Virus record (IMG/VR): IMGVR_UViG_3300028840_003224 | Coordinates: 1 to 64,000 of that record | DNA: 64,000 nt | From: an uncultured virus (IMG/VR IMGVR_UViG_3300028840_003224) | Lineage: Duplodnaviria > Heunggongvirae > Uroviricota > Caudoviricetes | Strand: one strand, 5' to 3' | Shown: positions 1 through 64,000 of the stretch, one piece after another | How positions within the stretch are numbered: the stretch's first letter is position 1 | Layout of the letters: every line of letters begins with the position of its first letter | Program-made: the position numbers and the translations under genes | The notes under the pieces: generated by a model | Database searches by the model: none | What the model was told of the DNA's origin: nothing | Seen by the model: only the letters and a program-made list of their open reading frames with translations

Positions 1-199
1 CAAACCCTCATCGGCACAATCGGTATAATCGGCCTGCTGAGACCGAATCTCAATAAAAAGGGGGGTCTATCGATAGTCGCCAAGCCGCCAAAGCCGCGCA
101 CAAGCTAATCTGGCGGCTTACAGAACCATACCCCCCCACGGCTACTAATTCCTGTCTGTAGGGGTTGGATGGGGGGTATAAATCGCTCCGATTGTATGA

Positions 200-460
200 T
201 GCTTATCCGCACCTTATCCGCAGAATCTGCGCGCTTTTCAGTTGTCAAATGATGCAAAAACGCAACACTGCCATTTTGGCAGTCCGATTCTGCGGATAAG
301 ATCGATGCTTATCCGCAGCCATCCGCAACGTAAGTCTATATAGAATATAGACTTACGTCGATTTGCGGATGGCGGATGGCGAAAACAAACACCTATGGTA
401 TTCATCAATATCGGGAGAAACGGCATAATATGAAAAGGGATAGTTTTTCCCATCCGCAAC
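200..460. other. Origin-like iteron/palindrome element, copy A
   Basis: Repeated (T/C)ATCCGCA in both orientations; 15-bp IR 213-227/286-300; 14-bp IR 328-341/345-358; 30 bp (350-379) identical to 41985-42014. Confidence 0.6.
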
Positions 461-1340
461 CGCACATACCCCCCATTCCCTCGGATCGGCACGCGCCGCA
501 TCATAGGAGGGACCTGCATAATCGGACCCTGCCAGAGCCAGCCAGCCAGAGCCAGAGCCAAGCCGCCAGCCGCCAGCTTATTGAGACAGAGTATCAATAA
601 GCTTGAATCTCGGTGGCTGGCGGGTTCCAATTGAGAATGAGTCTCAACTAGACGGCGTCCCGTCATAATCGGCACAGCCCCTACAGCCCCACCCACACAT
701 CCCCCAACCCGCACAGCCCCTACAGTCCATGTGACCGACCCCCGCAGAATCCTCGCAGGTCCTACAATCGGAACCCGCCGCTGGGGGGCAACACCCCGTT
801 AGGGGGAGGCGCTCGCAGCGAATTTTCCACCCACAACAGCCCCATCAGGCGGTATCCGATTATCCAGCCCAACCCCCTACCCTGCCACAGAGGGGTGCCT
901 AGCCTGCATAATCGGTGTCATAACCGGTGCGACCGGAACCTCACCCCCCAGTCGGGTCGGAATAACCCCACACTCTTCTGGGGGGTTGGGGATGTGAGGC
1001 CTCATAATCGGTACGACCGACACCCCTTCTGAGGGTAGAAATATAGTCTCCAGGGGGGTTGGGTTGTGCCGGTTGTAGTGTTCGGGTCGTGCCGGTTGTA
1101 ACGGTTATTCATAGTCAATGTGGGTGGTAGGTGGTGGGGTTGTAACGATTGGGTGGGTGGGTCTAATTGTAGGAATGTTGGTTGTGAGTCCGATTATGAG
1201 GCCCTACGGCCCTATTGACTAGGTTTTCTGTGGGATTCCAGCCGTTGACGCGTCCAACTGAATCCGGGCCACTGCGTTGTGGGTCACGAACGGCGATCCA
1301 TGACACACAACCTGCCCAGCCGCTCACCTGCGAGCCACAA

Positions 1341-1402
1341 CGCGATAGCCTACGATCTGCGCGATAGCCTACGATCTGCGCGATAGCCTACGATCTGCGC
1401 GA
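1341..1402 (+). repeat. Tandem repeat, 3 x 19 bp CGCGATAGCCTACGATCTG plus partial copy
   Basis: Exact copies at 1341, 1360, 1379. Confidence 0.95.
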
Positions 1403-1757
1403 ATCCGAGGGCACCGGGCAGGTCCCCGCCGTGAATCGGGGCCACCGGGCAGGTGAGAATAGTGTGGGGAATCTCCCCACTAATCCGACGCCATTTCCAG
1501 TCACATAAGCCGCCCCGAATCGTCCCGAACGGGATCATATGACTGGGAAGTCCATATTCCCGGATTGCGCATAACCCCTTTTCAGGCATGTCCATTTACA
1601 AATCGTCCCCTGAATTTGTAAAACTCTGCGGAAAATTATAATTTTGCCAATTTTCCTGTCACTTGGACGCGTCAAACACCGTCGCCGGAGGGGACACATC
1701 CGTTATTATCGGAATAATCCCTACAATCGTCATAATCTGCGGACTATATTCCGCAAA

Positions 1758-1776
1758 TGATACACAATAATGATAG
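1758..1776 (+). promoter_or_regulatory. 19-bp promoter/operator motif TGATACACAATAATGATAG
   Basis: Near-identical copies at 42200-42218 (+) and 41740-41758 (-), each just upstream of the first gene of a transcription unit. Confidence 0.7.
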
Positions 1777-1788
1777 GAGAAACAACCA

Positions 1789-2283
1789 ATGCAATGTGAA
1801 TACCAAGTGGCCAGTGGCCAGTGCTCGCAGACGGCCCTCGACGGGTCTCGCTTCTGCGTGACCCACACGCCCAACGGTCAAGCCAAGCTGATTGATCAAT
1901 ACCTGATTTCTCAGAAGGTGCTCGGCGACGCACCCTCGCGACACGCCGGGGCCGACGAGATCAAATCCCTGCGGATCGAGATCGCCCTCCTGCGGGCCCT
2001 GATCGAGAAGCGAATCAACATCTGTGACTCGGACGCCGAGATGGTTGCCGCGATGCCTCTGATCAAAGAGACCATCGTCGCAGTCGAGAAGCTCGTGTCC
2101 TCTTGCCACGCGATGGAAACCAAGCTCGGGCAGCTGCTCAACAAGTCAGCCCTGATGTCCCTGGCCCAGAAGATGGTCCACACCATCGACGACAACCTGC
2201 AAGGCATCGAGAACCGAGAACTGATAGTCGAGAAGATCGGCAACGAGATCGTGCGAGTAATCGCGGAACAACAGAACGAGTAA
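1789..2283 (+). CDS. Phage protein, possible terminase small subunit
   Basis: GGAGA RBS; N-terminal C..C..C..H motif then helical SLRIEIALLRALIE segment; first gene after non-coding region; function inferred. Confidence 0.45.
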   Translation: MQCEYQVASGQCSQTALDGSRFCVTHTPNGQAKLIDQYLISQKVLGDAPSRHAGADEIKSLRIEIALLRALIEKRINICDSDAEMVAAMPLIKETIVAVEKLVSSCHAMETKLGQLLNKSALMSLAQKMVHTIDDNLQGIENRELIVEKIGNEIVRVIAEQQNE

Positions 2284-2349
2284 CGCCGCCCGGCTGATGG
2301 AAAACGCAGCACGCGGATATTTTTCACACAAGCACAGGAGAAACAACTG

Positions 2350-2541
2350 ATGGAAAGCAAGTCAATTTGGAAATCGCGCACGTTCTGGTTGAATGCCATC
2401 GTCCTGGCCACCGGTATCGCAGGATACGTCGGCGGGCACGAAGTCGTGGCCGAGTACCCACAGGTCGTCGCCGGTTTCGGAGCCATCACGGGCCTCCTGA
2501 ACATCGTCCTTCGCCTTGTGACGTCCGTACCCGTCAAGTGA
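2350..2541 (+). CDS. Small two-TM membrane protein, holin-like
   Basis: KSIWKSRTFWLN start, two hydrophobic segments, AGGAG RBS. Confidence 0.6.
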   Translation: MESKSIWKSRTFWLNAIVLATGIAGYVGGHEVVAEYPQVVAGFGAITGLLNIVLRLVTSVPVK

Positions 2542-2572
2542 CCCAGCAGCCAACCGCTGGGCCGAAACGCAT

Positions 2573-2646
2573 CTAGGCGTAGCTCAGCTAGGTAGAGCAC
2601 GTGGTTTGGGACCACGGGGTCATCCGTTCGATTCGGATCGTCTAGA
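2573..2646 (+). tRNA. tRNA-Pro(TGG)
   Basis: Acceptor CTAGGCG/CGTCTAG, anticodon arm CGTGG-tt TGG ga-CCACG, TTCGATT T-loop. Confidence 0.92.
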
Positions 2647-2661
2647 CTTTCGGAGAATCAC

Positions 2662-2769
2662 ATGGACGCTGACGTATGGGAACTGGCCTTACGGACCATA
2701 CTGTTTGGCCTCATCGCCGTCGGAATCGGCGTATTAGTAATCGGCGTGGCCATCGGCCTCGCTCTATGA
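2662..2769 (+). CDS. 35-aa single-TM protein (not in ORF track)
   Basis: GGAGA RBS; MDADVWELALRTILFGLIAVGIGVLVIGVAIGLAL. Confidence 0.55.
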   Translation: MDADVWELALRTILFGLIAVGIGVLVIGVAIGLAL

Positions 2770-2903
2770 AATAGACGTAATGCGGTGAAAGCCGCAGCGT
2801 GGAGAGCTGCCCCGAAGCACCCTATTATCCCACGGGTATCCCCAGCAGCGGGGAGGGCAGACGTAGACAAATGGATGAAGGTGTGTATGGATACACACAC
2901 CAC

Positions 2904-2962
2904 ACACGGCTCGTCGTGAGCCGTATTTTGTGGTTTTTTCGGAGGTGTTTGCTTAATGGCAA
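2904..2962 (+). repeat. 59-bp leader repeat copy 1 (hairpin + T-tract + RBS + start)
   Basis: 54/59 identical to 3392-3450; first 32 bp identical. Confidence 0.95.
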
Positions 2963-3357
2963 CAAAGACAGCTTTTTGTAAGTTCAGAGCCCCAAAGTAC
3001 GAGGCCTATTTCCAGCCCAACGCGGCTATAGGGCCCTCGGGACAACAAGGGGTTTACAACGTGACTTTTGAGGAAGAGTTAACAGGCGGCTGCGTCGCCG
3101 ACATTCAGTTCGACGGAGACTTTGACTCCGACGACGACAGCAACGGCCACGGCTACACTGCTGTATGTCAGATGCAGGACCTGAACGGTAACGTTTTCAA
3201 TCATGACAGCCAGGAAGGCGACACCACTCAATGGGGTGGTCAGATCAAATGGAAGGGAAGACGACACTGTTACATCTGGATGCCAACCAAGGCAGAATGC
3301 CTAGCTGGCGACTACCTCTTCACTTTCTACGCGTTTGGACAGGAAGAGCCTGAATAA
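2956..3357 (+). CDS. Hypothetical beta-rich protein, paralogue 1
   Basis: GGAGG RBS; colinear similarity to 3444-3821. Confidence 0.85.
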   Translation: MATKTAFCKFRAPKYEAYFQPNAAIGPSGQQGVYNVTFEEELTGGCVADIQFDGDFDSDDDSNGHGYTAVCQMQDLNGNVFNHDSQEGDTTQWGGQIKWKGRRHCYIWMPTKAECLAGDYLFTFYAFGQEEPE

Positions 3358-3391
3358 CCACTTGCGGAGTGCTTCACGCGCTCCGCATCTT

Positions 3392-3450
3392 ACACGGCTC
3401 GTCGTGAGCCGTATTTTGTGGTTCTTTTGGAGGATATTGCTTAATGGCAA
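3392..3450 (+). repeat. 59-bp leader repeat copy 2
   Basis: Matches 2904-2962. Confidence 0.95.
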
Positions 3451-3821
3451 TGCAGACAGTTTTTTGTACTTTTGAGACCCCTAGCAGTTACACCGCTAAC
3501 GAGTCGTTGACGCCCCTTTACAGTGCAGGCATCGACAGCGTCGAAGTGACGGCCAACTTGACCGACGGTCTTGTTGCAACCGTTACCTTCAACTCGGACT
3601 TTGATAGCACCAACAATGGCGACGGCTACTTTGCCAGCGGTCAAATGCAAGGTGAGCCCGGTGGTGTGTGGAATCATAAAGCTTATGAGACCTACTACAC
3701 GAACATCGGCGGTCAGATGAAGAAGAAACTGGCAGGATCATGCGACATTTGGCTGCCCAAGTATAACGACTTGGCGACCACTCGCATCATCAGCTTGTTC
3801 GCGCACGGCGAAGAAGCCTAG
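3444..3821 (+). CDS. Hypothetical beta-rich protein, paralogue 2
   Basis: GGAGG RBS; shares FCxF, FxxDFDS, QMQ, GGQ, IWxP, AxGxE with 2956-3357. Confidence 0.85.
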   Translation: MAMQTVFCTFETPSSYTANESLTPLYSAGIDSVEVTANLTDGLVATVTFNSDFDSTNNGDGYFASGQMQGEPGGVWNHKAYETYYTNIGGQMKKKLAGSCDIWLPKYNDLATTRIISLFAHGEEA

Positions 3822-3834
3822 GTAACCACACCAC

Positions 3835-3868
3835 CGTGGGCGGCGACAGCCGCCGCCCACGACTTTTA
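3835..3868 (+). terminator. Intrinsic terminator
   Basis: 11-bp stem CGTGGGCGGCG/CGCCGCCCACG then ACTTTT. Confidence 0.75.
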
Positions 3869-3954
3869 TATATCAGCACGTTTATGCAACGTTGACGATG
3901 ATTGAATTTCAAGGGCGAACCAAGCCGCCTGAACGCCTTGGGCGAGGAGAAGCA

Positions 3955-4332
3955 ATGCGAATTGAACTGCACACTGTAACGTTGAACATGAAGCACCGAA
4001 GCAAAGAATTCACGAAGACTTTTTTCGGAAGACCGACAATCGACGACATTGTGGAAGAGTTCAAGCCCGACTGGAGTTACGACTCGGATGTGCGGGAGTC
4101 GCTTGAAGAGTGCGGCGAATTCGAGTTTGCCACATGGAAACCATCGAAGAACCCACACAGACGGCCCAGACGGAACGACCTCCTCGTCCCCACCTGGACG
4201 TCCACGTTCATGAAGCACGGCCACTGCCTCGCCACCTTGACGATGACATTGACCGACATCCCTTGCACCAAAGAAGGCCAAGCCAAACTGCTTGTGGCCC
4301 TCGCAGAAGAAGCTGAGGAAGCATTAGCATGA
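3955..4332 (+). CDS. Hypothetical protein
   Basis: GAGGAG RBS before ATG 3955; stop overlaps next start. Confidence 0.75.
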   Translation: MRIELHTVTLNMKHRSKEFTKTFFGRPTIDDIVEEFKPDWSYDSDVRESLEECGEFEFATWKPSKNPHRRPRRNDLLVPTWTSTFMKHGHCLATLTMTLTDIPCTKEGQAKLLVALAEEAEEALA

Positions 4333-4484
4333 AAGAAGACATCGCCGTACTTCGGGCCCTGGCTCACAAGTACATCGACGCCGAAGAGTTCTGCATCGCC
4401 ACGCGACTGCTAAACCTGATCGAAGAGATCAGCTACATGGCTGACAAGGAAGAAGGAACCGACCGACCGGTCGAAGCGTACTAA
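4329..4484 (+). CDS. Hypothetical 51-aa protein (not in ORF track)
   Basis: ATGA and TAATG overlaps with both neighbours. Confidence 0.6.
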   Translation: MKEDIAVLRALAHKYIDAEEFCIATRLLNLIEEISYMADKEEGTDRPVEAY

Positions 4485-4690
4485 TGAGAATCTTCTGCGA
4501 CTGTGCCCGAGACCACGTGGGGATCACTGACCATGATCCTCCGTACGTCCTCATCTGCGAGTGCGGGCGAGTCCTGGAGAAACAGACGCTCTCCGAATAC
4601 AAAACAAAGCGCAACGCCCAAAGGGCGACCTTCGAGAGGCTGGCAAACCTCTTGGCACAAGACAACCACGTAATAAGGCTTTACGAATGA
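4484..4690 (+). CDS. Small Cys-containing protein
   Basis: CDC/CEC pairs; coupled to neighbours. Confidence 0.65.
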   Translation: MRIFCDCARDHVGITDHDPPYVLICECGRVLEKQTLSEYKTKRNAQRATFERLANLLAQDNHVIRLYE

Positions 4691-5343
4691 AACTCTTCGC
4701 CTCTATCGTCCTCACTCTCTGCATGACCATGCCCACGCTGGCCCAAGAGGCGACTGTCCCCGCTAACGACAGTTGCGCGAAGATAGTCCTTGACGCCCCA
4801 TCTAAAGCAAGAGTCGGTGAGCTGGTCCGCTTAGATGTTTCCGAGTCCACCGCTGAATCCTTTCAGTGGATATTGGTCCCGGACTCTGTTGACTTCGAGG
4901 TGATTGACTCCGGGCGCAGGGCAATGTTTTCGGCGAGAGCACCAGGGCAGTACCGATTCATCGTCGGCTGTGCCTTGGACGGAACGCTGGACATCGTCAC
5001 CCACGTGATACGCATCGTAGGGCCTCCCACGCAGCCTGAGACCGAGTCTCTCGCAGAGTGGATTCCGTACTGGATGGACTCAATGAAGCTCGACAGCGGC
5101 CAAGTGGAGGCCCTTGCACGCAGCTTCGAGAAGATCGCCGCCGACATGGCGAACCTCCCCGAACCAAAAGACTGGATAACCGCCACCGCCGAGGCGAACC
5201 GCGCCATCGTCGGCGACGACATGGATAATTGGAAGCCGCTCCTGGAAAAGATCGGCAAGGCTTGTGCCACTAGGCAACTGACCACCCCGGAGCAACACGC
5301 TGTGGTGTGGCTAGAAATCGCAGAGGGGCTAAGGAAAGGGTAA
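4687..5343 (+). CDS. Secreted protein, Ig/PKD-like domain plus helical domain
   Basis: Sec signal MKLFASIVLTLCMTMPTLA; VGELVRLDVS and PGQYRF beta pattern. Confidence 0.7.
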   Translation: MKLFASIVLTLCMTMPTLAQEATVPANDSCAKIVLDAPSKARVGELVRLDVSESTAESFQWILVPDSVDFEVIDSGRRAMFSARAPGQYRFIVGCALDGTLDIVTHVIRIVGPPTQPETESLAEWIPYWMDSMKLDSGQVEALARSFEKIAADMANLPEPKDWITATAEANRAIVGDDMDNWKPLLEKIGKACATRQLTTPEQHAVVWLEIAEGLRKG

Positions 5344-5347
5344 CGAC

Positions 5348-6349
5348 ATGGACCGACGAGACGCACTGAAAGGCATGGCAGCCACCGCGAGTGGTTTGCT
5401 ACTTCCCAAGGCAGCTTCGGCTGGCTTGTTCACGCCCTCCAACAGTCAGTTCGGGTGGACACCGAACGAAACGTCTCTCAAAGATTTCATACGTCGTCAT
5501 AAGAACCCCTACGTCACCAACCTGAACGAATCGATCAAGGGCAGCGGCAAAGGCAAGACTGTCCTGCTCTGGAAGGCCTTGGAACGCGTGATGGGCCAGA
5601 AGCTCGTCCCGCACAACCAGAAGGCCCCTGACTGTGTCTCGCAAGGATTCGCACTCGGAGTCGACTTCGTGTCGGCCATCCAGATCGTTCTGGAGCGAAA
5701 GCCCGAGATGTGGAAGGGCAAAGCCGCCACAGAGCCCATCTACGGCGGTTCCCGCGTTGAAATCGGTGGTTACACCGGACGCGGCGGCGGAAGCACCGGT
5801 CACTGGGGTGCAGAGTGGATTTCACGCTACGGTATACTTTTGAGGCAAGAGTACCCAGGCGGGTACGACTTCACGACTTACGACGCGCAGAAATCGGTCG
5901 AGTATGGCCGAACGGGTTGCCCAGACGCTTTAGAGCCTCTGACGAAGCTTCACCCGGTTAAGAAGGTCGCCATTTGCCGATCTTACTCCGACCTCCGCGA
6001 CTGCATCGCCAACGGGCACCCTGTTGTGGTTTGCTCGAACGTTGGCTTCGGAAACGGTAAAGTCTGCCGCAGAGACTCTGAGGGCTTTTTGACGCGAAAG
6101 CGGAAGCCTTGGATGCACTGCATGATGTTTGGTGGTTACGACGACAAATACCGCCGCCCAGGTGCGTTATGCATCAACTCCTGGGGTTATGGATGGATCG
6201 AAGGCCCTACGCGACTAGAACAGCCCGCTGGGTCGTTCTGGATCGATGCCAAGACCGTCGACTACATGTTGCGGCAAGGCGACTCGTTCGCGTTGTCCGC
6301 GTATGTCGGATACCCGAAATTGAACATCCCTCCGTACATCCTATTTTGA
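5348..6349 (+). CDS. Papain-like (C1-type) cysteine peptidase with twin-arginine signal
   Basis: MDRRDALK...AASA signal; Q....DCVSQG, WMHCM, INSWG catalytic motifs. Confidence 0.85.
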   Translation: MDRRDALKGMAATASGLLLPKAASAGLFTPSNSQFGWTPNETSLKDFIRRHKNPYVTNLNESIKGSGKGKTVLLWKALERVMGQKLVPHNQKAPDCVSQGFALGVDFVSAIQIVLERKPEMWKGKAATEPIYGGSRVEIGGYTGRGGGSTGHWGAEWISRYGILLRQEYPGGYDFTTYDAQKSVEYGRTGCPDALEPLTKLHPVKKVAICRSYSDLRDCIANGHPVVVCSNVGFGNGKVCRRDSEGFLTRKRKPWMHCMMFGGYDDKYRRPGALCINSWGYGWIEGPTRLEQPAGSFWIDAKTVDYMLRQGDSFALSAYVGYPKLNIPPYILF

Positions 6350-6356
6350 GGTCACC

Positions 6357-6812
6357 ATGAAGAGGTTACTCAATGGCTTTGCCGCGATTTACATCTGTCT
6401 CGCGCTATTTGTCGCTCACTCAGCTCTGGTTACGACTGAAGCGTCTGCTACGCGCCACCTTGATACAGGGAGTGTCGTGGTCGAAGCTGGACCAGCTGTA
6501 CGCGATCATCAACGACTGGCTGGACCTGAGCAGACGCCCCGAACCGACCGATCCTGCTACATCGTCGAAGTCTGGACCGCAAGCTGGTGCGGACCCTGTC
6601 GAAGATACAAAGCCACCGAGCTACCGGCTCTGGTGAAAGCGGGCTTCACAGTCACTGTCAAGGACTATGACACTGACAAGCCGCCCAAGGACGTGAAGAA
6701 GGTACCGACCATCCGGATCTACTACAAGGGCACTTACCTCCAACAGAAGACCTACTGGCGTGCGGAAGACATCGTCAAGTACGTTGACAACAGAATGGCA
6801 CTGAAAGGCTGA
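6357..6812 (+). CDS. Thioredoxin-fold protein with N-terminal signal/anchor
   Basis: WTASWCGPC and VPT motifs. Confidence 0.85.
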   Translation: MKRLLNGFAAIYICLALFVAHSALVTTEASATRHLDTGSVVVEAGPAVRDHQRLAGPEQTPRTDRSCYIVEVWTASWCGPCRRYKATELPALVKAGFTVTVKDYDTDKPPKDVKKVPTIRIYYKGTYLQQKTYWRAEDIVKYVDNRMALKG

Positions 6813-6814
6813 AC

Positions 6815-7123
6815 ATGCACATTGAGAAAGACGTGTCCGACGTACTGGTCCACGGCACCACCAACCTAACAACCGCCAACGTCCCCGCTCAAGTGTGTGG
6901 GTCGACCGTCAAGCCGCTGAAGGGCATCCAGCTCCGAGCTGGCATCGACAACGGTGGCACTATCTACGTCGGCAACATTGGTGCTGGCAACGTGATCACA
7001 GCGGCTGGCTGCGGCTTCCCGATGGAAGCTGGCGACCAACTGTTCCTGCCCGTTGAAAACCCTTGCGCTGTTTACGCTAACAACGCAACCGCCAACGACG
7101 TCATACACTGGATCATGCTATGA
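6815..7123 (+). CDS. Small beta-sandwich phage protein
   Basis: IQLRAGIDNGGTIYVG...GFPMEAGD pattern; Asn/Thr rich. Confidence 0.7.
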   Translation: MHIEKDVSDVLVHGTTNLTTANVPAQVCGSTVKPLKGIQLRAGIDNGGTIYVGNIGAGNVITAAGCGFPMEAGDQLFLPVENPCAVYANNATANDVIHWIML

Positions 7124-7407
7124 GCGCGGACATTAAGAAGGTCAAGGTCTCCGACAAGCCCAACAGTAAATACTGTGCCTTGTTCAAACGGAGTGACAAC
7201 ACTCTGCACCTGATCCTCGACGGCGACGACGAAGATAACGCCACCGCCGATATGACGTACAACAATGACATGTACGAGCTGGTACGGTCGAAGACCTTCG
7301 AGGGGTTGTTCACCGATGGCAAGACCAAAGGCGACTCTGAGAATGTGAAGCGAGTCAAAGACATGATGCTTCCAGAGACATGGCAGCCCGAGTGGGACGA
7401 CGAATGA
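7120..7407 (+). CDS. Hypothetical protein
   Basis: ATGA overlaps on both sides. Confidence 0.7.
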   Translation: MSADIKKVKVSDKPNSKYCALFKRSDNTLHLILDGDDEDNATADMTYNNDMYELVRSKTFEGLFTDGKTKGDSENVKRVKDMMLPETWQPEWDDE

Positions 7408-8459
7408 TGCGACGTGCAGACATGGTCGACAGAGGCAGACGCCTCGCACCAGCCGGTGGTAAGTTCGGCAAGTTCGCTTTATACACTTCTGGTAGCGACA
7501 TAGTATCTTCAACCGTCACTGACCCGCCTGGAGCGATAACCTGGAAGTTCAGCGATGGCGATACCTATGTCGGGACAGGTATAAACCACACCTTCAGTCC
7601 TGACAATGCGCCAGACAACTATGTAAAAGTCAAGCTGGATAAGATCCTGGTTAACCTCGAAGCGTCCGGCGAGAAACTGACAAACATCGTGTGGCAAGGA
7701 AAGTATACTAACCTTGCAGACCTGCGAATATCCTCGAATGAACTCACCGAGATAGACACATTCGACACATGGGTGAACCTGGACCTGATCTGGGTGCACG
7801 TCAATTACTTGACTGATTTTGTTGGGCATAGTTCCTGGGTGAATTTACGTGAGGTGTATTTATTCAGTCAACTGGGTGGCGGTTTGCAGACGGTTACAAC
7901 GCACAATACTTGGTCAAGCCTCGTCACGCTGCGTGCCAACAACAATAAGCTGATTTCGTTCGAGACTCACCCAGGATGGACAAGCCTTGAACGACTCGAC
8001 CTGTATGTCAACTCAACCCTGACAGCAGTTGACACATACAACACATGGACGAACCTGAAGCGACTGTATGTCAACAGCACTGGCATAACCAGCTTGGAGA
8101 CACATCCAGAGTGGACTGAGATTTATGACTTGGCTATCAACAATAACCTTGGCATGACTAGCCTTGAGACTCACGACACCTGGACGAAGTTGTACATACT
8201 CTATGTTCATGCGTGCAATCTGACTTCGTTTAACCTGCACGACACAATGGTTGCGTTGAACACTTGCTACTGCCACGATAATAACTTGGATGCAACTACG
8301 ATTGACGCTTTGCTGATCGCTCTCGACGACGCCGGTAAAGCCACGGGCACCTTCTGGTATCAGGACAACCCCGGCAGCGCAGACGTGGACCGCAGTGCCG
8401 CCGCAGCAACCGCCAAGACCAATCTCGTCACTAGGGGCTGGGTCATAGTAAGCACGTAG
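7404..8459 (+). CDS. Leucine-rich repeat protein 1
   Basis: About 9 repeats of LxTHxxWxxLxxLxxxxN, ~23-24 aa each. Confidence 0.85.
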   Translation: MMRRADMVDRGRRLAPAGGKFGKFALYTSGSDIVSSTVTDPPGAITWKFSDGDTYVGTGINHTFSPDNAPDNYVKVKLDKILVNLEASGEKLTNIVWQGKYTNLADLRISSNELTEIDTFDTWVNLDLIWVHVNYLTDFVGHSSWVNLREVYLFSQLGGGLQTVTTHNTWSSLVTLRANNNKLISFETHPGWTSLERLDLYVNSTLTAVDTYNTWTNLKRLYVNSTGITSLETHPEWTEIYDLAINNNLGMTSLETHDTWTKLYILYVHACNLTSFNLHDTMVALNTCYCHDNNLDATTIDALLIALDDAGKATGTFWYQDNPGSADVDRSAAAATAKTNLVTRGWVIVST

Positions 8460-8477
8460 CTTGGAGCAGGATTGGAT

Positions 8478-9650
8478 ATGAGACGAGCCGACATGATAGA
8501 CCGAGGGCGACGCTTTTCCAAAGCCGGAAGTAAGCCTAACACAATCACGATTACAAACACACAGTCCAATGTGGCTATAACACTGCGGGATGATAGTAAC
8601 CAACAGGCGTTGGAGTGGAAATGCACAGATGCCGCAACTGGTGTAACAGACGTCAGAACCTCGTCCACATCAGGAAGCATCACTATAACTTGGTCTTCAG
8701 CCCTAGGTGGCACGGCCACTTGTAAAGTACCGGTTGGTAACCAGACCCTTCTGTATTGTGTTTCTGACAGTGTGACGTCCGTCACCATGAAGAATTCTTC
8801 AAAGTGGTCAAACTTTGAGGATATTCGTCTGTTCAGCAACTACCCTTTTACAGAGTTTACTGGTTTGCAAGACTGGCCTAATCTGTGGCGGCTCGATGTT
8901 TCTGGTTCTGACGTGAACATACCGTCCTTTGACTGGCCGAGTATGGAATACCTATCAATCGCTGGTTCACTTTCAACAATAGCGGGTGGTTTCGTCCTCA
9001 GAGATTGGCCAAACCTAACCGATTTCATATGTTCGTACTCCAGAATGGAGCACATCACAATCCCAGCGACTTGGACGAAGTTACAGAATATAGATGTATC
9101 TTACAACAGGGAAATAAGTGGCCAAACTCTCACACTTTGTGATCTGCCTGAGTTGCTTGAACTAAAGGCTGGGTATAGCCAGTGGGAACATATAGACATT
9201 GGTTACGAATTGCCCAAGGTGGAAAATATAGACTTACAAGCTGGTGGTAACCCGACTGTACCAGAGTACGAATTAACAACAAGCCCAACGTGGGTCAATT
9301 TGAAAGCATTTTCAATTGGCGCGTATAGAATCCACACAATTCCCACGTACCCAGAGTGGGTAAGCATGGAACGGCTCACGCCTGTATCTAGTTGGTATTG
9401 CACAGATATAGTGGTACACCCAGAGTGGGTCAACTTTGATTACTTTGCTGGAAGACAGATGTCCTCACTCAAAGATGCCACTGTCATAGACCAGATATAT
9501 ATCAACATAGATGCGTCTGGTTCACAGAGTGGACCAACCAAAGCAATAGATTTGAGGTTGGCGGCTTATGCTGATGATGTAAACAGAAGCGCTGCCGCAA
9601 TAACAGCCAAGAACAATCTGATCGCTAAGGGTTGGACATTCTTGACATGA
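8478..9650 (+). CDS. Leucine-rich repeat protein 2
   Basis: WPNLxxLD/WxNL repeats; same termini as 7404-8459. Confidence 0.8.
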   Translation: MRRADMIDRGRRFSKAGSKPNTITITNTQSNVAITLRDDSNQQALEWKCTDAATGVTDVRTSSTSGSITITWSSALGGTATCKVPVGNQTLLYCVSDSVTSVTMKNSSKWSNFEDIRLFSNYPFTEFTGLQDWPNLWRLDVSGSDVNIPSFDWPSMEYLSIAGSLSTIAGGFVLRDWPNLTDFICSYSRMEHITIPATWTKLQNIDVSYNREISGQTLTLCDLPELLELKAGYSQWEHIDIGYELPKVENIDLQAGGNPTVPEYELTTSPTWVNLKAFSIGAYRIHTIPTYPEWVSMERLTPVSSWYCTDIVVHPEWVNFDYFAGRQMSSLKDATVIDQIYINIDASGSQSGPTKAIDLRLAAYADDVNRSAAAITAKNNLIAKGWTFLT

Positions 9651-9922
9651 TAGACATCCTAGGCGTATACATGATGTGGGGTATGGGCGTAGCCGTCCTG
9701 TCTTGTTTGTTCAGCGAGAGTAAGCTGTTCCACCCTGTCCGAGAGTTCCTGAACTTCGACCTACTTTACTGTCCAATCTGCCTGGGCTTCTGGCTGGCCG
9801 CTCCAGTGCTGTACCACGGAATGACCGCCTACTTGGCTACAATCGCCTGCTCAAACCTGTGGATGCTCATCATCCTGAAGGTATACCGAGAACTTGACGA
9901 ATCCACCGGAGAAGAAGAATGA
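9647..9922 (+). CDS. DUF1360-like membrane protein
   Basis: LFHPVRE...LLYCPICLGFWLA; three hydrophobic segments. Confidence 0.65.
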   Translation: MIDILGVYMMWGMGVAVLSCLFSESKLFHPVREFLNFDLLYCPICLGFWLAAPVLYHGMTAYLATIACSNLWMLIILKVYRELDESTGEEE

Positions 9923-10254
9923 AACGACTGCCGAGACGACTCAGAAAGCTTCAACGCCGAACGATGCGGAGGGCTCGCAAAGAGCTGGACTCTGGTAACC
10001 TGCACTACCGCGACTACGCGAAGGTGTTGGACGTTGTCGGCACCGAAGAGGGTGTTCGCCAGTTAGAGGCCAAGATCAAAGAAGCTCGTCTCAACCCGTA
10101 CGAAGGCCCTGATCGGCTGATGAGTTTGGGCTTCCGAGACATCTTCGCCAACCTTTGGGATTGGTTCAAGGCCAACTGGCCAGCCATCCTTGAGTTCATC
10201 ATCACAATCGCCCCGCTACTCTTACTGGAGCCCAACAAATATGAAGATTCCTAA
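9919..10254 (+). CDS. Hypothetical protein, basic N-terminus, hydrophobic C-terminus
   Basis: ATGA overlap; WDWFKANWPAILEFIITIAPLLLL. Confidence 0.75.
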   Translation: MKRLPRRLRKLQRRTMRRARKELDSGNLHYRDYAKVLDVVGTEEGVRQLEAKIKEARLNPYEGPDRLMSLGFRDIFANLWDWFKANWPAILEFIITIAPLLLLEPNKYEDS

Positions 10255-10687
10255 TCCATGGCCTCGCGTCACACTGCGACTCACGACCCGACCGGGCGAC
10301 AACGTAGTTGTCCTCTGCACCCGTGGCGAGCTGGAAGTCGACGACGACGTCTGTGAAGCCATCATCGAGCCGATCAAAGACCGTGGCCGGGGCAACTACG
10401 AAGTGTTGTGCCAGGGCAAGATCTGGTCGAAGCAGTGGGGCCTCCTGGAAGTCGAAGACCACATGAAGAAGGTCGACCTGGAGAAGCAGGAAGCGGAGCT
10501 GAAGGAACGGCAGAAGAAGGACGCCGAGCGACGAGTGCGTGACGCTAAGGAGCGTGGAGAAGCCAAGGCGAAGGCAGACAAGGCGAAGAAGGCTAAAGCA
10601 GCGAAGCCAGCGAAGCCAGCCAAGGTGGAAGACAAGCCCGCCGATATGGGCAAGCCCGCCGACATGGGCAAGGAACTCGAACTGTAG
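10241..10687 (+). CDS. Hypothetical protein with Lys/Ala-rich tail
   Basis: GGAG RBS; AKP and KPADMG repeats. Confidence 0.75.
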   Translation: MKIPNPWPRVTLRLTTRPGDNVVVLCTRGELEVDDDVCEAIIEPIKDRGRGNYEVLCQGKIWSKQWGLLEVEDHMKKVDLEKQEAELKERQKKDAERRVRDAKERGEAKAKADKAKKAKAAKPAKPAKVEDKPADMGKPADMGKELEL

Positions 10688-10695
10688 AGGATGTT

Positions 10696-12357
10696 ATGGG
10701 AGGTTTACTCGATGCTTTTGGTGAAGCACTCAACTCAGGACTGGTGTCTCGCACACTGACGTCTTGCAGCCGCTGGGTGGAGCACCGCAGAATCATGGGT
10801 GAACCTTTCCCCGGTCCTTACAGCTTCAAGTACCACCCTTGGTGCCGAGACATCCACGACTCGCAAGCGAGTTACAACAGCACGATGAAGGCAGCCCAGT
10901 TGGGGCTCACAGAGGTAGCAATCAACCTCGCCTTCTTCACAGTCGATGTGCTCAAGCGGGACGTACTTTACGTCCTGCCCACCGCATTGAACGCTAGTGA
11001 CTTCAGCAAGTCGCGGTTCAGCACCGCACTGATGAACAGCCCTTACCTGAAGGACTTATTTACAGACACAAACACGGTCGGCCTCAAGCAAGCTGGCGGC
11101 GTGAACCTCTATATCAGAGGCTCGCGCGGCGACAGCAACCTGAAGTCGATTCCGGTATCCGTGCTGGTGCTGGACGAAGCGGACGAAATGGATCAGAGAG
11201 CCATCTGGCTCGCCCTGGAGCGGCTGTCCGGTCAGCTCCACAAGACCGTCCACTCGCTGAGCACCCCGACGATCCCGCAGTTCGGCATCCACAAGCTGTT
11301 CCTGCAAGGCACCCAAGAGCACTTCTACTTCAAGTGCCCTCGGTGTGGAAGGCGAACCGAGTTCATCTTCCCTGAGTGCTTGGAGATCTGCGGCGAGACG
11401 ATCACCGACCCCGACGTGAAGCGATCCCACCTGAAGTGCAAGGAGTGCAAAGGGCGAATCGACCACGAAGAGAAGCCTGACTTCCTGAAGAAGGCCTTCT
11501 GGGAGAACACTGTACAAGTAGAAGAGGACCACCGCAGCTTCTACGTCAACCAGATGTACTCGTACACTGTGACGCCCGCCGAACTGGCACTGGCGCACTT
11601 TCGAGGCATCGGCGACGAAGCGGCCATGGTCGAGTTCTGGAACTCGAAGCTGGGGCTGCCGTACATCCCGGATGGCGGGCAGATCACCGAAGACGAGATC
11701 CAGACGGCAGTGCGCAACTATTTTAAGGCTAACCAGCGACCTCAGATCGGCACCGACAAGTGCATCGTGATGGGTGTCGACCAAGGTAAGCAGAATCACG
11801 TGGTTGTGGTCGAATACGAGCTGCACGGCTATTACGACGTCAACGCCACCGCCGAGGCCAAGATCCTGTGGGAAGGCAAGCTGCCGGGCGACGACTTCAA
11901 GCACCTCGACCCGCTGATGCGGGAGTGGCAAGTCAAGGCGTGCGTGATCGACGCGGACCCGCAGATCAACGACGCGCGGCGGTTCGCCCGACGGTTCCCA
12001 GGCTACGTCTACCTATGCCGATACCGGCGAGGTGTGACCGGCAAAGAGCTTCAGATAGCTGAAGAAGACAGCGGAGCCGCTCTCGTGACCGTGGATCGCA
12101 CGAACTGGCTGGACGCCTCGATGGGGCGGTTCCACTCAGACAGAGTAACCATCCCTGCCGACACCTCGTTGGAGTTCAAGGATCATCTGAAGGCCCTCGT
12201 GCGAACGTACGAGAAGGACGAGTTAGGAAACAGCAAGGCGGTCTATTTGAACAACGGGCCCGATCACTTTGCTCATGCATTCAATTATGCGGAGATAGCC
12301 CTGCCACTGGCGGCCAATATCGTTTCTGGCGGCGACATTGACGAGAAGGTATTATAA
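10696..12357 (+). CDS. terL: Terminase large subunit (lambda GpA-like)
   Basis: MKAAQLGLTE Walker A variant, LVLDEADEM Walker B, STPT, CxxC pairs, MGVDQG nuclease motif, DHFAHA. Confidence 0.93.
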   Translation: MGGLLDAFGEALNSGLVSRTLTSCSRWVEHRRIMGEPFPGPYSFKYHPWCRDIHDSQASYNSTMKAAQLGLTEVAINLAFFTVDVLKRDVLYVLPTALNASDFSKSRFSTALMNSPYLKDLFTDTNTVGLKQAGGVNLYIRGSRGDSNLKSIPVSVLVLDEADEMDQRAIWLALERLSGQLHKTVHSLSTPTIPQFGIHKLFLQGTQEHFYFKCPRCGRRTEFIFPECLEICGETITDPDVKRSHLKCKECKGRIDHEEKPDFLKKAFWENTVQVEEDHRSFYVNQMYSYTVTPAELALAHFRGIGDEAAMVEFWNSKLGLPYIPDGGQITEDEIQTAVRNYFKANQRPQIGTDKCIVMGVDQGKQNHVVVVEYELHGYYDVNATAEAKILWEGKLPGDDFKHLDPLMREWQVKACVIDADPQINDARRFARRFPGYVYLCRYRRGVTGKELQIAEEDSGAALVTVDRTNWLDASMGRFHSDRVTIPADTSLEFKDHLKALVRTYEKDELGNSKAVYLNNGPDHFAHAFNYAEIALPLAANIVSGGDIDEKVL

Positions 12358-12819
12358 ATGGCGGCAACTAAGGCACGAAGAGAACAACTCAACAAGCTGA
12401 AGTTGCTGGAAACAGCAGGCACAAAAGTCTGCTCCGGGTGCGACGAGATAAAACCCACCACTGAGTTTCACAAAGCGAAGGACGGTCGCAAGGGGCTGTG
12501 CAGCAGATGTAAAGTTTGCAACTGTAAAAGAGCACAGGAACACAGCAGCTCACAGGCTGGAAGGAATTGCAGACTGCAAAGGGCTTACGGGATGTCCTTA
12601 GAAGACTACTCCCTTCTTCTCGCCTCTCAAGGCGGAAAGTGCAAGATATGCGGCTCGGAAAAGCCAAAAGGAAGGTGGGCTCAGTTTCACGTAGATCACT
12701 GTCATAAGGATGGACATGTGCGTGGTATTTTGTGCAACCGTTGCAACACAATGTTAGGCATGGTAGACGATGACCCTGCTGCTCTGCGAGCCGCTCTCAA
12801 ATACTTAGAGGAAAACTGA
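12358..12819 (+). CDS. Endonuclease VII-type HNH nuclease
   Basis: QGGKCKIC...HVDHCHKDGHVRGILCNRCNTMLG. Confidence 0.9.
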   Translation: MAATKARREQLNKLKLLETAGTKVCSGCDEIKPTTEFHKAKDGRKGLCSRCKVCNCKRAQEHSSSQAGRNCRLQRAYGMSLEDYSLLLASQGGKCKICGSEKPKGRWAQFHVDHCHKDGHVRGILCNRCNTMLGMVDDDPAALRAALKYLEEN

Positions 12820-14651
12820 TGACACGCGACAGCAAATTTCTCACCTCCATCCGCCATCCCGAATACTTGGAAGACGAGCTGTACTGGTTTGATTGGCGTG
12901 ACACTTACAATGGTGGCCCTCGGTTTGTTCGTAAGAACCTGAAGCAGCACGACAGCGAGTCGAAGAAGGACTTCTACAACCGTCGCGACATCACTCCTAT
13001 CCCGTCGTACGCCAAAGCGGCTGTCAATGACGTCCGAAACAGTATTTTCCAGCGGCTCCGTGACGTGACCCGTCGCGGTGGCAGCGACAACTACATGCGA
13101 GCCACCGCTGGCGAGATTGGCGGCGTGGACAACAAAGGCAGCTCGATGCAGAGCTTCCTCGGCATCGACGTCTTGACCGAACTGTTGGTCATGGGTCGCT
13201 CCGGTGTCTACACTGACATGCCTCAACTGTCCGGACTCCGCACGATGGCGGACGAGGGAAACGCACGACCTTACTGCTACATGTACCGAGTGGAAGACAT
13301 TCTGTCCTGGGCAGTGGCCAAACCGGAAGAGCCCGGCGATTTCACCGCCGTTCTGCTGCGAGACCGTGGCGTAGACTACAACCAAGGCTTCGCCCACGGT
13401 GCTTACCTGCCCAGCGGCGGATACACGCGGTACCGCTTCATCTGGATCGACCCTGTCGACCGACAAGTCAAGATGAAGCTGATGGACGAAGAAGACAATC
13501 TGCTCGACCTGCAAGGCAACGAAATCAAGGGCGGCGATGGCATCATCCCGCTGGAACTGACTCGTATCCCGTTCACCATGCTCAACATCAGAGGGAGCCT
13601 GCTGAAGGACGTCTACAAGCATCAATCAGCACTCTTGAACCTCGGTTCTAGCGATGTCTCCTACGCACTCAAAGCAAACTTCCCGTTCTACATCGAGCAG
13701 ATCGACGCGCGGGCGGTTGGCGGTCACTTGAAGCGACACGTCAACGACGACGGGTCCACCGAAACATCCGACAACAGTGAGGCCGGTACGCAGGAACGCT
13801 CAGGCGTGACTCACGGTCGTACTTATGACTTAAAGGCAGAAGCACCCAGCTTCATTCACCCTAGTTCAGAACCGCTTTTGGCGTCCATAAAGCTTCAGGA
13901 GAAGATTGAGGACGATATTCGGAAGTTGGTAAACCTCGCTGTGCAGAACAAGATGGGCCAGCGGGCAATATCAGCAGAAGCCATGAAGCTGTCGGACCAG
14001 GGCCTAGAAGCTGGTCTTTCTTACATCGGCTTGGTCATGGAAAGTGCCGAGAGGCAGATCGCCGAGCATTGGGCAGCGTACGAGAGCAAGGACTACGACA
14101 AGCGGCAGATCGCCACCATCAAGTACCCTGACCGTTACAGCCTGAAGAACGACGAAGACCGGGTCAAGGAAGCCACAGCTCTGTCGGAACTCATGTACGC
14201 CGTTCCTGGAACGACCGTGAAGAAAGAACTGTCGAAGACCATCGTGACCGCTCTGCTGGCTGGCAGGGTGCCCACCGACACCATCGACACGATCTTCAAA
14301 GAGATCGACGAAGCGGGCTACACTACATCCGATCCAGAGACCATCATCCGGTTGGTGGAAGCTGGCCTATGCGGCGAAGAGACCGGCTCCGAGGCCACAG
14401 GCTTCGACGACGACGAATATAAGAAGGCTCGCGAGGATCACATTGATCGCGCGACCCGCATCATGGAAGCCCAGGAGAAGATCAGGGCTGACTCGGTGGA
14501 CAACGCGGCTGCACGCGGACTACCCGACGTCGACCCTGATAAGACTTCTGGCAAGACCGAACGAGACGAGGCAAACGACACCACCACCGAGGCCAAGAAG
14601 ACTGACAAGACTCGTGGTGATGGCAAAGACCTGAACAAAGAGGACCGATAA
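12819..14651 (+). CDS. Portal protein
   Basis: 610 aa after terminase; HPEY start, SAEAM motif, acidic tail. Confidence 0.8.
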   Translation: MTRDSKFLTSIRHPEYLEDELYWFDWRDTYNGGPRFVRKNLKQHDSESKKDFYNRRDITPIPSYAKAAVNDVRNSIFQRLRDVTRRGGSDNYMRATAGEIGGVDNKGSSMQSFLGIDVLTELLVMGRSGVYTDMPQLSGLRTMADEGNARPYCYMYRVEDILSWAVAKPEEPGDFTAVLLRDRGVDYNQGFAHGAYLPSGGYTRYRFIWIDPVDRQVKMKLMDEEDNLLDLQGNEIKGGDGIIPLELTRIPFTMLNIRGSLLKDVYKHQSALLNLGSSDVSYALKANFPFYIEQIDARAVGGHLKRHVNDDGSTETSDNSEAGTQERSGVTHGRTYDLKAEAPSFIHPSSEPLLASIKLQEKIEDDIRKLVNLAVQNKMGQRAISAEAMKLSDQGLEAGLSYIGLVMESAERQIAEHWAAYESKDYDKRQIATIKYPDRYSLKNDEDRVKEATALSELMYAVPGTTVKKELSKTIVTALLAGRVPTDTIDTIFKEIDEAGYTTSDPETIIRLVEAGLCGEETGSEATGFDDDEYKKAREDHIDRATRIMEAQEKIRADSVDNAAARGLPDVDPDKTSGKTERDEANDTTTEAKKTDKTRGDGKDLNKEDR

Positions 14652-14654
14652 CCG

Positions 14655-15191
14655 ATGGCATACTACGGAACGCTAACAGGCGCGAACGAATACTTCGACA
14701 ACATGCTCCACTCGGAGTCATGGGCCGACTCTAACCCAGTCGACCGCCCGAAGGCGTTGACGCAGGCCACTCAGCTAATCGACTCGCTGAACTACCGGGG
14801 AGTAAAGCACTCCGTGTGGTTGATCATGTACGACCAGACTGACCCGTTCTGCAAGCTCCTTGTCGACCCTCCAACGAGGGCGGCGAAGAACACCGCGAAC
14901 GTGGCTCAGCCACTGGAATTTCCCCGAGGTGCCGACACTTCGGTGCCACAAGAAATCGAATGGGCTTGCTACGAAATCGCATTTGCCCTTATCGAAGGTT
15001 TCGACCCTGAAGACGCCATGGAGCGCCTGAACATTATCAGACAGGGTTACTCTTCCGTGCGGACTACCTACGCCGACGGAAGCCAAAGCGTAGAATACCT
15101 TGGCTATGGTATTCCTACTGCACGCGTATGGCGATGGTTGAAGCCCCGCCTCGTGGACAGCAAGCTCATCAAACTCAGTAGGGCCGACTAA
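14655..15191 (+). CDS. Head-tail adaptor-like protein (DnaT-like family)
   Basis: YGTLTGANEYF...ALTQATQLID...QPLEFPR...VPQEIEWACYEIA. Confidence 0.7.
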   Translation: MAYYGTLTGANEYFDNMLHSESWADSNPVDRPKALTQATQLIDSLNYRGVKHSVWLIMYDQTDPFCKLLVDPPTRAAKNTANVAQPLEFPRGADTSVPQEIEWACYEIAFALIEGFDPEDAMERLNIIRQGYSSVRTTYADGSQSVEYLGYGIPTARVWRWLKPRLVDSKLIKLSRAD

Positions 15192-15208
15192 CGAAAGGTT
15201 AGGAATTT

Positions 15209-16018
15209 ATGAAGACTCTTTTCAATCACGTGAACATCTTGTGTTTTGACGGCGAAGGTGACGTGACTCCAGCGGACCCAGTAACTCCCGCAGCTCCTGA
15301 AGCTCCTGTGGTGACCGGCACGAATCCCGTGACGCCCGCTGGCGACGAGAAGAAATTCTCACAGGCCGACATAAACAAGATCCTTGCGGAAGACAAGCGC
15401 AAGCATCAAGAACGTTATGTCGCTCTCGAAGGCAGCTACAAAGACCTGCTGACGAACCAGAACCTCACCAAAGACGAACGCGACAGTCTGCAACAGCGAC
15501 TGGAAGACGTTCAGAAAGCCAACCGCACGAAAGACCAGCAAGCTGAGTTCGAGCGAAAGGCCGCCGAAGAGAAATACCAGAACGAGCTGAAGACCGCCAC
15601 AGCGCGAGCCGACCACTGGGAAAACCTGTTTAAGAAAGAGACCGTCTCGCGATCTCTGACTGACGCAGCCTCCAGTGCCGATGCGTACAACCCGCTGCAA
15701 GTTGTGACGATCCTCCAGCCGATGACCCAGTTGAAGGACATCGACGGGACATTGACCCCGATGGTCGACTTCCAAGACATCGACGAGAAGACGGGCGAGC
15801 CTGTCATCACTCTTCGCACCCCCGCCGACGCTGTGAAGCGTATGCAGGAGCTGCCGAAGATCCATGGCAACTTGTTCCGAAGCAATGTAGTCAGTGGCGT
15901 AGGCTCAGGCCAAGCCAGTGTCAGCAATGCTGGCGAAGTCGACTTCACCAATATGAGTGCCGCCGAGTACCGAAAGAATCGCCAAGCGATCAAGGACCGA
16001 ATGGCACAACAGAACTGA
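15209..16018 (+). CDS. Capsid scaffolding protein
   Basis: Pro-rich linker, FSQADINKIL, coiled coil, MSAAEYRK C-terminus; precedes capsid. Confidence 0.8.
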   Translation: MKTLFNHVNILCFDGEGDVTPADPVTPAAPEAPVVTGTNPVTPAGDEKKFSQADINKILAEDKRKHQERYVALEGSYKDLLTNQNLTKDERDSLQQRLEDVQKANRTKDQQAEFERKAAEEKYQNELKTATARADHWENLFKKETVSRSLTDAASSADAYNPLQVVTILQPMTQLKDIDGTLTPMVDFQDIDEKTGEPVITLRTPADAVKRMQELPKIHGNLFRSNVVSGVGSGQASVSNAGEVDFTNMSAAEYRKNRQAIKDRMAQQN

Positions 16019-16173
16019 TTAGCGTTTAGCTGTCTGGCTTGATTGTCCGCGCCTTCAAGTAGCAGACCTACCGGGAAGACCGGGTTCGCTTCACGAGTAC
16101 CAGGGACGTGAGGCTTGATTTACCTGGGAGTAATTCCAACAAACTTACTCATTTTCCATAAGGGAGTTCACTA

Positions 16174-17559
16174 ATGAACTTGTACCTCTGTTTCGCTAAC
16201 GACAACGACGCCTTGATCCCCGAACTGTGGGCCCAAGAATCCCTGGCAATCCTCGAAGAGAACATGGTGATGGCCAACTTGGTCCACCGTGATTTCAGCC
16301 CGTTGGTCGCCAGCTATGGTGACGTGGTCAACACCCGTCGACCCAGCGAGTTCTCGACCAAGCGTAAGGCTCAGTCGGACAGCGTTGTCAACCAGGACGC
16401 GATCAGCACCAACGTGCAGGTCCCGCTCAACCAACACGTCTACGTGACCTTCACGATCAAGGACGAAGAGGCTTCCTTGTCCTTCAAGGAATTGATCTCT
16501 TACTACATGGAACCCGCCGCGATGCAAATGGCTCGCACGGTAGACCGCATCCTGTGTGGTCAGGTCCATCGCTTCAACGCCAACGCCACTGGCCGTCTGG
16601 ATGAAATGTCCAGCTCGAACGCCAAGGATTGGATCTTGGAAACCCGTGAAGTCATGAACGTCAACAATGCGTATCCGACGGGTCGTAATTTGGTCGTGAG
16701 CCCTCAGGCTGAGACCGAAATGTTGAAGACCGAACTGTTCATCCAAGCCAACACGCGTGGCGACAATGGTACGGCTCTTGAGGAAGCACGACTCGGTCGC
16801 GTCCTCGGCTTCGACACTTACATGGACCAGAATGTCAACCATCGTCCTCTGTTGGACGGCGACACTCTGACCCTGAACCATGCTGCTGGCGCTAGCGCTG
16901 GCGACACGGGCAACAAAGCGGTCACCGCCTCCTCGGCAGTGACAGTCGGTTCGTTCGTATGGTTCACCGGCGAAGGTCAGCCTCACGAAGTGAAGGCTCT
17001 GACTGGTACCACGACTGGTATCACGCTGAACGATGCTTACAAGTATGCCGTCTCCGCGAATGCGGTTGGCTATGCTTGGGAACCCGCAGTGGTTGGCGCG
17101 ACGTACGCCGCTGGCTACGACAAGGGCATTACGCTCAACACCATCGCAGCTAACAAGCTGCCGCTCGTTGGCCAGATGATGGCTTTCGGTACGACCAATG
17201 GTGGCGACCGTCACGAGTACACGATCATCGAAGTTGACGCTGTGTCGACTACGAGTGTCATCGTTTGGCTCGACAAGCCCCTCACCGCCGCCGTCACCGC
17301 TGCGGACTTGGCCTTCCCAGGCCCGAGTGGCTCGATGTGCTTCGCGTTCCACCGTGACGCTTTGGCTCTGGTTAGCCGTCCTCTGGCGTTGCCTAGCAAC
17401 AGCCTGGGCGTGCAAGCTGCCGTTGGTAGCTTCAACAACCTCGCCATGCGAGTTGCGATGCAGTACGACATCTCCAGCCAGGGTACCATCGTGACCCTCG
17501 ACATGCTGTGTGGCGTGGCGACGCTGGATACCAACCTCGGTTGTGTTCTGTATGCGTGA
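16174..17559 (+). CDS. Major capsid protein (P22 coat-like, HK97 fold)
   Basis: IPELWA...NLVHRDF...GDVVN, LGFDTYMDQN, FAFHRDALALVSRPL, LDMLCGV. Confidence 0.92.
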   Translation: MNLYLCFANDNDALIPELWAQESLAILEENMVMANLVHRDFSPLVASYGDVVNTRRPSEFSTKRKAQSDSVVNQDAISTNVQVPLNQHVYVTFTIKDEEASLSFKELISYYMEPAAMQMARTVDRILCGQVHRFNANATGRLDEMSSSNAKDWILETREVMNVNNAYPTGRNLVVSPQAETEMLKTELFIQANTRGDNGTALEEARLGRVLGFDTYMDQNVNHRPLLDGDTLTLNHAAGASAGDTGNKAVTASSAVTVGSFVWFTGEGQPHEVKALTGTTTGITLNDAYKYAVSANAVGYAWEPAVVGATYAAGYDKGITLNTIAANKLPLVGQMMAFGTTNGGDRHEYTIIEVDAVSTTSVIVWLDKPLTAAVTAADLAFPGPSGSMCFAFHRDALALVSRPLALPSNSLGVQAAVGSFNNLAMRVAMQYDISSQGTIVTLDMLCGVATLDTNLGCVLYA

Positions 17560-17617
17560 GCAACCTCTGGGATAGTATCCCAGAGCCTACGCTGAGGTGA
17601 CTCGGCGTTTCTATAAC

Positions 17618-17663
17618 ACCTGGGAGGGTGTGTCTTGTAAACCGCCCTCCCAGGTTTTCTTTT
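17618..17663 (+). terminator. Intrinsic terminator after capsid
   Basis: ACCTGGGAGGG/CCCTCCCAGGT stem then TTTCTTTT. Confidence 0.8.
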
Positions 17664-17680
17664 CCACTCTGGAGACACTC

Positions 17681-17968
17681 ATGGCATACGCTGACCGCTT
17701 CTTTGCCGACGGCACAATCGAGCCCGCTGGATACGTTCAGTTGACCCCGGCTACAGCCCAGGGGATCAGCATCGGCGGCGGCAGAGTTGCCGTAATCCAA
17801 GCCCTAGACCAAAACATCAGAATTCGCGACGACGGTACCGACCCAACGACGACTACCGGACGCCGAATCCACGCTGGCGAGACCATTTTCTACACAGGAA
17901 ACCTCTCGTCCCTACGAATCATCGAAGAAGCCGCTTCCGCCGAAGTCAATATCCTGGTGTACAAATGA
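17681..17968 (+). CDS. Small virion-type protein
   Basis: GGAGA RBS; IRIRDDGTDPTTTTG. Confidence 0.75.
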   Translation: MAYADRFFADGTIEPAGYVQLTPATAQGISIGGGRVAVIQALDQNIRIRDDGTDPTTTTGRRIHAGETIFYTGNLSSLRIIEEAASAEVNILVYK

Positions 17969-18675
17969 ACAAGATGTCCGCACGCAACCCAGTTATGGTC
18001 CCGCTGAACGCCAGCGGTGTAGGCCTGCTGGAGAAGCGTCTGGACGCCAATTCATGGCTCGGGATCGGCGACAGCGTCGACCTTAACCGAGACTTCGGCC
18101 AGGAGGCCTCAGATTCGCTCCTCCTGGACTCTGTGGCTACACCCCACACGAATCACGCCTCAGACCCAGGGTCCGTTACAATGGCTCTGGTGGACTCTGT
18201 GGCGATCAATATGACGCGTCAAAGAGGCGTCGAAGACGTCGTCACCTTCTCAGACACAGCCCACGCCTGCTTATGCGGATACCGAGCGCCCACTGGCGTA
18301 GAGACGACCAAGGCGTCCGAGACGATCAACATCGGCCAGCCTGTCTTTCCTGACACCTCCACCACAGTGGCTCTGGCCACCGCCAACATCAACGGCGTCC
18401 CGGTATTCGGACTGCCTATTGGCCTCGCGATGACCGACGCCGACGTCAACCAGTCCATCTTAGTCGCCACCGAAGGCAGCGTCAATCAAGCCGACTGGAC
18501 CTTAGTGACAGGTAACACCTTATTGACCCCTGGCGCGATTTACGTGCTCGGAGGCACCGACGGGACATTGACCACCACAGCAGTCACCACAGAAGGTCAT
18601 ATGGCGATCAGAGTCGGGCGAGCAATCACACAGACCAAAATGGACATCGAGATCAGTGACGGGGTTATTATCTGA
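17965..18675 (+). CDS. Virion structural protein, decoration/cement-like C-terminal domain
   Basis: ASETINIGQPV...PIGLA...LTPGAIYVLG...VGRA. Confidence 0.7.
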   Translation: MNKMSARNPVMVPLNASGVGLLEKRLDANSWLGIGDSVDLNRDFGQEASDSLLLDSVATPHTNHASDPGSVTMALVDSVAINMTRQRGVEDVVTFSDTAHACLCGYRAPTGVETTKASETINIGQPVFPDTSTTVALATANINGVPVFGLPIGLAMTDADVNQSILVATEGSVNQADWTLVTGNTLLTPGAIYVLGGTDGTLTTTAVTTEGHMAIRVGRAITQTKMDIEISDGVII

Positions 18676-21311
18676 TGGCAACATACAAACCTCTCTGGCA
18701 GTACAGCACCCTCGTCCAGCAGTTGGACGACCCTGATGGGTTGGCCGTCGCGCACGTAGACGGTGTCGACTGGATTCAGTTCGACACAACCTTCGTCGAT
18801 GGTTCGGCTGAAGGCCGCTTGCAATGGAACAGTGACGATGGCACGCTGGAAGTCGGCATGCCGGGCGGGAACGTCAACCTGCAAATCGGTCAAGAGCAAC
18901 TGGTCCGCTGCCGCAACATCACTGGCAACACGATCAACAACGGCGACCCGGTAAGAATCTCTGGCGCGTCGGGCGGCAAACCGCTTATCTCGCTCGCCTC
19001 TGCCAACAGCATTGCTACAATGGCAGTCATGGGTTTCGCCACCGAGAACATCGACCACAACAGCAACGGTTACGTGAATGTTGGTGGTCTGGTGCGTGGT
19101 GTCGATCTGTCCACATACAACGACGGCGATCAGCTTTACCTTGGTGCAACCGGAGGCGTTACACGCCCCGCTCCAAGCTGGCCCAACTTCAAGGTGTATG
19201 TCGCCAAAGTCATCGACGCCAAAGTTGACGGCACGATGCTCATAGACATCACGATCAACCCGTGGCTTGCCGCCCTGTCCGACGTTGACACGACCAACGT
19301 CGTAGAAGGGTCTATCGCCACATACAACGCGACGAACAACAACTGGGTTGCGGGCGATGGCACTGATCCTGTTCCTCAATACTCCCACCTCAAGACGGGC
19401 TGGGATGAGAGCGCATGGGACAACCTCAACCTCAGTATCAACACGGCGAACTACACAGCCACACTCACCGCTTCGGCTGACACTGATTACTGGATCGAAG
19501 GTGTTAGACACACCTTCTCTGCGAACACCAGCAAGTCAGCCACGCTCAACAACACCGAGGGTCCGAAGTATCTCATACTGGACTCTTCTGACACCCTGGT
19601 GTTCAGCGACACTGCGTGGGACATTCATCCGAACTACCCCGCCACCCGCAACGAAGTCACAGTGGCGGCTGGCTACTGGAGCGTCGCGCAGGCGGACATG
19701 ATTACCCGCGCGATCGAGTTCCACGGGCATCACTTCTCCCCGAAGCTGCACGAGTATCTCCACGAGAACTTCGGCACGCGATGGGCAGCAGGTCTTGGCG
19801 TCAGCACTCCTGACAACCTTGTGCTGAATGTTGCTGAAGGCGAGATCTACGACGAAGACATCGAGGTTTTGATTTACGATGGCGCGGGACCAGTGAACCC
19901 GCCGCCGCCGTGGTGGCAGCAGGAACTGACCCCACTCGACACATGGACTCTGTATCGCACCGGTTCGAGCGGAAACTGGCTGTCAACGAACACAGCCACC
20001 ACTCCGACGATCATCGCCGCGAACATCCCGCAGGTCAACACCTGGAACGGGACCGATTGGAATCTGACAGATGTAGGCGTGAACAAATACTTCGCCTACT
20101 GGGTATTCGCTTCCTCTGACCGTCGTCACCCTGTCTACCTGATCCCTGGTCAGGCTGACGGTGGAACGCTTCAAGAAGCCGAAGACAACAACACTCTCGG
20201 CGACCTTGATCTTGCCAACCTGCCAACGGCAGAGCATAAGTGCATCGCCAAGGTCATTATGAAGCGAAATGCCGCTTCCCCTTACTATTCGATTGAGCAG
20301 ATCGACGATTACCGCTTCGATATTGATTCAGGGTCAGGCGCTTCATCTGCGAGCGATCACGGTGCCCTGTCCGGACTGAGCGACGACGACCACACCCAAT
20401 ACTCGCTGGCCGATGGCACGCGAGACTTCACTGGCAACGTAACCATGCCTGGGTTGACGGTCAACACGATCAACAGCTCCACTGGGAACATCAATCTTTC
20501 GACGATGAACCTGATTGGTTATAGTTCAACTTGGTACTGCGATGTGCTGGACGCCAGCACCATCAACGCTGATTATGTCTCAGCGCTCATCACGATGCAG
20601 ACCACCAACATTAACAGCTTGACGGGCACCGTCAACTTTGACGACGATCACATACTCACCACTGGCAACATCACAGGTGATGCCATACTGGCGAACGAGG
20701 GCCTGACTGGTTACGCAACCAACGATTACTCTGGCAACTTCACCTCCACCATCACCAACAACAGCCAAGGGGCCATGCTGCTCGCGAGCCAGCACTCCTC
20801 CACTGTGAACGGTGGTTACTACACTTATGGCATGTCGGTGTTCGCGTACGACACCCCGGCATCTGGCATCACCAACACCGGCACCTTAGGTGCCGCAAGG
20901 TTCTACGCCTACCTGGGCGACACCTCTACAGGCAACACGAACTACATAACGGCGTTCACAGTAGAGGCCGGAATTCCAACCGCCAACGCCGCGTCTACCA
21001 TCCTCCAGGTTGAAGGGCTGAACCTGTCAGTCACGAACTTGTCGGCCAACTCCGCCATCACCTCCGGCATAGCTCTCAGGTTGCAGTCCCCGGCTGGTGC
21101 CGGGACCATAGCCAATCGCATCGGAATCTACAGTTCTGGCGAGGACAGGAACTACTTTGAGGGCAGCATCGCTCCGGGTAACTTCTCGGACTCAACACGC
21201 CCCTCCGCCGCCTCGCTTCCTGTCGGATCAATGATCTTTAACACTGACGACAACGCTCCCAACTTCGCGACAGCGGGTGGGTGGCGTGACGCCACGGGGA
21301 CCTTAACATAA
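18675..21311 (+). CDS. Large Asn/Thr-rich fibre-like structural protein
   Basis: 878 aa; cement-like N-domain, DHGALSGLSDDDHTQY fibre motif. Confidence 0.8.
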   Translation: MATYKPLWQYSTLVQQLDDPDGLAVAHVDGVDWIQFDTTFVDGSAEGRLQWNSDDGTLEVGMPGGNVNLQIGQEQLVRCRNITGNTINNGDPVRISGASGGKPLISLASANSIATMAVMGFATENIDHNSNGYVNVGGLVRGVDLSTYNDGDQLYLGATGGVTRPAPSWPNFKVYVAKVIDAKVDGTMLIDITINPWLAALSDVDTTNVVEGSIATYNATNNNWVAGDGTDPVPQYSHLKTGWDESAWDNLNLSINTANYTATLTASADTDYWIEGVRHTFSANTSKSATLNNTEGPKYLILDSSDTLVFSDTAWDIHPNYPATRNEVTVAAGYWSVAQADMITRAIEFHGHHFSPKLHEYLHENFGTRWAAGLGVSTPDNLVLNVAEGEIYDEDIEVLIYDGAGPVNPPPPWWQQELTPLDTWTLYRTGSSGNWLSTNTATTPTIIAANIPQVNTWNGTDWNLTDVGVNKYFAYWVFASSDRRHPVYLIPGQADGGTLQEAEDNNTLGDLDLANLPTAEHKCIAKVIMKRNAASPYYSIEQIDDYRFDIDSGSGASSASDHGALSGLSDDDHTQYSLADGTRDFTGNVTMPGLTVNTINSSTGNINLSTMNLIGYSSTWYCDVLDASTINADYVSALITMQTTNINSLTGTVNFDDDHILTTGNITGDAILANEGLTGYATNDYSGNFTSTITNNSQGAMLLASQHSSTVNGGYYTYGMSVFAYDTPASGITNTGTLGAARFYAYLGDTSTGNTNYITAFTVEAGIPTANAASTILQVEGLNLSVTNLSANSAITSGIALRLQSPAGAGTIANRIGIYSSGEDRNYFEGSIAPGNFSDSTRPSAASLPVGSMIFNTDDNAPNFATAGGWRDATGTLT

Positions 21312-21595
21312 TGTCGAATACCACGAGAGCACAGGCCGTAATTGACAACCTCGCTGGCAGGGTAATTGCGCCAGCCACTGCCTTGACCTTCATCAACGCG
21401 GTCGTCGATGAGAAGAACCTCGAACCTGACCCTGACAATCCGCAGAGCACAGAGATACGTTGCGGTTTGTTCATCCAATGGGCGGTGAGAGTGTTGAAAA
21501 CGATCAAGGCGGACGCCGTGGCGAAAGCCAAATACCTGGAGGCGGAACAAGTTCGCCTCGACGCACTAATCTCGGCAGGGGCCGACTTGGAATAA
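21311..21595 (+). CDS. Hypothetical protein
   Basis: TAATG coupled to fibre gene. Confidence 0.7.
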   Translation: MSNTTRAQAVIDNLAGRVIAPATALTFINAVVDEKNLEPDPDNPQSTEIRCGLFIQWAVRVLKTIKADAVAKAKYLEAEQVRLDALISAGADLE

Positions 21596-21599
21596 GGAT

Positions 21600-21857
21600 G
21601 TGATGATGGACACCCATGCCGTATTCGACATGTTCAAGGATTTCGGGCCGTTGATCGGCATCGTTCTCTTCTTCATCTGGCGAGACTGGAAACGCGAAGA
21701 CTCACTAGTCAGCCGAGTGAAACATCTGGAAGACTTCAACACGGATGTGTTGACCGGGCTGGTGAAAGAGTCATCCTCGGTCATCGCCACCAACACTGAA
21801 CAACTTCGCATCATGAACAACCTTATGATAAACTGCAAGGGCCGACAAGATGGTTAG
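21600..21857 (+). CDS. Single-TM coiled-coil protein, holin-like
   Basis: FGPLIGIVLFFIWRDWKRE. Confidence 0.6.
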   Translation: MMMDTHAVFDMFKDFGPLIGIVLFFIWRDWKREDSLVSRVKHLEDFNTDVLTGLVKESSSVIATNTEQLRIMNNLMINCKGRQDG

Positions 21858-22359
21858 ACCAAACTACAACTTGATCACCTTCATCCGGCGAACGATTCGC
21901 CAGATGAAGAAAGAGTATGGTGGTCCAATCACCGTCTACAAGTTGGGAACGGCCTCGACGGACTACGACTCAGGGGTGAAGACTTACACTCACGAATCGA
22001 CGTTCATCAACCGGGCTGTGGTCCTGCCATCGCGAGTCGCCCGCGAGATCACACAGACGATCTCCATGATCTCTTCCAATAAGAAGGTGGTCCAGGGAGG
22101 AACGTACGACACGAGCAAACGGGCGTTCATCATCGACCGGACGGACGTCCCTGCGACATTCAACTTCGATAACGACGACTGGATCGTGTACGACGGCAAG
22201 CGGTTCGACATCATCACCGTCGACGAGTTTGAATACAAAACAGGATGGATCGTAGTTGGCAAGGTCATCGAGGGGACTACCCCGAGGCAGGACCTGTACG
22301 CCAAAGGGAACGGATACTTACTTTCACTAACACAATCGGCTTCGGCCACGATTGCTTAA
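21850..22359 (+). CDS. Head-closure/neck protein
   Basis: Position; DWIVYDGKRFDI. Confidence 0.65.
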   Translation: MVRPNYNLITFIRRTIRQMKKEYGGPITVYKLGTASTDYDSGVKTYTHESTFINRAVVLPSRVAREITQTISMISSNKKVVQGGTYDTSKRAFIIDRTDVPATFNFDNDDWIVYDGKRFDIITVDEFEYKTGWIVVGKVIEGTTPRQDLYAKGNGYLLSLTQSASATIA

Positions 22360-22374
22360 CCGGAGGCACAGCAA

Positions 22375-22857
22375 ATGGATGAAAACCTCGCGCGGTGGAT
22401 CTTTCAATCTATTGCTTCTCACTTTGTGAGCACAGCCAATGGGATTTCATTACCGTATTTTGTCGAGGGGATTGACGAACGATCCGTCGAGGACATGCGG
22501 GCGGACCACGTCGAACTTCGAGTAACAGGCCCCACCATCAAAGAGGTGAGCAACGGATACTACAACATCGACGTTATCATAAACTTTCTCTTCACGAAGC
22601 AAATGGACATTGGCGGTGCGGACGCCTTCGACCTGATTCAGTGGAGCGGGGTGTTTGCTAACGAGATGCTGGGTCAAGTGCCCATCTATAAGAAAGGGAG
22701 CAACCCTCAAGATGACGGTAGCCTAGTTGGCTGCTTGATCATCAAGAAGGATCGAAACGAAGCGGTTCGAGTGTATCACTTCGGACAAGTCAACAAGGAC
22801 ATCCGAGTACGTCAGTCTGAAGTGGACGCCGTCTACGGAATGACTCTGTCAAACTAA
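22375..22857 (+). CDS. Tail terminator-like protein
   Basis: Size and position before tail tube. Confidence 0.55.
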   Translation: MDENLARWIFQSIASHFVSTANGISLPYFVEGIDERSVEDMRADHVELRVTGPTIKEVSNGYYNIDVIINFLFTKQMDIGGADAFDLIQWSGVFANEMLGQVPIYKKGSNPQDDGSLVGCLIIKKDRNEAVRVYHFGQVNKDIRVRQSEVDAVYGMTLSN

Positions 22858-22876
22858 CCTCTTAGGAGATAACCAA

Positions 22877-23632
22877 ATGGCACGTATCGAAATGCGTGAC
22901 GTAACCATTTACGTCCAAGACGGTCTCGCTGGGACCGCCAATCTGTCCGCCAACTCGGCGAACGCTGCCACCACCATCAACATCGAAACCGTTGTGCTGA
23001 ACACGGACACGACTAACCTCGTTCCCGTTGGCGCGCGACTGTATGTCGGTGGCGAAACCGCTAATACGGTTCATACCGTCACGGCTCGTGAGCCCGCTGC
23101 TGCTGGCCCGACGACCTGTGTTACAATCAGCCCCGCGATGGGTCCGGGCACGTACAACAGCGGCAACGCTGAAGGTGCTGTCACGTTCATCTACCAACGT
23201 CTTGAAATCAAGATCGGTGAAGGCAACTTGACTTGGTCGGAAACCAAGGAATACGAGTACCTTCGAGACCGTGGTAACCTCGACACCGTCAAGGAAGGCG
23301 ACGAGCAACCAGTCGAGATGAGTCTTGAGTTTGTGTACGACTACATCAAGTCTTCGAGCGGCGTCGACATCACGCCGGTAGACGCTCTGAAGCGTGAAGG
23401 TTATGCCAGCGAGTGGGTTTCCACATCGGCTGACCTCTGCGAGCCGTACTGCATCGACATCCTCGCCAAGCACTGTGTCCCCTGTGGCACGGACGAAGAC
23501 GAAGACGTTCTGTTCACCGACTTCCGTTATGAGTCGCTGGACTACGACATGGGCGAAGCCACCATTGCCGTCTCCGGGCGTTGCAATGTGAGCCAGCCGA
23601 CCGTAACCCGCTCGACCGACACCGAGTGTTGA
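22877..23632 (+). CDS. Major tail tube protein
   Basis: Strong AGGAG RBS, followed by terminator, chaperone and tape measure. Confidence 0.75.
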   Translation: MARIEMRDVTIYVQDGLAGTANLSANSANAATTINIETVVLNTDTTNLVPVGARLYVGGETANTVHTVTAREPAAAGPTTCVTISPAMGPGTYNSGNAEGAVTFIYQRLEIKIGEGNLTWSETKEYEYLRDRGNLDTVKEGDEQPVEMSLEFVYDYIKSSSGVDITPVDALKREGYASEWVSTSADLCEPYCIDILAKHCVPCGTDEDEDVLFTDFRYESLDYDMGEATIAVSGRCNVSQPTVTRSTDTEC

Positions 23633-23639
23633 GCAACTA

Positions 23640-23690
23640 GCTAACCTGCTCCGGGTGGGGTCGCTCCCACCCGGAGGTTAGCACCTCTTT
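23640..23690 (+). terminator. Hairpin/terminator after tail tube
   Basis: GCTAACC..TCCGGGTGGG/CCCACCCGGAGGTTAGC. Confidence 0.65.
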
Positions 23691-23718
23691 CCTCGCCTTA
23701 CACATCTGGAGACAAAAC

Positions 23719-24171
23719 ATGAAGATTGGTGGACGTGAAATCACACGTAACATGGAAATCCTAGTTCTGCCGAGACTCGACGGTGACTTGGTCATCCGCG
23801 CGCAGGCAGTGTGCATCAACAAAGACTTCGAGAAGATCTGTCCCGAGCCGACCGCCCCTGGCGTCCGCACGAAGGATGGCTTCAAGCCCAACTACAAGGA
23901 TGAGGACTACCGAGCACAAGTCGCAAGTCGCGGCGAGAAGAACTTCGCCTATATGGTCCTCCGCTCCATCGAGCCGAGTGACATCGAATGGGAAACGGTC
24001 GACCTGAATGACCACAACACGTGGACCAACTGGGTCGACGAGTTGCAGGACGCAGGCCTGTCGGAAGTCGAGACCAACCGCATCGTCAACGCCGCCCTGG
24101 TAGCCAACTCGCTGGACGAGGACAAGCTGCGTGAGGCACGAGAGCGTTTTCTACGTGGTCAGGGGGAGTAG
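23719..24171 (+). CDS. Tail assembly chaperone (G-like)
   Basis: Position; ends ARERFLRGQGE. Confidence 0.75.
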   Translation: MKIGGREITRNMEILVLPRLDGDLVIRAQAVCINKDFEKICPEPTAPGVRTKDGFKPNYKDEDYRAQVASRGEKNFAYMVLRSIEPSDIEWETVDLNDHNTWTNWVDELQDAGLSEVETNRIVNAALVANSLDEDKLREARERFLRGQGE

Positions 24172-24368
24172 CTCGCAAGATACTCTGGCCGTCACATAGA
24201 ACGTCTGAGTACACAATATGGGGAGCGTGCGAGAGGTTCGGAGTCCTGCCCCCAGGGTTCGATCATCCCACCCTCCCCTGCTGGGACACTTTGGGTGTCA
24301 TCCAGCAGGCAGACCTTGTTGGGTATCATCAGACCGCCGAGCACGAACGTTTTAAGTATGGTGTCTAA
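24150..24368 (+). CDS. Tail chaperone -1 frameshift extension (GT-like)
   Basis: ATG-less open -1 frame ending TAA next to ATG 24369; YTIWGACERFGVLPPG. Confidence 0.7.
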   Translation, partial: STWSGGVARKILWPSHRTSEYTIWGACERFGVLPPGFDHPTLPCWDTLGVIQQADLVGYHQTAEHERFKYGV

Positions 24369-24890
24369 ATGGCAAAGCTGAAATGGAGACCTGAGCTATA
24401 CCACATGCAATTCGATGTGGATAGAATGCGTAATCTCATCTGGGTGCAGATACGCAGAGCCAATATGAAGCTCGGCCAGAAGTGGATAAACTTTGTCATC
24501 TACTCTGTCGGAATCCCGACCTGGAGTGGTGCTTCTCGCGCCACGTTCTCCAAGCTGGCATCAGAACTCGGAACCACGGTCCCTATGGGGCCTCGCGGTG
24601 GAAACAAAAGCAGAGTGTCCGAAGGACTGGCCTCTGCCGTCGGTAGTGGTGTCATCGAGGATAAGAACACCTACTACGCCGGGTTCAAGCACACGACCTC
24701 TCTTGGTCATCTGGTCTACAACGAGTTTAATGCTCCTTCTCCTGGACCTTACCCACAACCATACAGCACGAAAGTGACGAACACCCCGTACTTCTTCGGG
24801 GCCCGAGGTGCCGCATACTGGAGCGCGTTGGCCAGTAAGATACGGTTGCCAAACCCCTACAAGTACATGACAATAAAGAGGATGAAGTAA
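24369..24890 (+). CDS. Neck/tail completion-like protein
   Basis: Basic; IPTWSGASRA; coupled to tape measure. Confidence 0.55.
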   Translation: MAKLKWRPELYHMQFDVDRMRNLIWVQIRRANMKLGQKWINFVIYSVGIPTWSGASRATFSKLASELGTTVPMGPRGGNKSRVSEGLASAVGSGVIEDKNTYYAGFKHTTSLGHLVYNEFNAPSPGPYPQPYSTKVTNTPYFFGARGAAYWSALASKIRLPNPYKYMTIKRMK

Positions 24891-27800
24891 TGCCGACAAT
24901 CACCCAGAAACTTGGCTTCGAGGCCTCTGGCGCTATCGCCACCCTGAACAAGCTGGCTGCCGCCACCAACAACGCCAACACAGCCATGCAAGGCTTCAAC
25001 AACACTGCGAAGCAGAACACTAACGCGTTCTCCAAGCAGATGGCCAACGCTAAGAAGAACGCCGACGGTCTCGGCAGCTCGCTGAAGCTGATCGGCAGCT
25101 TTGTCGCTGGGCAGCTGCTCGTCCGTTCTTTCATGGCCGTCACCAGTGCTATCAAGCAGGCCACAAAAGAATCAATCGAGTTCCGACTGTCCATCGCCGA
25201 AATCCAGACCATCGGCGGCGACCTTCACATGACCAACGACGAGATCTCCGCTTCGGTGCTTCGTCTGTCGGATGCCCTGGGTAAGAGTGCCCAGGACGTG
25301 GCTGAAGGTCTGTACCAAGTGTTGTCGAACCAAGTCGTCGACGCCGCTGACGCCATTAGCTTCCTGGAGACCGCCGAGAAGCTGGCCATCGTCACGCACT
25401 CTGCCACCTCAGACGCTGTGGACGCTTTGTCATCCGTCATGAACAGTTATGGCTTGGCCGCATCTGAGGCTGACCGTGTATCTGCCAGCTTGTTCAAGAC
25501 CGTTGAATTGGGTCGTTTGCGAATGGCCGACATCGCCAACATCCTCGGTCGCGTAACCCCGTTGACCGCCGAGATGGGCGTGAAGTGGGAAGAAGCCGCA
25601 GCCGCAATCGCAACGATGACTCGACAAGGTGTGCGGGCAGACACCGCAGTCACGCAGTTGCGTGCCATCATGCAGAAGATCATCAAGCCGACCGACGACA
25701 TGACCGCGTTGTTCCGTAAGTGGGGCGTCGCTGACGGTCCCGCCGCCATCAAGGCGTTCGGCGGTCTGCACGGGCTGTTGCAGAAGATGTCCAAAGAGAC
25801 TGGCGGCAACTCCACCGAAATGGCGAAGTATTTCCGTCGCGTCCGCGCCATCGTTGGTGTCATGGGTACTATGACCAACGAAGGCAAAGATCTCATCTCT
25901 ACTTTGGAAGAGATCACCGAAGAGACAGATGCCATGACTAAGGCATGGGAAGCCTTCGTCAAGACCGACGCCCAGCAGCTGACCATCAAGTTCACAGAGA
26001 TCTGGAACGCCCTCCTGAGAATCGGAGAAGTGATCCAGCCAGTCTTGTTGGACGGTGCCACCGCTTTCGAGCATTGGATTGGCGTCATCTCTGACGGTGC
26101 GAGAGAAATAAGAGACTCGTGGAACGAAGGCTCTGCCGTCATCGCCTCCAACGCAGAAAAGCAGGAGGAAGCTTATAAGAAGATCGCAGAGGCGCAGGAC
26201 AAGGTCTTAACAAAAGACAAAGAAGGTAACGCCGAGCGCGAGACCGAAGTCCGCAGCTTCTTGGCTGGGATACAGCAGAAACTCAACAAGTATGATGATC
26301 TCGCCCAGATCGAAACTGACGCGGTAGGGGCCGTATTCGAGTCGTTCACTGGTGGGGTTTTATCTTCGTTCGACGACGCCAACAAGGGCTTGGAAAAGTT
26401 CGTGAAGGGCTCGCAAGGGCTTGCAGGCAGAGCATCGAAGGAACTCGCCAGCCTGGAAGAGAACGCCTCTGCGAAGCGATACAAGAGGGACATTGAAAAC
26501 GCTCGTGGTGCAAATCAGATCAAGCAGGTAATGAATGCTCGGGCGACGAAGATTCATGCCAAGTTGACGCAGCTGCTACAAAAGGGCATAAGGACCGATG
26601 AGGATAAAGCCCAAGCCATGCGACTGGCTGATCAGGAGGAAACCCTCCGTAACGATCAGTTGTCGTTCGCGAAGAAGCAAGGGCATTACCAGGACGAACT
26701 GAGCGCCTTGGGCAAGTTGCGTTCCATCGAGAATATCCGCGTACAAGCAGTGAAGCAGCAGGTCGGTTTCTCCAAGCAGAACGTCGAGAAGGCGACCGAA
26801 CTGAACGCGAAGCTGGATGCCCGCAAAGCGAGGCTGAAGACCAATCTTGAGTATCTGGATGACATCGCCGAGCGGTTCGCCGCCACTGACGACGCGGAGA
26901 TCAAGACTGGACTGCTGGAAGAGATCGAAAAGGTCGAAGCCAACATCCAGGGCATGAAGTTCACGGACATGGAGAAGAGTATAGCAGAGGGAATCGTCAA
27001 GGGCTCTTCCGAGGGTATGGACGCCTTCAACAAGCTGATCTCTGAAGACTTGAAGCCTAAGATCGCCGACGTTATCATTGACCACACCGCCATTCAGCAG
27101 GAGCTGCTGCGAGACACATACGACATCCGAGTCAATGTGTTGGGCACCCCTCAATTTGAGGAACTGGGAGCTGACTTCGGAGCCACGAAGCAGCCTGGGG
27201 AAAGTAGCGTAGAGTTCCTTCAACGCGCACTAGAACTGGCCCAGCAGGTCGAGAAGACGCAAACAGATACCGCTACGAAAGTAAATAAAGGTCTCAAGCA
27301 AGCAGGCGTCCAGAACGAGTTGGCAGCCAATGGGTTGCGGACCTATCTTGGCCTTCGCCTTCAAGCCGCAGATGTGAGCGAGAAGGAAGTGGGAATCATC
27401 AAGTCTTTGGGCACCGCATTAGGGGCGGCTATAAACAAGGCTTCTGATCCGGCATCTCAAGTCGTTACGCTTCGACAAATAGGAAAGCAACTGGCCGAGG
27501 AAGAGTTCGCCAACATCCGGAAGACCGCACCTGAGTATTACAAAATCGCTGATACTCTGGTCGAAATGAACGCCAGACGAAAGGCTAACCTTGAGATCAC
27601 CAAGGCAGAGCGAGACGAGGCAGCCAAGACGCTGTCCGACGCTCTCAAGAGTGGTGCGATCTCACAGGCCGAGTTCAACGCTGGAGGCGAAGCGTTAAGG
27701 AGATTGTTTATTGGACAGGAGAAAACAAACGAAGCAAAGAAGGAAGCAGAGGGGCTGGATTCAAAGGCCCGAAAAGCCTCCATCGAGTTCCAGCAGAGGT

Positions 27801-28363
27801 TCCTTGGAAACCAAGACCAGATAAACTCGAAGACAGGAGAAACCGCAACTAAAGTAGAGACGGTCAAAGAGAAGACAGGCGAAGTTGCAGCGGCAGGCGG
27901 TGCCGCAAACACTCAGCTAGGCTCCCTCGGCAGCACGGCTGCTGCACAAGTCGGAGGTGTCATCACTTTGACGAACGCCGTCGCCAAGCTGGCAGACGAA
28001 GCGGAACGAGCCGCAGTGGCCCGAGCCGCAGCTGGTAGTGGCGACACAGCCCAGGTCTTTACCGGGGCTCCTATGCGATACTTCAAGGACGGCGGCCCGG
28101 CACGTGGCCAGGACACCATCCCTACTATGCTGTCGAAGAAAGAGACAGTGATAAACGCACGCAACTCAAGTCGTTTCTTCTCTGAGTTGAATGCAATGAA
28201 CCAAGGGTCCAAGCCTGTTTACCGAGAACAGGGAGGCCCAGTCACCAACGTAGGTGATGTTAATGTCTCGGTAAATGGTGGCGATTCTTCGCAACAAACG
28301 GTTCGCGAGATCGGCAACGCGCTTCGTCGAGAGATCAAGCGTGGGACACTAAAACTTTCTTAA
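24890..28363 (+). CDS. Tail tape measure protein (TP901-type core)
   Basis: 1157 aa helical Ala-rich; LFKTVELG, AVTQLRAIM, FKDGG..RGQDTIPTMLS. Confidence 0.93.
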   Translation: MPTITQKLGFEASGAIATLNKLAAATNNANTAMQGFNNTAKQNTNAFSKQMANAKKNADGLGSSLKLIGSFVAGQLLVRSFMAVTSAIKQATKESIEFRLSIAEIQTIGGDLHMTNDEISASVLRLSDALGKSAQDVAEGLYQVLSNQVVDAADAISFLETAEKLAIVTHSATSDAVDALSSVMNSYGLAASEADRVSASLFKTVELGRLRMADIANILGRVTPLTAEMGVKWEEAAAAIATMTRQGVRADTAVTQLRAIMQKIIKPTDDMTALFRKWGVADGPAAIKAFGGLHGLLQKMSKETGGNSTEMAKYFRRVRAIVGVMGTMTNEGKDLISTLEEITEETDAMTKAWEAFVKTDAQQLTIKFTEIWNALLRIGEVIQPVLLDGATAFEHWIGVISDGAREIRDSWNEGSAVIASNAEKQEEAYKKIAEAQDKVLTKDKEGNAERETEVRSFLAGIQQKLNKYDDLAQIETDAVGAVFESFTGGVLSSFDDANKGLEKFVKGSQGLAGRASKELASLEENASAKRYKRDIENARGANQIKQVMNARATKIHAKLTQLLQKGIRTDEDKAQAMRLADQEETLRNDQLSFAKKQGHYQDELSALGKLRSIENIRVQAVKQQVGFSKQNVEKATELNAKLDARKARLKTNLEYLDDIAERFAATDDAEIKTGLLEEIEKVEANIQGMKFTDMEKSIAEGIVKGSSEGMDAFNKLISEDLKPKIADVIIDHTAIQQELLRDTYDIRVNVLGTPQFEELGADFGATKQPGESSVEFLQRALELAQQVEKTQTDTATKVNKGLKQAGVQNELAANGLRTYLGLRLQAADVSEKEVGIIKSLGTALGAAINKASDPASQVVTLRQIGKQLAEEEFANIRKTAPEYYKIADTLVEMNARRKANLEITKAERDEAAKTLSDALKSGAISQAEFNAGGEALRRLFIGQEKTNEAKKEAEGLDSKARKASIEFQQRFLGNQDQINSKTGETATKVETVKEKTGEVAAAGGAANTQLGSLGSTAAAQVGGVITLTNAVAKLADEAERAAVARAAAGSGDTAQVFTGAPMRYFKDGGPARGQDTIPTMLSKKETVINARNSSRFFSELNAMNQGSKPVYREQGGPVTNVGDVNVSVNGGDSSQQTVREIGNALRREIKRGTLKLS

Positions 28364-28381
28364 CCCCCTTTGGAGATTACA

Positions 28382-28882
28382 ATGAAGCAATCACAGATCG
28401 CAAAACTCAAGGGCCGTTTCGTGGTCGAGCACAGGGACGTCGAAGACAACCTTATCGACACGTACGAGTTCCCGAACGGTATCGTGGACGAAGGTCTCAA
28501 TCACATCCTGGACACGCAGTTCCACGGCACCACGCAGGTCGGTACTTGGTACATCGGTCTTGTCGACAACAGTGGCTGGACCGCATTCGCGGACGCCGAC
28601 ACTCTGTCGAGTCACGCTGGCTGGGCCGAATCCACCAGCTACACCGAGTCCAACCGAGTCGAGTGGGACGAAGACGCTGCCGCAACACGCGCTATCAGCA
28701 ACTCCACGACCGCCGACTTCAGCATCAATGCCACGGGCAACCTGAAGGGCATCTTCATCTCCAGCAACAACGTGAAGTCGACTGGCAACACGGGCACGCT
28801 GTGGAGCACGGCTGCTTTCTCGGCTGTCGTTGCGACGTCGAATGGCGACACGCTGAAGGTCACCTACACGGTGAGTGGCTGA
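28382..28882 (+). CDS. Virion tail protein
   Basis: NGIVDEGLNHILD...WYIGL...GDTLKVTY. Confidence 0.8.
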   Translation: MKQSQIAKLKGRFVVEHRDVEDNLIDTYEFPNGIVDEGLNHILDTQFHGTTQVGTWYIGLVDNSGWTAFADADTLSSHAGWAESTSYTESNRVEWDEDAAATRAISNSTTADFSINATGNLKGIFISSNNVKSTGNTGTLWSTAAFSAVVATSNGDTLKVTYTVSG

Positions 28883-28901
28883 GCAAGTTATTAAAGGGGG
28901 A

Positions 28902-28932
28902 ATGGGGAGCACTTCGGTGCTCCCCATCTTTT
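28902..28932 (+). terminator. Intrinsic terminator
   Basis: ATGGGGAGCAC-TTCG-GTGCTCCCCAT-CTTTT. Confidence 0.8.
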
Positions 28933-28948
28933 ACCTTCGGAGATTATC

Positions 28949-29845
28949 ATGGTAAGACGAGAACAATTTGTCAACGACGCAGAGACCACGATCAACGGGA
29001 CCGTGAACGCGACAACCACCAGTATCGTCGTGACAGACGGCTCGGTCTTCCCGGCTGAGGGCGACTACCGACTGCTGATCGACAGCGAGGTTGTCCTGGT
29101 GTCCGACAACACCACCAACACACTAACAGTCGAACGAGGCGTGGACGGAACCACTGGTGCCTCCCACACCGACCTCACAACCATCCAGGCCGTCCTGACC
29201 GGTGGAGCTATCGACCAGTACATGGACGACTCCTCCGCTGGCTACAGCGACCGCTACCCATACCGCATCCTCGACGAGGACGGCAACACACTCACATCAT
29301 CCAACTTCACCTGGGTCAACCAGGGCACCGCCACGGTCATCGACGACTCATGGGGTGGTATCACCATGACAACGAACACGTTGTCCGGCGACAACATGCG
29401 GATTCTCAAACGAAGCGCACCATCTGGCGCGTGGACGATGACCGCCCACTTCCTGTTCGGCCCTGGCTACAACAATGGCGGCGGGGCGAGCAGCAGTTAC
29501 ATGTCCCTGCTGGTGCGCGAGTCAGATACGGGTAAGCTCTGTGTCATCGAGGCTCGCATCGGCGGATCGTTCCTGACACGTCGCTACAACAGCCCCACCA
29601 GCTATAACTCGCAGCAGGCCATCCAGGACTTCTCCAGTGACCGGACCTGGATGCAGATCGAGGACGACACTACTAACCTGTACTTCCGCTGTTCCGCTGA
29701 CGGCATCAACTGGTTCGAGACGGCCAATTATGCTCGCGGAACCTTCATGACGAGTGCGGGACCAGACGAGATCGGCTTCCTGTGTAACAGCGATGGCGGC
29801 GGACTCTTGCAGCCTTATCACATTCAATCCTGGATAGTCGAATGA
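28949..29845 (+). CDS. Tail protein with lectin/ConA-like C-domain, paralogue 1
   Basis: LTVERGVDGTTGASH N-domain; SADGINW; GPDEIGF. Confidence 0.75.
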   Translation: MVRREQFVNDAETTINGTVNATTTSIVVTDGSVFPAEGDYRLLIDSEVVLVSDNTTNTLTVERGVDGTTGASHTDLTTIQAVLTGGAIDQYMDDSSAGYSDRYPYRILDEDGNTLTSSNFTWVNQGTATVIDDSWGGITMTTNTLSGDNMRILKRSAPSGAWTMTAHFLFGPGYNNGGGASSSYMSLLVRESDTGKLCVIEARIGGSFLTRRYNSPTSYNSQQAIQDFSSDRTWMQIEDDTTNLYFRCSADGINWFETANYARGTFMTSAGPDEIGFLCNSDGGGLLQPYHIQSWIVE

Positions 29846-30717
29846 GACGAACACGATTTCTAAACGCCATCTCTGGCCTGACGGTCGGCACCAGCATCAA
29901 CGCAACCAACACCACTCTCGACGTTCTTGGGGCTTCTGCCCTTCCAGCCGAGGGAGACTTCAATCTTTTCTGTGACGCCGAGATCATGTTGGCCACTCAC
30001 CGCACAGGTAACAGCGTGACTGTGGTGCGAGGGGTGGACGGCAGCACAGGCGCTTCGCACGACAGCGCAGTGGCCGTCACAACCGGTGCCACCAAGACTG
30101 CTATGGACAAGATCAAGTGTGATGCAGGGTTCAACTGCGGGGCCAACCCGAACAGCCTCACGGTTAACACCGCGAACTTCTCATGGGCCAACCAAGGCAC
30201 CTCCTCGCTGATACAGAACACCTGGGGCGGCATCACGTTGCAAACCCAGAACGCAGCATCGCACTCTATGCGAATCGCTTACATCTCGGCCCCATCTGAG
30301 CCGTGGACTCTCACTGCCAAGGTCAAACTGCCTCCGACTTCTGAGAACGGAGTATCTGGGTCGCACGGCGGTCTGATCCTCGGTGACTCAGGCAGCACCC
30401 GGTGGGAGACTCTGTCCGCTCGACTCTGGTCGGGCTTCAGCTGGTGGCGGTGGAACAGCGAGACCAACTGGGCAAACTCTGCCGCAGACCACGACCTTGA
30501 GATCCTTCCTACTGGCGCGTGGATGAGGTGGGTGAACAATGGTGTCACCATCCAGCCTTTCGTCAGCATCGACGGCGAGAACTGGCTTCAGATGGCGTCG
30601 TCCCTTAGCAAAGGGGCTTGGCTCAACGTGAACGGGCCGGATCAAATCGGCTTCTATTACTCCAACCATCAAACTGACGGCGAGCTGTTTAATCTCGATG
30701 CGTGGTTGGTGACATAA
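29842..30717 (+). CDS. Tail protein with lectin/ConA-like C-domain, paralogue 2
   Basis: VTVVRGVDGSTGASH; SIDGENW; GPDQIGF. Confidence 0.75.
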   Translation: MRRTRFLNAISGLTVGTSINATNTTLDVLGASALPAEGDFNLFCDAEIMLATHRTGNSVTVVRGVDGSTGASHDSAVAVTTGATKTAMDKIKCDAGFNCGANPNSLTVNTANFSWANQGTSSLIQNTWGGITLQTQNAASHSMRIAYISAPSEPWTLTAKVKLPPTSENGVSGSHGGLILGDSGSTRWETLSARLWSGFSWWRWNSETNWANSAADHDLEILPTGAWMRWVNNGVTIQPFVSIDGENWLQMASSLSKGAWLNVNGPDQIGFYYSNHQTDGELFNLDAWLVT

Positions 30718-30727
30718 CGAGGACACT

Positions 30728-32119
30728 ATGGCAAAGCAATCACAACTAGGAACCGCCAACTCCACCCTGGCCAACGACATGGTCTTGGGTGTGCAGGGTA
30801 GTAGCACGCCCGTACTGGATCAGTCTGTCAACAACACGCTGTCCTTCGTCCAGGTGGCTGAGTATGAGCCTTTGCTTGTCCGTACGCCCTCGAACACTCT
30901 GTCGTTCGTGCAGGAGGCGTCTGCCGCCAGAGATATACCGGTTGGCATCTCGCAAGCCATCAACTTCGTGTCCCTCGGCGGTCGTACGCGGGAAGGTACT
31001 GTCACCAGTACGCTGAGCCTGAATGATGTTCTAATCTACTTCAACTACATCGGCGACCGCAACGTTGCTGGCAACACCCTGAACCTGACGCAGTCCGTAA
31101 CCACGCTGTCGGCCTTGGCCGTCAGCCACACCTTGGGACTGTCCGACTCAGTCGAGTATTCTGGCCCGCTACCAGTTCAACGTGTGTATCACTTCCTGGG
31201 GCTGTCGTCCAAGACCAGCACGCCTTACCGCATGTGGGTTGACGACGTTATCGGGTTTGTTGACGACGCCCGCATCCCGCTTCCGACCCAACATGTGACC
31301 CATACAATCAACTTCGTGCACGACTCGCCCATCGGCAAGGTGTGGGACACTTTGAACCTCACACAGACCGTTGAGTGGGGTTACCACATCGAGGTCAGCA
31401 ACACCCTGAACATAGTCGACGATTTCGAGTTGCAAGGGCTGTACATCCGAGCAGTTGCCCACGATCTGGGCATCGGGCACGCCTTGACGTGGTTCGAGGA
31501 CACTCCCTGCGGCAGGAAGCAGTACACGCCGTTCCAGGGCGAGAATACGATCCCTACCGACGTGGTCGCCCCTCCGAACGAGCTGCAAGAGCCACAAGGC
31601 TCGATCTCAGACCGGTTCGCCCTGTACCAGCCTCCACTCGGTGTGAAGACCGACGAAGTCGTGCTCCGAGCCCCTGAGCTGGACAACCGCGACAGGAACG
31701 CCTACAGCCGCGTACAACGCGAGACGCGGGGCGGGCACCTCTCAGTCTACGCCGACCCCGACTGGCCTCAGCAACGCACTCTGGCCCTCACACTGGTAGG
31801 TCTGACCGAGACCCAGGTGGACGAGCTGCACACGTTCCTACAGAGCACCCTCGGACAGGCCGTGGGACTAACGGACTGGGAAGGCAGGCTCTGGGAAGGT
31901 GTGGTCACCAACCCGCAGGAAGTCGCCACTCAGGACGGCAGAGACAAGTGGACCATCAGCCTGGAGTTCGAGGGCGAGATGCTCGACGTCGAGCAGCCCG
32001 GCAACGACGATGGTAACGGAATGGCGATGGACCTCACCGACGAGGTTGCCATAGAAGTCACGAAGTGGTTCCGCGACGAGATGGTACTTGAAGACGAGGC
32101 GGTAGGAGTTATAGTATGA
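30728..32119 (+). CDS. Tail protein with NTLxF/L repeats and distal-tail-like C-domain
   Basis: NTLSFVQ/NTLNLTQ repeats; LTDWEGRLWEG. Confidence 0.75.
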   Translation: MAKQSQLGTANSTLANDMVLGVQGSSTPVLDQSVNNTLSFVQVAEYEPLLVRTPSNTLSFVQEASAARDIPVGISQAINFVSLGGRTREGTVTSTLSLNDVLIYFNYIGDRNVAGNTLNLTQSVTTLSALAVSHTLGLSDSVEYSGPLPVQRVYHFLGLSSKTSTPYRMWVDDVIGFVDDARIPLPTQHVTHTINFVHDSPIGKVWDTLNLTQTVEWGYHIEVSNTLNIVDDFELQGLYIRAVAHDLGIGHALTWFEDTPCGRKQYTPFQGENTIPTDVVAPPNELQEPQGSISDRFALYQPPLGVKTDEVVLRAPELDNRDRNAYSRVQRETRGGHLSVYADPDWPQQRTLALTLVGLTETQVDELHTFLQSTLGQAVGLTDWEGRLWEGVVTNPQEVATQDGRDKWTISLEFEGEMLDVEQPGNDDGNGMAMDLTDEVAIEVTKWFRDEMVLEDEAVGVIV

Positions 32120-32505
32120 GTTTCATCCTGAAGGCACCGTACCCGGCAGTGCGGACGACCACCCTGCTGCCCAGCCCCGAGTGGGGAGATTCAAAGGCAC
32201 TGACAGGAACAGTGTCCACAATGCGAACCATGGACGGCACGCTTTACACATACGTCCAGTCGCGCGACGGGCGCAGGAAGTTCAACTGGCAATTCAACAT
32301 CGCTCGCAATAAGGCTCTAGAGCTGCGGGCGTTCATCACGTCATACATCGGCAAGACCATTCAGGTCATAGACCATGATGGCGACGAATGGATCGGGTAC
32401 TTTATGAGTAACCCGTTTGAGTTCGCAGGTTCCGGCAGGGCAGGTGACGGCTGGCCCGGTGGCGAGACCATGACAATCATTATAGAGTTTGAGGAAAAAT
32501 CATGA
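32116..32505 (+). CDS. Distal tail-like protein
   Basis: RTMDGTLYTY, IDHDGDEWIG; position. Confidence 0.65.
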   Translation: MSFILKAPYPAVRTTTLLPSPEWGDSKALTGTVSTMRTMDGTLYTYVQSRDGRRKFNWQFNIARNKALELRAFITSYIGKTIQVIDHDGDEWIGYFMSNPFEFAGSGRAGDGWPGGETMTIIIEFEEKS

Positions 32506-35500
32506 GAAGTGTAACGGCAAATGCACAAGCAGTTTTAGACCAACGCCTTGGTAGCGAGTGGATGGTCATCTTAGAGGTGGAGTGGGTGGAAGGAACCGTC
32601 CTGCGATACACTGACCAAAGAGGCGTCCTGGAAAACGTCAGCCCAGTCATCGTCGAGATGGGTGGGTTCGACGGTTCCATGATGTTGTCCGGTTCCGGAG
32701 ACTCGCAAGATCTCTCCGTCACCCTCGACGACATCGACGGCCACTTGCGATCCCTGTACAACAGCTATGACATTCACAAACGTCCCGCCAGTGTGTACAT
32801 GCTGCCGAAGGGCCTGCCTCTTGACGACAAGATCCTGGTGTTCCAGGGCGAGATCGTCACGCCGATGCAGTGGGCCGAGTCGCAGCGGACCATGAGCTTC
32901 AACATCCTTTCCAAGTTGGAGGAAGTGGAAGTTGGGTTCAGCATGGAAGAGGGCGACTTCCCGAACATCCCAGACGAGGCGCTGGGAAAGGCGTGGCCGC
33001 TCGTATTTGGTCAGGTTTGCCACCTGCCCGCCGTCAAGGTACGCGCGCCACGCCGAGGTATTCTTCAGAGCGGTGAGGGCATCATCGACTTCACACTCGA
33101 CGAGCGAATCTGTCAAGCGTTGCAGATTCAGTGCCCTTCAGTTTCCACCGGCACCCAGCAAACAATCTTGCGATCCGGAAACAACGTTTACACGACCACC
33201 GAGGAAGAGACCTTTGGTCCTGACCTTGAGTGCGTGAACCGACGCTTCGGCGAGCTGTGCCAGCTCCGAGACATGTTGAATCAGCAGTTGGCCTACCAGC
33301 ACACCACGATGAACATCTACAACGGTATCAGCTTCCCGCAAAACCAGAGTGTAGAGATTTATGTGAACGGAGCCATCTTCACTGGTGTCTTCAGCGCCAA
33401 CTCGTTCGCAATATCAAACAGGCTCCACCCAGACTACAACACTTGGGCTCATCAGCCTTGCGTGCGAGTCCCGGTGGAAGTCACCTACGGTATGTTGCTC
33501 GGCTACGCCCAGATAGGCGACGAGACGGCCAACACTGGCGGTTACTGGCTGGTGTCGCACGGTGGCGCGCCCGGTAGTGGTCTGCAACAGGCCACGTGGG
33601 TTCCTGCGAACCAAGGTGCCAGCTTCTGGGCAAACCAAAACCAACAACAGGCATTTGATTCGTGCGAAGCCGCATTCGTGGCCGTCCCAGGGATGGTTGG
33701 CGGGCCTAAGGACTCGTGGGCATATTACGACGCCTTGCGAGCAAACGACTTCTTCTGGGCTCCTTCAGGCAGCGAAGTCTACATGGAGTCGGAGTCAGAG
33801 ATCCTGTACATCGTCAGCCTGCTCCCAGGCACGGTGGACGGCGTCGCGGCGTACCGAACTGCCAGCAATGGCATCAAGTACCTGACTGAGGTGCCCTCTG
33901 ATTACTACACCGTCTATGAAACTGACTACCAAGGCTATCAGGTCGTTGAGATTGGCCTGAACAAAGCCCTCGGACTGTACGATGATGGCTGGGACGAGCA
34001 GCTCTATGTTTCGTTCACTTCCAGCGTAGGTCCGAACCCTTGCGACATCATCGAGTGGTTGATCGGCAAGTACACCAACATGACCATCGACTCGGCCAGC
34101 TTCGCGTCGGTTAAAGCCGCCCTGGCGAAGTACCCCGCGAATCGAGCCGTATTGGAACGTCCAGACGTATTCGACATCATTAACGACCTCGCGTATCAGT
34201 CCCGGTGCGCAGTGTACTATCGCAACAACGTTGTGTACATCAAGTACCTGTCCACTGAGCCTGCGAGTGAGCGGACACTGACCGAGTCGGACATCTTACA
34301 CGAAACGTTCGTGGAATCGCTCAGTGACACAAACGACATCTACACCACACACGACTGCGTATGGCAGAAGGCTGGTGCTACGCTCACCGACCAGGACAGG
34401 GTGGAAGAGAAAATCATCCTGAAGTACAACGTCAGCAAATACGGGACAAACATCCTGAGCACAGACTACCACTGGTACAACATCTACGACAACGTTCTGA
34501 AGTCGGCCACCTTCTGGTTGATCCGCAAGGCGTGCTCGTGGAAGATGGTGGAGTTCGAGCTGCCGATTAAGCACATGGACCTGGACGTGGGCGACTGTGT
34601 CACGTTGGATGTGGCTCAGTTCGGTCCCGCCGTGAAGGTGGTCATCGAGAAGCTCACAATCGACCCTGACGACAACAAGGTCAAGCTCTCGTGCTGGACG
34701 CCAGTACGAGTGGGTGAGACCGAAGAGTATCAGTGGGCGTGGCCCGCTCTGAAGTCACAGACCGCCGTGTGGCCCCTCCCAGGGGACACCAATGGTGGTG
34801 GCGGTTACAACTTCACAGTTGAGCCTCCGGAAGGTCACATCCTGCTTGGTGGGTCGCACCGGGACGATCAGCTGATCATCTCGTCCGGCGACTTGCACCC
34901 GAGCGACCTGGACGATTACCTCCAGGTGCCTTTCTGCGAAGTGTCTGACTACGTGAACTTCAACGAGCCAGATCCTATCCTCGCCGTTCGCGACATCGCC
35001 ACTTCGGCGGCACGTCAGAACATCGAGAGTGCTGTCTCTGGTGGCTCGCCTGTCGGCAACGCAAACACCAGCAGCAAGGCAGAGACTGGCGAAAAAGAAT
35101 GCGGGTCTGGCGACGGTTGCAATTACAAGGTAACCATCACTTGGCACACAAGTGCGGCTCAGGGTCAAGCTACCGCTCTCGGTGGTGCTACCAAGGACGG
35201 AACCTGCGGAGGCCCATGTGTCTGCAAAGGTGGTTGCCCCTCGTGCTTCGGCCCGATCTGGAATGTGTGCCACTCGTTCGGCAGTGCTGGTGGTGCTCAC
35301 GCGTTTCAGGCGAGAACTCACCAGGACTACGGTGCGAGATCTAACGGCTGGTGGGAGTGCAACGAGACTCGCGCACTTCAAATCGTGGCCTCCAATGGTG
35401 AGCAGGATAGCGACGACTGCGAAGACATCGGGGATGCCGAGCCTGCTAACGACGGGACCACTCCAATCGCGGAATACAAGCGACCAAGTGGAACGACCGG

Positions 35501-35534
35501 GGCAGAGCCTAACGATCCCATCTACGAGGTATAG
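32502..35534 (+). CDS. Tail tip/baseplate hub protein with Cys-rich C-terminus
   Basis: WPLVFGQV, NPCDII, LDVGDCV; 1010 aa. Confidence 0.8.
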   Translation: MRSVTANAQAVLDQRLGSEWMVILEVEWVEGTVLRYTDQRGVLENVSPVIVEMGGFDGSMMLSGSGDSQDLSVTLDDIDGHLRSLYNSYDIHKRPASVYMLPKGLPLDDKILVFQGEIVTPMQWAESQRTMSFNILSKLEEVEVGFSMEEGDFPNIPDEALGKAWPLVFGQVCHLPAVKVRAPRRGILQSGEGIIDFTLDERICQALQIQCPSVSTGTQQTILRSGNNVYTTTEEETFGPDLECVNRRFGELCQLRDMLNQQLAYQHTTMNIYNGISFPQNQSVEIYVNGAIFTGVFSANSFAISNRLHPDYNTWAHQPCVRVPVEVTYGMLLGYAQIGDETANTGGYWLVSHGGAPGSGLQQATWVPANQGASFWANQNQQQAFDSCEAAFVAVPGMVGGPKDSWAYYDALRANDFFWAPSGSEVYMESESEILYIVSLLPGTVDGVAAYRTASNGIKYLTEVPSDYYTVYETDYQGYQVVEIGLNKALGLYDDGWDEQLYVSFTSSVGPNPCDIIEWLIGKYTNMTIDSASFASVKAALAKYPANRAVLERPDVFDIINDLAYQSRCAVYYRNNVVYIKYLSTEPASERTLTESDILHETFVESLSDTNDIYTTHDCVWQKAGATLTDQDRVEEKIILKYNVSKYGTNILSTDYHWYNIYDNVLKSATFWLIRKACSWKMVEFELPIKHMDLDVGDCVTLDVAQFGPAVKVVIEKLTIDPDDNKVKLSCWTPVRVGETEEYQWAWPALKSQTAVWPLPGDTNGGGGYNFTVEPPEGHILLGGSHRDDQLIISSGDLHPSDLDDYLQVPFCEVSDYVNFNEPDPILAVRDIATSAARQNIESAVSGGSPVGNANTSSKAETGEKECGSGDGCNYKVTITWHTSAAQGQATALGGATKDGTCGGPCVCKGGCPSCFGPIWNVCHSFGSAGGAHAFQARTHQDYGARSNGWWECNETRALQIVASNGEQDSDDCEDIGDAEPANDGTTPIAEYKRPSGTTGAEPNDPIYEV

Positions 35535-35545
35535 GAGACGGAAAG

Positions 35546-36106
35546 ATGTTAGAGTGTTCAAAACGACAGAAGGTAGTTAAGCGGAGCGAAGGACTCACCA
35601 TACTCCGCTGCATCAACAAGCAATGTTCAGTTCACGGAAGTGAAGTGAACGAAGAGACATGTGCCCTATGCCCTGTGCGGTCGGTTCTCAATAAGACACC
35701 GCCTTGCCGGGGAGTGAAAGCCATGCCGCTTGAAGAGCTGCCTTCTGTCGACCGGGCAGCGGCGATAGACGTCTCCCACCTGTCAGCTGAAGTGCGTAAC
35801 CTGCAAGAGGGCACGGTGCTGGAAGGTGCTGAGGTGCCCGACACCGTTGAGGCCGAGTATCCTGCGTTGTCGCTACAATTGTGGCAGTACAAGGAAGCAC
35901 TGGTCAAGTGGAACAAGGCAGGACGCCCGACGCGCACCGACGAAGAGGTACAGGAAATCCACGACAAGCTCTGCACGCCGTGTGGCTGGTATGACCCCGC
36001 TAAGAAGCGTTGCCGAGGCTGTGGCTGTAAGGTCACGACCGGAGCCGTTGCGGTTTTCAATAAGCTGAGGATGGCGACAGAGAGTTGCCCGAAAGGACTT
36101 TGGTAA
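35546..36106 (+). CDS. Cys-rich hypothetical protein
   Basis: CxxC...CxxCGC...KLRMATESCPKGLW. Confidence 0.75.
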   Translation: MLECSKRQKVVKRSEGLTILRCINKQCSVHGSEVNEETCALCPVRSVLNKTPPCRGVKAMPLEELPSVDRAAAIDVSHLSAEVRNLQEGTVLEGAEVPDTVEAEYPALSLQLWQYKEALVKWNKAGRPTRTDEEVQEIHDKLCTPCGWYDPAKKRCRGCGCKVTTGAVAVFNKLRMATESCPKGLW

Positions 36107-36654
36107 TGGAATCTGCATTTGGTTGGTTGGGCCGTTTGTTTGAGGCGATGCTGGAATTAGTCCCACGGAGGGTCATCGTGAGAGCCACGGAGGGCGGCGT
36201 CCGGTGGAGCATCTGGCGAAAGCCTAGAGAGATCAAGCCCGGCTTCCGTATGTATTGGCCACTCATCACCGCCATCGAAATCATCGTCGTCGCCCGGCAG
36301 ACCATCAACACGCCCACCCAGTCACTGATGACGCGGGACGGCGAGACTGTGGTCGCGGGCGGCGTCACAATATATCACATCTCGGATGTTGTGAAAGCCA
36401 TAGGCGAGCGAAACTGGAGCCCTGAAGAAACCGCTGCGGACATCTCGCAAGCGGCGTTGGTAGAAGTGATCTCCAGCCACGACCTAGATTGGCTGCTGGA
36501 GAATATCTCTGGCAAGGTGGAGAAGGAACTCACGGAGAAGACTCGCGAGCAACTAAGAAAATATGGAGTGCATGTGGGGCGGGCGGCACTGGCCGACTTC
36601 TCGACCGTGCGTCAGTTAAACCATTCTGGTATCGTGATCAACATACAACAGTAG
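36106..36654 (+). CDS. SPFH/band 7 domain protein
   Basis: EGGVRW...PG...QSLMTRDG...YGVHV. Confidence 0.8.
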   Translation: MESAFGWLGRLFEAMLELVPRRVIVRATEGGVRWSIWRKPREIKPGFRMYWPLITAIEIIVVARQTINTPTQSLMTRDGETVVAGGVTIYHISDVVKAIGERNWSPEETAADISQAALVEVISSHDLDWLLENISGKVEKELTEKTREQLRKYGVHVGRAALADFSTVRQLNHSGIVINIQQ

Positions 36655-36681
36655 GATCGTAGTAAGGAAGGAAGAGGGCAG

Positions 36682-36969
36682 ATGCAGTTAGGATATACAA
36701 GGATCGTCGAGTCGGAACTTACAGAAGATATGGTAGGGCAGAGCCTCACGCTGGTGGGGTCACAATTAGTGTCGGCAGTGACACTGTTGGAGTGGTCGGG
36801 CAACCCGTTGGTGTCGATCTCTCCAATGCCGAGTCACTGTCTGCTGATCGTGTCGTCCAACACGGCCAACGGCTGGGAGACATATGTCTGCCCGTCTCAG
36901 GAGGCTGTCAGACTTAGTCTCGGCGAGGACAACTCGCTGGACGCTTTGATAGTTGGACTGGTCCCATAA
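36682..36969 (+). CDS. Hypothetical protein
   Basis: Purine-rich leader; followed by terminator. Confidence 0.5.
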   Translation: MQLGYTRIVESELTEDMVGQSLTLVGSQLVSAVTLLEWSGNPLVSISPMPSHCLLIVSSNTANGWETYVCPSQEAVRLSLGEDNSLDALIVGLVP

Positions 36970-37014
36970 CTCATTACACAGCAGTAGGTGCCTGGGGACC
37001 AATGGTACCTATTA

Positions 37015-37049
37015 CAAAACCCCAGTGGATTGCTCCACTGGGGTTTTTG
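37015..37049. terminator. Bidirectional intrinsic terminator
   Basis: AAAACCCCAGTGGA/TCCACTGGGGTTTT near convergence of + and - gene blocks. Confidence 0.85.
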
Positions 37050-37062
37050 CTTGGAGGATAAT

Positions 37063-37209
37063 ATGGCTAAGAGATGTCGTAAGTGCAGAGAAGGCCGCAA
37101 GATCAGGGCCACGGTAAAGCGTCCAGCCCGCGTCACCTCGCACCGCAAAGCGAAGCGAGATGCGCAGAGGGAAGCAAAGAACAAACGTCTAGCCGAAGAG
37201 GCTGAGTAG
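37063..37209 (+). CDS. Small basic protein
   Basis: GGAGG RBS; MAKRCRKCREGRK. Confidence 0.5.
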   Translation: MAKRCRKCREGRKIRATVKRPARVTSHRKAKRDAQREAKNKRLAEEAE

Positions 37210-37785
37210 GTTGCGATACACTTCTGCCGTCGCTAGGCAGTCAGCCAACGCATCGTGCGCATTCTCAAGCGGGATACCCAGCTTCGCGCATAGTCTCGAC
37301 AGACTCACCTGAGGGAACGGGACTGTCCGACCCTGCCACGCGGCCACATCGTTCAGGGACGTCGCGAAAGTGAACGTGTCCCTGGGGTGGATGTGGAACA
37401 TGGCGTCATACGTGTCCACGCCCAGCCAGTGCGTGAGCATCCCTCGCTCGAACGCAAAGTTGTGGGCCAGCGGGATGAGCCGCTTGCCAACCGGCAGGTT
37501 GAGACCGACGAACCACTTGTCCAGCATGTCTGCCGCCTGCTCCTGGGACAGACACTCTTCCGCCAGCTTGTAAGCGTCCAGCCCGTGCTTCATACGGGCC
37601 TGCTTAGACTGACGCTCCGGATACGTCGGAGCGACGTCCATGTAAAAGAACTTGTGCTCTTTCGATGGCTTCAGATGGTTGTCAAGGGGCACGCAGGCTA
37701 TCTGAATAATCTCGTTCCAGCCAAACACCACCCCTGTGGTTTCCACATCCACCACGCACAGCACGTTGCCGTACAGGTTCTTCAT
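37189..37785 (-). CDS. DEDDh 3'-5' exonuclease (DnaQ-like)
   Basis: VDVETTG, AHNFAFE, HDALADC. Confidence 0.92.
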   Translation of the reverse strand: MKNLYGNVLCVVDVETTGVVFGWNEIIQIACVPLDNHLKPSKEHKFFYMDVAPTYPERQSKQARMKHGLDAYKLAEECLSQEQAADMLDKWFVGLNLPVGKRLIPLAHNFAFERGMLTHWLGVDTYDAMFHIHPRDTFTFATSLNDVAAWQGRTVPFPQVSLSRLCAKLGIPLENAHDALADCLATAEVYRNLLSLFG

Positions 37786-38969
37786 CTCTTCCCCTCCAGC
37801 CCCTCTTCGGGTTTGAACAGCTCCTCCACCCGCTGCTGGCTCTGGTCCTTCAGATCTTGGTCGTAGTTCTTCGACCAGGGCTCGCCGAGCGCAGTGTTGT
37901 AGAAGTTCGCCATCTCTTTCAAGGCGTCCACGTACTTGGTCATCGACATGCCCGAGATCTTAGCGCCTTTGGCCAACACCCTCGTGTCTTCCGGGCCATA
38001 TTCCATGACGAAAGAAAGCATCGTTTCCAGCGGCACATACTCTGAGATCTCTTGTTTGATCGCCAAGGCCTCTGCTTCGGCATCATTATATATCGCATCA
38101 GCGTATTCGTCCCACTCCTCCTCGTCCCACTCCTCGTCGTCCCAACGGGATTCCAGCATCTGACGCGCTACACTGTTAGTGAACCCCATCTGGGCAGCCT
38201 TCTGTGTGACGACCGGCACCTCTCCGCCCCACGCGTCTGCATCGCAACCATCACACCCGCCCGGCTCTTCGCAGCCAGGGCAGTCGCTCATGTCCGCCGC
38301 CTCGTCCAGCTCGGCCTGCTCTTTGTCGGCCTGCGCCTTGGCGATGTCCTGCCGGGCTTTCAACAGATCCTCTTCTGACAAGATGGAACCATAGATGCTG
38401 TTGCCGGTGCACAGGCCAGCTGCCTGGGCCGCGTAGAACGCGTCGCCGGTCTCGTCCTTGCACGCTTCCTTCTTCCTGACGCCAGCCATGTGCTCCTCAA
38501 ACTGAGAAGCCGTCATAGTGAACGTCTCTTCCTTCCCCACTTCATCCAGCTCCACACCTTCCAACGGCAGATCCAGCTCAGGCAGTTCGAGCGGATTGTC
38601 CTCGATGCACAGCGGGTTGTACGGCAGATCGTTCAGCTCTTCCGGAAGCAGCCCTTGCTTGATCAGCTCCTGAGTCTCGATGAGGCAGAGGAAGTTCCAG
38701 CATGCCATATCCAGATGGGGCTCGTCTCGCATGCCCATCATCCACTTGGACATGTGCCGCATGCCTGAATCCGCATACCGCGACAGCGGAATGCCCCGCC
38801 GCCAGTTGTTCGCGCGATACTTCTTCGCCCCTTCCTCGAACACCTTCGACACCTTCATCAGTGCCTGGAAAGGCAGCAAATCCATACGCCCTTTGCCATC
38901 CTGGAGATCGCGGTGCGCGCCTGTCTCGAAGCTGCTACGTTTTCCACTGTCTTTGAAGCCGTCACTCAT
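37782..38969 (-). CDS. dATP/dGTP diphosphohydrolase (DUF5664-like) with acidic extension
   Basis: FETGAHRD..GKGRMDLLP..GAKKY..NW..G..RH..EPHL..ACWN. Confidence 0.85.
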   Translation of the reverse strand: MSDGFKDSGKRSSFETGAHRDLQDGKGRMDLLPFQALMKVSKVFEEGAKKYRANNWRRGIPLSRYADSGMRHMSKWMMGMRDEPHLDMACWNFLCLIETQELIKQGLLPEELNDLPYNPLCIEDNPLELPELDLPLEGVELDEVGKEETFTMTASQFEEHMAGVRKKEACKDETGDAFYAAQAAGLCTGNSIYGSILSEEDLLKARQDIAKAQADKEQAELDEAADMSDCPGCEEPGGCDGCDADAWGGEVPVVTQKAAQMGFTNSVARQMLESRWDDEEWDEEEWDEYADAIYNDAEAEALAIKQEISEYVPLETMLSFVMEYGPEDTRVLAKGAKISGMSMTKYVDALKEMANFYNTALGEPWSKNYDQDLKDQSQQRVEELFKPEEGLEGKR

Positions 38970-41710
38970 TCTGCACTCTCCTGCACAAGTTTGTTGTTAT
39001 CTACGAACCACCTAGCGGTGGGCTCACACTTTGTGAAACTGAGGTTACCAATACGGACATTCTTTCTGGAGTCCAAGGCAATAGGGAAGGTCTCTGACAG
39101 CCTGTCCTTGATAGCCCTTGAAGACCACTCGTCTTTCTGGAACTGATCCAGATCTTTCCAGAACCGGTCCCTGAAATCCTTCAACAGCACGGTGCCGCCG
39201 TTGATCATGTGACACCTCTCTTGGATGAACAGCTCCAAGGGATTCATGTTGCCGATCACGGCCTCTTGCTTGCCACGAGTCTCTATGACCGGCAGCCTCA
39301 TACGCCCGAGGGCTTCCGGCATCGTCTGGTCGACCAGAGTCCGCATGAAGTCCGGAGCCTCTTTACGCAGCGAGGCGAGCAACACGTCCTTCGGAATGTC
39401 CTCCTCCAAGCTGGGCACATTGAACGCGGTCACCCGCGTGTCTCCTGGGAATACAGGCAGGCTGCTGCGGTTGTTGGCCATCTGCACAAAGTGCAACGTG
39501 CTCGCCACTTCCTGGACCTGCTTGTACTTGGCGTGGATGCTGACCGTCATGCCGGTCGTCCACTCTTTCAGCTTGTCGTACGCCTCCATGCCGCCCGACT
39601 TGCTGATGTTCACTTCGTCGACAACCGCAAGTACCGCATCCATCAGCTCGCCGTTGTAGCCCTGCTTCGAGGTGAGTGCCCGGTCAGCTTTCACCACGCC
39701 TTTGGTCATAAGCTCCGAGATCGCCTCGTGGAATATGGACTTGCCACTGTTCTGAGGTCCGTACATGAAAAGGTAGGGAAGCTTGCACTGAGGCTGGCGC
39801 AACATGCACGCGATCCAAGCAGTCAAGTAATCGCCACCTCTGCGGATTCCCCACGAAGCGGTCCAAGGCAGATCGAGTATGTACTCGTCCAGGTCGGTCC
39901 CACAGTGGTTCATAACCCGGTCCCAGTTTGGATGGTGGGGAGCTTCGTCCTCTCCCATCTCGCGAGGGGCATACTTCAGCTGGGCTGCGTTCCTGTTCCA
40001 CTTGCGGCCTCCGGGATACTCTGGGGCGAACGGGTCATTCGTCAATTGCCATGCTTTGAACACGGCGGCACCTATCACAGGGTCCACCTTCGCGATCCCT
40101 TGAGACATCAGGTACGCCTTGACGTTTTCACGCGGGTGGATGGTCCACTTCTCACTGTGGTCTCTCAGCACCCAGTCGTCGAACTTGTCGCCGATCTTCA
40201 ACGCCCTGAACTTGTCGTCCAGCTCTGTCCACAGCTCCGCGTCCTCTTGCTCTTTGTCGGAGGTGTCTATCGCGTCGTCAATGACCCGCTCCCACCCCTT
40301 CGTCGTCTTCGCGAACCGAGGCCAGTCCCCTGGCTCATCTTTCCCTTTCTTACTGATGACCAGCACGATCTTGCCGTCCGACTCGCGTGCACGCAACGCC
40401 ATTGTGCGAGACGTGTCCTTCACAGCGGCGACAGGGAGCGTTATCTTTGACCCCAGCATCACCAACGCAGCTTCCATCTCTGCGGCTGTGCTGAAGATGA
40501 ACCCTTGCTTCGGGTCCGGACCTTCAAAGCCTCCACACGCCATCGCGATCTGACGAAGCGTCGCCGGGAAGTTGTAGGTGGTGTGGGTCCACTTGCCTTG
40601 CTTACCCCACAGCTCACACTCCACAGCCTCACCGAAGCGGTACACATCCCAGCCGCCGTTCGCCTTGGGCCTCATGAAGCAGTTAGGCTTGCCTCGATCC
40701 TGCTCGTGCGAGTTGGTGTCGAACAGGCCCTTCATCGGAGTGTCGTTCGCAGCCCACTTGTCGTACACTTCTTTCAACCCGCCCGTGTGCCCCTGCCACA
40801 GATGGTGATCCGGAACCCACAGAGCTGTGTGCCCTGTCTCTTCCAGCTCTTCCAGTATACGGAGGTGGATCTCGTCGAGTTCAATCTTAGAGTGCGCCTG
40901 GGTCATCTCGTCCAGTTCGTCGCCCTCGGTCTCTGTTCCATCGGAGGTCCATCCTTGGACTCTCACTTTGGTCCTGCCGCCCGAGACAACTTCAAGATGA
41001 TCTCTCCAGTTCGGAGGGACGTGGGCGTCAGTCAGTATCTGTGTCGCTGGCTTCACCTGCGAGTAGCCGCGATTCTCTTTTGTTGCTTCCACGTGGTGGA
41101 ACCACATGTTCCCGCCGCAGACATCTACGTTCGCTTCGCAGTCGAAGCCTGTGTGTTTGGCGATCAGCGGAATGAACGAACGTGCGAGCGCAGCGTGCTC
41201 GTCATGATTCATTGTTACTGGGTATGGCTCCTGGAACCAGATGTACAAGTGCCTGCCGCCACCCCGCGTCGAGCGGATGACTTCCAGCCACGGCACATCG
41301 ATCTTGTCCAGCTTGGCCATCTCTTTGTCCGAGATCCCGATGCCGTCGGCGTGCCCGGCTATGGTATCAAAGTCAAAGCCAAGCCCCTCAGAGTGCCGTT
41401 CCTTCCAGTTCCACCATGTGCTCCCGATGCATTGCATACGGTCGCCTATAATATATTGGATTGGCGGGTTGCTGTAATTGGGCTCGGTCTTGGCGTTGTA
41501 AGGCCACCGAGCGGGTCCGAAGACCTCTCCCTTGTCCTCGAACATCTTGGAGTCCTCAATGGGACGTCCGTGGTTGAAGCACAGGATCTGGGTCTCTAAT
41601 CGCGCCGGGTCGTTGCCCCATCGAGCGATAAGCTCGGGATTGTTGTGGTTCTTTGACAGCACATTGTCATAGTACGTCTTGTACGCGACTGTCATTCTGG
41701 GATTTTGCAT
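38966..41710 (-). CDS. Primase-helicase (SF3/D5-like, DUF5906-type C-domain)
   Basis: FDFD and RSTRGGGRHLY primase-like motifs; GPQNSGKS, VVDE, MANN; GGAGA RBS. Confidence 0.88.
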   Translation of the reverse strand: MQNPRMTVAYKTYYDNVLSKNHNNPELIARWGNDPARLETQILCFNHGRPIEDSKMFEDKGEVFGPARWPYNAKTEPNYSNPPIQYIIGDRMQCIGSTWWNWKERHSEGLGFDFDTIAGHADGIGISDKEMAKLDKIDVPWLEVIRSTRGGGRHLYIWFQEPYPVTMNHDEHAALARSFIPLIAKHTGFDCEANVDVCGGNMWFHHVEATKENRGYSQVKPATQILTDAHVPPNWRDHLEVVSGGRTKVRVQGWTSDGTETEGDELDEMTQAHSKIELDEIHLRILEELEETGHTALWVPDHHLWQGHTGGLKEVYDKWAANDTPMKGLFDTNSHEQDRGKPNCFMRPKANGGWDVYRFGEAVECELWGKQGKWTHTTYNFPATLRQIAMACGGFEGPDPKQGFIFSTAAEMEAALVMLGSKITLPVAAVKDTSRTMALRARESDGKIVLVISKKGKDEPGDWPRFAKTTKGWERVIDDAIDTSDKEQEDAELWTELDDKFRALKIGDKFDDWVLRDHSEKWTIHPRENVKAYLMSQGIAKVDPVIGAAVFKAWQLTNDPFAPEYPGGRKWNRNAAQLKYAPREMGEDEAPHHPNWDRVMNHCGTDLDEYILDLPWTASWGIRRGGDYLTAWIACMLRQPQCKLPYLFMYGPQNSGKSIFHEAISELMTKGVVKADRALTSKQGYNGELMDAVLAVVDEVNISKSGGMEAYDKLKEWTTGMTVSIHAKYKQVQEVASTLHFVQMANNRSSLPVFPGDTRVTAFNVPSLEEDIPKDVLLASLRKEAPDFMRTLVDQTMPEALGRMRLPVIETRGKQEAVIGNMNPLELFIQERCHMINGGTVLLKDFRDRFWKDLDQFQKDEWSSRAIKDRLSETFPIALDSRKNVRIGNLSFTKCEPTARWFVDNNKLVQESAE

Positions 41711-41739
41711 AGTATCTCCGTCCGATTCTTGAAAGTTGT

Positions 41740-41758
41740 CTACCATTATTGTGTATCA
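41740..41758 (-). promoter_or_regulatory. 19-bp motif upstream of primase-helicase
   Basis: Reverse complement TGATACACAATAATGGTAG. Confidence 0.7.
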
Positions 41759-41809
41759 ATCCCGGCATAAAGTCCGCGAATTATGTGGGGAATTCCGTCT
41801 TGCGCCGCC

Positions 41810-42100
41810 AACTCATCCGCAAACGCCGGTTTTCATCCGCAGCTTATCTTCGTACTTTTGGGGGGTGTCGTCCCTCGCCTGCCGATTCACAAACCCCTGG
41901 TGGCGGGGTGTACCCCCCAAAAGTACGAAGATAAGATTTCCCTTTATCCGCACCCATCCGCAAAGCAAGTGCCGCAGTATCAAGGACTTACGTCGATTTG
42001 CGGATGGCGGATGGGCGAAACAAACGGCATAGCTTTTCATAGATATTGGCAGAAACCGACGATCCTAGGGGTAGTTGTTTTCTCCGTCCGCCATCCGCAA
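41810..42100. other. Origin-like iteron/palindrome element, copy B
   Basis: Perfect 24-bp IR 41843-41866/41912-41935; ATCCGCA iterons; lies between divergent primase-helicase and ParB-like genes. Confidence 0.7.
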
Positions 42101-42199
42101 ATGTATTTCGAGACATCATATATGCCCTGCCGGAACGTGCCGAATCGTGCCGGAAAAAGACGAAAATAATCTCAGAAGGGCCGGAGCAGACTCGTCATT

Positions 42200-42218
42200 T
42201 GTTACACAATAATGATAG
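42200..42218 (+). promoter_or_regulatory. 19-bp motif upstream of ParB-like gene
   Basis: TGTTACACAATAATGATAG, 4 nt before ATG. Confidence 0.7.
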
Positions 42219-42222
42219 AGCC

Positions 42223-43161
42223 ATGAGCGATAAACAACTTTCCCACATCCCGATCAGTCAGATTTACCCGCCAACAATGTTGTTGCGGGCGGTCAAGCGT
42301 ACGACTTATCAGTGGGAAGAGTTCTGTGACTCGATCAAACGCGACGGAGTCCTGCAACCGATCCTCGTGCGGCCTCACCCGACACTGGTTGGGTATCAGG
42401 TCGTCGAAGGCAACCACAGGTACCACGCAGCGAAGCTGGCAGGCCACTCTACTATACCTTGTTACATCCGAGAGGTGACTGACAAGGAAATAGAGATCCT
42501 CCAGCTGAAGGCACAGGCCGTGAGGCCTATCAACGCAGACATGTGGGACTACGCCAAGCGTCTGCGTAAGTTAATGGATTCGGGGCACACGATCAACGAC
42601 CTGTGTTCCATTATTTGCAAGAGCCCACAGTGGGTCCGGAAGATCTTGAAGTTAAACCGGTTGTGCGACGCAGCACGTCTACCTCTAAGCAATGGGGAGA
42701 TTAAGCTGTGCGCCGCCGTAGCACTGAGTGATCTTCCGGAGCCACTGCAAGCTCGATTCGTTGAAGATGCCATGGTTATGCCCGCTGGCAAGTTTGTCGA
42801 CAGAGTTCGCGAGGCACGGCTTGATTATGAGCTGGCCATCCTGAACGGCACTGTTGAGGACAGGGACGAGGGCATCAAGCCTCGCCTACGCTCCCTGAAG
42901 CAACTGATGATTGAGTCAGACACCAAAGAGGCTGCCAACAGAGTATTGGAAGCGCGGAACGCAGAGACAGCCCTCGACGGCTGGATGGCATGCTTGGCCT
43001 GGATGATGCGTCTTGATCCGGTCACAATACAAAGCATCCGCGATGGCGTGAAGGAGGAAAAAGATGCCCGACTAACAGACCTTGAGTTCAGACGACAGAA
43101 ACGCAGAATGATTGAGAATCTTGTACCCAATATTTCACCAACTGGAGTTCCATACGAATGA
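42223..43161 (+). CDS. ParB/Srx-like protein with HTH
   Basis: SIKRDGVLQPILVRP...YQVVEGNHRYHAAKLAG. Confidence 0.88.
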   Translation: MSDKQLSHIPISQIYPPTMLLRAVKRTTYQWEEFCDSIKRDGVLQPILVRPHPTLVGYQVVEGNHRYHAAKLAGHSTIPCYIREVTDKEIEILQLKAQAVRPINADMWDYAKRLRKLMDSGHTINDLCSIICKSPQWVRKILKLNRLCDAARLPLSNGEIKLCAAVALSDLPEPLQARFVEDAMVMPAGKFVDRVREARLDYELAILNGTVEDRDEGIKPRLRSLKQLMIESDTKEAANRVLEARNAETALDGWMACLAWMMRLDPVTIQSIRDGVKEEKDARLTDLEFRRQKRRMIENLVPNISPTGVPYE

Positions 43162-43850
43162 GTAATGAATTAGTGCCTTTCAAAGTCAACAACCTCCCCG
43201 CAGTCCAGGAAGACGTCCTGAACCAAGTCGCTGAAGTCAGCAAAGGTTCCGACTTTATCCCTCGCTTGCAGCTTGTCACCAAAGGCAAGTACGTTGACAC
43301 GGGCAAGATCGGCCCCGGTCGCTGGGGCGTGCCTCAGTCTGGTGGCGAAGAGATTATCGACCTGGGCGACCAGATCGACATCATCCCCTTCGCTGTCCGA
43401 GCCAAGGCCATCGACATGAGCGACCGTGACGCCATCGTCGCAGTCTACGATACAAAGGACCCTGAGTTCCAACGTATCAAGACCGCCCCGAAGAACACTG
43501 GCTGCATGTGGGGGCCTAGCTTCCTCGTGCTCGAACGTGCGACAGGCAAGTTGTACGAACTGTTCTTCGGCAACGCCTCGGGTCGTATGGAAGCTGGCAA
43601 GTTGCGACCCTTCCTTCCGACGGCTGACAACCAGGGTGTCCCCAGTGCTGCTAGCCTGGGCATCCGTTACAAGAGCACCAAAGAGTATGGCTGGCATGTG
43701 CCCGTCGTAACCAAGTGCTCCGAGCCGTTCGACCCGGACAATTGCCCGGCTGGCGACATCCTGAACGCGGAAGTTGAGAAGTTCAACAACCCGTCGAAGG
43801 GTGCTGAGAAGGTTGCCGAAGCGGACGCACCGAAAGGTCGCGCACGCTAA
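43158..43850 (+). CDS. Putative ssDNA-binding protein
   Basis: FIPRLQL N-terminus, YGWHVP C-terminus; replication module position. Confidence 0.5.
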   Translation: MSNELVPFKVNNLPAVQEDVLNQVAEVSKGSDFIPRLQLVTKGKYVDTGKIGPGRWGVPQSGGEEIIDLGDQIDIIPFAVRAKAIDMSDRDAIVAVYDTKDPEFQRIKTAPKNTGCMWGPSFLVLERATGKLYELFFGNASGRMEAGKLRPFLPTADNQGVPSAASLGIRYKSTKEYGWHVPVVTKCSEPFDPDNCPAGDILNAEVEKFNNPSKGAEKVAEADAPKGRAR

Positions 43851-43935
43851 CTAAGCATTCCCAGGCGGGGCGAGGCGAGCGGCATCTCGCACATTGGTGC
43901 CCACTCGCCCCGTTACTGGGTTCTTTGGAGATACA

Positions 43936-44298
43936 ATGACAGACAGACTAAACGAAACACTTACATGGGCGGTAGACAACGATGTCAATTGTGAAGTGGT
44001 TATCAGAGACTCGTTTATTTCGATCCGCGCCACCCGAGACAACATCTTCGCACAGTTCCCCATTGCCGACGGAACAGCAGCGTCAATTGGTTCAGCTTTC
44101 TTCTCTGCTATCGACAGCCTTAAAGCTGGCACCGAATTTCATGCAACAAATGGCTTCCTGCCAGACCCTACGAAATTGTACTCAGGAGCTGGACCTGAGG
44201 CGGGCGGAAGTGGCCCTGGAGACAGCGGAGATTGCGAGGAATGTGGCCCTGGAGGCCAGCTGCCCTCACCGGACAATGAAGCCGGTTCTGGGGCATGA
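43936..44298 (+). CDS. Hypothetical protein
   Basis: GGAGA RBS; 3' part overlaps next gene. Confidence 0.55.
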   Translation: MTDRLNETLTWAVDNDVNCEVVIRDSFISIRATRDNIFAQFPIADGTAASIGSAFFSAIDSLKAGTEFHATNGFLPDPTKLYSGAGPEAGGSGPGDSGDCEECGPGGQLPSPDNEAGSGA

Positions 44299-44455
44299 CG
44301 GCCTGCAATGGACCGCAGGGTACGGCTGGGACGCCTCAGGCGAGCGACTGGTAGTCGGACGCGGTGAGACTCCGATGGAAGCCATGCACAGCTTCAACCG
44401 AAAGTGGTGGGGCTCAGAGATGGATGAGGTGGAAGGGAAAGGAAACAATGAATGA
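44141..44455 (+). CDS. Hypothetical phage protein
   Basis: DGLQWTAGYG...GRGETPMEAMHSFN; ATGA overlap downstream. Confidence 0.7.
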   Translation: MQQMASCQTLRNCTQELDLRRAEVALETAEIARNVALEASCPHRTMKPVLGHDGLQWTAGYGWDASGERLVVGRGETPMEAMHSFNRKWWGSEMDEVEGKGNNE

Positions 44456-44964
44456 GCGGAGTATCACTAGTTCAGTTCAGCAACCTGGACCTGAAGAAGT
44501 TCTTACCCGCTGCGCGTGCGGCTCTTGGGAGAAGTCTGAGCGAGCCAGCGGACTCGGTGAACGCCGACCCACCCCTGCATCACATGTTGTGTATCGCGGC
44601 TCTCAAAGAACCGAACCTGAAACCCACAGCTTCGTCCCTGGCCCCGTACGCGAATCTTTTCCATGCGGGCTTCCTTGTGGCTGCGGACGAGAGAGACTTC
44701 GCAGAACTTCTAGAAGTATGCGGAATGCCCGCATTGTTAGTCGACTCCGTGCAGCGGGGTACAATGGTTGCCTTTATTTCGGGTTCAATGTCTCAATGGC
44801 GGATGGCCGTCCTACGAGGTTGTGTGTCAACTGTGACAAGCGAAGTCAGGAAGATTTGTAATCAACTCTACGCCGAGTTCAACAAGTTGGGGTTGGCCCC
44901 GATGTTTGAAGCTCGCAAACGAGAGCATACATCAGACAACACATTCTTACTGGAACATAAATGA
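44452..44964 (+). CDS. Hypothetical protein, possibly degenerate ThyX fold
   Basis: ISGSMSQWR...SEVRKICNQLY resembles ThyX C-terminus; no RHR motif. Confidence 0.45.
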   Translation: MSGVSLVQFSNLDLKKFLPAARAALGRSLSEPADSVNADPPLHHMLCIAALKEPNLKPTASSLAPYANLFHAGFLVAADERDFAELLEVCGMPALLVDSVQRGTMVAFISGSMSQWRMAVLRGCVSTVTSEVRKICNQLYAEFNKLGLAPMFEARKREHTSDNTFLLEHK

Positions 44965-46922
44965 TTGAAGAACTAAAACTTCTCAAGCAGACTAAGAGTG
45001 GCTCCTGGGTGCGTTCACCCGCCACCGTGTCTCGTGAGAATGGCCGGATCGAATTCCTCAAGTCTGACTATGCCTTGAAGGACGAGATCAAAGCAATGGC
45101 AGGGAGCAAGTGGCACGGCTTCATCGAGGGCGACAAGAGAAAGATCTGGTCGGTGTCCGACTGCACCCGCAACAACTTCCAACTCGACTACATGCAAGGC
45201 GGCAACCCATACGCTAACTGGGACAAGCCGCTACAGAACTTCATCTACGAACGGCCTTTGTTCGACCATCAGTGTTTGATGTCCGACCACTGCCTGACGT
45301 ACCACTACAAGATCCTGGCTGCCGAGATGGGCGTTGGTAAAACGCTGTCAGCCATCGAAGTGATGGAGCGGTCTGGTGTGAACGACTGGTGGTGGGTCGC
45401 CCCACGGTCTGGTCTCAACGCTGTGGACCTGGAGTTCGAGAAGTGGGGTCTGCGAACCAACCCCAACCTGATGACCTACCGTGGCTTCACTCTTGAGATC
45501 GAACGATGGGAGGCGGGCCGACCCGCACCGAAAGGTGTGATCTTCGACGAGTCTTCCCGACTCAAGTCCTGGAAGTCGAAGCGAACCAAGGCAGCTCAGC
45601 ACCTGTCTGACGCCATCCGCCGAGAGCACGGGTGGGACGGCTACGTGATCCTGATGTCTGGTACACCCGCTCCGAAGTCCCCGCTGGACTGGTGGAGTCA
45701 GTGCGAGATCTGCTACCCTGGCTTCCTGAAGGAAGGATCGGCCAAAGCGTTCGAGCAACGGCTCGGCATCTACCAAGAGAAGTACACCGACCAAGGAAAG
45801 TTCTGGACCCGCACCGCGTGGAAGGACGACGTGGAACGCTGCTCGGTTTGTGGCCAGTTCATGTGGATAGACGAGGAGCAGGAAGACGGCAGCGTCATCC
45901 GAGTGGACAACCCAATCCACATGACCGACGACATCTTCGCCTCCGACAACGCGCACACATTTGTGCCCTGTGTCAACGAAGTGGCTTACATGTACGAGCG
46001 GCTGGATGGTCTGGCTCTTCCGCTGTTGAAGAAGGACGTCCTGGACTTGCCGGACAAGGTTTACCGAGAGGTTCACCTGGAGCCGAGCAGCACCATCAAG
46101 CGTGTCGCCAAGGCCTTGGCCAAGTCGGCCCTGAGTGTCATCCAAGGCATGACGTGGCTGCGGGAGTTGTCTGACGGCTTCCAATACCGCGACGTGCAAG
46201 ACGGCGTGATCCCGTGTCCAGTGTGCAAAGGCGAAGGCGAGTGCCAGCAGTGGTTTGATGAGTCCGGTGAGACTCACGATTTCCCTGAAGGTTACGACCC
46301 AGCTGCTGCATTGGCTCGCGGCGAGATCAACTACGAGCTGCGTACTGAGCAGTGTGAGAAGTGCATGGGGTCCGGTGAGATCCCCAAAATGGTCCGCGAG
46401 ACCAAAGAAGTGAAGTGCCCGAAAGAGCAGGCCATCCGAGACCTGTTGGAAGAGAACGAAGACCAAGGCCGTCTTGTCGTCTTCGCAGGCTTCCGAGGAT
46501 CAATCGACCGGATAGTCAACGTGTGCCATGCCCAGCAATGGAACGTGGTGCGGGTCGACGGTCGCGGGTGGAAGGTCATGAGGTACGACGGTGAGCGAGT
46601 CAGCACCAAGCTGAAGCCGCTCAACTATTGGCGCAACCTTAACAACGAACGAGTCGTGTTTGTCGCGCACCCAGAGTCAGGCGGTATGGGTTTGACTCTG
46701 ACTGAGGCCAGGATGGAAGTGTTTTATAGTAACGACTTCAAACCGGAGTCGCGACGGCAGGCCGAAGACCGCATCCATCGTCCAGGCATGGACGAGAACA
46801 AGGGTGCCACCATCGTCGACCTGTTCCACCTTGGGACCGACCAGAAGGTGTTGGACGTGTTGCGAGACAATCGTCGTCTCGAAGAAATGACCTTGACAGA
46901 AATGAAGGAATCCCTAGTATGA
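44961..46922 (+). CDS. SNF2-like SF2 helicase with Zn-finger insertions
   Basis: EMGVGKT, IFDESS, MSGTP, SGGMGLTLT, QAEDRIHRPG. Confidence 0.92.
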   Translation: MIEELKLLKQTKSGSWVRSPATVSRENGRIEFLKSDYALKDEIKAMAGSKWHGFIEGDKRKIWSVSDCTRNNFQLDYMQGGNPYANWDKPLQNFIYERPLFDHQCLMSDHCLTYHYKILAAEMGVGKTLSAIEVMERSGVNDWWWVAPRSGLNAVDLEFEKWGLRTNPNLMTYRGFTLEIERWEAGRPAPKGVIFDESSRLKSWKSKRTKAAQHLSDAIRREHGWDGYVILMSGTPAPKSPLDWWSQCEICYPGFLKEGSAKAFEQRLGIYQEKYTDQGKFWTRTAWKDDVERCSVCGQFMWIDEEQEDGSVIRVDNPIHMTDDIFASDNAHTFVPCVNEVAYMYERLDGLALPLLKKDVLDLPDKVYREVHLEPSSTIKRVAKALAKSALSVIQGMTWLRELSDGFQYRDVQDGVIPCPVCKGEGECQQWFDESGETHDFPEGYDPAAALARGEINYELRTEQCEKCMGSGEIPKMVRETKEVKCPKEQAIRDLLEENEDQGRLVVFAGFRGSIDRIVNVCHAQQWNVVRVDGRGWKVMRYDGERVSTKLKPLNYWRNLNNERVVFVAHPESGGMGLTLTEARMEVFYSNDFKPESRRQAEDRIHRPGMDENKGATIVDLFHLGTDQKVLDVLRDNRRLEEMTLTEMKESLV

Positions 46923-47278
46923 ACATTGCAGTCCTGCTGATGCCCAACGATATGTACTACTACCACAGCTGCATTCCCAACTCGAAGACACCTGCGAAGA
47001 TCACCGAGATATTGTACGGCCTTCGCGGCGAAGACGCCGACGTCTGCGTTGTCTGCGACTCGGAAGGTGCTGTGCTCGACATCAAGCTGAACGACACCTG
47101 CCCTGGCTACAACTACATCAAAGCAGTGTGTGCCGCCTTCGACGTGCCGATGGTGGAGTGCCTCTACGAAGGTCCTTACGTTGGCGCGACAGTGGCCAAC
47201 ATCAAGAAGGAACGCGGCGAGGTGTGTGTCAGCCCCATGTACCAGGAAGAACTGAAAGAAACGGAAGCACCATGCTAG
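46919..47278 (+). CDS. Hypothetical protein
   Basis: ATGA overlap. Confidence 0.7.
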   Translation: MNIAVLLMPNDMYYYHSCIPNSKTPAKITEILYGLRGEDADVCVVCDSEGAVLDIKLNDTCPGYNYIKAVCAAFDVPMVECLYEGPYVGATVANIKKERGEVCVSPMYQEELKETEAPC

Positions 47279-47436
47279 TTCACGAACTGCTTGACAGCTT
47301 GGACACCTGCTTTCAAGACTCGCTAGTGCAAGTCGAGATCAACGGCGTCCGTCACGACATCCACCGAGCATTGGAGAACTCAGAGAGCCTCGTCCTAGTG
47401 GTCGACCTCGATGAGGAAGAAAGGGAAATGCGTTGA
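47272..47436 (+). CDS. Small hypothetical protein
   Basis: MLVHELLDSLD; overlaps both neighbours. Confidence 0.6.
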   Translation: MLVHELLDSLDTCFQDSLVQVEINGVRHDIHRALENSESLVLVVDLDEEEREMR

Positions 47437-48599
47437 AAGTTCAAGATGCCTGCCCGGCTTGTGGCACAGTGGACGTGTACCCCTTGATCGATATGGGTCG
47501 GCAGCCGCTTTCATTAGTGGCTCTGACCAAGACCAAGGGCGACTCTGAGTGTCAGCTGCGGCTGCCAATCACGATCTCGATCTGCGAGCAGTGTGGGCAC
47601 TGCTTCAACACCAGCTTCACACACGAGGTGGAGTATTCCGGCGAAGGCTGTCGCATGTGGAACAATGGCCACAGGTGGCTGCGACATATGGAAGAGCTGG
47701 CCGGAAGCGTCAACTACCGATATGGAACCGTACCGACCGTGCTGGAGATTGGGGCTGGCAACTGCGAGTTCCTCGACATGCTGGACCCTGGGTTCATCAA
47801 GATCGCAGTGGACCCGGCAGCCAACAAGGGAGGCTGCGAGGATCAGAACATTCATGTCGAGAAGAACTACTTCGACCCGAGCCGCCATCTTCCTAATGGC
47901 GCTGGCGACTTGGTCGTGGTTATGCGACATCTCCTGGAACACATGGAGGACCCGAAGAGTTTCATGGAGGGCATCGCCCAAGCCCGTCGACACTTCGGCA
48001 AGAACGCCAATGTTGTTGTGGAAGTGCCCAGCATCGAGAACGCCCTGACCGACACACGACTGGCAGACTGGACGTACGAGCACCCGCAGCACTTCACACG
48101 GGCCAGCTTGGTCAGTCTGATGCAACGTGCCGGGTTCGAGACGGACGCTTGCTACAGGTCCTACGGCGGCGAGGTGCTGGTTTACATCGGCCATGTCCTA
48201 CCGTTCGAGGAGGACACCTTCTGCAAGTTGCGCGACAGCTTTAACAAGATGTCGTTCACCTGCTGCAAGATCGGAGCCGAACTCAAAGACATGGACAGCG
48301 TGGCCTACTGGGGCGGTGCTGGCAAGTCGGCGATGTTCCTGAACTACCTCGGCGTTCCTGAAGACGCTCTGGTGGTGGACAGCGACGAGAACAAGGTCGG
48401 CATGTACGTTCCTGGGACTGGCATCCAGATCACGTCCCCAGAGAAGCTGCTGATCGACCACGTAGACACAATTGTTATAACGACTGCTTGGCGTAAGGCA
48501 GACATCGCCGAAGAGATCAAGCGTCGCAACATCCCGTGCAACCGCATCCTGTCTTTCGAGCAGGGCAAATTAGTGGAGGTCGACCGTGGCCAGGAATAA
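47433..48599 (+). CDS. NDP-sugar C-methyltransferase (Zn-binding + SAM + C-terminal Rossmann)
   Basis: CPACG..MGRQPL..CEQCGH, VLEIGAG, HLLEH, YEHPQHF, YWGGAGKS, VDSDENKVGMYVPG. Confidence 0.88.
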   Translation: MKVQDACPACGTVDVYPLIDMGRQPLSLVALTKTKGDSECQLRLPITISICEQCGHCFNTSFTHEVEYSGEGCRMWNNGHRWLRHMEELAGSVNYRYGTVPTVLEIGAGNCEFLDMLDPGFIKIAVDPAANKGGCEDQNIHVEKNYFDPSRHLPNGAGDLVVVMRHLLEHMEDPKSFMEGIAQARRHFGKNANVVVEVPSIENALTDTRLADWTYEHPQHFTRASLVSLMQRAGFETDACYRSYGGEVLVYIGHVLPFEEDTFCKLRDSFNKMSFTCCKIGAELKDMDSVAYWGGAGKSAMFLNYLGVPEDALVVDSDENKVGMYVPGTGIQITSPEKLLIDHVDTIVITTAWRKADIAEEIKRRNIPCNRILSFEQGKLVEVDRGQE

Positions 48600-50490
48600 G
48601 AAACGACAGAAGCAGCTGGACGCGAAGCGCAAGACCAAGTCGCTGCGACAGAAGGCGGTGTCCGAGCAGCTCATCATCGAGCCCACCAAAGAGACGGGCA
48701 TCCCCGCACTGAATTACAATGCGTGCTTGAAGGCGGTCACCGCTCGCGACCCCAAGGTCTGGGACTTGATCATCAAGTACCTGCTGTTCTTCGAGTCGCA
48801 TCACTTCACCAAGTTCTCCACTGCGGCCATCAAGGTGCTGAATGAATTCGTTCAGATCACCAACACGGCTTTGATGGACGAAGAGTTTGTGCCGAACGAC
48901 AATCACGCACAAGGCCTCGTCCAGGTGGGTCACTTGTACCAGCACATCGTGGCCCTTACCGGCTACGAAACAACGGACGGCCCGCTGCGGAATGTGCTCA
49001 TCACAAAGGACAACGCAGCCAAGGTTCTGATGTTGCAGAACCCTCGATGCGTGACCCAGATCTCTCAGGACAACTTGTTCGCAGTCAGCCCGATACTGGC
49101 TTCGATGTGGTACCAAACCTACTTGCTCGGTATTTCGTCGCCTACCAATGTCATTCAGGCGAACATGTACAATCACATCAAGAACATCGACTCCCGGTGG
49201 GAGCCGTACTCGAACCACGTGTCTGGCATGTACTTCTCCAGCACCTATCATTGCCCTGAGCATGTACGCAACCTGAAGGCCATCATGAACACGGCCATGA
49301 AGAAGGCCATCAAAGAGAAGCTGAACTGGACGTTCACCAACAACCCAGACCCGAAGTCAATCGCGATCATCACCAACCGGTGGCACCGCAACCACGCAGT
49401 GTACAAGTCCGCTGGCCCGCTGGTAGAGCAGTGGAAGGACAAGTACAAGCTGACCCTGATCTGGACCGGAGAGCACAACCCAGACACGATAGTGACCGAC
49501 TACTTCGACTCGGTGCACAAGTGCTACTTCCGACAGGACGGCGGAATTGAGATGCCTGAGGCGTTGGTCGACAACGACTTCCAGATGGTATACTTCCCTG
49601 ACATCGGCATGTCGGACGAGAGCATCTGGCTGAGCAACTGTCGCATGGCCCCGATCCAAGCGGTCGGCTACGGTCACCCTGACACGACCGGCGACAACAA
49701 CGAAATCGACTACCACTTCGGTGGCGACGTCGAGAAGGACTGCGACCCAGAGGCCTACTCTGAGACTCGCGTCATGATCCCTGGTCTCGCACAAGAGCCC
49801 GCGTGGCCGACGTACGAGAGGAAGCACAACTACAAGGCTGACGGCATCGTTCGCATCAACTGCGTGTGGGGCCCCGACAAATACAACAACACGTTGTTGC
49901 AGATAGTCGGTGCTATCAACCAGCGAGTCATCGCCCTGAAGAAGGAAGCCGAATCGGAGCCAGTGCTCGACCACGAGTTCCACTTCTTCGCCAGCCCTGG
50001 GGTCAACCGCTACGCTGCGTTGCCTAGCTTCGTCAACGAGGCCCGCAAGATCGTGCCGAACATGATCATGCACAACGCACAGGAGTATTACGACTACATG
50101 GAGAACGCGGAGCAGCACGACCTCTCCCTGAACTCCTTCCCGTTCGGATGCTACAACGTTCTGATAGAGAGCCTCTACATGGGGCTGCCTTTCATCACGA
50201 TGGTCGGCTCTCGGTTCTACAACCGGGCCGGTATGTGGCTGAACGATCAGGTTGGCATGAGCGAGAACAACGTGACCTCGCCTCGTGACTTTGTCGAGCG
50301 AGCAGCCGAGCTGATCGTCGACCCGGAGAAACTTGCCGCGCAGCGGGAGCACTTGGCAAGCCTGAACCTGAAGGAACGACTGTTCACACTCAAGGGAAAC
50401 TACTTCCTTGAAGCCTTAGAGTACACACTAAAGAATCACCCTTTTACTGAAACGAAACTCATCGGAGAACCAAATGACCAAGCTGAATGA
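48586..50490 (+). CDS. HMW1C-like protein N-glycosyltransferase (GT41)
   Basis: NHAVYK, YFPDIGM..SIWLSNCRMAPIQAVGYGHPDTT, DLSLNSFPFGCYN..ESLYMGLP; helical N-domain, no evident TPRs. Confidence 0.88.
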   Translation: MARNKKRQKQLDAKRKTKSLRQKAVSEQLIIEPTKETGIPALNYNACLKAVTARDPKVWDLIIKYLLFFESHHFTKFSTAAIKVLNEFVQITNTALMDEEFVPNDNHAQGLVQVGHLYQHIVALTGYETTDGPLRNVLITKDNAAKVLMLQNPRCVTQISQDNLFAVSPILASMWYQTYLLGISSPTNVIQANMYNHIKNIDSRWEPYSNHVSGMYFSSTYHCPEHVRNLKAIMNTAMKKAIKEKLNWTFTNNPDPKSIAIITNRWHRNHAVYKSAGPLVEQWKDKYKLTLIWTGEHNPDTIVTDYFDSVHKCYFRQDGGIEMPEALVDNDFQMVYFPDIGMSDESIWLSNCRMAPIQAVGYGHPDTTGDNNEIDYHFGGDVEKDCDPEAYSETRVMIPGLAQEPAWPTYERKHNYKADGIVRINCVWGPDKYNNTLLQIVGAINQRVIALKKEAESEPVLDHEFHFFASPGVNRYAALPSFVNEARKIVPNMIMHNAQEYYDYMENAEQHDLSLNSFPFGCYNVLIESLYMGLPFITMVGSRFYNRAGMWLNDQVGMSENNVTSPRDFVERAAELIVDPEKLAAQREHLASLNLKERLFTLKGNYFLEALEYTLKNHPFTETKLIGEPNDQAE

Positions 50491-51748
50491 AAAGAGCGTG
50501 AAAGAGATCAAGGTGGATCTCTCAGAGAAGCTACTCACTCAGAAGGAAATCGGCACGAAGTACGGCGTCAGCCGGTCTGTCATCAGTGACATCGCCTGTG
50601 GCCGAGTACACAAAGACGTCAAAGCGGAGATAGTCATGACCGAGCAAGACGCCCAGATCTTCAAGCTGCAATCCGACAACGAGCATCTCCGAGACGAACG
50701 CAACAAGTACAAGCGGCAGCTCAAGTCCGCCGCCAAGACTCAGGGCTTGTTCCAAGCCGTGGTCGAGGAGATGGACGAACGAGTCAAGCCGATGCGTCCG
50801 CTGCCCTCGGCACGCCCCAAGTTCAAGAAGGACGGCAAGGGCACCATCCGCGAGCACCTCGTGATGCACATCAGTGATGGTCACCACGACCAGATCGTCA
50901 CGCCCGACGACACGGGCGGACTGGAGACCTATGACTTCCCCATTTCGATGTGTCGGGCCGAGAGGTATGTTGACACGATCCTCAAGTGGACCCAGCAGAC
51001 CTTGCAAGGCTTCGCCTTCCCCAGCCTCACCGTGCTGGCCTACGGCGACCACACGTCCGGCGAGATTCATGGACATACATCGCGATCCTATTTCCGCAAC
51101 GCTTTTAAGAATGCGTTTGCTATCGGTCAACTCCACTCGCTGATGTACCGCGACCTCGCCCCGTACTTTGATCAGGTCAACATCGTCTACGTGCCGGGCA
51201 ACCACGGTCGCCGGTCCAATAAGAAGGACTACCATGGCGCGCATGACAACTGGGACTACCTGATCGCCAAGACCGCCGAGATGTATCTCCGCGACTTGCC
51301 GAACGTTTCCTTCAACATTCCCAACTCGTTCTCGTGCAACCTGGACATTGGCGGCGTCGGCTTCCAAGTCTTCCATGGCGACGACATCCGCTCAAGCTTG
51401 GGCATTCCGTGGTACGGCCTGGAGAAGCGCCGTCACCGAATGATGGCCTTGAACGGTGTTCAGAACTGTACCCCGATTCGCTACTACTGTTGCGGTCACT
51501 TCCACCGCCCCGGTTCGACGACCGAGGTGAATGGCGAGATGCTCATCAACGGCGCGTGGCCTGCAAGTGACGCCTACGCGTTCAACGCCCTCGGCGGGTT
51601 CACTGAACCTTCCCAGTTGATCCACGGCGTCAACAAGGACTATGGTATCACGTGGCGGCTTCCTGTGAAGCTGCGTTGTCCCTACGAAGCGACTGGACCG
51701 CGTCGTTACAAGATCGACCAGATGGAAGAGATCGCAGCGGCACTGTAG
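50474..51748 (+). CDS. HTH + calcineurin-like metallophosphoesterase
   Basis: ISDGH, YGD, PGNHG, FHGD, GHFH. Confidence 0.88.
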   Translation: MTKLNEKSVKEIKVDLSEKLLTQKEIGTKYGVSRSVISDIACGRVHKDVKAEIVMTEQDAQIFKLQSDNEHLRDERNKYKRQLKSAAKTQGLFQAVVEEMDERVKPMRPLPSARPKFKKDGKGTIREHLVMHISDGHHDQIVTPDDTGGLETYDFPISMCRAERYVDTILKWTQQTLQGFAFPSLTVLAYGDHTSGEIHGHTSRSYFRNAFKNAFAIGQLHSLMYRDLAPYFDQVNIVYVPGNHGRRSNKKDYHGAHDNWDYLIAKTAEMYLRDLPNVSFNIPNSFSCNLDIGGVGFQVFHGDDIRSSLGIPWYGLEKRRHRMMALNGVQNCTPIRYYCCGHFHRPGSTTEVNGEMLINGAWPASDAYAFNALGGFTEPSQLIHGVNKDYGITWRLPVKLRCPYEATGPRRYKIDQMEEIAAAL

Positions 51749-51756
51749 GAGGCCAC

Positions 51757-52002
51757 ATGAAGCGTGACACACTAAGATCGTTGCGGGGAAGGCACCGCAG
51801 CGATCCAAGTCCAAACGACGTATTGAACGCGACGCCAATGATCATCCTGATCGCCCTCATCCGGCTACTCTGGATGGTTGTGAGCAGCGTCGCAATCGTG
51901 GTGGGCATTGGGCTCATCGGAGCATTGTTCCTACCTTTCACATGGTATCAAATTGCCCTTACAGTTTTCGTCGTGAGAATCCTGTTCGGGTTCGTTGACT
52001 AA
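51757..52002 (+). CDS. Small membrane protein
   Basis: AGGAGG RBS; hydrophobic C-terminal half. Confidence 0.65.
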   Translation: MKRDTLRSLRGRHRSDPSPNDVLNATPMIILIALIRLLWMVVSSVAIVVGIGLIGALFLPFTWYQIALTVFVVRILFGFVD

Positions 52003-52066
52003 CTCGTCCTTGGCGGACGTTTCCAAACCGACATGGACGTAAACACTTTTAGGAGTTCCTATTCTT

Positions 52067-52792
52067 ATGGCTGGTACTATTGCCACTTTCCTGACCGCTG
52101 CATCGACCATCAACACCAACGAAGACTCTGACCAGAAAGGTCAGCAGCGCCACGCGTACAAAGAGCTGCTTGACCTTCAAGCGATCAACGACCCCACCTT
52201 GTCGCCGCCGTACTTCGCTGATGACGCTTCGGCGTCCATCGCTGCCAACGGAGGCACGACTGGCAACTTCACTATCACACTCAGCTTCCCGAAGGTGGGC
52301 GTCGAAGTCACCACAGGCAACATCGCCTACAACTCGGCGAACGCCGCCGTCCAGACCGCTCTCGACACCGCCCTGTCTGGAGAGGTTCTGAACGAGACGT
52401 ACACCGCTGACGACCTCAAGGTTGGTGTGACTGCTAACGCGTCGTCGGCAGCCATCAGCATGACGGCGAACGGAGACTCAGTCACCAACTTGAACATGCT
52501 CGTCACGACGGCCAACGTCGACATGGACGTAGCAGCACCGGCAGTCACCGCCACTGGCGTTGGCACTGGCAACCGCCAGGGTGAAGCCCTCCTGGCTTAC
52601 CTCAGCGTTGTGACGCCCTTGGGCACCATTACGCCTCAGGGTGACACGCCTGCCGAAGGCGACTACGTGTTGGGTGACAACCCATTCTCACTGAGCCCCG
52701 GCTTGCAGGAGATTATCATCTCCTCGATCCAGCGGGACGAAGACAAGACTATTGGCGACGCCATCCGCGAAGTAGTGGGGTGTGTCCGATAG
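52067..52792 (+). CDS. Virion-like Thr/Ala/Asn-rich protein outside the structural module
   Basis: AGGAG RBS; GNFTITLSF..TTGNIAYNSANAAVQTALD tail-type motif. Confidence 0.75.
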   Translation: MAGTIATFLTAASTINTNEDSDQKGQQRHAYKELLDLQAINDPTLSPPYFADDASASIAANGGTTGNFTITLSFPKVGVEVTTGNIAYNSANAAVQTALDTALSGEVLNETYTADDLKVGVTANASSAAISMTANGDSVTNLNMLVTTANVDMDVAAPAVTATGVGTGNRQGEALLAYLSVVTPLGTITPQGDTPAEGDYVLGDNPFSLSPGLQEIIISSIQRDEDKTIGDAIREVVGCVR

Positions 52793-52793
52793 C

Positions 52794-53075
52794 ATGAAAC
52801 GAAGATCGTTTCTTAGGGTGATTGGAGCGGCAATACCAGCAATGGTGTTGCCGCTTCCTTTGTTGGGAGGCAGCACCCCCTCTGTAGCGGCGGTCCCCGC
52901 CCCCTGTGCGGTGGGAACCACTGGCATAGATTGTTTTGTACCTGAGTCCTGGGCATGCGATGGCCTAAAGGTACTCCAAGAGAACATGGCGATAGCTGAC
53001 ATTGTACACCGAGACTTTGAACCGCACGCCGCGAAGGCGATGGACAGAGTCAGAACAGAAAGAGGAGTGAAATGA
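52794..53075 (+). CDS. Twin-arginine signal fused to capsid N-terminus homologue
   Basis: MKRRSFL + hydrophobic stretch; 22/46 identity to capsid N-terminal segment. Confidence 0.8.
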   Translation: MKRRSFLRVIGAAIPAMVLPLPLLGGSTPSVAAVPAPCAVGTTGIDCFVPESWACDGLKVLQENMAIADIVHRDFEPHAAKAMDRVRTERGVK

Positions 53076-53251
53076 CCGGACCCCGATTCAAAGTGGTAGA
53101 GAACAAGAGCGGCTGCCACTGCTGCGCCCTTTACGACATTATGGACCTTCAGGAAAACGAGGTGGTTTGCAGCAGCGACGACGAAGGTTGGATGGAAGTC
53201 ATCCTCGATTGCTTGAACAGCACATACACCTGGATTGGTCCGTGCCTGTAA
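53072..53251 (+). CDS. Small hypothetical protein (not in ORF track)
   Basis: GAGGAG RBS, ATGA overlap; SGCHCC. Confidence 0.6.
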   Translation: MTGPRFKVVENKSGCHCCALYDIMDLQENEVVCSSDDEGWMEVILDCLNSTYTWIGPCL

Positions 53252-53266
53252 TTCCGAAATAAATAT

Positions 53267-53303
53267 TTGACATGCCCACGTCTGTGCGGTATGCTTTAAG
53301 TAG
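53267..53303 (+). promoter_or_regulatory. Sigma70-like promoter
   Basis: TTGACA-17-TATGCT-TTAAGTAG. Confidence 0.8.
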
Positions 53304-53312
53304 GAGAATCAC

Positions 53313-53645
53313 ATGAAGAGCAGATCACCCCAGCAGCTTGCCGAGGAAACGTATAACCTCAGCGTGGCGGCACTATACGCCGCAGCAGAGGCAGCGGGCT
53401 ACGAGCAAGACGAGATCGTCTCGTTCGCGTTCCGAGAGTCCTTCCTCACGGAAGAGCAGATCACCACCAACAACAAGATGATTGTGGAGGGATTCAAGCC
53501 TCCGTACAGTGCAGCCGTCTACCACAACGCTGTGCGCCTGAAGTCAGACTCAGGTGACATCCTGGGCCTCGTGGCGCAGATCCCTCTCACCCTCCGTCCT
53601 CAACCGCCTGAAGATGCATCAGTATCCATGGAGCGCAAATCATGA
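53313..53645 (+). CDS. Hypothetical protein
   Basis: AGGAG RBS after promoter. Confidence 0.75.
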   Translation: MKSRSPQQLAEETYNLSVAALYAAAEAAGYEQDEIVSFAFRESFLTEEQITTNNKMIVEGFKPPYSAAVYHNAVRLKSDSGDILGLVAQIPLTLRPQPPEDASVSMERKS

Positions 53646-53828
53646 TCGTAGGCCAACCCACCCGAACCCGTTGGCCCCGCTCCATTGAGGCCATCCTGAA
53701 GAAGCAGAAGCACACCACCACCAAGAGTGGCAGTCGGTACTACCCGAACTGGCAGCCCGACCATCGAGGCTCCAACGCCCCGCAGCCGGTCGTCATCCAC
53801 AACGTGGCCAACATAGGGGACATCAATC

Positions 53829-54242
53829 TTGACCGATAAACTCACAGCTCCCATCGAACTACTCAAGTACATCGTCGAGGAGACCTTCCGCCGCTATGAG
53901 GGCGAGGAAGGCTTCCGTGTCACGCAGGTGGATATGTACACCATGGTTGACGCCGAGTCAATCGAACGAGTCTGGTTCGACTGCGAAGACTTCGGAGATG
54001 AAATCGCGAGCGAGATCCGGTACGGCGAAGTAGAGACTGGCCTCGAAGCCCCGTACAATCGTCACTATGAAGCCAGGGAGGTCGGCATCCAGATTACAGA
54101 TGGTCGGTGGATCGGCTGGACGCACTGGTACGGCGGTGGCAAGCACGGCGATCCCGAGTCAATCGACTGGCAGCCGTACGCCTACTTCCTGGAGTGCACC
54201 GAGAAGCTGGTCAAGGTAAAGACCTGGAAGGCGGTGGACTAA
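53829..54242 (+). CDS. Hypothetical phage protein
   Basis: RHYE..WIGWTHWYGGGKHGDPESIDW. Confidence 0.75.
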   Translation: MTDKLTAPIELLKYIVEETFRRYEGEEGFRVTQVDMYTMVDAESIERVWFDCEDFGDEIASEIRYGEVETGLEAPYNRHYEAREVGIQITDGRWIGWTHWYGGGKHGDPESIDWQPYAYFLECTEKLVKVKTWKAVD

Positions 54243-54619
54243 TGTGGAGCCTCTGGCACCCCGAGAAGACTGAGCATGGCCTTCAGTTCCGGCTCAGCTA
54301 CAACATCAACTGGCAAGCCGCCGAGCTGCACGTCATAAAGAACGAGTTCGTCTACGGTTCGCCTGCTAAGCGGTTCCTCGCTCAGACCGAGTGGGTCGAC
54401 CTCGAAGACCTCAAAGGGAGCGACGCAGATCCCAGCTTCCGAGTAAAGGACCGGGAGGGCGGGAACAACCACTTCCAAGCTCTGTTCGACTGCTTGTGGG
54501 AGCAGGGCTACCGACCACCATCCGGCGAGGACCGGAACAAGGACGCCATCGTGCAGGCTAAGGACAGCCACCTGGACGACCTCCGAATGATCATCAAAGG
54601 ACACATGGACATACAATGA
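54242..54619 (+). CDS. Hypothetical protein
   Basis: TAATG coupling; QALFDCLWEQGYRP. Confidence 0.75.
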   Translation: MWSLWHPEKTEHGLQFRLSYNINWQAAELHVIKNEFVYGSPAKRFLAQTEWVDLEDLKGSDADPSFRVKDREGGNNHFQALFDCLWEQGYRPPSGEDRNKDAIVQAKDSHLDDLRMIIKGHMDIQ

Positions 54620-54885
54620 ACAAGAACTCTCCGTTCTGGCCGGTCAACGACGCGGCCTCCCGCCAAGTCTACGCGTCGCCGCCAACGCTGGCGGTCGTCC
54701 GCATCTACTCATCCGTCAACTACTTTGAAGATCGCAGGTTGGAGTTGGAGTGGCGAGGCAGCAAAGCTCTCACCGTGGCCCAGCTGTACGACAACGCCTT
54801 GGGCGGTTACTGGATCGAGGACGCTTTCATGCCTCGCGAGCACTTGCGTTTCATCACTGTCGGCAAACCATTTACAAAGGACTAA
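54616..54885 (+). CDS. Hypothetical protein
   Basis: ATGA overlap. Confidence 0.65.
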   Translation: MNKNSPFWPVNDAASRQVYASPPTLAVVRIYSSVNYFEDRRLELEWRGSKALTVAQLYDNALGGYWIEDAFMPREHLRFITVGKPFTKD

Positions 54886-54887
54886 CC

Positions 54888-55697
54888 ATGTGGAAACGAA
54901 TTCGTATAGCTATCGTGGTCGCTCTTATTACGACCGCGCTATTGATCGGCAGCCAACTGAAGGCCCAGCCGTTCCAGACGTACCCGGAGCAGAGGTGTGT
55001 GAAGAACGAAGGCTACGGGATGATCATCAACGACTTGGAGTGTCACGCCAGGGCGGGACACCCGATGCGGAACGAGAAGGACCCAGGGAACTGGGTTCAT
55101 GAACTCTGCCACCAAGTCAGCAGCGACATCCGTTGCAAGACCAAGGCGAACGACAACGCCATCTACCTGCTGAACAATCACTACGTGATCTTCGTCGAGC
55201 CAGACGTCACCTTGAAGCAGGTGGCTGCGATGGTGCACAAGACGCGGCGGACTGAGACCTGGAAGTTGTACCTCGTCGAGCAACAGCGTTACTGGAACCG
55301 CGAGCCACTCTACATCCTGGACGAGGGCAACGCGTTTGCCATGAGCGTTCTGTATCACACGATGGCGGGCACCGAGGACCCTTACAGGTACACGAAGGCG
55401 AAGGAATTCATCTACTTCTCCGAGGTGCTCCTGAAAGCCGTCAAGTATTACGACCCAGACTACGCCCAGCTGGAAGACCTGGAAGCGTTCATCAAGTACC
55501 AGAACAACCGAGTGAACAACATCCTCAAGCTGTACGACTACGAGGGTGGCGGCCCTGTGCCTGATGAGATCATCCCGGATGAGCTACCGGTGCCTGATGA
55601 GATCAACCCTGACCTTCCAATCGACTACGTCTTCAGCGGAGCCAGCTATCACAACCGTGGCCGGACGAAGAAGTTCTTTAAGAAAGCGGGGAAATAA
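54888..55697 (+). CDS. Secreted HExxH protein (zincin-like)
   Basis: Signal MWKRIRIAIVVALITTALLIG; WVHELCH; YILDE. Confidence 0.7.
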   Translation: MWKRIRIAIVVALITTALLIGSQLKAQPFQTYPEQRCVKNEGYGMIINDLECHARAGHPMRNEKDPGNWVHELCHQVSSDIRCKTKANDNAIYLLNNHYVIFVEPDVTLKQVAAMVHKTRRTETWKLYLVEQQRYWNREPLYILDEGNAFAMSVLYHTMAGTEDPYRYTKAKEFIYFSEVLLKAVKYYDPDYAQLEDLEAFIKYQNNRVNNILKLYDYEGGGPVPDEIIPDELPVPDEINPDLPIDYVFSGASYHNRGRTKKFFKKAGK

Positions 55698-55954
55698 TGG
55701 CAAGTGCACTAGCAAGTTTCATTTTGGTGGCCTGTTTATGTGGCATGCTCTTCTTCGCAATCATCGTGGTCTCCAACGAACGTGACGAGTATGCGAAGAA
55801 GTGGCGGGATCAACTGGCCGAAGTCACCCGCTTGCAGTTCCTCTGCAAGGACAACAGCAAGTCTTCGCAGAAGGCAATCGATGAGCTGAGGCTGCGCAAC
55901 TCGGCCATTATGGCTCGGCTCGTCGAGATCAAAGACATTGTGGAGGACGTATGA
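55697..55954 (+). CDS. TM + coiled-coil protein
   Basis: Hydrophobic N-terminus. Confidence 0.65.
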   Translation: MASALASFILVACLCGMLFFAIIVVSNERDEYAKKWRDQLAEVTRLQFLCKDNSKSSQKAIDELRLRNSAIMARLVEIKDIVEDV

Positions 55955-56127
55955 AACCGAGCGCAATCAAACTCCTGGCTGCCGTCCGTGACGCCCACTC
56001 AGCCCTCGACAGGTTCATCGCCGCCGAGGGGTGGCGTCACGAGGACGAGATAAAGCCAGCGTACTGGGCAGCCGTGCAAGCCCTTGAAGACTTCAAAGCA
56101 GAAATGGAAGAGGACCCTGGCCTGTGA
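55951..56127 (+). CDS. Small hypothetical protein (not in ORF track)
   Basis: GGAGG RBS; overlaps on both sides. Confidence 0.6.
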   Translation: MKPSAIKLLAAVRDAHSALDRFIAAEGWRHEDEIKPAYWAAVQALEDFKAEMEEDPGL

Positions 56128-56633
56128 GCGAGAAGTGGAAAGACATAGAAGGCTACGAAGGTGCATACCAAGTGTCTGACCTTGGGCGTGTCCGCTCGTT
56201 GCCTAGGGAAGCCAAGCATCCGACGCACGGAACCTGCCAGTTGAAGGGCCGGGTGCTGAAACACTTCTTCAACAATTTCGGGTATCACCAAGTTGGGCTA
56301 TCTGGAAGAACCTTCAACGTTCACAAGCTGGTGGCAGAGGCGTTCCTAGGCCGTCGCCCAGAAGGTCACGAGGTTCGGCACGGGCCAGCAGGTTTAGGCG
56401 ACAACTCTGTTGACAATCTCAGCTATGGCACCCGACAGCAGAACGCGTTAGATCAACGAAGAGATGGAACCCATGGAGGGTCACCAGTAATCAGGAGTGA
56501 CGGTGTTCGCTTCATAAACATCAGTGTTGCGGCTGAGGAGAGCGGTACATACCACAGTAACATTTGCAAAGCTTGCACCGGACAACGAAACACAGCAGGA
56601 GGGTATAGCTGGACTTATGAGATTCAGACCTAA
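56124..56633 (+). CDS. NUMOD4-HNH homing endonuclease
   Basis: EKWKDIEGYEGAYQVSDLGRVRS, VHKLVAEAF, DNSVDNL, TAGGYSW. Confidence 0.92.
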   Translation: MSEKWKDIEGYEGAYQVSDLGRVRSLPREAKHPTHGTCQLKGRVLKHFFNNFGYHQVGLSGRTFNVHKLVAEAFLGRRPEGHEVRHGPAGLGDNSVDNLSYGTRQQNALDQRRDGTHGGSPVIRSDGVRFINISVAAEESGTYHSNICKACTGQRNTAGGYSWTYEIQT

Positions 56634-59187
56634 CACATACTATATAGATTCTGAGACGGTTGGCTTTCAAGGTCTCATCACCCTCATCCAGTGGGCTTAC
56701 GAGGATGGGGATGTTCACCTGCACAACCTCTGGGATGTGCCGGTGCGTGACACCATTGAGCTGCTGGAGAAGTTCGTAGAGAAGGGTAAGACCCTGTGCT
56801 TCTTCAACGCCAACTACGACACGTTCCACATGTGCAAGGTGTACACGATGTGGAAGCTGCTGGCTGAGCGTGTAGGTCCTGACGCTGTGCCGAAGAACAT
56901 CCACGTGGATGTCCTGGCGCAGGCAGAGAAGGACGCCCGAGACGGCGACTGCTACAAGCCTGACAACGTCATCTGCCTGATGCTGCACAGCCGCAAGGGC
57001 AAGTTCCAGACGCTCATGTCGCGGCACGACGTGCGTGTGACGAAGGTCCCGAGACAGCTCGGGTCGAAGCTGGCTCAGGAGCTGGAGAAGCGTATTGAGC
57101 TGGACGGCATCTTGTTCGCTAAGAGAGCCAACCCCAACGCTCCGAAGTGGGGCGTGTACGACAGGATTAAGAAGGGCAAGGAAGATGAGATCGATCCGGA
57201 CTTCGTCGATGTTACACTGAAGTTCAAACCTGCGAGAGGGCTGAAGTATCTGGCCGAGCACTGCCTCGGTCTGGACCCTGAGTTCCACTCGTTCAAGGAT
57301 GTCTACCCAATCCGCCCGCACAAGCTGGCAGAGATCGGGTACGCTCCGTTCGCCTTGGGAATCAGCAAGCCTGAGGTGGATTGGAAAGTATGGGATAAGC
57401 AGCGTAAACTGAAGGGCTACGCATGGCCCGCGCTCATTCATATTGACATTAAACACTGGAGAGATAATGAAGAGGCTAGACGCTACGCACGAGACGACGT
57501 TGTCTACACACGGTTGCTCGACGAATACTTCGGCTTCCCAGAAGCAGGAGACAATGACTCAGTGCTTGCATGCATGGTCGCCTCTGTTCGTTGGCATGGT
57601 TTCACCATCGACGCCACAGAGATCGCCAGACTACTTGCAAAATCCCGCCAAGTGCTTGAGGCATCCCCGGTAAACATCAACAAGCCTTCCAAGGTCAAAG
57701 AGTACATCCGCGAAGTGATGGACGAGACCGAGGCAACCTTGATCGACAAGAGCACGAAGAAGGCGAACCTGGAGAAGATACGTGACGAATACATTGTTGA
57801 TCCTGATGATTGTGACCCTGAGCTGGGCGGTGAGCTGTGCATTAAATGTTTTGGCGACGGCTGCATTCGGTGTTCTGAAGCGGGCTTCCTCCCGGCTGGA
57901 CCAACCCCAGCGTCCAAGCGGGCCGACGAGATCCTGCACATTAAGGCCGCAGCGAAAGAAGTCGAACTGTACACAAAGCTGCTGCAAGCCGGACGGTTCC
58001 ACGCCGCGTTCAAAGTTATTGGAACCTTGTCATCCCGTATGGCGGGCGGGGAAGGTCTCAACGCGCAAGGCATTAAAGGGTCTGACGAAGTTCGGTCGAG
58101 CTTCCCGCTGAAGTGGGGAGGCATGGTTCTGTGCGGTGGTGACTTCGACGGCTTCGAGGTGACCTTGGCAGACGCTGTGTTCCAGGACGCCAAGCTACGG
58201 GCTGACCTGCTGGCTGGCAAGTCTATCCACACCATGATGGCGGTGGAGATCTATCCGAACAAGACTGAGGAAGAGATCAAGGCATCGAAAGGATATAAGG
58301 ACGGTGGCGATGTCGATATGTACACTCGTGGCAAGCAGGCTGTGTTTGCAACATTGTACGGCGGCGACGCAAACACCATCAATAAAAAGCTGTCGATTCC
58401 TAAGAAGGTCGCCGAGACCGCATTCGACAACTTCCAGAACAAGTACCCAGGCATCAAAGCAGCACGTGACAAAGTTGCCGAAGACTTCGCAGCTCTGGAG
58501 CAGCACGGCGAGGTTGGTACAGGCAAGATCACGTATAAGGTGCCTGCTGAGTATGTCGAAACGTTCCTCGGATTCCGACGCTACTTCCCTATCGAGAATA
58601 AGATTGCTAAGGCCATCTTCGACCTCGCCCACGACGTTCCCAAAGCCTGGAGACGACTTGACTTTAAGGTCGTCCGAAGAGACCGAGAACAAACGCCAGC
58701 GGGAGCAGTGTCATCGGCGTTATATGGAGCAGCTTTCCAGATACAGGCAGCGAATATCCGGGCGGCTAACAACCACCTCATCCAGTCACCTGGAGCTATG
58801 ATCACGAAGGACTTGCAGCGACAGATCTGGGACATCCAGCCCAGCGGTGTGAACCCCTGGCGGGTGGCTCCGATCAACATCCACGATGAGGTGCTCAGCG
58901 TGACCGACCCGGACTACGTCGACGAGGTGACCGATGTCACCTTGCGGGTGGTCGAGTCATACCGCGACCGGGTGCCGCTGATCGGCATGGACTGGGTCAA
59001 GAGCATGGAGAACTGGGCAGGGAAGAAGGGCGCGAAGGAAGCGGTCATCTCCATCGGCCCGCACGGCATCAAGGAAGTGTTCGACGACGAAGAGTACGTG
59101 GCCCCGATGGGGATCGAAGAACTGGAGGCGTTGGACGAAGTGCCTGACCCCTGCCTAGACCTTAGCAGCTTGGAGAACATGATATGA
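56617..59187 (+). CDS. polA: DNA polymerase family A with 3'-5' exonuclease
   Basis: IDSET, FNANYD, YARDD; GTLSSR; DFDGFE (A); KQAVFATLYGG (B); NIHDE (C). Confidence 0.92.
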   Translation: MRFRPNTYYIDSETVGFQGLITLIQWAYEDGDVHLHNLWDVPVRDTIELLEKFVEKGKTLCFFNANYDTFHMCKVYTMWKLLAERVGPDAVPKNIHVDVLAQAEKDARDGDCYKPDNVICLMLHSRKGKFQTLMSRHDVRVTKVPRQLGSKLAQELEKRIELDGILFAKRANPNAPKWGVYDRIKKGKEDEIDPDFVDVTLKFKPARGLKYLAEHCLGLDPEFHSFKDVYPIRPHKLAEIGYAPFALGISKPEVDWKVWDKQRKLKGYAWPALIHIDIKHWRDNEEARRYARDDVVYTRLLDEYFGFPEAGDNDSVLACMVASVRWHGFTIDATEIARLLAKSRQVLEASPVNINKPSKVKEYIREVMDETEATLIDKSTKKANLEKIRDEYIVDPDDCDPELGGELCIKCFGDGCIRCSEAGFLPAGPTPASKRADEILHIKAAAKEVELYTKLLQAGRFHAAFKVIGTLSSRMAGGEGLNAQGIKGSDEVRSSFPLKWGGMVLCGGDFDGFEVTLADAVFQDAKLRADLLAGKSIHTMMAVEIYPNKTEEEIKASKGYKDGGDVDMYTRGKQAVFATLYGGDANTINKKLSIPKKVAETAFDNFQNKYPGIKAARDKVAEDFAALEQHGEVGTGKITYKVPAEYVETFLGFRRYFPIENKIAKAIFDLAHDVPKAWRRLDFKVVRRDREQTPAGAVSSALYGAAFQIQAANIRAANNHLIQSPGAMITKDLQRQIWDIQPSGVNPWRVAPINIHDEVLSVTDPDYVDEVTDVTLRVVESYRDRVPLIGMDWVKSMENWAGKKGAKEAVISIGPHGIKEVFDDEEYVAPMGIEELEALDEVPDPCLDLSSLENMI

Positions 59188-59477
59188 GCCAAAAGGACAT
59201 GCTGCCAAAGATGCTGCTTGTCAGAGTTCGCATCAACCCAGATGGCGATGGGTGCACTGGGTTGTACGGCCCTTTCGGAATCCTGATAGCTGGAGGCGAT
59301 GAATACCACGACAGCATCAGTGCGTACATCGACGGGTACGTGGACGCCCTGTCCAACTACCACGAGGTGAAGGTGGAGAACTGGACGCTGCCGAGCGACC
59401 ACCCGGAGACTTACAACATCAACTGGATGCCTCACGACATCCTTGATCTGCCTATTGAAGGGATGGAGAAGCCATGA
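59184..59477 (+). CDS. Hypothetical protein
   Basis: ATGA overlap; GDEYHDSISAYIDGY. Confidence 0.7.
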   Translation: MSQKDMLPKMLLVRVRINPDGDGCTGLYGPFGILIAGGDEYHDSISAYIDGYVDALSNYHEVKVENWTLPSDHPETYNINWMPHDILDLPIEGMEKP

Positions 59478-59776
59478 AGTTCGACATCGTAGTAGTTGAA
59501 GGGGATCGCGGGCGGATGGGCCTGTACGTGAATGGCGGGCTGGAGATGGACGACTTCACCTGTTCTCAGTTTCGGGTGTCTACCTCAATCCAGGCCCGCA
59601 TCGAGGGGTTCATGGATGGCGTCGACATGGTCTGCGATTACCATCCGGACGGATACTCATACACACTCTCCCAATGGCGTTACGTGGGCCCTGAGAGCCT
59701 CTCAGAGGGTTACGTGCACAACGGGCTTCCCATGTACCTGACCGAAATCCAGGAAGTTTTCCTGGAATTGATTTGA
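59474..59776 (+). CDS. Hypothetical protein, weakly similar to upstream gene
   Basis: GLY...SIQARIEGFMDG. Confidence 0.7.
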   Translation: MKFDIVVVEGDRGRMGLYVNGGLEMDDFTCSQFRVSTSIQARIEGFMDGVDMVCDYHPDGYSYTLSQWRYVGPESLSEGYVHNGLPMYLTEIQEVFLELI

Positions 59777-59816
59777 CACCGGTCTGGGGTGGTGTATGAT
59801 TTAGGTAGACAAAACA
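59773..59816 (+). promoter_or_regulatory. Sigma70-like promoter
   Basis: TTGACA-16-TATGAT-TTAGGTAGACAAAACA. Confidence 0.75.
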
Positions 59817-59836
59817 TCACAAACAAGGAAACAGAC

Positions 59837-60112
59837 ATGCCGAACGAATCAAACATGCGAAACCTAAAGGCCCTGATGGACCTGCTGTCGGACAACCACG
59901 CTGACATCACCGCACAAGCGGCTCACGTCAACGCACGAGTCATCTTGGCCGACGAGCGCAACTCGGAGCGGGCTGGTTCTGGCAGTGTAAGCCTCAAGTG
60001 GGCCGCTCGCCAGTTGGAGACCCTGGAAGAGCTGCTGGATAATCAACGGCGGCGAACGGCTCGCGTCCTGGCAGAAGTCAAAGCAATCAGAAAGAATCTG
60101 AAAACGGTTTGA
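59837..60112 (+). CDS. Hypothetical helical protein
   Basis: AAGGA RBS after promoter. Confidence 0.7.
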   Translation: MPNESNMRNLKALMDLLSDNHADITAQAAHVNARVILADERNSERAGSGSVSLKWAARQLETLEELLDNQRRRTARVLAEVKAIRKNLKTV

Positions 60113-60122
60113 AAGGTGAGCC

Positions 60123-60401
60123 ATGAAACTTGAACAATGGGCAGTGTCCAACCTCAGCGGCCCTTACACTCCTCCGGAGTGTCAGATCCGGTGCATCTCG
60201 GGAGTCGTCAGCGGGAGCCCGCTGTTCGAGGACGGGAAGTTCATCACGACGTCGCGCATCGTCTCTGTAGAGGGCCGAGTAGTGACGACCAACAGCGGCA
60301 GCGAATACACCCTGGGCGACCCAGACCCTGACTACGTCGCGTGGTGTGTAGAGAACGGCTTCGACCCGCCGTCCGAAGAAAACCCTATCCGAGTCCTTTG
60401 A
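60123..60401 (+). CDS. Hypothetical phage protein
   Basis: PYTPPE...FEDGKFITTS...YTLGDP. Confidence 0.8.
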   Translation: MKLEQWAVSNLSGPYTPPECQIRCISGVVSGSPLFEDGKFITTSRIVSVEGRVVTTNSGSEYTLGDPDPDYVAWCVENGFDPPSEENPIRVL

Positions 60402-60426
60402 GGAGGGAAGCTTATGAAGATTTAAT

Positions 60427-60455
60427 TTGACAAGGCAACATTTGTGTGATAAGAT
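60427..60455 (+). promoter_or_regulatory. Sigma70-like promoter upstream of RNA cluster
   Basis: TTGACA-17-TAAGAT with TG extension. Confidence 0.75.
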
Positions 60456-60657
60456 TGAGTATACCTTTAACGTAAACAGAAGAACAAGGCCACCGACCGA
60501 ACGGCTGTGGCAGACAACCAACCAGGAGGACAGACCAATGTTTCAGGGGCTGTAATGGCCCCATCAGAGGACGACGAGCTAGGTGCTCAGTAGTGGTGAA
60601 ATTGAGATAAATGATTTACCTCATACGATAAACAACACAGCCTAGCAAGTCAACACT

Positions 60658-60730
60658 GTGGACGCTTAGCTCAGTATGTTGAGAGCGCCCCGCTTGGGGA
60701 GGTCGCTGGTTCAAATCCGACAGGTCCACA
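60658..60730 (+). ncRNA. tRNA-like RNA with truncated anticodon arm
   Basis: GTGGAC/GTCCAC ends, TAGCTCAG..GAGAGC D-arm, GGTTCAAATCC; anticodon arm only CCCC-GCTT-GGGG. Confidence 0.65.
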
Positions 60731-60734
60731 GTAT

Positions 60735-60807
60735 TCCGGGATGGCGCAGTTGGTAGCGCGGCAGATTGTTAATCTGTAGGTCACTGGTTCGAGCCCAGTT
60801 CCCGGAG
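60735..60807 (+). tRNA. tRNA-Asn(GTT)
   Basis: TCCGGGA/TCCCGGA acceptor; GCAGA-tt GTT aa-TCTGT. Confidence 0.95.
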
Positions 60808-60869
60808 CTTGGTGAATTCTAGACGCGAGCACCTCTCTACCGGGACGTGGTGCGAAGCACACCAATGAC

Positions 60870-60938
60870 ATGTTTGTAGCTCAGTTGGTAGAGTGCCGGT
60901 GCCACCGGTGGTCGGGGGTTCGAGTCCCTCCAGGCATG
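60870..60938 (+). ncRNA. tRNA-Gly-like RNA with 5-nt anticodon loop
   Basis: Normal D and T arms; CCGG-TGCCA-CCGG. Confidence 0.7.
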
Positions 60939-60939
60939 C

Positions 60940-61155
60940 TTGAAAGAGAGTGCGGAGAAAGAGGCGGGCAACAGTCCGGTTTTGACCTCACTAAGGCGAA
61001 GCAGTTTTGTGAGGAAGCTGTGGACCTCGACCCTCCGCTATTGAAACAGAAGGAAGCAAAGTGAGGAGGCGGGCAGCGGCCCGGTTTTGGCCCTCACCAG
61101 GGCGAATCAGTATTGTGAGGGTGCTGAGGACCTCCAAGATCTTTGCAATTGAAAC
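60940..61155 (+). repeat. Two diverged ~105-bp tandem units, probable structured RNA
   Basis: Cores 60961-61028 and 61066-61134; units bounded by TTGAAA. Confidence 0.8.
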
Positions 61156-61160
61156 ACCAC

Positions 61161-61258
61161 CCTGGCTGCGGGGACTCTGGGACGTCCAGGTGTGACGTCC
61201 TTGCTTGTAACTGAAGGGTTCGATCCCCATTGGGTAGGTTGCAAGCCCCGCAGCTGGG
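61161..61258 (+). ncRNA. Putative structured RNA with T-loop-like hairpin
   Basis: 13-bp closing stem, two inner stems, GGGTTCGATCCC. Confidence 0.5.
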
Positions 61259-61352
61259 ATTTCACAACGGAGAAGACGATGAACTTACTTTTACCACTGT
61301 TGATAATCGCCGTGCTGCTGGTGGCGTGGCTAACTGGAGGTGACAACATCTG

Positions 61353-61595
61353 ATGCTTGACGTACTGAGCGAAGAGAAGACGAAGAACGAAGGGAACGAC
61401 ATCGGCCCGTTGGTGTGGGACTGCCTCGCCAGCCATACTAGCCTGCCTCGGGCCGCGTGCAAGTCCCTGATCTACTGCCTGATCTACGGCGGACCTGTGC
61501 TCAAGATCTGCCGAGACAACAAGCTGGGTATCACCGAGATCATGTTGATCCGGACCACGTTCGACGACATTATGGAAGGCCATATCGCCCTTTAA
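61353..61595 (+). CDS. 80-aa protein resembling PolA fingers/motif B
   Basis: GGAGG upstream; RAACKSLIYCLIYGG...KI. Confidence 0.6.
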   Translation: MLDVLSEEKTKNEGNDIGPLVWDCLASHTSLPRAACKSLIYCLIYGGPVLKICRDNKLGITEIMLIRTTFDDIMEGHIAL

Positions 61596-61618
61596 CCCTT
61601 AACCACTTGGAGACTGTC

Positions 61619-61783
61619 ATGCGAAGTAAATGGCACGAGAGACAGGAAGAGAAGAAAGCCCTCATGGAAGAGAACGCAACGGAGCGTGCGAAACGCTCAA
61701 ACAAAGAGCAGCTTGAGGCTCTTGACTTCCGCCTTGGGAAAGGCGTCGGAGCGAAGAAAGAAAGGAAACGGCTGGCCGAATGA
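61619..61783 (+). CDS. Small basic phage protein
   Basis: GGAGA RBS; QLEALDFRLGKGVGAKKERKRL. Confidence 0.75.
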   Translation: MRSKWHERQEEKKALMEENATERAKRSNKEQLEALDFRLGKGVGAKKERKRLAE

Positions 61784-62046
61784 TCGATCTGATACTGGGC
61801 TGGGCGTTGGCAGCCACCGTCATACTGCTGCTATTGTCATGGGCCCATAGTGACATGAACCGAGAGCTGGAGAGAGCCCTACAAGGGTGGCGCAAGGCAG
61901 CGGCCCTCAAGGACGAAGCTAAGAAGGAGCGCATGAGGTCCGACAAAGAGTGCGAACGACTCAAGTTAGAGCTGTCTGTGGCGAACGCTCGCCGCATCCA
62001 AGTCCTCGACGATATGCATGAGGCCCTCGAACAGCACGAATATTAA
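61780..62046 (+). CDS. TM + coiled-coil protein
   Basis: ATGA overlap; hydrophobic N-terminus. Confidence 0.7.
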   Translation: MIDLILGWALAATVILLLLSWAHSDMNRELERALQGWRKAAALKDEAKKERMRSDKECERLKLELSVANARRIQVLDDMHEALEQHEY

Positions 62047-62051
62047 ACGCT

Positions 62052-62120
62052 TGCGGATGGGCTGGTGCTCAGCCGGGCCTCATAAGCCTGGACTCGAAGG
62101 TTCAATCCCTTCATCCGCAA
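62052..62120 (+). tRNA. tRNA-Met/Ile2(CAT) with minimal D-arm
   Basis: TGCGGAT/ATCCGCA; CGGGC-ct CAT aa-GCCTG; GAAGG-TTCAATC-CCTTC. Confidence 0.75.
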
Positions 62121-62122
62121 CT

Positions 62123-62239
62123 TGATCGGTTCTCCTCGCGGCTTGCAGTACACAAGCTGCCAACCCCTGCCAGGGGTAACTAGCGGGGAAGCGGGCTCGC
62201 GCGAGCCCACGGCATGGGGTGCAATTCCTTGGCCGATCA
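62123..62239 (+). ncRNA. Expanded tRNA-like RNA
   Basis: TGATCGGTT/GGCCGATCA closing stem, T-arm-like GGTGCAATTCC, extra internal hairpins. Confidence 0.55.
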
Positions 62240-62362
62240 CTTACTGAAATGCACCGAGGACTCTAGACCCGTGGTCCTCTGGTTGGTGCAGTCTCGTCTG
62301 GGCTTGGGCGGCGAAGTGGTAGACCAATACCCTCACCCCGGCCCAGCGAGGCGAACGGGTAT

Positions 62363-62435
62363 GCCCCGTTAGACTAATGGCCATGTCGCCACCCTTTCAA
62401 GGTGGAGGTTGCGAGTTCGAGTCTCGCACGGGGTA
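62363..62435 (+). tRNA. tRNA-Glu(TTC)
   Basis: GCCCCGT/ACGGGGT; CCACC-ct TTC aa-GGTGG. Confidence 0.92.
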
Positions 62436-62437
62436 CT

Positions 62438-62514
62438 GTGGTCGTAGCTCAATTAGTTAGAGCGTCGGATTGTGATTCCGAAGGTTGTGGATGCGAGTTC
62501 CACCGGCCACCCCA
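62438..62514 (+). tRNA. tRNA-His(GTG)
   Basis: GTGGTCG/CGGCCAC; TCGGA-tt GTG at-TCCGA; C-CCA end. Confidence 0.92.
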
Positions 62515-62539
62515 AACACCCTTAACCCTGGAGAGAATC

Positions 62540-62917
62540 GTGGAAGAACAAGTATTTGAACTCATCGAGACCGTGAAGGCTGGCTTGCCAGTCGTGTCCG
62601 AACAAGCTGTGCGTGCCTTACTCATCGACAAGTGGGTGGGGTTACTCTTCGGTCTCTTAGGCTTGCTCGTGACCATCCCGGCCAGTGTCTGGGCCATTCG
62701 GTGCTGGTACAAAGACTGCAAGCATGACGACGACTACATGATGGACCGCGACATGGAAGGCTTCATGCTGGTCGCCGCCGTCGTCCCTTCCGCTCTCGCG
62801 ATCATATCCTTGATCATCGTCGGCATCAATCTGTCCAGCATCATCAGCATCTCCAGCTGCCCGGACTACTACGCCGTGCTGCAAGTCATCGAGATGGCGA
62901 AGGGCGCGGTCAAATGA
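62540..62917 (+). CDS. Two-TM membrane protein
   Basis: GGAGA RBS before GTG 62540. Confidence 0.7.
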   Translation: MEEQVFELIETVKAGLPVVSEQAVRALLIDKWVGLLFGLLGLLVTIPASVWAIRCWYKDCKHDDDYMMDRDMEGFMLVAAVVPSALAIISLIIVGINLSSIISISSCPDYYAVLQVIEMAKGAVK

Positions 62918-63213
62918 TCTACATGGAATACGACCCGGACTCGGCAGGTACTCGCATCTCGTTCGTCGTTAAGGACACGTGCGACAACTCGATCCCGCAA
63001 GGGGTTGCCCACGCCCTCTTCGAGGGACTGGACGGCCAGTTCTTCACAGAGGGCCCACACCGTGCCCGAGCACCGCAGACCACGTTGAACCTGTTCAAGG
63101 TCGACCTGCTTCTGCATGCTGCTAGGTGCGAGCAGAGGGACGCTGACATCCGCCAGCAGAAGCGGGACTTCGAGGCCAAGTATGGCAAAGAGCCGCCGAG
63201 GGATTACAAATGA
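62914..63213 (+). CDS. Hypothetical protein
   Basis: ATGA overlaps. Confidence 0.7.
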   Translation: MIYMEYDPDSAGTRISFVVKDTCDNSIPQGVAHALFEGLDGQFFTEGPHRARAPQTTLNLFKVDLLLHAARCEQRDADIRQQKRDFEAKYGKEPPRDYK

Positions 63214-63638
63214 AGAAGTCATTTAAGAAGCTGACACTCGACGAGCGGGTATCCAAACTGCCGGTGTGGGCACAGGACCACATCAACGACTTGGAGCGTG
63301 ACGTACGGAACACCCGGCGACGGCTCGACCGCTTCCTCGACACCCAGACACCTACCAAGGTGTGGGTGGAGGACTATGTTGCTGGCGTGAAGAGCTACGT
63401 GCCTGACGACCGGGTTGTGATCTCCCACCAAGGGGTGACCTTGGAGGTGAACGCCCGTGGTGATGAAGGCATCAGGCTCCAGTGGCGTCCTCAGGGCACT
63501 CACGGCCTCGGAGAGCTGAGCTTCGTCCCGGTCAGCTACCAGCAGGCCAGGATCACCAACCTGCTCTATCAGCCAGCAGAGCTGGAACGTCTCGAACGAT
63601 TTAAGCAGCGAGCCGAGGAGAACCCCGATGCACGGTAG
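63210..63638 (+). CDS. Hypothetical protein
   Basis: KLPVWAQDHINDLER. Confidence 0.75.
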   Translation: MKKSFKKLTLDERVSKLPVWAQDHINDLERDVRNTRRRLDRFLDTQTPTKVWVEDYVAGVKSYVPDDRVVISHQGVTLEVNARGDEGIRLQWRPQGTHGLGELSFVPVSYQQARITNLLYQPAELERLERFKQRAEENPDAR

Positions 63639-63852
63639 ATTCTACCCAGAAGGCACCGACCCACCGAGGTTCATCCACCCCACGTTACCGCCATTTGAAA
63701 CGGAGACAAGAGAAATGTGCAGCCGCCAATCCAACAACGACCGAGCATTCAACACTCTGTGCCTCATTGTCGGCATCTGTGCTTCGGTGCTGTGCGTGGC
63801 TGCCGCCACCGTCGCAGTGTCCGCTCTGATTTATTTGGTCAATTCTATTTGA
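63628..63852 (+). CDS. Small C-terminal TM protein
   Basis: GAGGAG RBS. Confidence 0.6.
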   Translation: MHGRFYPEGTDPPRFIHPTLPPFETETREMCSRQSNNDRAFNTLCLIVGICASVLCVAAATVAVSALIYLVNSI

Positions 63853-63892
63853 CAACTGAGTTCCGCGCGGTAAGCTTTAAGTAGACAAAACA
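63849..63892 (+). promoter_or_regulatory. Sigma70-like promoter
   Basis: TTGACA-16-TAAGCT-TTAAGTAGACAAAACA. Confidence 0.75.
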
Positions 63893-63923
63893 ACTGATTC
63901 ACTAACCCTTTCTGGAGACCGTC

Positions 63924-64000
63924 ATGTCGGACGCGAAGAAACTGAAGAAGACGCGGAAGCACCTGAGCACGCTTACTCGTGGTCAGCTCGTAGCTCTCGC
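63924..64000 (+). CDS. Hypothetical protein, truncated by window end
   Basis: GGAGA RBS, ATG, frame open to end. Confidence 0.6.
   Translation, partial: MSDAKKLKKTRKHLSTLTRGQLVAL

Follow-up and report, generated by a model that had tools for sequence, protein, structure and literature searches.

What does a phage make with a pair of overlapping genes that resemble an NDP-sugar C-methyltransferase and an HMW1C-like glycosyltransferase of family GT41, and to what acceptor would the product be attached? The pair lies in a window of 64,000 nucleotides (the whole stretch of DNA analyzed) from an uncultured, siphovirus-like phage whose record is 101.6 kb long and 96% complete (CheckV). A preliminary description of the sequence had suggested Asn-linked glycosylation of the phage's virion proteins or of host proteins, possibly with a methylated sugar.

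Gene layout and genomic setting

Both ORFs were listed exactly where the preliminary description had placed them, with an overlap of 14 nt, and the exonuclease ORF in turn overlaps the end of the glycosyltransferase (GT) gene by 17 nt (Table 1). The methyltransferase (MT) and GT genes are placed between a helicase and an exonuclease gene within the replication module, grouped with early/middle-type genes outside the virion module, and are probably co-transcribed with the replication genes. Homologues numbered 224 at E≤1e-3, mostly on phage-sized contigs, and synteny around the pair was kept in all eight non-self viral loci, so we take both ORFs to be real genes and not chance reading frames.

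Searches of the phage genome revealed no 4,6-dehydratase or 4-ketoreductase, and no aminotransferase, dehydratase or reductase genes accompanying MT. No adhesin substrate gene (two-partner secretion or autotransporter locus) was found in the window or in the remaining genome, and neither the phage nor eight related phage loci gave a match to flagellin, FliD or FliS. The genome also encodes a protein with a dATP/dGTP diphosphohydrolase-like N-domain, an NT5C-type nucleotidase and a DNA methylase. The tRNA-Asn mentioned in the preliminary description was located as well, and as an argument for Asn glycosylation it carries little weight.

Table 1. Positions of the cassette genes, the GT domains and neighboring features in the window
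Feature	Position	Strand	Details
SNF2-type helicase (context only)	44961..46922	+	phrog_62, E 8e-57; upstream border of the cassette insertion site
Sugar methyltransferase ORF (MT)	47433..48599	+	388 aa, TTG start
GT41 ORF (GT)	48586..50490	+	634 aa, GTG start
GT Lys/Arg-rich N-terminal helix	48586..48690	+	residues 1-35, 12 K+R; specific to the phage clade
GT all-alpha domain (predicted acceptor-binding)	48691..49329	+	residues about 36-248, from model secondary structure
GT-B catalytic domain	49330..50445	+	residues about 249-620
Mre11/SbcD-like exonuclease (context only)	50474..51748	+	phrog_284, E 2e-38; downstream border
tRNA-Asn	60735-60808

Fold and donor site of the GT41 enzyme

The strings VYFPDIGMSDESIWLSNCRMAPIQAVGYGHPDTT and FPFGCYN, quoted in the preliminary description, were both found in the translation of the 634-aa ORF. 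By phmmer the protein matched NGT, SPY and XcOGT, with E about 2e-20 to AaNGT and ApNGT in the PDB, and hhalign to an EtpC-type enzyme gave a probability of 99.9% (E 2e-34). PF13844 gave no match to this GT at E≤0.01, though it is present in many family members. The AF2 model (pLDDT 88.4) was recognized by Foldseek as a GT-B fold with probability 1.0 to NGT, OGT and SPY structures, and it aligned over its full length, about 640 columns, to 8j30, 3q3e and 8p0q with TM 0.70-0.75, compared with TM 0.45-0.53 to the TPR-type OGT and SPY structures. Every solved structure that matched at E≤1e-3 was a protein glycosyltransferase or a homologue of one (NGT, OGT, SPY). The protein, an all-alpha domain followed by GT-B with TPR repeats absent, is a TPR-less GT41 enzyme of HMW1C/NGT architecture, which bears out both the HMW1C-like identity and the TPR-free helical N-domain that had been proposed for it. 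It belongs to a very large, uncharacterized family of HMW1C-architecture enzymes (534 representatives at E<1e-30), and relatives of the GT occur as fusions with methyltransferase, sulfotransferase, GT4 or GT14 domains.

The model puts the N-terminal helix at residues 3-27. A basic segment of this kind (30-56 residues, 8-14 K+R) was present in eight of nine phage representatives and in none of the cyanobacterial and EtpC enzymes compared. The all-alpha domain is the most divergent part of the enzyme, with 42.7% identity inside the phage clade and 22.8% to the planctomycete enzymes.

The donor-site residues H270, G363-H364, K432, N524 and E528 were invariant in 27 family members and align to H276, G369-H370, K440, N520 and D524 of AaNGT, as named in PMC10507012; the Lys column was placed in the phmmer alignment after re-registering. 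These are likewise the equivalents of ApHMW1C H277, Gly-His, K440/441, N520/521 and D524/525, with Glu (E528) replacing Asp as the acidic ribose ligand. The nucleotide-sugar pocket, on which the earlier reading depended, is therefore kept. The phage clade nevertheless carries a donor-site signature of its own (H267, P471, H496, E528), which leaves the donor sugar uncertain.

The methyltransferase

Three domains follow one another in the 388-aa protein, a Zn ribbon, a class-I SAM methyltransferase and a nucleotide-sugar C-methyltransferase C-terminal domain. They were detected as PF08421 (residues 7-60, E 8e-5, at 23 bits under the 31.3 cut-off), PF13489 (residues 100-237, E 2e-13) and PF08484 (residues 286-357, E 7e-11), and this is the layout that the preliminary description had proposed. 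The best PDB match was the mycarose 3-C-methyltransferase TylC3 (4rv9, E 1e-15, residues 5-355), followed by TcaB9/KijD1-type enzymes. Among 20 phage and planctomycete orthologues the Zn-binding cysteines C7, C10, C51 and C54 were invariant together with H56, as were G107 and G109, R165, H166, E169 and H170, and Y215, E216 and H217. In this last motif, YEH, E216-H217 aligns to the EH of the TylC3 HEH, and we take it to be the catalytic pair by analogy with the TcaB9 literature. Pfam and PDB matches together identify the protein, as earlier supposed, as a homologue of the TylC3/TcaB9-type NDP-sugar C-methyltransferases along its whole length.

Co-inheritance of the two genes

An exonuclease-anchored comparison of 41 viral loci showed both genes in 26, only one in none and neither in 14, with one locus too short to score. 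In the 14 relatives lacking the pair the helicase-exonuclease interval contained neither MT nor GT, and in several of them, e.g., L102, the helicase and exonuclease genes directly abut. MT and GT form an accessory cassette that is inherited strictly as a unit, and this distribution indicates that they are functionally coupled, as the preliminary description had supposed when it proposed a co-occurrence check. Among uncultured phages the cassette occurs widely. No homologues of it were found in 50,697 deposited phage genomes, no viral protein with the fold architecture of the GT was found in BFVD, and no description of a phage GT41 system was found in the literature.

Relationship to planctomycete flagellar loci

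The closest cellular MT-GT41 pairs adjoin giant flagellins, FliD and FliS in planctomycete flagellar loci. Of the cellular proteins matching the phage GT, the top ten were all labelled Planctomycetota, nine of them with flagellar genes within 7 kb, and in the nine of 60 cellular loci where a phage-type MT adjoins GT41, flagellin, FliD or FliS was present in six. Full-length identity to the flagellar-locus pairs was 31-34% for GT and 30-36% for MT. Phage and planctomycete GTs fell on the same side of one branch with support of 98 (IQ-TREE quick) and 91 (FastTree, 26 phage GTs); as both trees came from quick or FastTree searches and were midpoint-rooted, they do not establish the direction of transfer. 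Judged by sequence, the phage cassette most likely shares ancestry with the MT-GT41 pairs of planctomycete flagellar filament loci. The two clades may differ in chemistry, since the planctomycete GTs have Ser/Thr at the H270 column, where phage GTs and NGTs have His; they also have Asp at the E528 column. According to PMC11329713, this His is crucial in HmwC, ApHMW1C and OGT.

One Thermoguttaceae genome contained three regions with homologues of the phage capsid (42-50% identity) and exonuclease (49-54%), spaced 25-28 kb apart, which from these matches are three prophages of this phage's lineage on the one chromosome. The same genome has a flagellar locus of the kind associated with MT-GT41 pairs, and the phage lineage probably infects Planctomycetota.

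Proposed function and acceptor

We consider it reasonably probable that the cassette produces a sugar nucleotide with a methyl branch, from which the sugar is passed on to a protein. MT would add a C-methyl branch, dependent on SAM, to a nucleotide-activated 4-keto-hexose of the host, for instance one formed by a host NDP-hexose 4,6-dehydratase; the phage encodes no 4,6-dehydratase or 4-ketoreductase, so this substrate would have to be host-supplied. GT would then take the methylated sugar nucleotide as donor, either directly or after reduction by the host, and pass the sugar to a polypeptide lying in the groove between the all-alpha and GT-B domains; this polypeptide may be a protein of the virion or of the host. 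A protein is the probable destination because the nearest cellular relatives adjoin flagellin genes; what we infer from these comparisons is the sugar chemistry, that the acceptor is a protein, and the atom to which the sugar is linked.

If the acceptor is a host protein, the cassette might glycosylate host flagellin or another surface or filament protein, and an altered flagellar glycan could, for example, block superinfection or prevent virions from being trapped on the flagella of lysed cells. We hold this to be rather unlikely. Pointing towards it are the kinship with pairs in flagellin/FliD/FliS loci, the prophages in a genome that has such a locus, and the accessory character of the cassette, placed among early/middle-type genes and not in the virion module; moreover, no virion protein co-varied convincingly with the pair. 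Against it, the phage gave no sign of using flagella, its donor-site signature is not that of the planctomycete enzymes, and the comparison of gene content comprised only two pair-lacking complete genomes and is confounded by phylogeny. The all-alpha domain also shows no special closeness to the flagellar-locus enzymes (22.8% identity, against 21.6% to the rest of the family), so that homology singles out neither flagellin nor any other acceptor. We extend this only speculatively, and with slightly less confidence, to the idea that planctomycete phages captured and long kept a module of the flagellin-glycosylation type, and use it during infection to give a filament or surface protein a new decoration of methyl-branched sugar. 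The target could then be host flagellin, as a likely receptor or progeny trap, or the phage's own tail or capsid, given a flagellin-like cloak.

Attachment of a (methylated) hexose by an NGT-type system to the Asn of N-X-S/T in the phage's own virion proteins appears very unlikely, although the solved structures nearest to the phage GT are those of two N-glycosyltransferases, ApNGT and AaNGT, and the donor pocket is intact. In NGTs, Arg177 and Asp215 bind the +2 Ser/Thr of the sequon, and R177A and D215A are inactive (PMC10507012). The D215 column is occupied by G214 of the phage GT in phmmer alignments to 8p0q, 8j30 and 3q3e, in hhalign to the EtpC-type enzyme and in MAFFT, and the R177 column by Y179 (phmmer) or G182 (hhalign). 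Arg and Asp were absent from these columns in all nine phage representatives; the planctomycete flagellar-locus GTs also lack them, while Pseudanabaena-type relatives retain both. By these three alignments the residues for recognizing the +2 Ser/Thr are gone from the phage GT, and it is probably not a sequon-reading Asn-glucosyltransferase, which would make linkage to Ser/Thr, or at some other motif, likelier than linkage at N-X-S/T. The NGT equivalog model NF049992 scored 84.2 bits (E 8e-24), far below its cut-off of 1000, and does not support an NGT identity.

Sequon counts gave a similar picture. The 878-aa ORF contains 18 sequons at 8.4% Asn (about 74 residues) where shuffles predict 13.5 +/- 3.2 (p about 0.10), in keeping with the earlier caution that enrichment in this putative fiber was not established. 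Counts matched shuffled expectation in structural ORFs (60 observed, 62.9 expected) and in the others (47 and 46.5), so the proposed comparison of the two classes showed no enrichment in this phage's proteins. Neither of the suggested targets followed the pair: the 878-aa protein had a single weak partial match among 11 pair-bearing contigs, and the 241-aa protein was absent from many pair-bearing loci. The putative tail-tube family of pair-bearing phages does have about twice the sequons expected from composition (54 vs 25.2), but the excess is equally two-fold in pair-lacking phages (18 vs 9.3). A conserved C-terminal tail-tube Asn likewise lies in a sequon in 8/9 pair-bearing and also in 3/6 pair-lacking phages (Fisher p 0.14). 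Sequons are depleted in the flagellins encoded next to the nearest cellular relatives (32 observed, 50.3 expected). Of the preliminary reading, then, the GT41/HMW1C enzyme, its donor pocket, the methyltransferase and their coupling are supported, and the Asn-sequon specificity and the named targets are not.

A non-protein acceptor, such as a host-envelope polysaccharide, a lipid-linked glycan or a small molecule modified in a seroconversion-like manner, is comparably improbable. Cyanobacterial and melainabacterial family members occur in mixed contexts, some beside polysaccharide export, WecG, pyruvyl-transferase and GT4 genes, and with the fusions to GT4 and GT14 domains this means that the family's acceptor could be non-protein. 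The phage clade, however, groups with the flagellar-locus clade and not with the members in polysaccharide contexts, and in the solved NGT complex the HMW1C-type all-alpha domain serves to bind peptide (PMC10507012).

DNA is an unlikely target, and glycosylation of phage DNA or nucleotides with a methylated sugar as an escape from restriction is the reading to which we give least credence: the position and probable co-transcription with replication genes, the basic N-terminal helix specific to phage GTs and the diphosphohydrolase-like protein, nucleotidase and DNA methylase of the genome are outweighed by solved-structure matches that are all to protein glycosyltransferases or homologues with a fold that includes a peptide-binding domain, by the absence of a thymidylate-synthase-like base hydroxymethylase from the 101.6-kb record (96% complete), by nearest cellular kin in flagellar and not restriction or nucleotide loci, and by 14 relatives that keep the replication module without the pair.

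Comparison with known systems

Very few systems of protein glycosylation encoded by phages are known, and we found none that uses GT41. Mycobacteriophage virion glycosylation, as mentioned in PMC12582341, shows that phage-encoded glycosyltransferases which modify proteins are a known kind. The GT gene described here differs in sitting in the replication module. The enzymes of the mycobacteriophage system of Freeman et al. 2023 are reportedly of a different family, not GT41. Should the captured-module idea be true, the cassette would represent the first case of protein glycosylation by GT41 in a bacterial virus and the first phage-encoded glycosylation of flagellin type.

In the planctomycete pairs (L023, L024, L027, L030, L036 and L038) both enzyme types are adjacent, as in the phage, with flagellin, FliD and FliS nearby; the phage lacks these, and its cassette is thus kin to the flagellin glycosylation islands and not a member of them. 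Enterobacterial flagellin glycosylation islands carry GT41-methyltransferase domain fusions, according to PMC4875605, and we found no biochemical tests of these fusions or of the planctomycete pairs in the literature searched. The tie to flagellar loci suggests a testable cellular role for this family of HMW1C-architecture enzymes, glycosylation of giant flagellins, and a candidate route by which phages might tamper with or imitate the host surface glycan.

MT has in common with the NDP-hexose C-3-methyltransferases TylC3 (4RV9), TcaB9 (3NDI) and the KijD1-type enzyme (5T64) the three-domain layout, four Zn cysteines, the SAM motif and the E-H pair. Its identity to TylC3 is low, and unlike these enzymes it is not accompanied by dehydratase, reductase and aminotransferase genes.

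HmwC, which is HMW1C-like and has 41% identity to ApHMW1C, is reported in PMC11329713 to be an O-GlcNAc transferase that glycosylates Ser, and if so the HMW1C fold does not dictate Asn. HmwC keeps the equivalent of Asp215 (Asp217), whereas the phage GT is far more distant and lacks this Asp. With the NGTs (ApNGT, 3Q3E/8J30; AaNGT, 8P0O-8P0Q; and the EtpC-type of E. coli adhesin loci) the phage GT shares its architecture, the donor-site His, Gly-His, Lys, Asn and acidic residues, and the soluble, metal-independent type. It is only 19-20% identical to them, has lost the sequon readers and, unlike them, is phage-encoded, paired with a C-methyltransferase and provided with a basic N-terminal helix. 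It also lacks an adhesin or two-partner-secretion neighbor, whereas locus L151 has a ShlB-type transporter, an adhesin and hmwC. For glyco-engineering it would be useful to have an NGT-fold enzyme that follows another acceptor rule and perhaps takes a branched-sugar donor.

The methyltransferase-glycosyltransferase gene pair

The two overlapping reading frames of the preliminary description were recovered as described, a 388-aa methyltransferase (MT) and a 634-aa glycosyltransferase (GT), and the motifs quoted from them were found in the translated ORFs. MT overlaps GT by 14 nt, and GT overlaps the following Mre11/SbcD-like exonuclease gene by 17 nt. The window belongs to the genome of a siphovirus-like phage, available as a 73.9-kb sequence and, in IMG/VR, as a 101.6-kb contig (completeness 96%, CheckV); the tRNA-Asn mentioned earlier is present as one of six tRNA genes. 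In the rest of the phage genome neither a dehydratase nor a reductase was found, nor any other sugar-nucleotide gene; a Stf0-type sulfotransferase, two radical-SAM proteins, NT5C, RtcB/RlaP, a DNA methylase and a GNAT protein are encoded elsewhere in it. A promoter and terminator scan gave counts no higher than shuffle level.

Coordinates of features of the phage and of related prophage-like regions (window positions unless stated)
Feature	Coordinates	Strand	Remarks
Terminase, portal, P22-type capsid, tape measure, tail genes	~10.7 to 36 kb
Replication module	~37 to 59 kb		primase, ParB-like, SNF2 helicase, Mre11-like exonuclease, family-A polymerase
MT	47433-48599	+	388 aa
GT	48586-50490	+	634 aa
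N-terminal helix of GT	48586-48690		residues 1-35; Lys/Arg-rich, 12 K+R in 35 residues
Exonuclease	50474-51748
878-aa protein	18675-21311
241-aa protein	52067-52792
Capsid protein	16174-17559
Putative tail-tube protein	22877-23632
123-aa ORF	17597-17968		directly 3' of capsid gene; 4/4 pair-bearing, 0/2 pair-lacking genomes
260-aa ORF	4561-5343		4/4 pair-bearing, 0/2 pair-lacking
SPFH/Band-7 protein	36085-36654		4/4 pair-bearing, 0/2 pair-lacking
GNAT acetyltransferase	74717-75193 (G000-extended)		4/4 pair-bearing, 0/2 pair-lacking
tRNA-Asn	60735-60808
tRNA genes (Pro, Asn, Gly, Met, Glu, His)	60735-62514 and 2573-2647		n=6
395-aa ORF	37782-38969	-	first 100 residues resemble dATP/dGTP diphosphohydrolase N-terminal domain (PF18909, E 1e-20); last ~300 without family match
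Endonuclease VII	12358-12819	+	PF02945, E 1e-25; between large terminase and portal genes
Paralogous ORF, 359 aa	7380-8459	+	Ser+Thr ~19-20%; leucine-rich-repeat match; only in closest relative, G003
Neighbouring paralogous ORF, 392 aa	8472-9650	+	Ser+Thr ~19-20%; only in G003
Stf0-type carbohydrate sulfotransferase	G000 72893-73666 (= L010:8893-9666)		PF09037, E 2e-16; outside window
Prophage-like regions of this lineage	G020:C1 1478065-1507085, 2174425-2200792, 2692004-2717735		capsid and exonuclease homologues

Among 41 phage loci anchored on the exonuclease, both MT and GT were present in 26, one alone in none and neither in 14, with one locus too short to score; this set includes the near-duplicates L086/L087, L089/L090, L096/L097 and L099/L100 and the window's own contig (L073). 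The helicase-exonuclease interval was free of MT and GT in all 14 pair-lacking loci, and in several the two flanking genes abut. The order primase, ParB, two small genes, SNF2 helicase, MT, GT, exonuclease was kept in all eight non-self viral loci found via GT. The coupling of the two genes proposed at the outset is therefore borne out, and they form an accessory cassette, inherited strictly together. Some cassettes have a second GT41 paralogue, often with an RNA ligase next; neither a sugar-synthesis gene nor an acceptor was found in the larger cassettes.

The Stf0 sulfotransferase was considered as a third cassette component and rejected, as no homologue occurs in any of six related complete genomes. 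A GT41-sulfotransferase fusion (P0215) and a cellular locus combining the two (L032) do exist, so that a link to the cassette is possible, though in this phage only.

Sequence and predicted structure of the two enzymes

The order of domains in MT is Zn-ribbon, SAM-methyltransferase and C-methyltransferase C-terminal domain, and its best solved relatives were TylC3 (E 1e-15, residues 5-355), 5t64 and TcaB9, all sugar 3-C-methyltransferases, which upholds the NDP-hexose C-methyltransferase layout first proposed. The four Zn cysteines, the SAM glycine motif, R165-H166...E169-H170 and Y215-E216-H217 were invariant in 20 phage and planctomycete orthologues. The last of these motifs aligned to the 'HEH' of TylC3, and we take its Glu-His pair to be catalytic, by comparison with TcaB9-type enzymes.

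No Pfam match to GT was obtained at E<=0.01. The NCBIfam model for HMW1C-like N-glycosyltransferases (NGT) matched at E 8e-24, scoring 84 bits where its equivalog cut-off is 1000, and the solved NGTs AaNGT and ApNGT matched at E ~2e-20, with SPINDLY (5e-9) and XcOGT (1e-6) ranking behind. An AlphaFold model built from a 27-sequence alignment (pLDDT 88.4, pTM 0.87) aligned with ApNGT and AaNGT over its full length (~640 columns, TM 0.70-0.75, 19% identity), whereas TPR-type OGT and SPY reached TM 0.44-0.53 only. The predicted fold is therefore that of HMW1C, in which GT-B is combined with an all-alpha domain and TPRs are absent, and the initial assignment to this branch of GT41 holds. Prediction of a complex between MT and GT residues 36-634 scored 0.00, a value obtained without controls that weighs neither way.

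A Lys/Arg-rich N-terminal helix was present in eight of nine phage-clade representatives and in none of the cyanobacterial and EtpC-type enzymes; nucleic-acid tether, membrane tether and packaging signal are candidate roles.

Donor pocket and sequon-reading residues

The nucleotide-sugar contacts of AaNGT are given in PMC10507012 as His276, Ser277, Arg280, Gly369, His370, Thr437, Lys440, His494, Ser495, Tyr500, Thr519-Gly521 and Asp524. Residues were transferred by three alignments, namely phmmer of GT to 8p0q, 8j30 and 3q3e, hhalign of the family profile against an EtpC-type enzyme encoded on an E. coli plasmid in a classical transporter-adhesin-hmwC locus (probability 99.9%, E 2e-34, 577 columns), and MAFFT. 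His276 (phage H270), Gly369-His370 (G363-H364), Lys440 (K432), Tyr500 (Y504) and Asn520 (N524) were kept, the Lys440 match being re-registered by hand in the phmmer alignment and agreed by hhalign and MAFFT. Arg280 (K274) and Asp524 (E528) were conservatively changed, and Ser277 was changed to A271. All kept donor-site residues were invariant across the 27-sequence family alignment, and the phage clade has a donor-site signature of its own (H267, H270, P471, H496, E528).

GT departs from the NGTs in a defining feature, the pair Arg177 and Asp215 that reads the N-X-S/T sequon. Asp215 was replaced by G214 in all three alignments and Arg177 by Y179 or G182, and none of nine phage representatives had Arg or Asp at these columns. 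Both readers are present in Pseudanabaena-type cyanobacterial relatives, and their loss is thus specific to the clade. PMC11329713 describes as an O-GlcNAc transferase an HMW1C-like enzyme with 41% identity to ApHMW1C; together with the loss of the readers, this means that Asn specificity cannot be inferred for GT.

The cyanobacterial GT41s in L055, L058, L062 and L047 (Pseudanabaena / Xenococcaceae) have Arg and Asp at the sequon-reader columns and His at the H270 column, and judged by these residues could be true N-glycosyltransferases that read sequons. Nothing in their gene neighbourhoods stands out (chemotaxis-like genes, FHA, GT4).

Relationship to planctomycete flagellar loci

An exhaustive profile search showed the family to be very large, with 21,669 proteins at E<=1e-3, of which 534 reached E<=1e-30, and the best 150 of the 21,669 were nearly all full-length. 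GT41 was found fused to SAM methyltransferases (P0133, P0159), a sulfotransferase (P0215), GT4 (P0160), a GT14 branching enzyme (P0200) and further GT41 copies. Phage-clade patterns found no relative in 185,579 species genomes; a search with an alignment of distant representatives gave 60 cellular loci. In nine of these a full-length phage-type MT (30-36% identity) adjoins GT41, seven of the nine being labelled Planctomycetota; they are not prophages, since no other phage protein matches there. Pfam neighbours were MT, GT41, FliD and FliS in L023; a 1065-aa flagellin, MT and GT41 in L024; a 1069-aa flagellin, MT and GT41 in L027; GT41, MT and FliD in L030; GT41, MT, FliD and FliS in L036; two flagellins, GT41, a TylF-like O-methyltransferase and MT in L038; a TPR-type GT41 in L025; three sulfotransferases, C-MT, radical-SAM and two GT41 in L032; and a metabolic context in L045. 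An apparent MT-GT fusion ORF in L024 was rejected as a frame artefact of this high-GC locus, the two matches lying in different frames.

Flagellin, FliD or FliS occurred within 7 kb of GT41 in 13 of the 60 loci (L033, L035 and L044 confirmed by further Pfam searches). Of the cellular proteins, the ten that best match the phage GT (31-34% identity over ~550-620 residues) were all labelled Planctomycetota, and nine lie near flagellar genes. In a quick IQ-TREE analysis a branch with SH-aLRT 98 set nine phage, ten planctomycete and six further representatives apart from the remaining sequences, and the phage GT clade had support of 99. A FastTree analysis that added 17 phage GTs and the EtpC-type enzyme gave the same superclade (support 91), one main phage clade (99) and, for the extra paralogues, a second clade made up of phage sequences only (90). 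Both trees were midpoint-rooted and carry no direction of transfer.

The giant flagellins of L023, L024, L027, L033, L035 and L038 (913-1069 aa) have Ser/Thr-rich central domains depleted in N-X-S/T. In five giant planctomycete flagellins these domains contained 18-22% Ser/Thr and 32 sequons against 50.3 expected (z -3.0), evidence against glycosylation directed at N-X-S/T in the nearest cellular clade too. The flagellar-locus GT41s have Ser/Thr at a column occupied in other GT41s by a His of functional importance, and in L033 a radical-SAM/SPASM gene lies between flagellin and GT41.

Search for the acceptor

The preliminary description had suggested that the phage may glycosylate its own virion proteins, or host proteins, on Asn. 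With within-protein shuffles of 59 ORFs, no sequon enrichment was found in structural ORFs (60 versus 62.9 expected, z -0.41) or in the others (47 versus 46.5, z 0.08); the 878-aa ORF, the 'fibre', contained 18 against 13.5 +/- 3.2. Neither protein put forward as acceptor or partner consistently accompanies the pair: the 878-aa protein had a weak partial match in one of 11 pair-bearing and one of seven pair-lacking contigs, and the 241-aa protein is missing from many pair-bearing loci (L076-L078, L083, L086-L095). In pair-bearing phages the conserved structural proteins showed no Ser/Thr-rich extensions specific to these phages.

The family formed by the putative tail-tube protein and its orthologues from 14 related phages has about twice the sequons expected from composition, with the pair (54 versus 25.2) and without it (18 versus 9.3) alike, and this excess may be structural, e.g. 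Asn-turn motifs. A C-terminal tail-tube sequon was tried as a marker of the pair and rejected; it separated five pair-bearing from two pair-lacking genomes, and then was found in 8/9 versus 3/6 (15 genomes, Fisher p 0.14).

Comparison of gene content in four pair-bearing and two pair-lacking complete genomes gave four ORFs confined to the former (see table). As candidate partners of the cassette these are only a weak, phylogeny-confounded lead, because the two negatives are also the most distant genomes.

Putative host of the phage lineage

Three regions of G020, the Thermoguttaceae chromosome on which L023 lies, encode full-length homologues of the capsid protein (50, 43 and 42% identity) and, 25-28 kb away, homologues of the exonuclease (54, 49 and 49%); by sequence these regions are putative prophages of this phage lineage. 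They are without the cassette, the sole GT41 match in the genome being the flagellar-locus copy. The exonuclease homologues of two of the regions have one in-frame TGA each. A capsid search showed no phylum-level enrichment, with one match in 301 planctomycete-phylum genomes (none beyond G020) and one, partial, in 301 control-phylum genomes. As the phylum samples gave no further support, the host inference rests on G020, the kinship of the cassette and one homologue labelled by its source as from a Planctomycetota MAG.

Proposed function and alternatives

We consider it fairly probable that the pair is a protein-glycosylation cassette in which MT makes a methyl-branched sugar nucleotide and GT41 transfers the sugar to polypeptide by a rule other than N-X-S/T, with ancestry in common with the planctomycete flagellin-locus pairs. 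MT would act on a host 4-keto-hexose nucleotide, and GT41 would then pass the methyl-branched sugar to its acceptor. Candidate targets are a phage virion protein or a host protein such as flagellin.

That the cassette acts specifically on a host protein such as flagellin, the product encoded beside its cellular kin, we regard as unlikely; homology does not mark flagellin as the acceptor, because the all-alpha domain of the phage GT is no closer to flagellar-locus enzymes (22.8% identity) than to other family members (21.6%). Transfer to a non-protein glycan appears very unlikely. Glycosylation of Asn in sequons, as first proposed from the NGT-like sequence, is equally doubtful and was not borne out, given the replaced readers and the sub-cut-off equivalog score. 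DNA as target is the least credible: the replication module functions without the pair, as 14 loci have neither gene, which weakens the positional argument for a DNA role, and no thymidylate-synthase-like base hydroxymethylase was found in the phage genome.

Comparison with known systems

No homologues were found among 50,697 deposited phage genomes, and BFVD held no viral protein with the GT architecture (best TM 0.36, generic GT-B). No account of a GT41 or HMW1C-like system encoded by a phage came up in the literature, as far as it was available to us; phage-encoded virion glycosylation is known in mycobacteriophages (cited in PMC12582341). Enterobacterial flagellin glycosylation islands contain eleven GT41 types, methyltransferase-fused in nearly all, according to PMC4875605, so that GT41 with a methyltransferase is, on that account, recurrent in flagellin-glycosylation loci. 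New here are the link to flagellar loci, the 26/0/14 pattern with its pair-lacking relatives, the retention of both sequon readers in cyanobacterial members, the scarcity of sequons in the neighbouring flagellins and the Thermoguttaceae prophages.

Follow-up and report, generated by a model that had tools for sequence, protein, structure and literature searches.

Why would a phage carry a piece resembling the coat protein, behind what looks like an export signal, among its replication genes? The question is raised by a small gene of an uncultured siphovirus, of which we analysed a stretch of 64,000 nucleotides (hereafter the window) that forms part of a 73.9-kb virus record. A second record of the same phage (101.6 kb, 96% complete) was identical over the 10,279 bases compared. 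An earlier account made from the letters of the window, referred to below as the sequence-only reading, had described the gene product as a Tat signal peptide fused to a copy of the major capsid N-terminus.

Results

The small gene is tightly packed within a replication module

The gene map of the phage includes a large terminase (at 10696), a portal (12819) and a tape measure gene (24890). The major capsid (coat) protein (P0001, 461 aa; 16174..17559, plus strand) is of the P22 type, with matches to Pfam PF11651 (E 4.4e-35) and to phrog_283, major head protein (5.2e-60). Directly 5' of it lies the gene for a probable scaffolding protein of 269 aa (P0154; 15209..16018, plus strand), which is rich in Lys, Glu and Gln, has a basic C-terminus and has a homologue upstream of the capsid gene in related loci; by analogy with P22, this protein is a candidate partner of the coat N-arm. 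A replication module, which is probably an early or middle module, extends from ~37 to 59 kb and encodes a primase, an exonuclease subunit, a ParB-like protein, a helicase, an exonuclease and a DNA polymerase. Because no tyrosine integrase was found in the 96%-complete 101.6-kb record, the phage appears to be lytic. Shine-Dalgarno motifs and putative sigma-70-like promoters indicate a bacterial host.

The small gene (P0002; 52794..53075, plus strand) comprises 93 codons and a stop, and its full-length homologues measure 88-98 aa; an alternative GTG start at 52782 would give a product of 97 aa. As the sequence-only reading had stated, the product opens with MKRRSFL and a hydrophobic stretch, the gene is closely packed between its neighbours, and some 36 kb separate it from the capsid gene; we measured 36.6 kb between the two starts. 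The TAG stop of the upstream ORF occupies 52790-52792, leaving a gap of one base before the ATG, and the downstream ORF begins at 53072, where it overlaps the stop of the small gene (ATGA). The upstream ORF (241 aa; 52067..52792, plus strand) belongs to the same apparent transcription unit and is kept in two relatives, L009 (71%) and G006 (50%). It matched no Pfam or PHROG family and had no paralogue in the window by BLASTP; its AF2 model, built on a 3-row alignment, reached a mean pLDDT of 40.3. The downstream ORF (59 aa; 53072..53251, plus strand) is Cys-rich and has a strong Shine-Dalgarno motif that sits within the 3' end of the small gene, and the motif before the small gene itself is weak. 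Promoter-like sites, both identified by consensus match only, were found 5' of the three-gene unit (51937..51965, plus strand; TTCACA-17-TACAGT, 9/12) and at the opening of the next unit (53267..53295, plus strand; TTGACA-17-TATGCT, 10/12), and the latter would set the 3' limit of the unit that holds the small gene.

The small protein begins with a twin-arginine-type leader (residues 1-24; 52794..52865, plus strand) composed of the n-region MK, the motif RRSFLR and the h-region VIGAAIPAMVLPLPLL, with the RR codons at 52800-52805. A linker rich in Pro, Ala, Val and Thr follows (residues 25-43; 52866..52922, plus strand); AF2 gave it no secondary structure (pLDDT 54-70), and its length and sequence vary across the family. 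Residues 44-74 (…DCFVPESWACDGLKVLQENMAIADIVHRDF; 52923..53015, plus strand) are the counterpart of the coat N-arm helix, as supported by BLASTP, the AF2 helix and conservation. The remaining residues, 75-93 (53016..53072, plus strand), form a tail that aligns to capsid residues 41-56 (…DRVRTER vs …DVVNTRR) and is poorly conserved among the small forms.

The small gene is an old paralogue of the coat N-arm

BLASTP aligned residues 46-90 of the small protein with capsid residues 12-56 (16207-16341, plus strand) without gaps, at 22/45 identical and 29/45 positive positions, and with an E-value of 1e-13 that is that of a single-pair comparison. The ungapped alignment given in the sequence-only reading is borne out, its count of 22/46 including one extra mismatched column. 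When the 73.9-kb record was searched in all six frames over its full length, nothing but the small ORF itself and 16204-16341 within the capsid gene was returned (E 1.4e-10 for the latter). Over the aligned segment the two genes share 73 of 135 bases (54%), and the longest shared run is 12 bases; on these figures, recent duplication or recombination debris was rejected. First, second and third codon positions were identical at 28, 30 and 15 of 45 sites, respectively, and thus third positions are near random.

Compared with 82 different capsid N-arms of the family, the small protein matched at 16-24 of 45 positions (median 22). The phage's own capsid, at 22/45, ranked 45th among the 82 and was no closer than the others. 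Since the match to its own capsid equals the family median, the small gene is an old paralogue. The description of a copy of the capsid N-terminus therefore stands as regards homology and falls as regards a recent copy of the phage's own capsid. For dN/dS there was a single usable pair, the window and L006, with few sites and values only moderately below 1: 0.47 overall, 0.35 for the leader and 0.43 for the helix. Taken together with the size of the family and the helix conservation described below, and with the codon-position pattern, these values uphold the earlier view of a maintained gene, not debris, and point to constraint that probably acts at the protein level.

The small protein lacks a complete coat fold: only 45 residues align, PF11651 gave no match, and AF2 predicted a single helix besides that of the leader. 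We therefore regard it as a derivative of the capsid family and not as a capsid protein. Among published phages, a tblastn search of the small protein against 50,697 records gave no match, and the DNA from 50000-56000 gave just three short matches, to an unrelated small gene.

A possible reduction from capsid fold to N-arm helix

In a word-indexed search, P0003 (94 aa, 60% identical) and P0004 (114 aa, 37% identical) emerged as homologues built in the same way. The nearest relatives, at 93-94 aa and 54-60% identity, have the same length as the small protein. Eleven loci from a metagenome scan consisted of the phage itself, four of the same architecture (L006, L008, L010 and L009, the last cut by the contig end), one ordinary capsid (L007) and five that were unrelated. 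Among 1.84 billion representatives searched with a profile, 272 proteins matched at E<=0.001, and the listing covered the best 150 of them. When the 153 proteins collected (the matches listed being the best 150 of 272) were screened with a regular expression, 51 had an RR leader followed by the N-arm motif, and this supports the proposed two-part build of Tat-type leader plus coat N-arm. Seven of the 51 have 295-412 aa and the other 44 have <=200 aa, so that short RR-leader proteins with capsid fragments, for which the sequence-only reading had suggested a search, do occur. P0002 and P0003 are counted among the 44, as are P0046 and P0133, although these last two have the appearance of N-terminal fragments of long forms. 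Four proteins of 732-2297 aa with many low-complexity stretches (P0005, P0074, P0122 and P0135) were left out of all counts; P0027 and P0090, which have no RR and are probably truncated gene calls, were left out of the 42-row alignment used below; and P0032 and P0069 were missed by the regular expression behind the conservation and leader counts. The matches listed show a diverse family of predicted proteins.

The long members of this family indicate where the small forms may have come from. RR proteins of 347-412 aa align to capsid residues ~8-222/264 and 384-460, and by this alignment each is a whole capsid fold without the inserted domain, set behind the leader and a spacer of ~50 residues. 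In line with this, the Atlas model of P0076 matched capsid clusters over residues 79-348 (TM 0.62-0.69 by query). Shorter members retain less: P0049 (295 aa) keeps capsid residues 10-222 and 390-458; P0032 keeps 14-130 and 404-445; P0004, P0045 and P0063 keep the N-arm and the C-terminal strand; and most small forms, the window's copy included, keep the N-arm only. The leader and the helix are the only constants across the series. Because the long members combine an RR leader with a near-whole capsid fold, the small forms appear to be the last stage of a stepwise reduction that began with a near-whole capsid paralogue.

By exact look-up, the long RR-capsid forms were singletons on contigs of 1.3-52.9 kb. 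Searched against viral contigs, the leader-plus-spacer alignment found only two unrelated RR proteins and P0076 only an ordinary capsid; genome contigs yielded ordinary capsids, three in number, of which one was degraded and lay in the chromosome of a member of the Planctomycetaceae. For the small protein itself, all ESM Atlas matches were below 0.9 and serve as leads only, among them a cluster named Fe-only hydrogenase small subunit at 0.84. In a tree of 120 N-arm helices (30 columns) no branch was starred; the RR forms cluster on it (11 changes vs 38.8 in shuffles), a pattern that fits a single origin as well as several.

The leader resembles Tat signals across the family

Residues 2-8 of the small protein read K-R-R-S-F-L-R, set against the Tat consensus S/T-R-R-x-F-L-K, and are followed by an uncharged run. 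Its h-region has a mean hydropathy of 1.39, and a small-x-small VAA at residues 31-33, within the linker, is among the possible signal-peptidase sites there. On TIGR01409 the leader scored 14.7 bits against a cut-off of 16.7 (E 0.03), which places it just under the threshold, and a Pfam scan of the small protein gave no match at E<=1, PF10518 included. Among the 42 aligned family leaders, 29 match TIGR01409 and 23 match PF10518, both counted at E<=1 and not above the curated cut-off; the best E-values were 1.8e-5 and 3.1e-6, respectively. The RR pair is invariant in these 42 rows, which were chosen for having it. In the 51 RR-plus-N-arm proteins, it occurs at positions 3-11 behind short n-regions, in the context x-R-R-x-F-L-K, and precedes a median of 17 uncharged residues that are weakly hydrophobic (hydropathy mean 1.7, median 1.68). 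With the family alignment, AF2 placed a leader helix at residues 4-18.

Searched against the PDB, the family profile found a solved major capsid protein (9jwb_A, E 4.7e-4) and, weakly, the leaders of the Tat substrates EfeB, NapA, CueO and the Fe-hydrogenase small subunit (E 0.12-0.32). To see whether an RR leader joined to a virion piece is a more general design, two other RR-leader proteins (L002:5001-5273 and L207:1501-2079) were compared with the rest of their own records, and neither had a second match at E<=1.

The N-arm helix is conserved as strongly as in capsids

AF2 predicted a helix at residues 44-74 with a block pLDDT of 89-96 (~90), and this segment is the conserved core of the family. 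The positions P, E, W, A, E, L, L, E, N, M, H, R, D and F are conserved at 0.80-1.00 in 45 small forms vs 0.75-1.00 in 28 capsids. Within this capsid family the N-arm helix is the most conserved stretch, and an automated locus search selected it as its pattern. Acidic and hydrophobic positions are both kept in the small forms as strongly as in capsids. Some circularity enters this equality, since the profile that retrieved the proteins itself includes the helix and the RR rows were picked by regular expression. After HRDF, conservation is 0.1-0.4 in the small forms and 0.89-1.00 in capsids (G, D, V, N, P). These results show that the part of the protein behind leader and linker is a 30-residue amphipathic helix followed by a short degenerate tail. 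In the window's own helix, several positions that the family mostly conserves carry other residues (S, C, D, G, K, Q). A complex prediction of scaffold residues 130-269 with small-protein residues 40-93, both entered as alignments and run without controls, scored 0.00, a value that bears on binding in neither direction.

The small gene is optional and lies among replication genes

The small gene was absent from 9/9 other related virus records, all of which have the capsid gene and 4 of which are at least 90% complete. One complete syntenic relative of 117 kb (G006), with a capsid 83% identical, has the exonuclease gene and the 241-aa ORF in place, and different small ORFs occupy the position of the small gene after the latter; across the complete relatives that lack the gene, capsids are 57-83% identical. 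No RR-plus-N-arm ORF was present in 80 loci that covered up to 10 kb either side of the capsid gene, and one was present in 1/91 further loci. That locus belongs to a complete 136.5-kb genome with terminal repeats, in which a 98-aa gene lies between primase and exonuclease, ~17 kb from the capsid gene and on the opposite strand to it. These results show that the small gene is optional.

In five contexts (the window together with L009, then L006, L008, L010 and G011), the small gene lies among primase, exonuclease or helicase genes and on their strand. Its position within the replication module differs among the five, and in none is it in the head module. Optional occurrence combined with a position in a probable early module is easier to reconcile with a part in conflict, or with some other accessory role, than with one in core assembly, and for this reason we rank the former above the latter. 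A search of PADLOC-DB 2.0 with seven proteins (P0002, three neighbours, P0157, P0014 and P0039) gave no match at E<=0.01 and is uninformative for counter-defence.

Discussion

A possible interface mimic with a relocation signal

In the P22 procapsid, the coat N-arm (residues 2-30) is described as a helix that receives the C-terminal helix-turn-helix of the scaffold, with coat D14, E15 and E18 binding scaffold R293 and K296, and on maturation the N-arm extends into the neighbouring subunit (PMC9965877). Because its acidic and hydrophobic positions are kept as strongly as in capsids, we read the helix of the small protein as an interface mimic, which would still engage something that the N-arm naturally binds, be it the coat body, the scaffold or a factor specific for this invariant epitope. 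Guided by the leader, the helix would reach the TatBC receptor, inner membrane or periplasm, either by itself or together with what it has bound, as Tat hitchhiker subunits do, and the partner would probably be relocated or sequestered. Such a role would be accessory, of a conflict or regulatory type, and played early in infection, and would not be a core step of head assembly. We put the whole of this reading, a maintained optional gene whose leader and N-arm mimic relocate or sequester a partner in an accessory role, at somewhat under an even chance. Points that weigh against it include the likelihood that an amphipathic helix makes poor Tat cargo when it is free and its hydrophobic face is exposed, and the fact that a mimic that does not distinguish the phage's own coat from a rival's would also hit its own assembly.

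A bolder form of this idea, which we consider distinctly unlikely, is that such proteins are modular "grab-and-relocate" adaptors, in which a constant Tat leader is joined to a piece of virion protein with a native interface and export is used as a weapon. The piece would seize a cytoplasmic protein that recognises the interface, for example a sensor with which the host detects capsids, or else coat or scaffold made by a rival phage in the same cell, and the leader would drag the seized complex to, or through, the Tat translocon.

Alternative explanations

Defence systems that sense major capsid proteins, Avs7 and Dsr1, have been documented in a preprint (bioRxiv 10.64898/2026.01.04.697583), and they lend interest to an anti-defence decoy, in which the helix, made early, would occupy a host capsid sensor while the leader removed or immobilised the complex at the membrane. 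The N-arm helix, as the most conserved stretch of the capsid family, would be the least mutable epitope; the gene is optional, sits in a variable small-ORF region of the kind typical of counter-defence genes and belongs to a probable early module; and the long whole-capsid forms would be fuller decoys still. However, a copy of the trigger could equally set the sensor off, the buried-type hydrophobic positions of the helix are conserved too although a sensor reading the surface would not need them, and the recourse to Tat, rather than to simple abundance, is left unexplained. We also know of no capsid sensor for this phage or its host, and on balance we judge the decoy fairly unlikely. Much the same judgement applies to a function in the periplasm or envelope after export, in which the helix would bind a component of an incoming related phage and so bring about superinfection exclusion or protect the progeny. 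A leader typical of exported proteins, the early-module position and the optional distribution all suit this reading, and the Pro-rich linker looks like a spacer keeping a domain off the membrane. Several long forms, moreover, have a proline after the likely A-x-A site (…AAP, …AQP, …ASP), and a proline there disfavours cleavage, which would leave a membrane anchor. On the other side, siphoviruses are not known to pass any partner from the capsid interior across the periplasm, the retention of the whole set of coat N-arm contacts goes unexplained, and exclusion of the lysogen type is unlikely because the 96%-complete genome has no tyrosine integrase. Interference with the assembly of a rival phage is one of four candidate readings, and the Tab and Tai systems, as they have been described, are its nearest published analogues. 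Three of the four, namely the decoy (named first), the procapsid tether and the interference, had been put forward in the sequence-only reading.

The small protein might also help the phage's own assembly, its leader binding the Tat receptor or the membrane without transport and its helix recruiting scaffold or coat, so that some procapsids would form or dock at the membrane near replication and packaging. In P22 the scaffold is described as binding exactly this helix (PMC9965877); here the gene lies beside replication genes, and the long forms could co-assemble with coat. Against this, the gene is dispensable, being absent from complete relatives with 57-83% identical capsids, its position varies, and the positive-inside rule would put the helix outside, not inside; we think a helper improbable. 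It is likewise improbable, in our estimate, that the N-terminus is something other than a working Tat signal, namely a Sec signal, a plain membrane anchor or a peptide with another partner. Such doubt is raised by the score of the window's copy below the TIGR01409 cut-off and its lack of a Pfam TAT_signal match, by the 13/42 members without a TIGR01409 match even at E<=1, and by the phage's lack of TatA/B/E genes of its own in the 101.6-kb, 96%-complete record. It is countered by the RR in every one of the 42 rows (chosen for it) with its x-R-R-x-F-L-K context, by the low hydropathy of the h-region (mean 1.7) and the short n-regions, and by the weak retrieval of known Tat substrates from the PDB. 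Least probable, and in our view very unlikely, is that the gene is the decaying leftover of a once longer Tat-capsid paralogue and is inactive in this phage. Its helix does stray from the family consensus and its own Shine-Dalgarno motif is weak; yet the frame is intact, the length is that of the nearest relatives, the start is coupled to the upstream stop, and substitutions are conservative, with first and second codon positions conserved vs random third positions.

Relation to known systems

The N-arm of P22-type (HK97-fold) coat proteins is a close counterpart: the conserved core of the small protein shares homology with coat residues 12-56, and a helix is predicted for it. Unlike in those proteins, the helix stands alone, without P-domain, A-domain or E-loop, behind an export-type leader and in a gene of the replication module. 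A fragment that keeps a native subunit interface is a classical dominant-negative inhibitor of assembly. We know of no case in which a phage re-uses its structural proteins as short modules bearing an export tag. The assembly-interference systems Tab, of Pseudomonas phage JBD26, and Tai are similar in being optional genes of mobile elements that act on a phage structural protein and not on DNA, and both are reported to act on tails (PMC10884400, PMC11364771). They differ in that, as far as these accounts describe them, they have no Tat leader and are not fragments of their target, and in that the phage studied here appears to be lytic. Capsid-redirecting satellite proteins share with the small gene the first of these likenesses, namely optional mobile-element genes whose products act on a phage structural protein. 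T4 Imm and Sp and T5 Llp, exported superinfection-exclusion or receptor-masking proteins of lytic phages, are comparable in that their genes are small, optional and early and that the proteins end up in the envelope; they differ in using Sec, lipoprotein or membrane-anchor signals and in not being derived from virion proteins. In a literature search that drew mostly on titles and abstracts, no description of a Tat leader fused to a capsid fragment was found. The combination of leader and N-arm matches no class described in the literature so searched.

Should the helix have kept its binding to coat, to scaffold or to a capsid sensor, the small protein would represent a new class of phage accessory protein, an interface mimic with a relocation signal, and phages would then exploit the host Tat pathway, which handles proteins and complexes in the folded state, as a means of conflict or regulation. 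Members of this large and old family are easily recognised, and its apparent reduction series, from whole capsid paralogue to one helix, marks the minimal functional element of the coat N-arm.

The leaders of the family have the motif, n-region and h-region of Tat signals. In the hitchhiker mechanism, a small subunit bearing a Tat signal co-exports a leaderless partner. By analogy with such subunits of the periplasmic hydrogenase and DmsA type, the small protein, being small and helical and having a Tat-type leader, could carry a leaderless partner; a match of the family profile to the Fe-only hydrogenase small subunit 1hfe_S was weak (E 0.14). Unlike the hydrogenase-type hitchhikers, it has no cofactor domain and no known partner, and it is of phage origin. 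A likeness to uncleaved Rieske-type Tat anchors is seen in 4/42 family members, which also match the Rieske Tat-signal family PF10399. As a separate observation, the phage encodes a second protein with the same kind of leader, at 5348..6349.

RR-leader proteins carrying a near-complete capsid fold

The family of the small gene (52794..53075, + strand), which joins a twin-arginine-type (RR) leader to a copy of the coat protein N-arm helix, includes seven long members of 347-412 aa: P0076, P0039, P0037, P0069, P0095, P0119 and P0125. These proteins share one order of parts, in which the RR leader is followed by a conserved spacer of ~50 residues (…PDEY..K.E.F..LYG…TPE..I..AI) and then by a near-complete P22-type capsid fold, and in several of them the last strand of the capsid is repeated once more at the C-terminus (…LD..LK.V.LG). 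Each of the seven forms a singleton cluster, and their contigs range from 3 to 53 kb. Within the small gene itself, the stretch encoding the hydrophobic region of the leader contains a hairpin (52824-52857, + strand) of 15 pairs, 8 of them G-C, with a 4-nt loop.

Small phage-encoded proteins with RR-type leaders were also found at four loci in other records: L207:1501-2079 (in the complete genome G011), L002:5001-5273, L101:7378-7824 and L102:9134-9415. The proteins from L207 and L002 had no second match within their own records at E<=1. A degraded copy of the P22-type capsid to which the small gene is related lies at L111:9959-10672, in a 6.6-Mb bacterial chromosome, a MAG titled uncultured Planctomycetaceae bacterium; ~110 good residues remain at its N-terminus, beyond which the frame is lost. 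This copy gives a weak hint of one host lineage for the capsid family, not for the phage of the window.

A second RR-leader protein in the window

By sequence, a second protein of the window (5348-6349, + strand; 333 aa, MDRRDALKG…) bears a twin-arginine-type leader. Its scores for PF10518 (E 0.022) and Peptidase_C39_2 (E 0.002) were weak and below cut-off, and no sequence match was found in the PDB. At two other loci (L031 and L061), from phages that lack the small gene, homologues sharing this leader are found ~8 kb upstream of the capsid gene. The product may be an enzyme of the cell wall or envelope that is exported by the Tat pathway. Among the 53 window ORFs scanned, no endolysin was recognised. 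Directly after it lies a thioredoxin-like ORF (6357-6812, + strand; PF00085, 9.5e-6), and a 359-aa leucine-rich-repeat ORF (7380-8459, + strand; PF12799, 5e-10), upstream of the terminase, adjoins this cluster of putative exported proteins.

Other genes of the window

An endonuclease VII / HNH-type gene (12358-12819, + strand; phrog_2633, 1.2e-39) is flanked by the large terminase and portal genes. Inside the replication module sits a gene for a 388-aa methyltransferase (47433-48599, + strand; PF13489, PF08484, PF08421), with a C-methyltransferase domain at the C-terminus and a putative zinc-binding N-terminus, which suggests sugar or base modification. Between 50000 and 56000, DNA similarity to published phages was confined to a 137-aa ORF (53829-54242, + strand; phrog_25120, 2.3e-24), which matched Pseudomonas phages phi1 and vB_PaeS-D14O and Rhizobium phage RHph_N3_2 at 75-81% over 63-98 bases.
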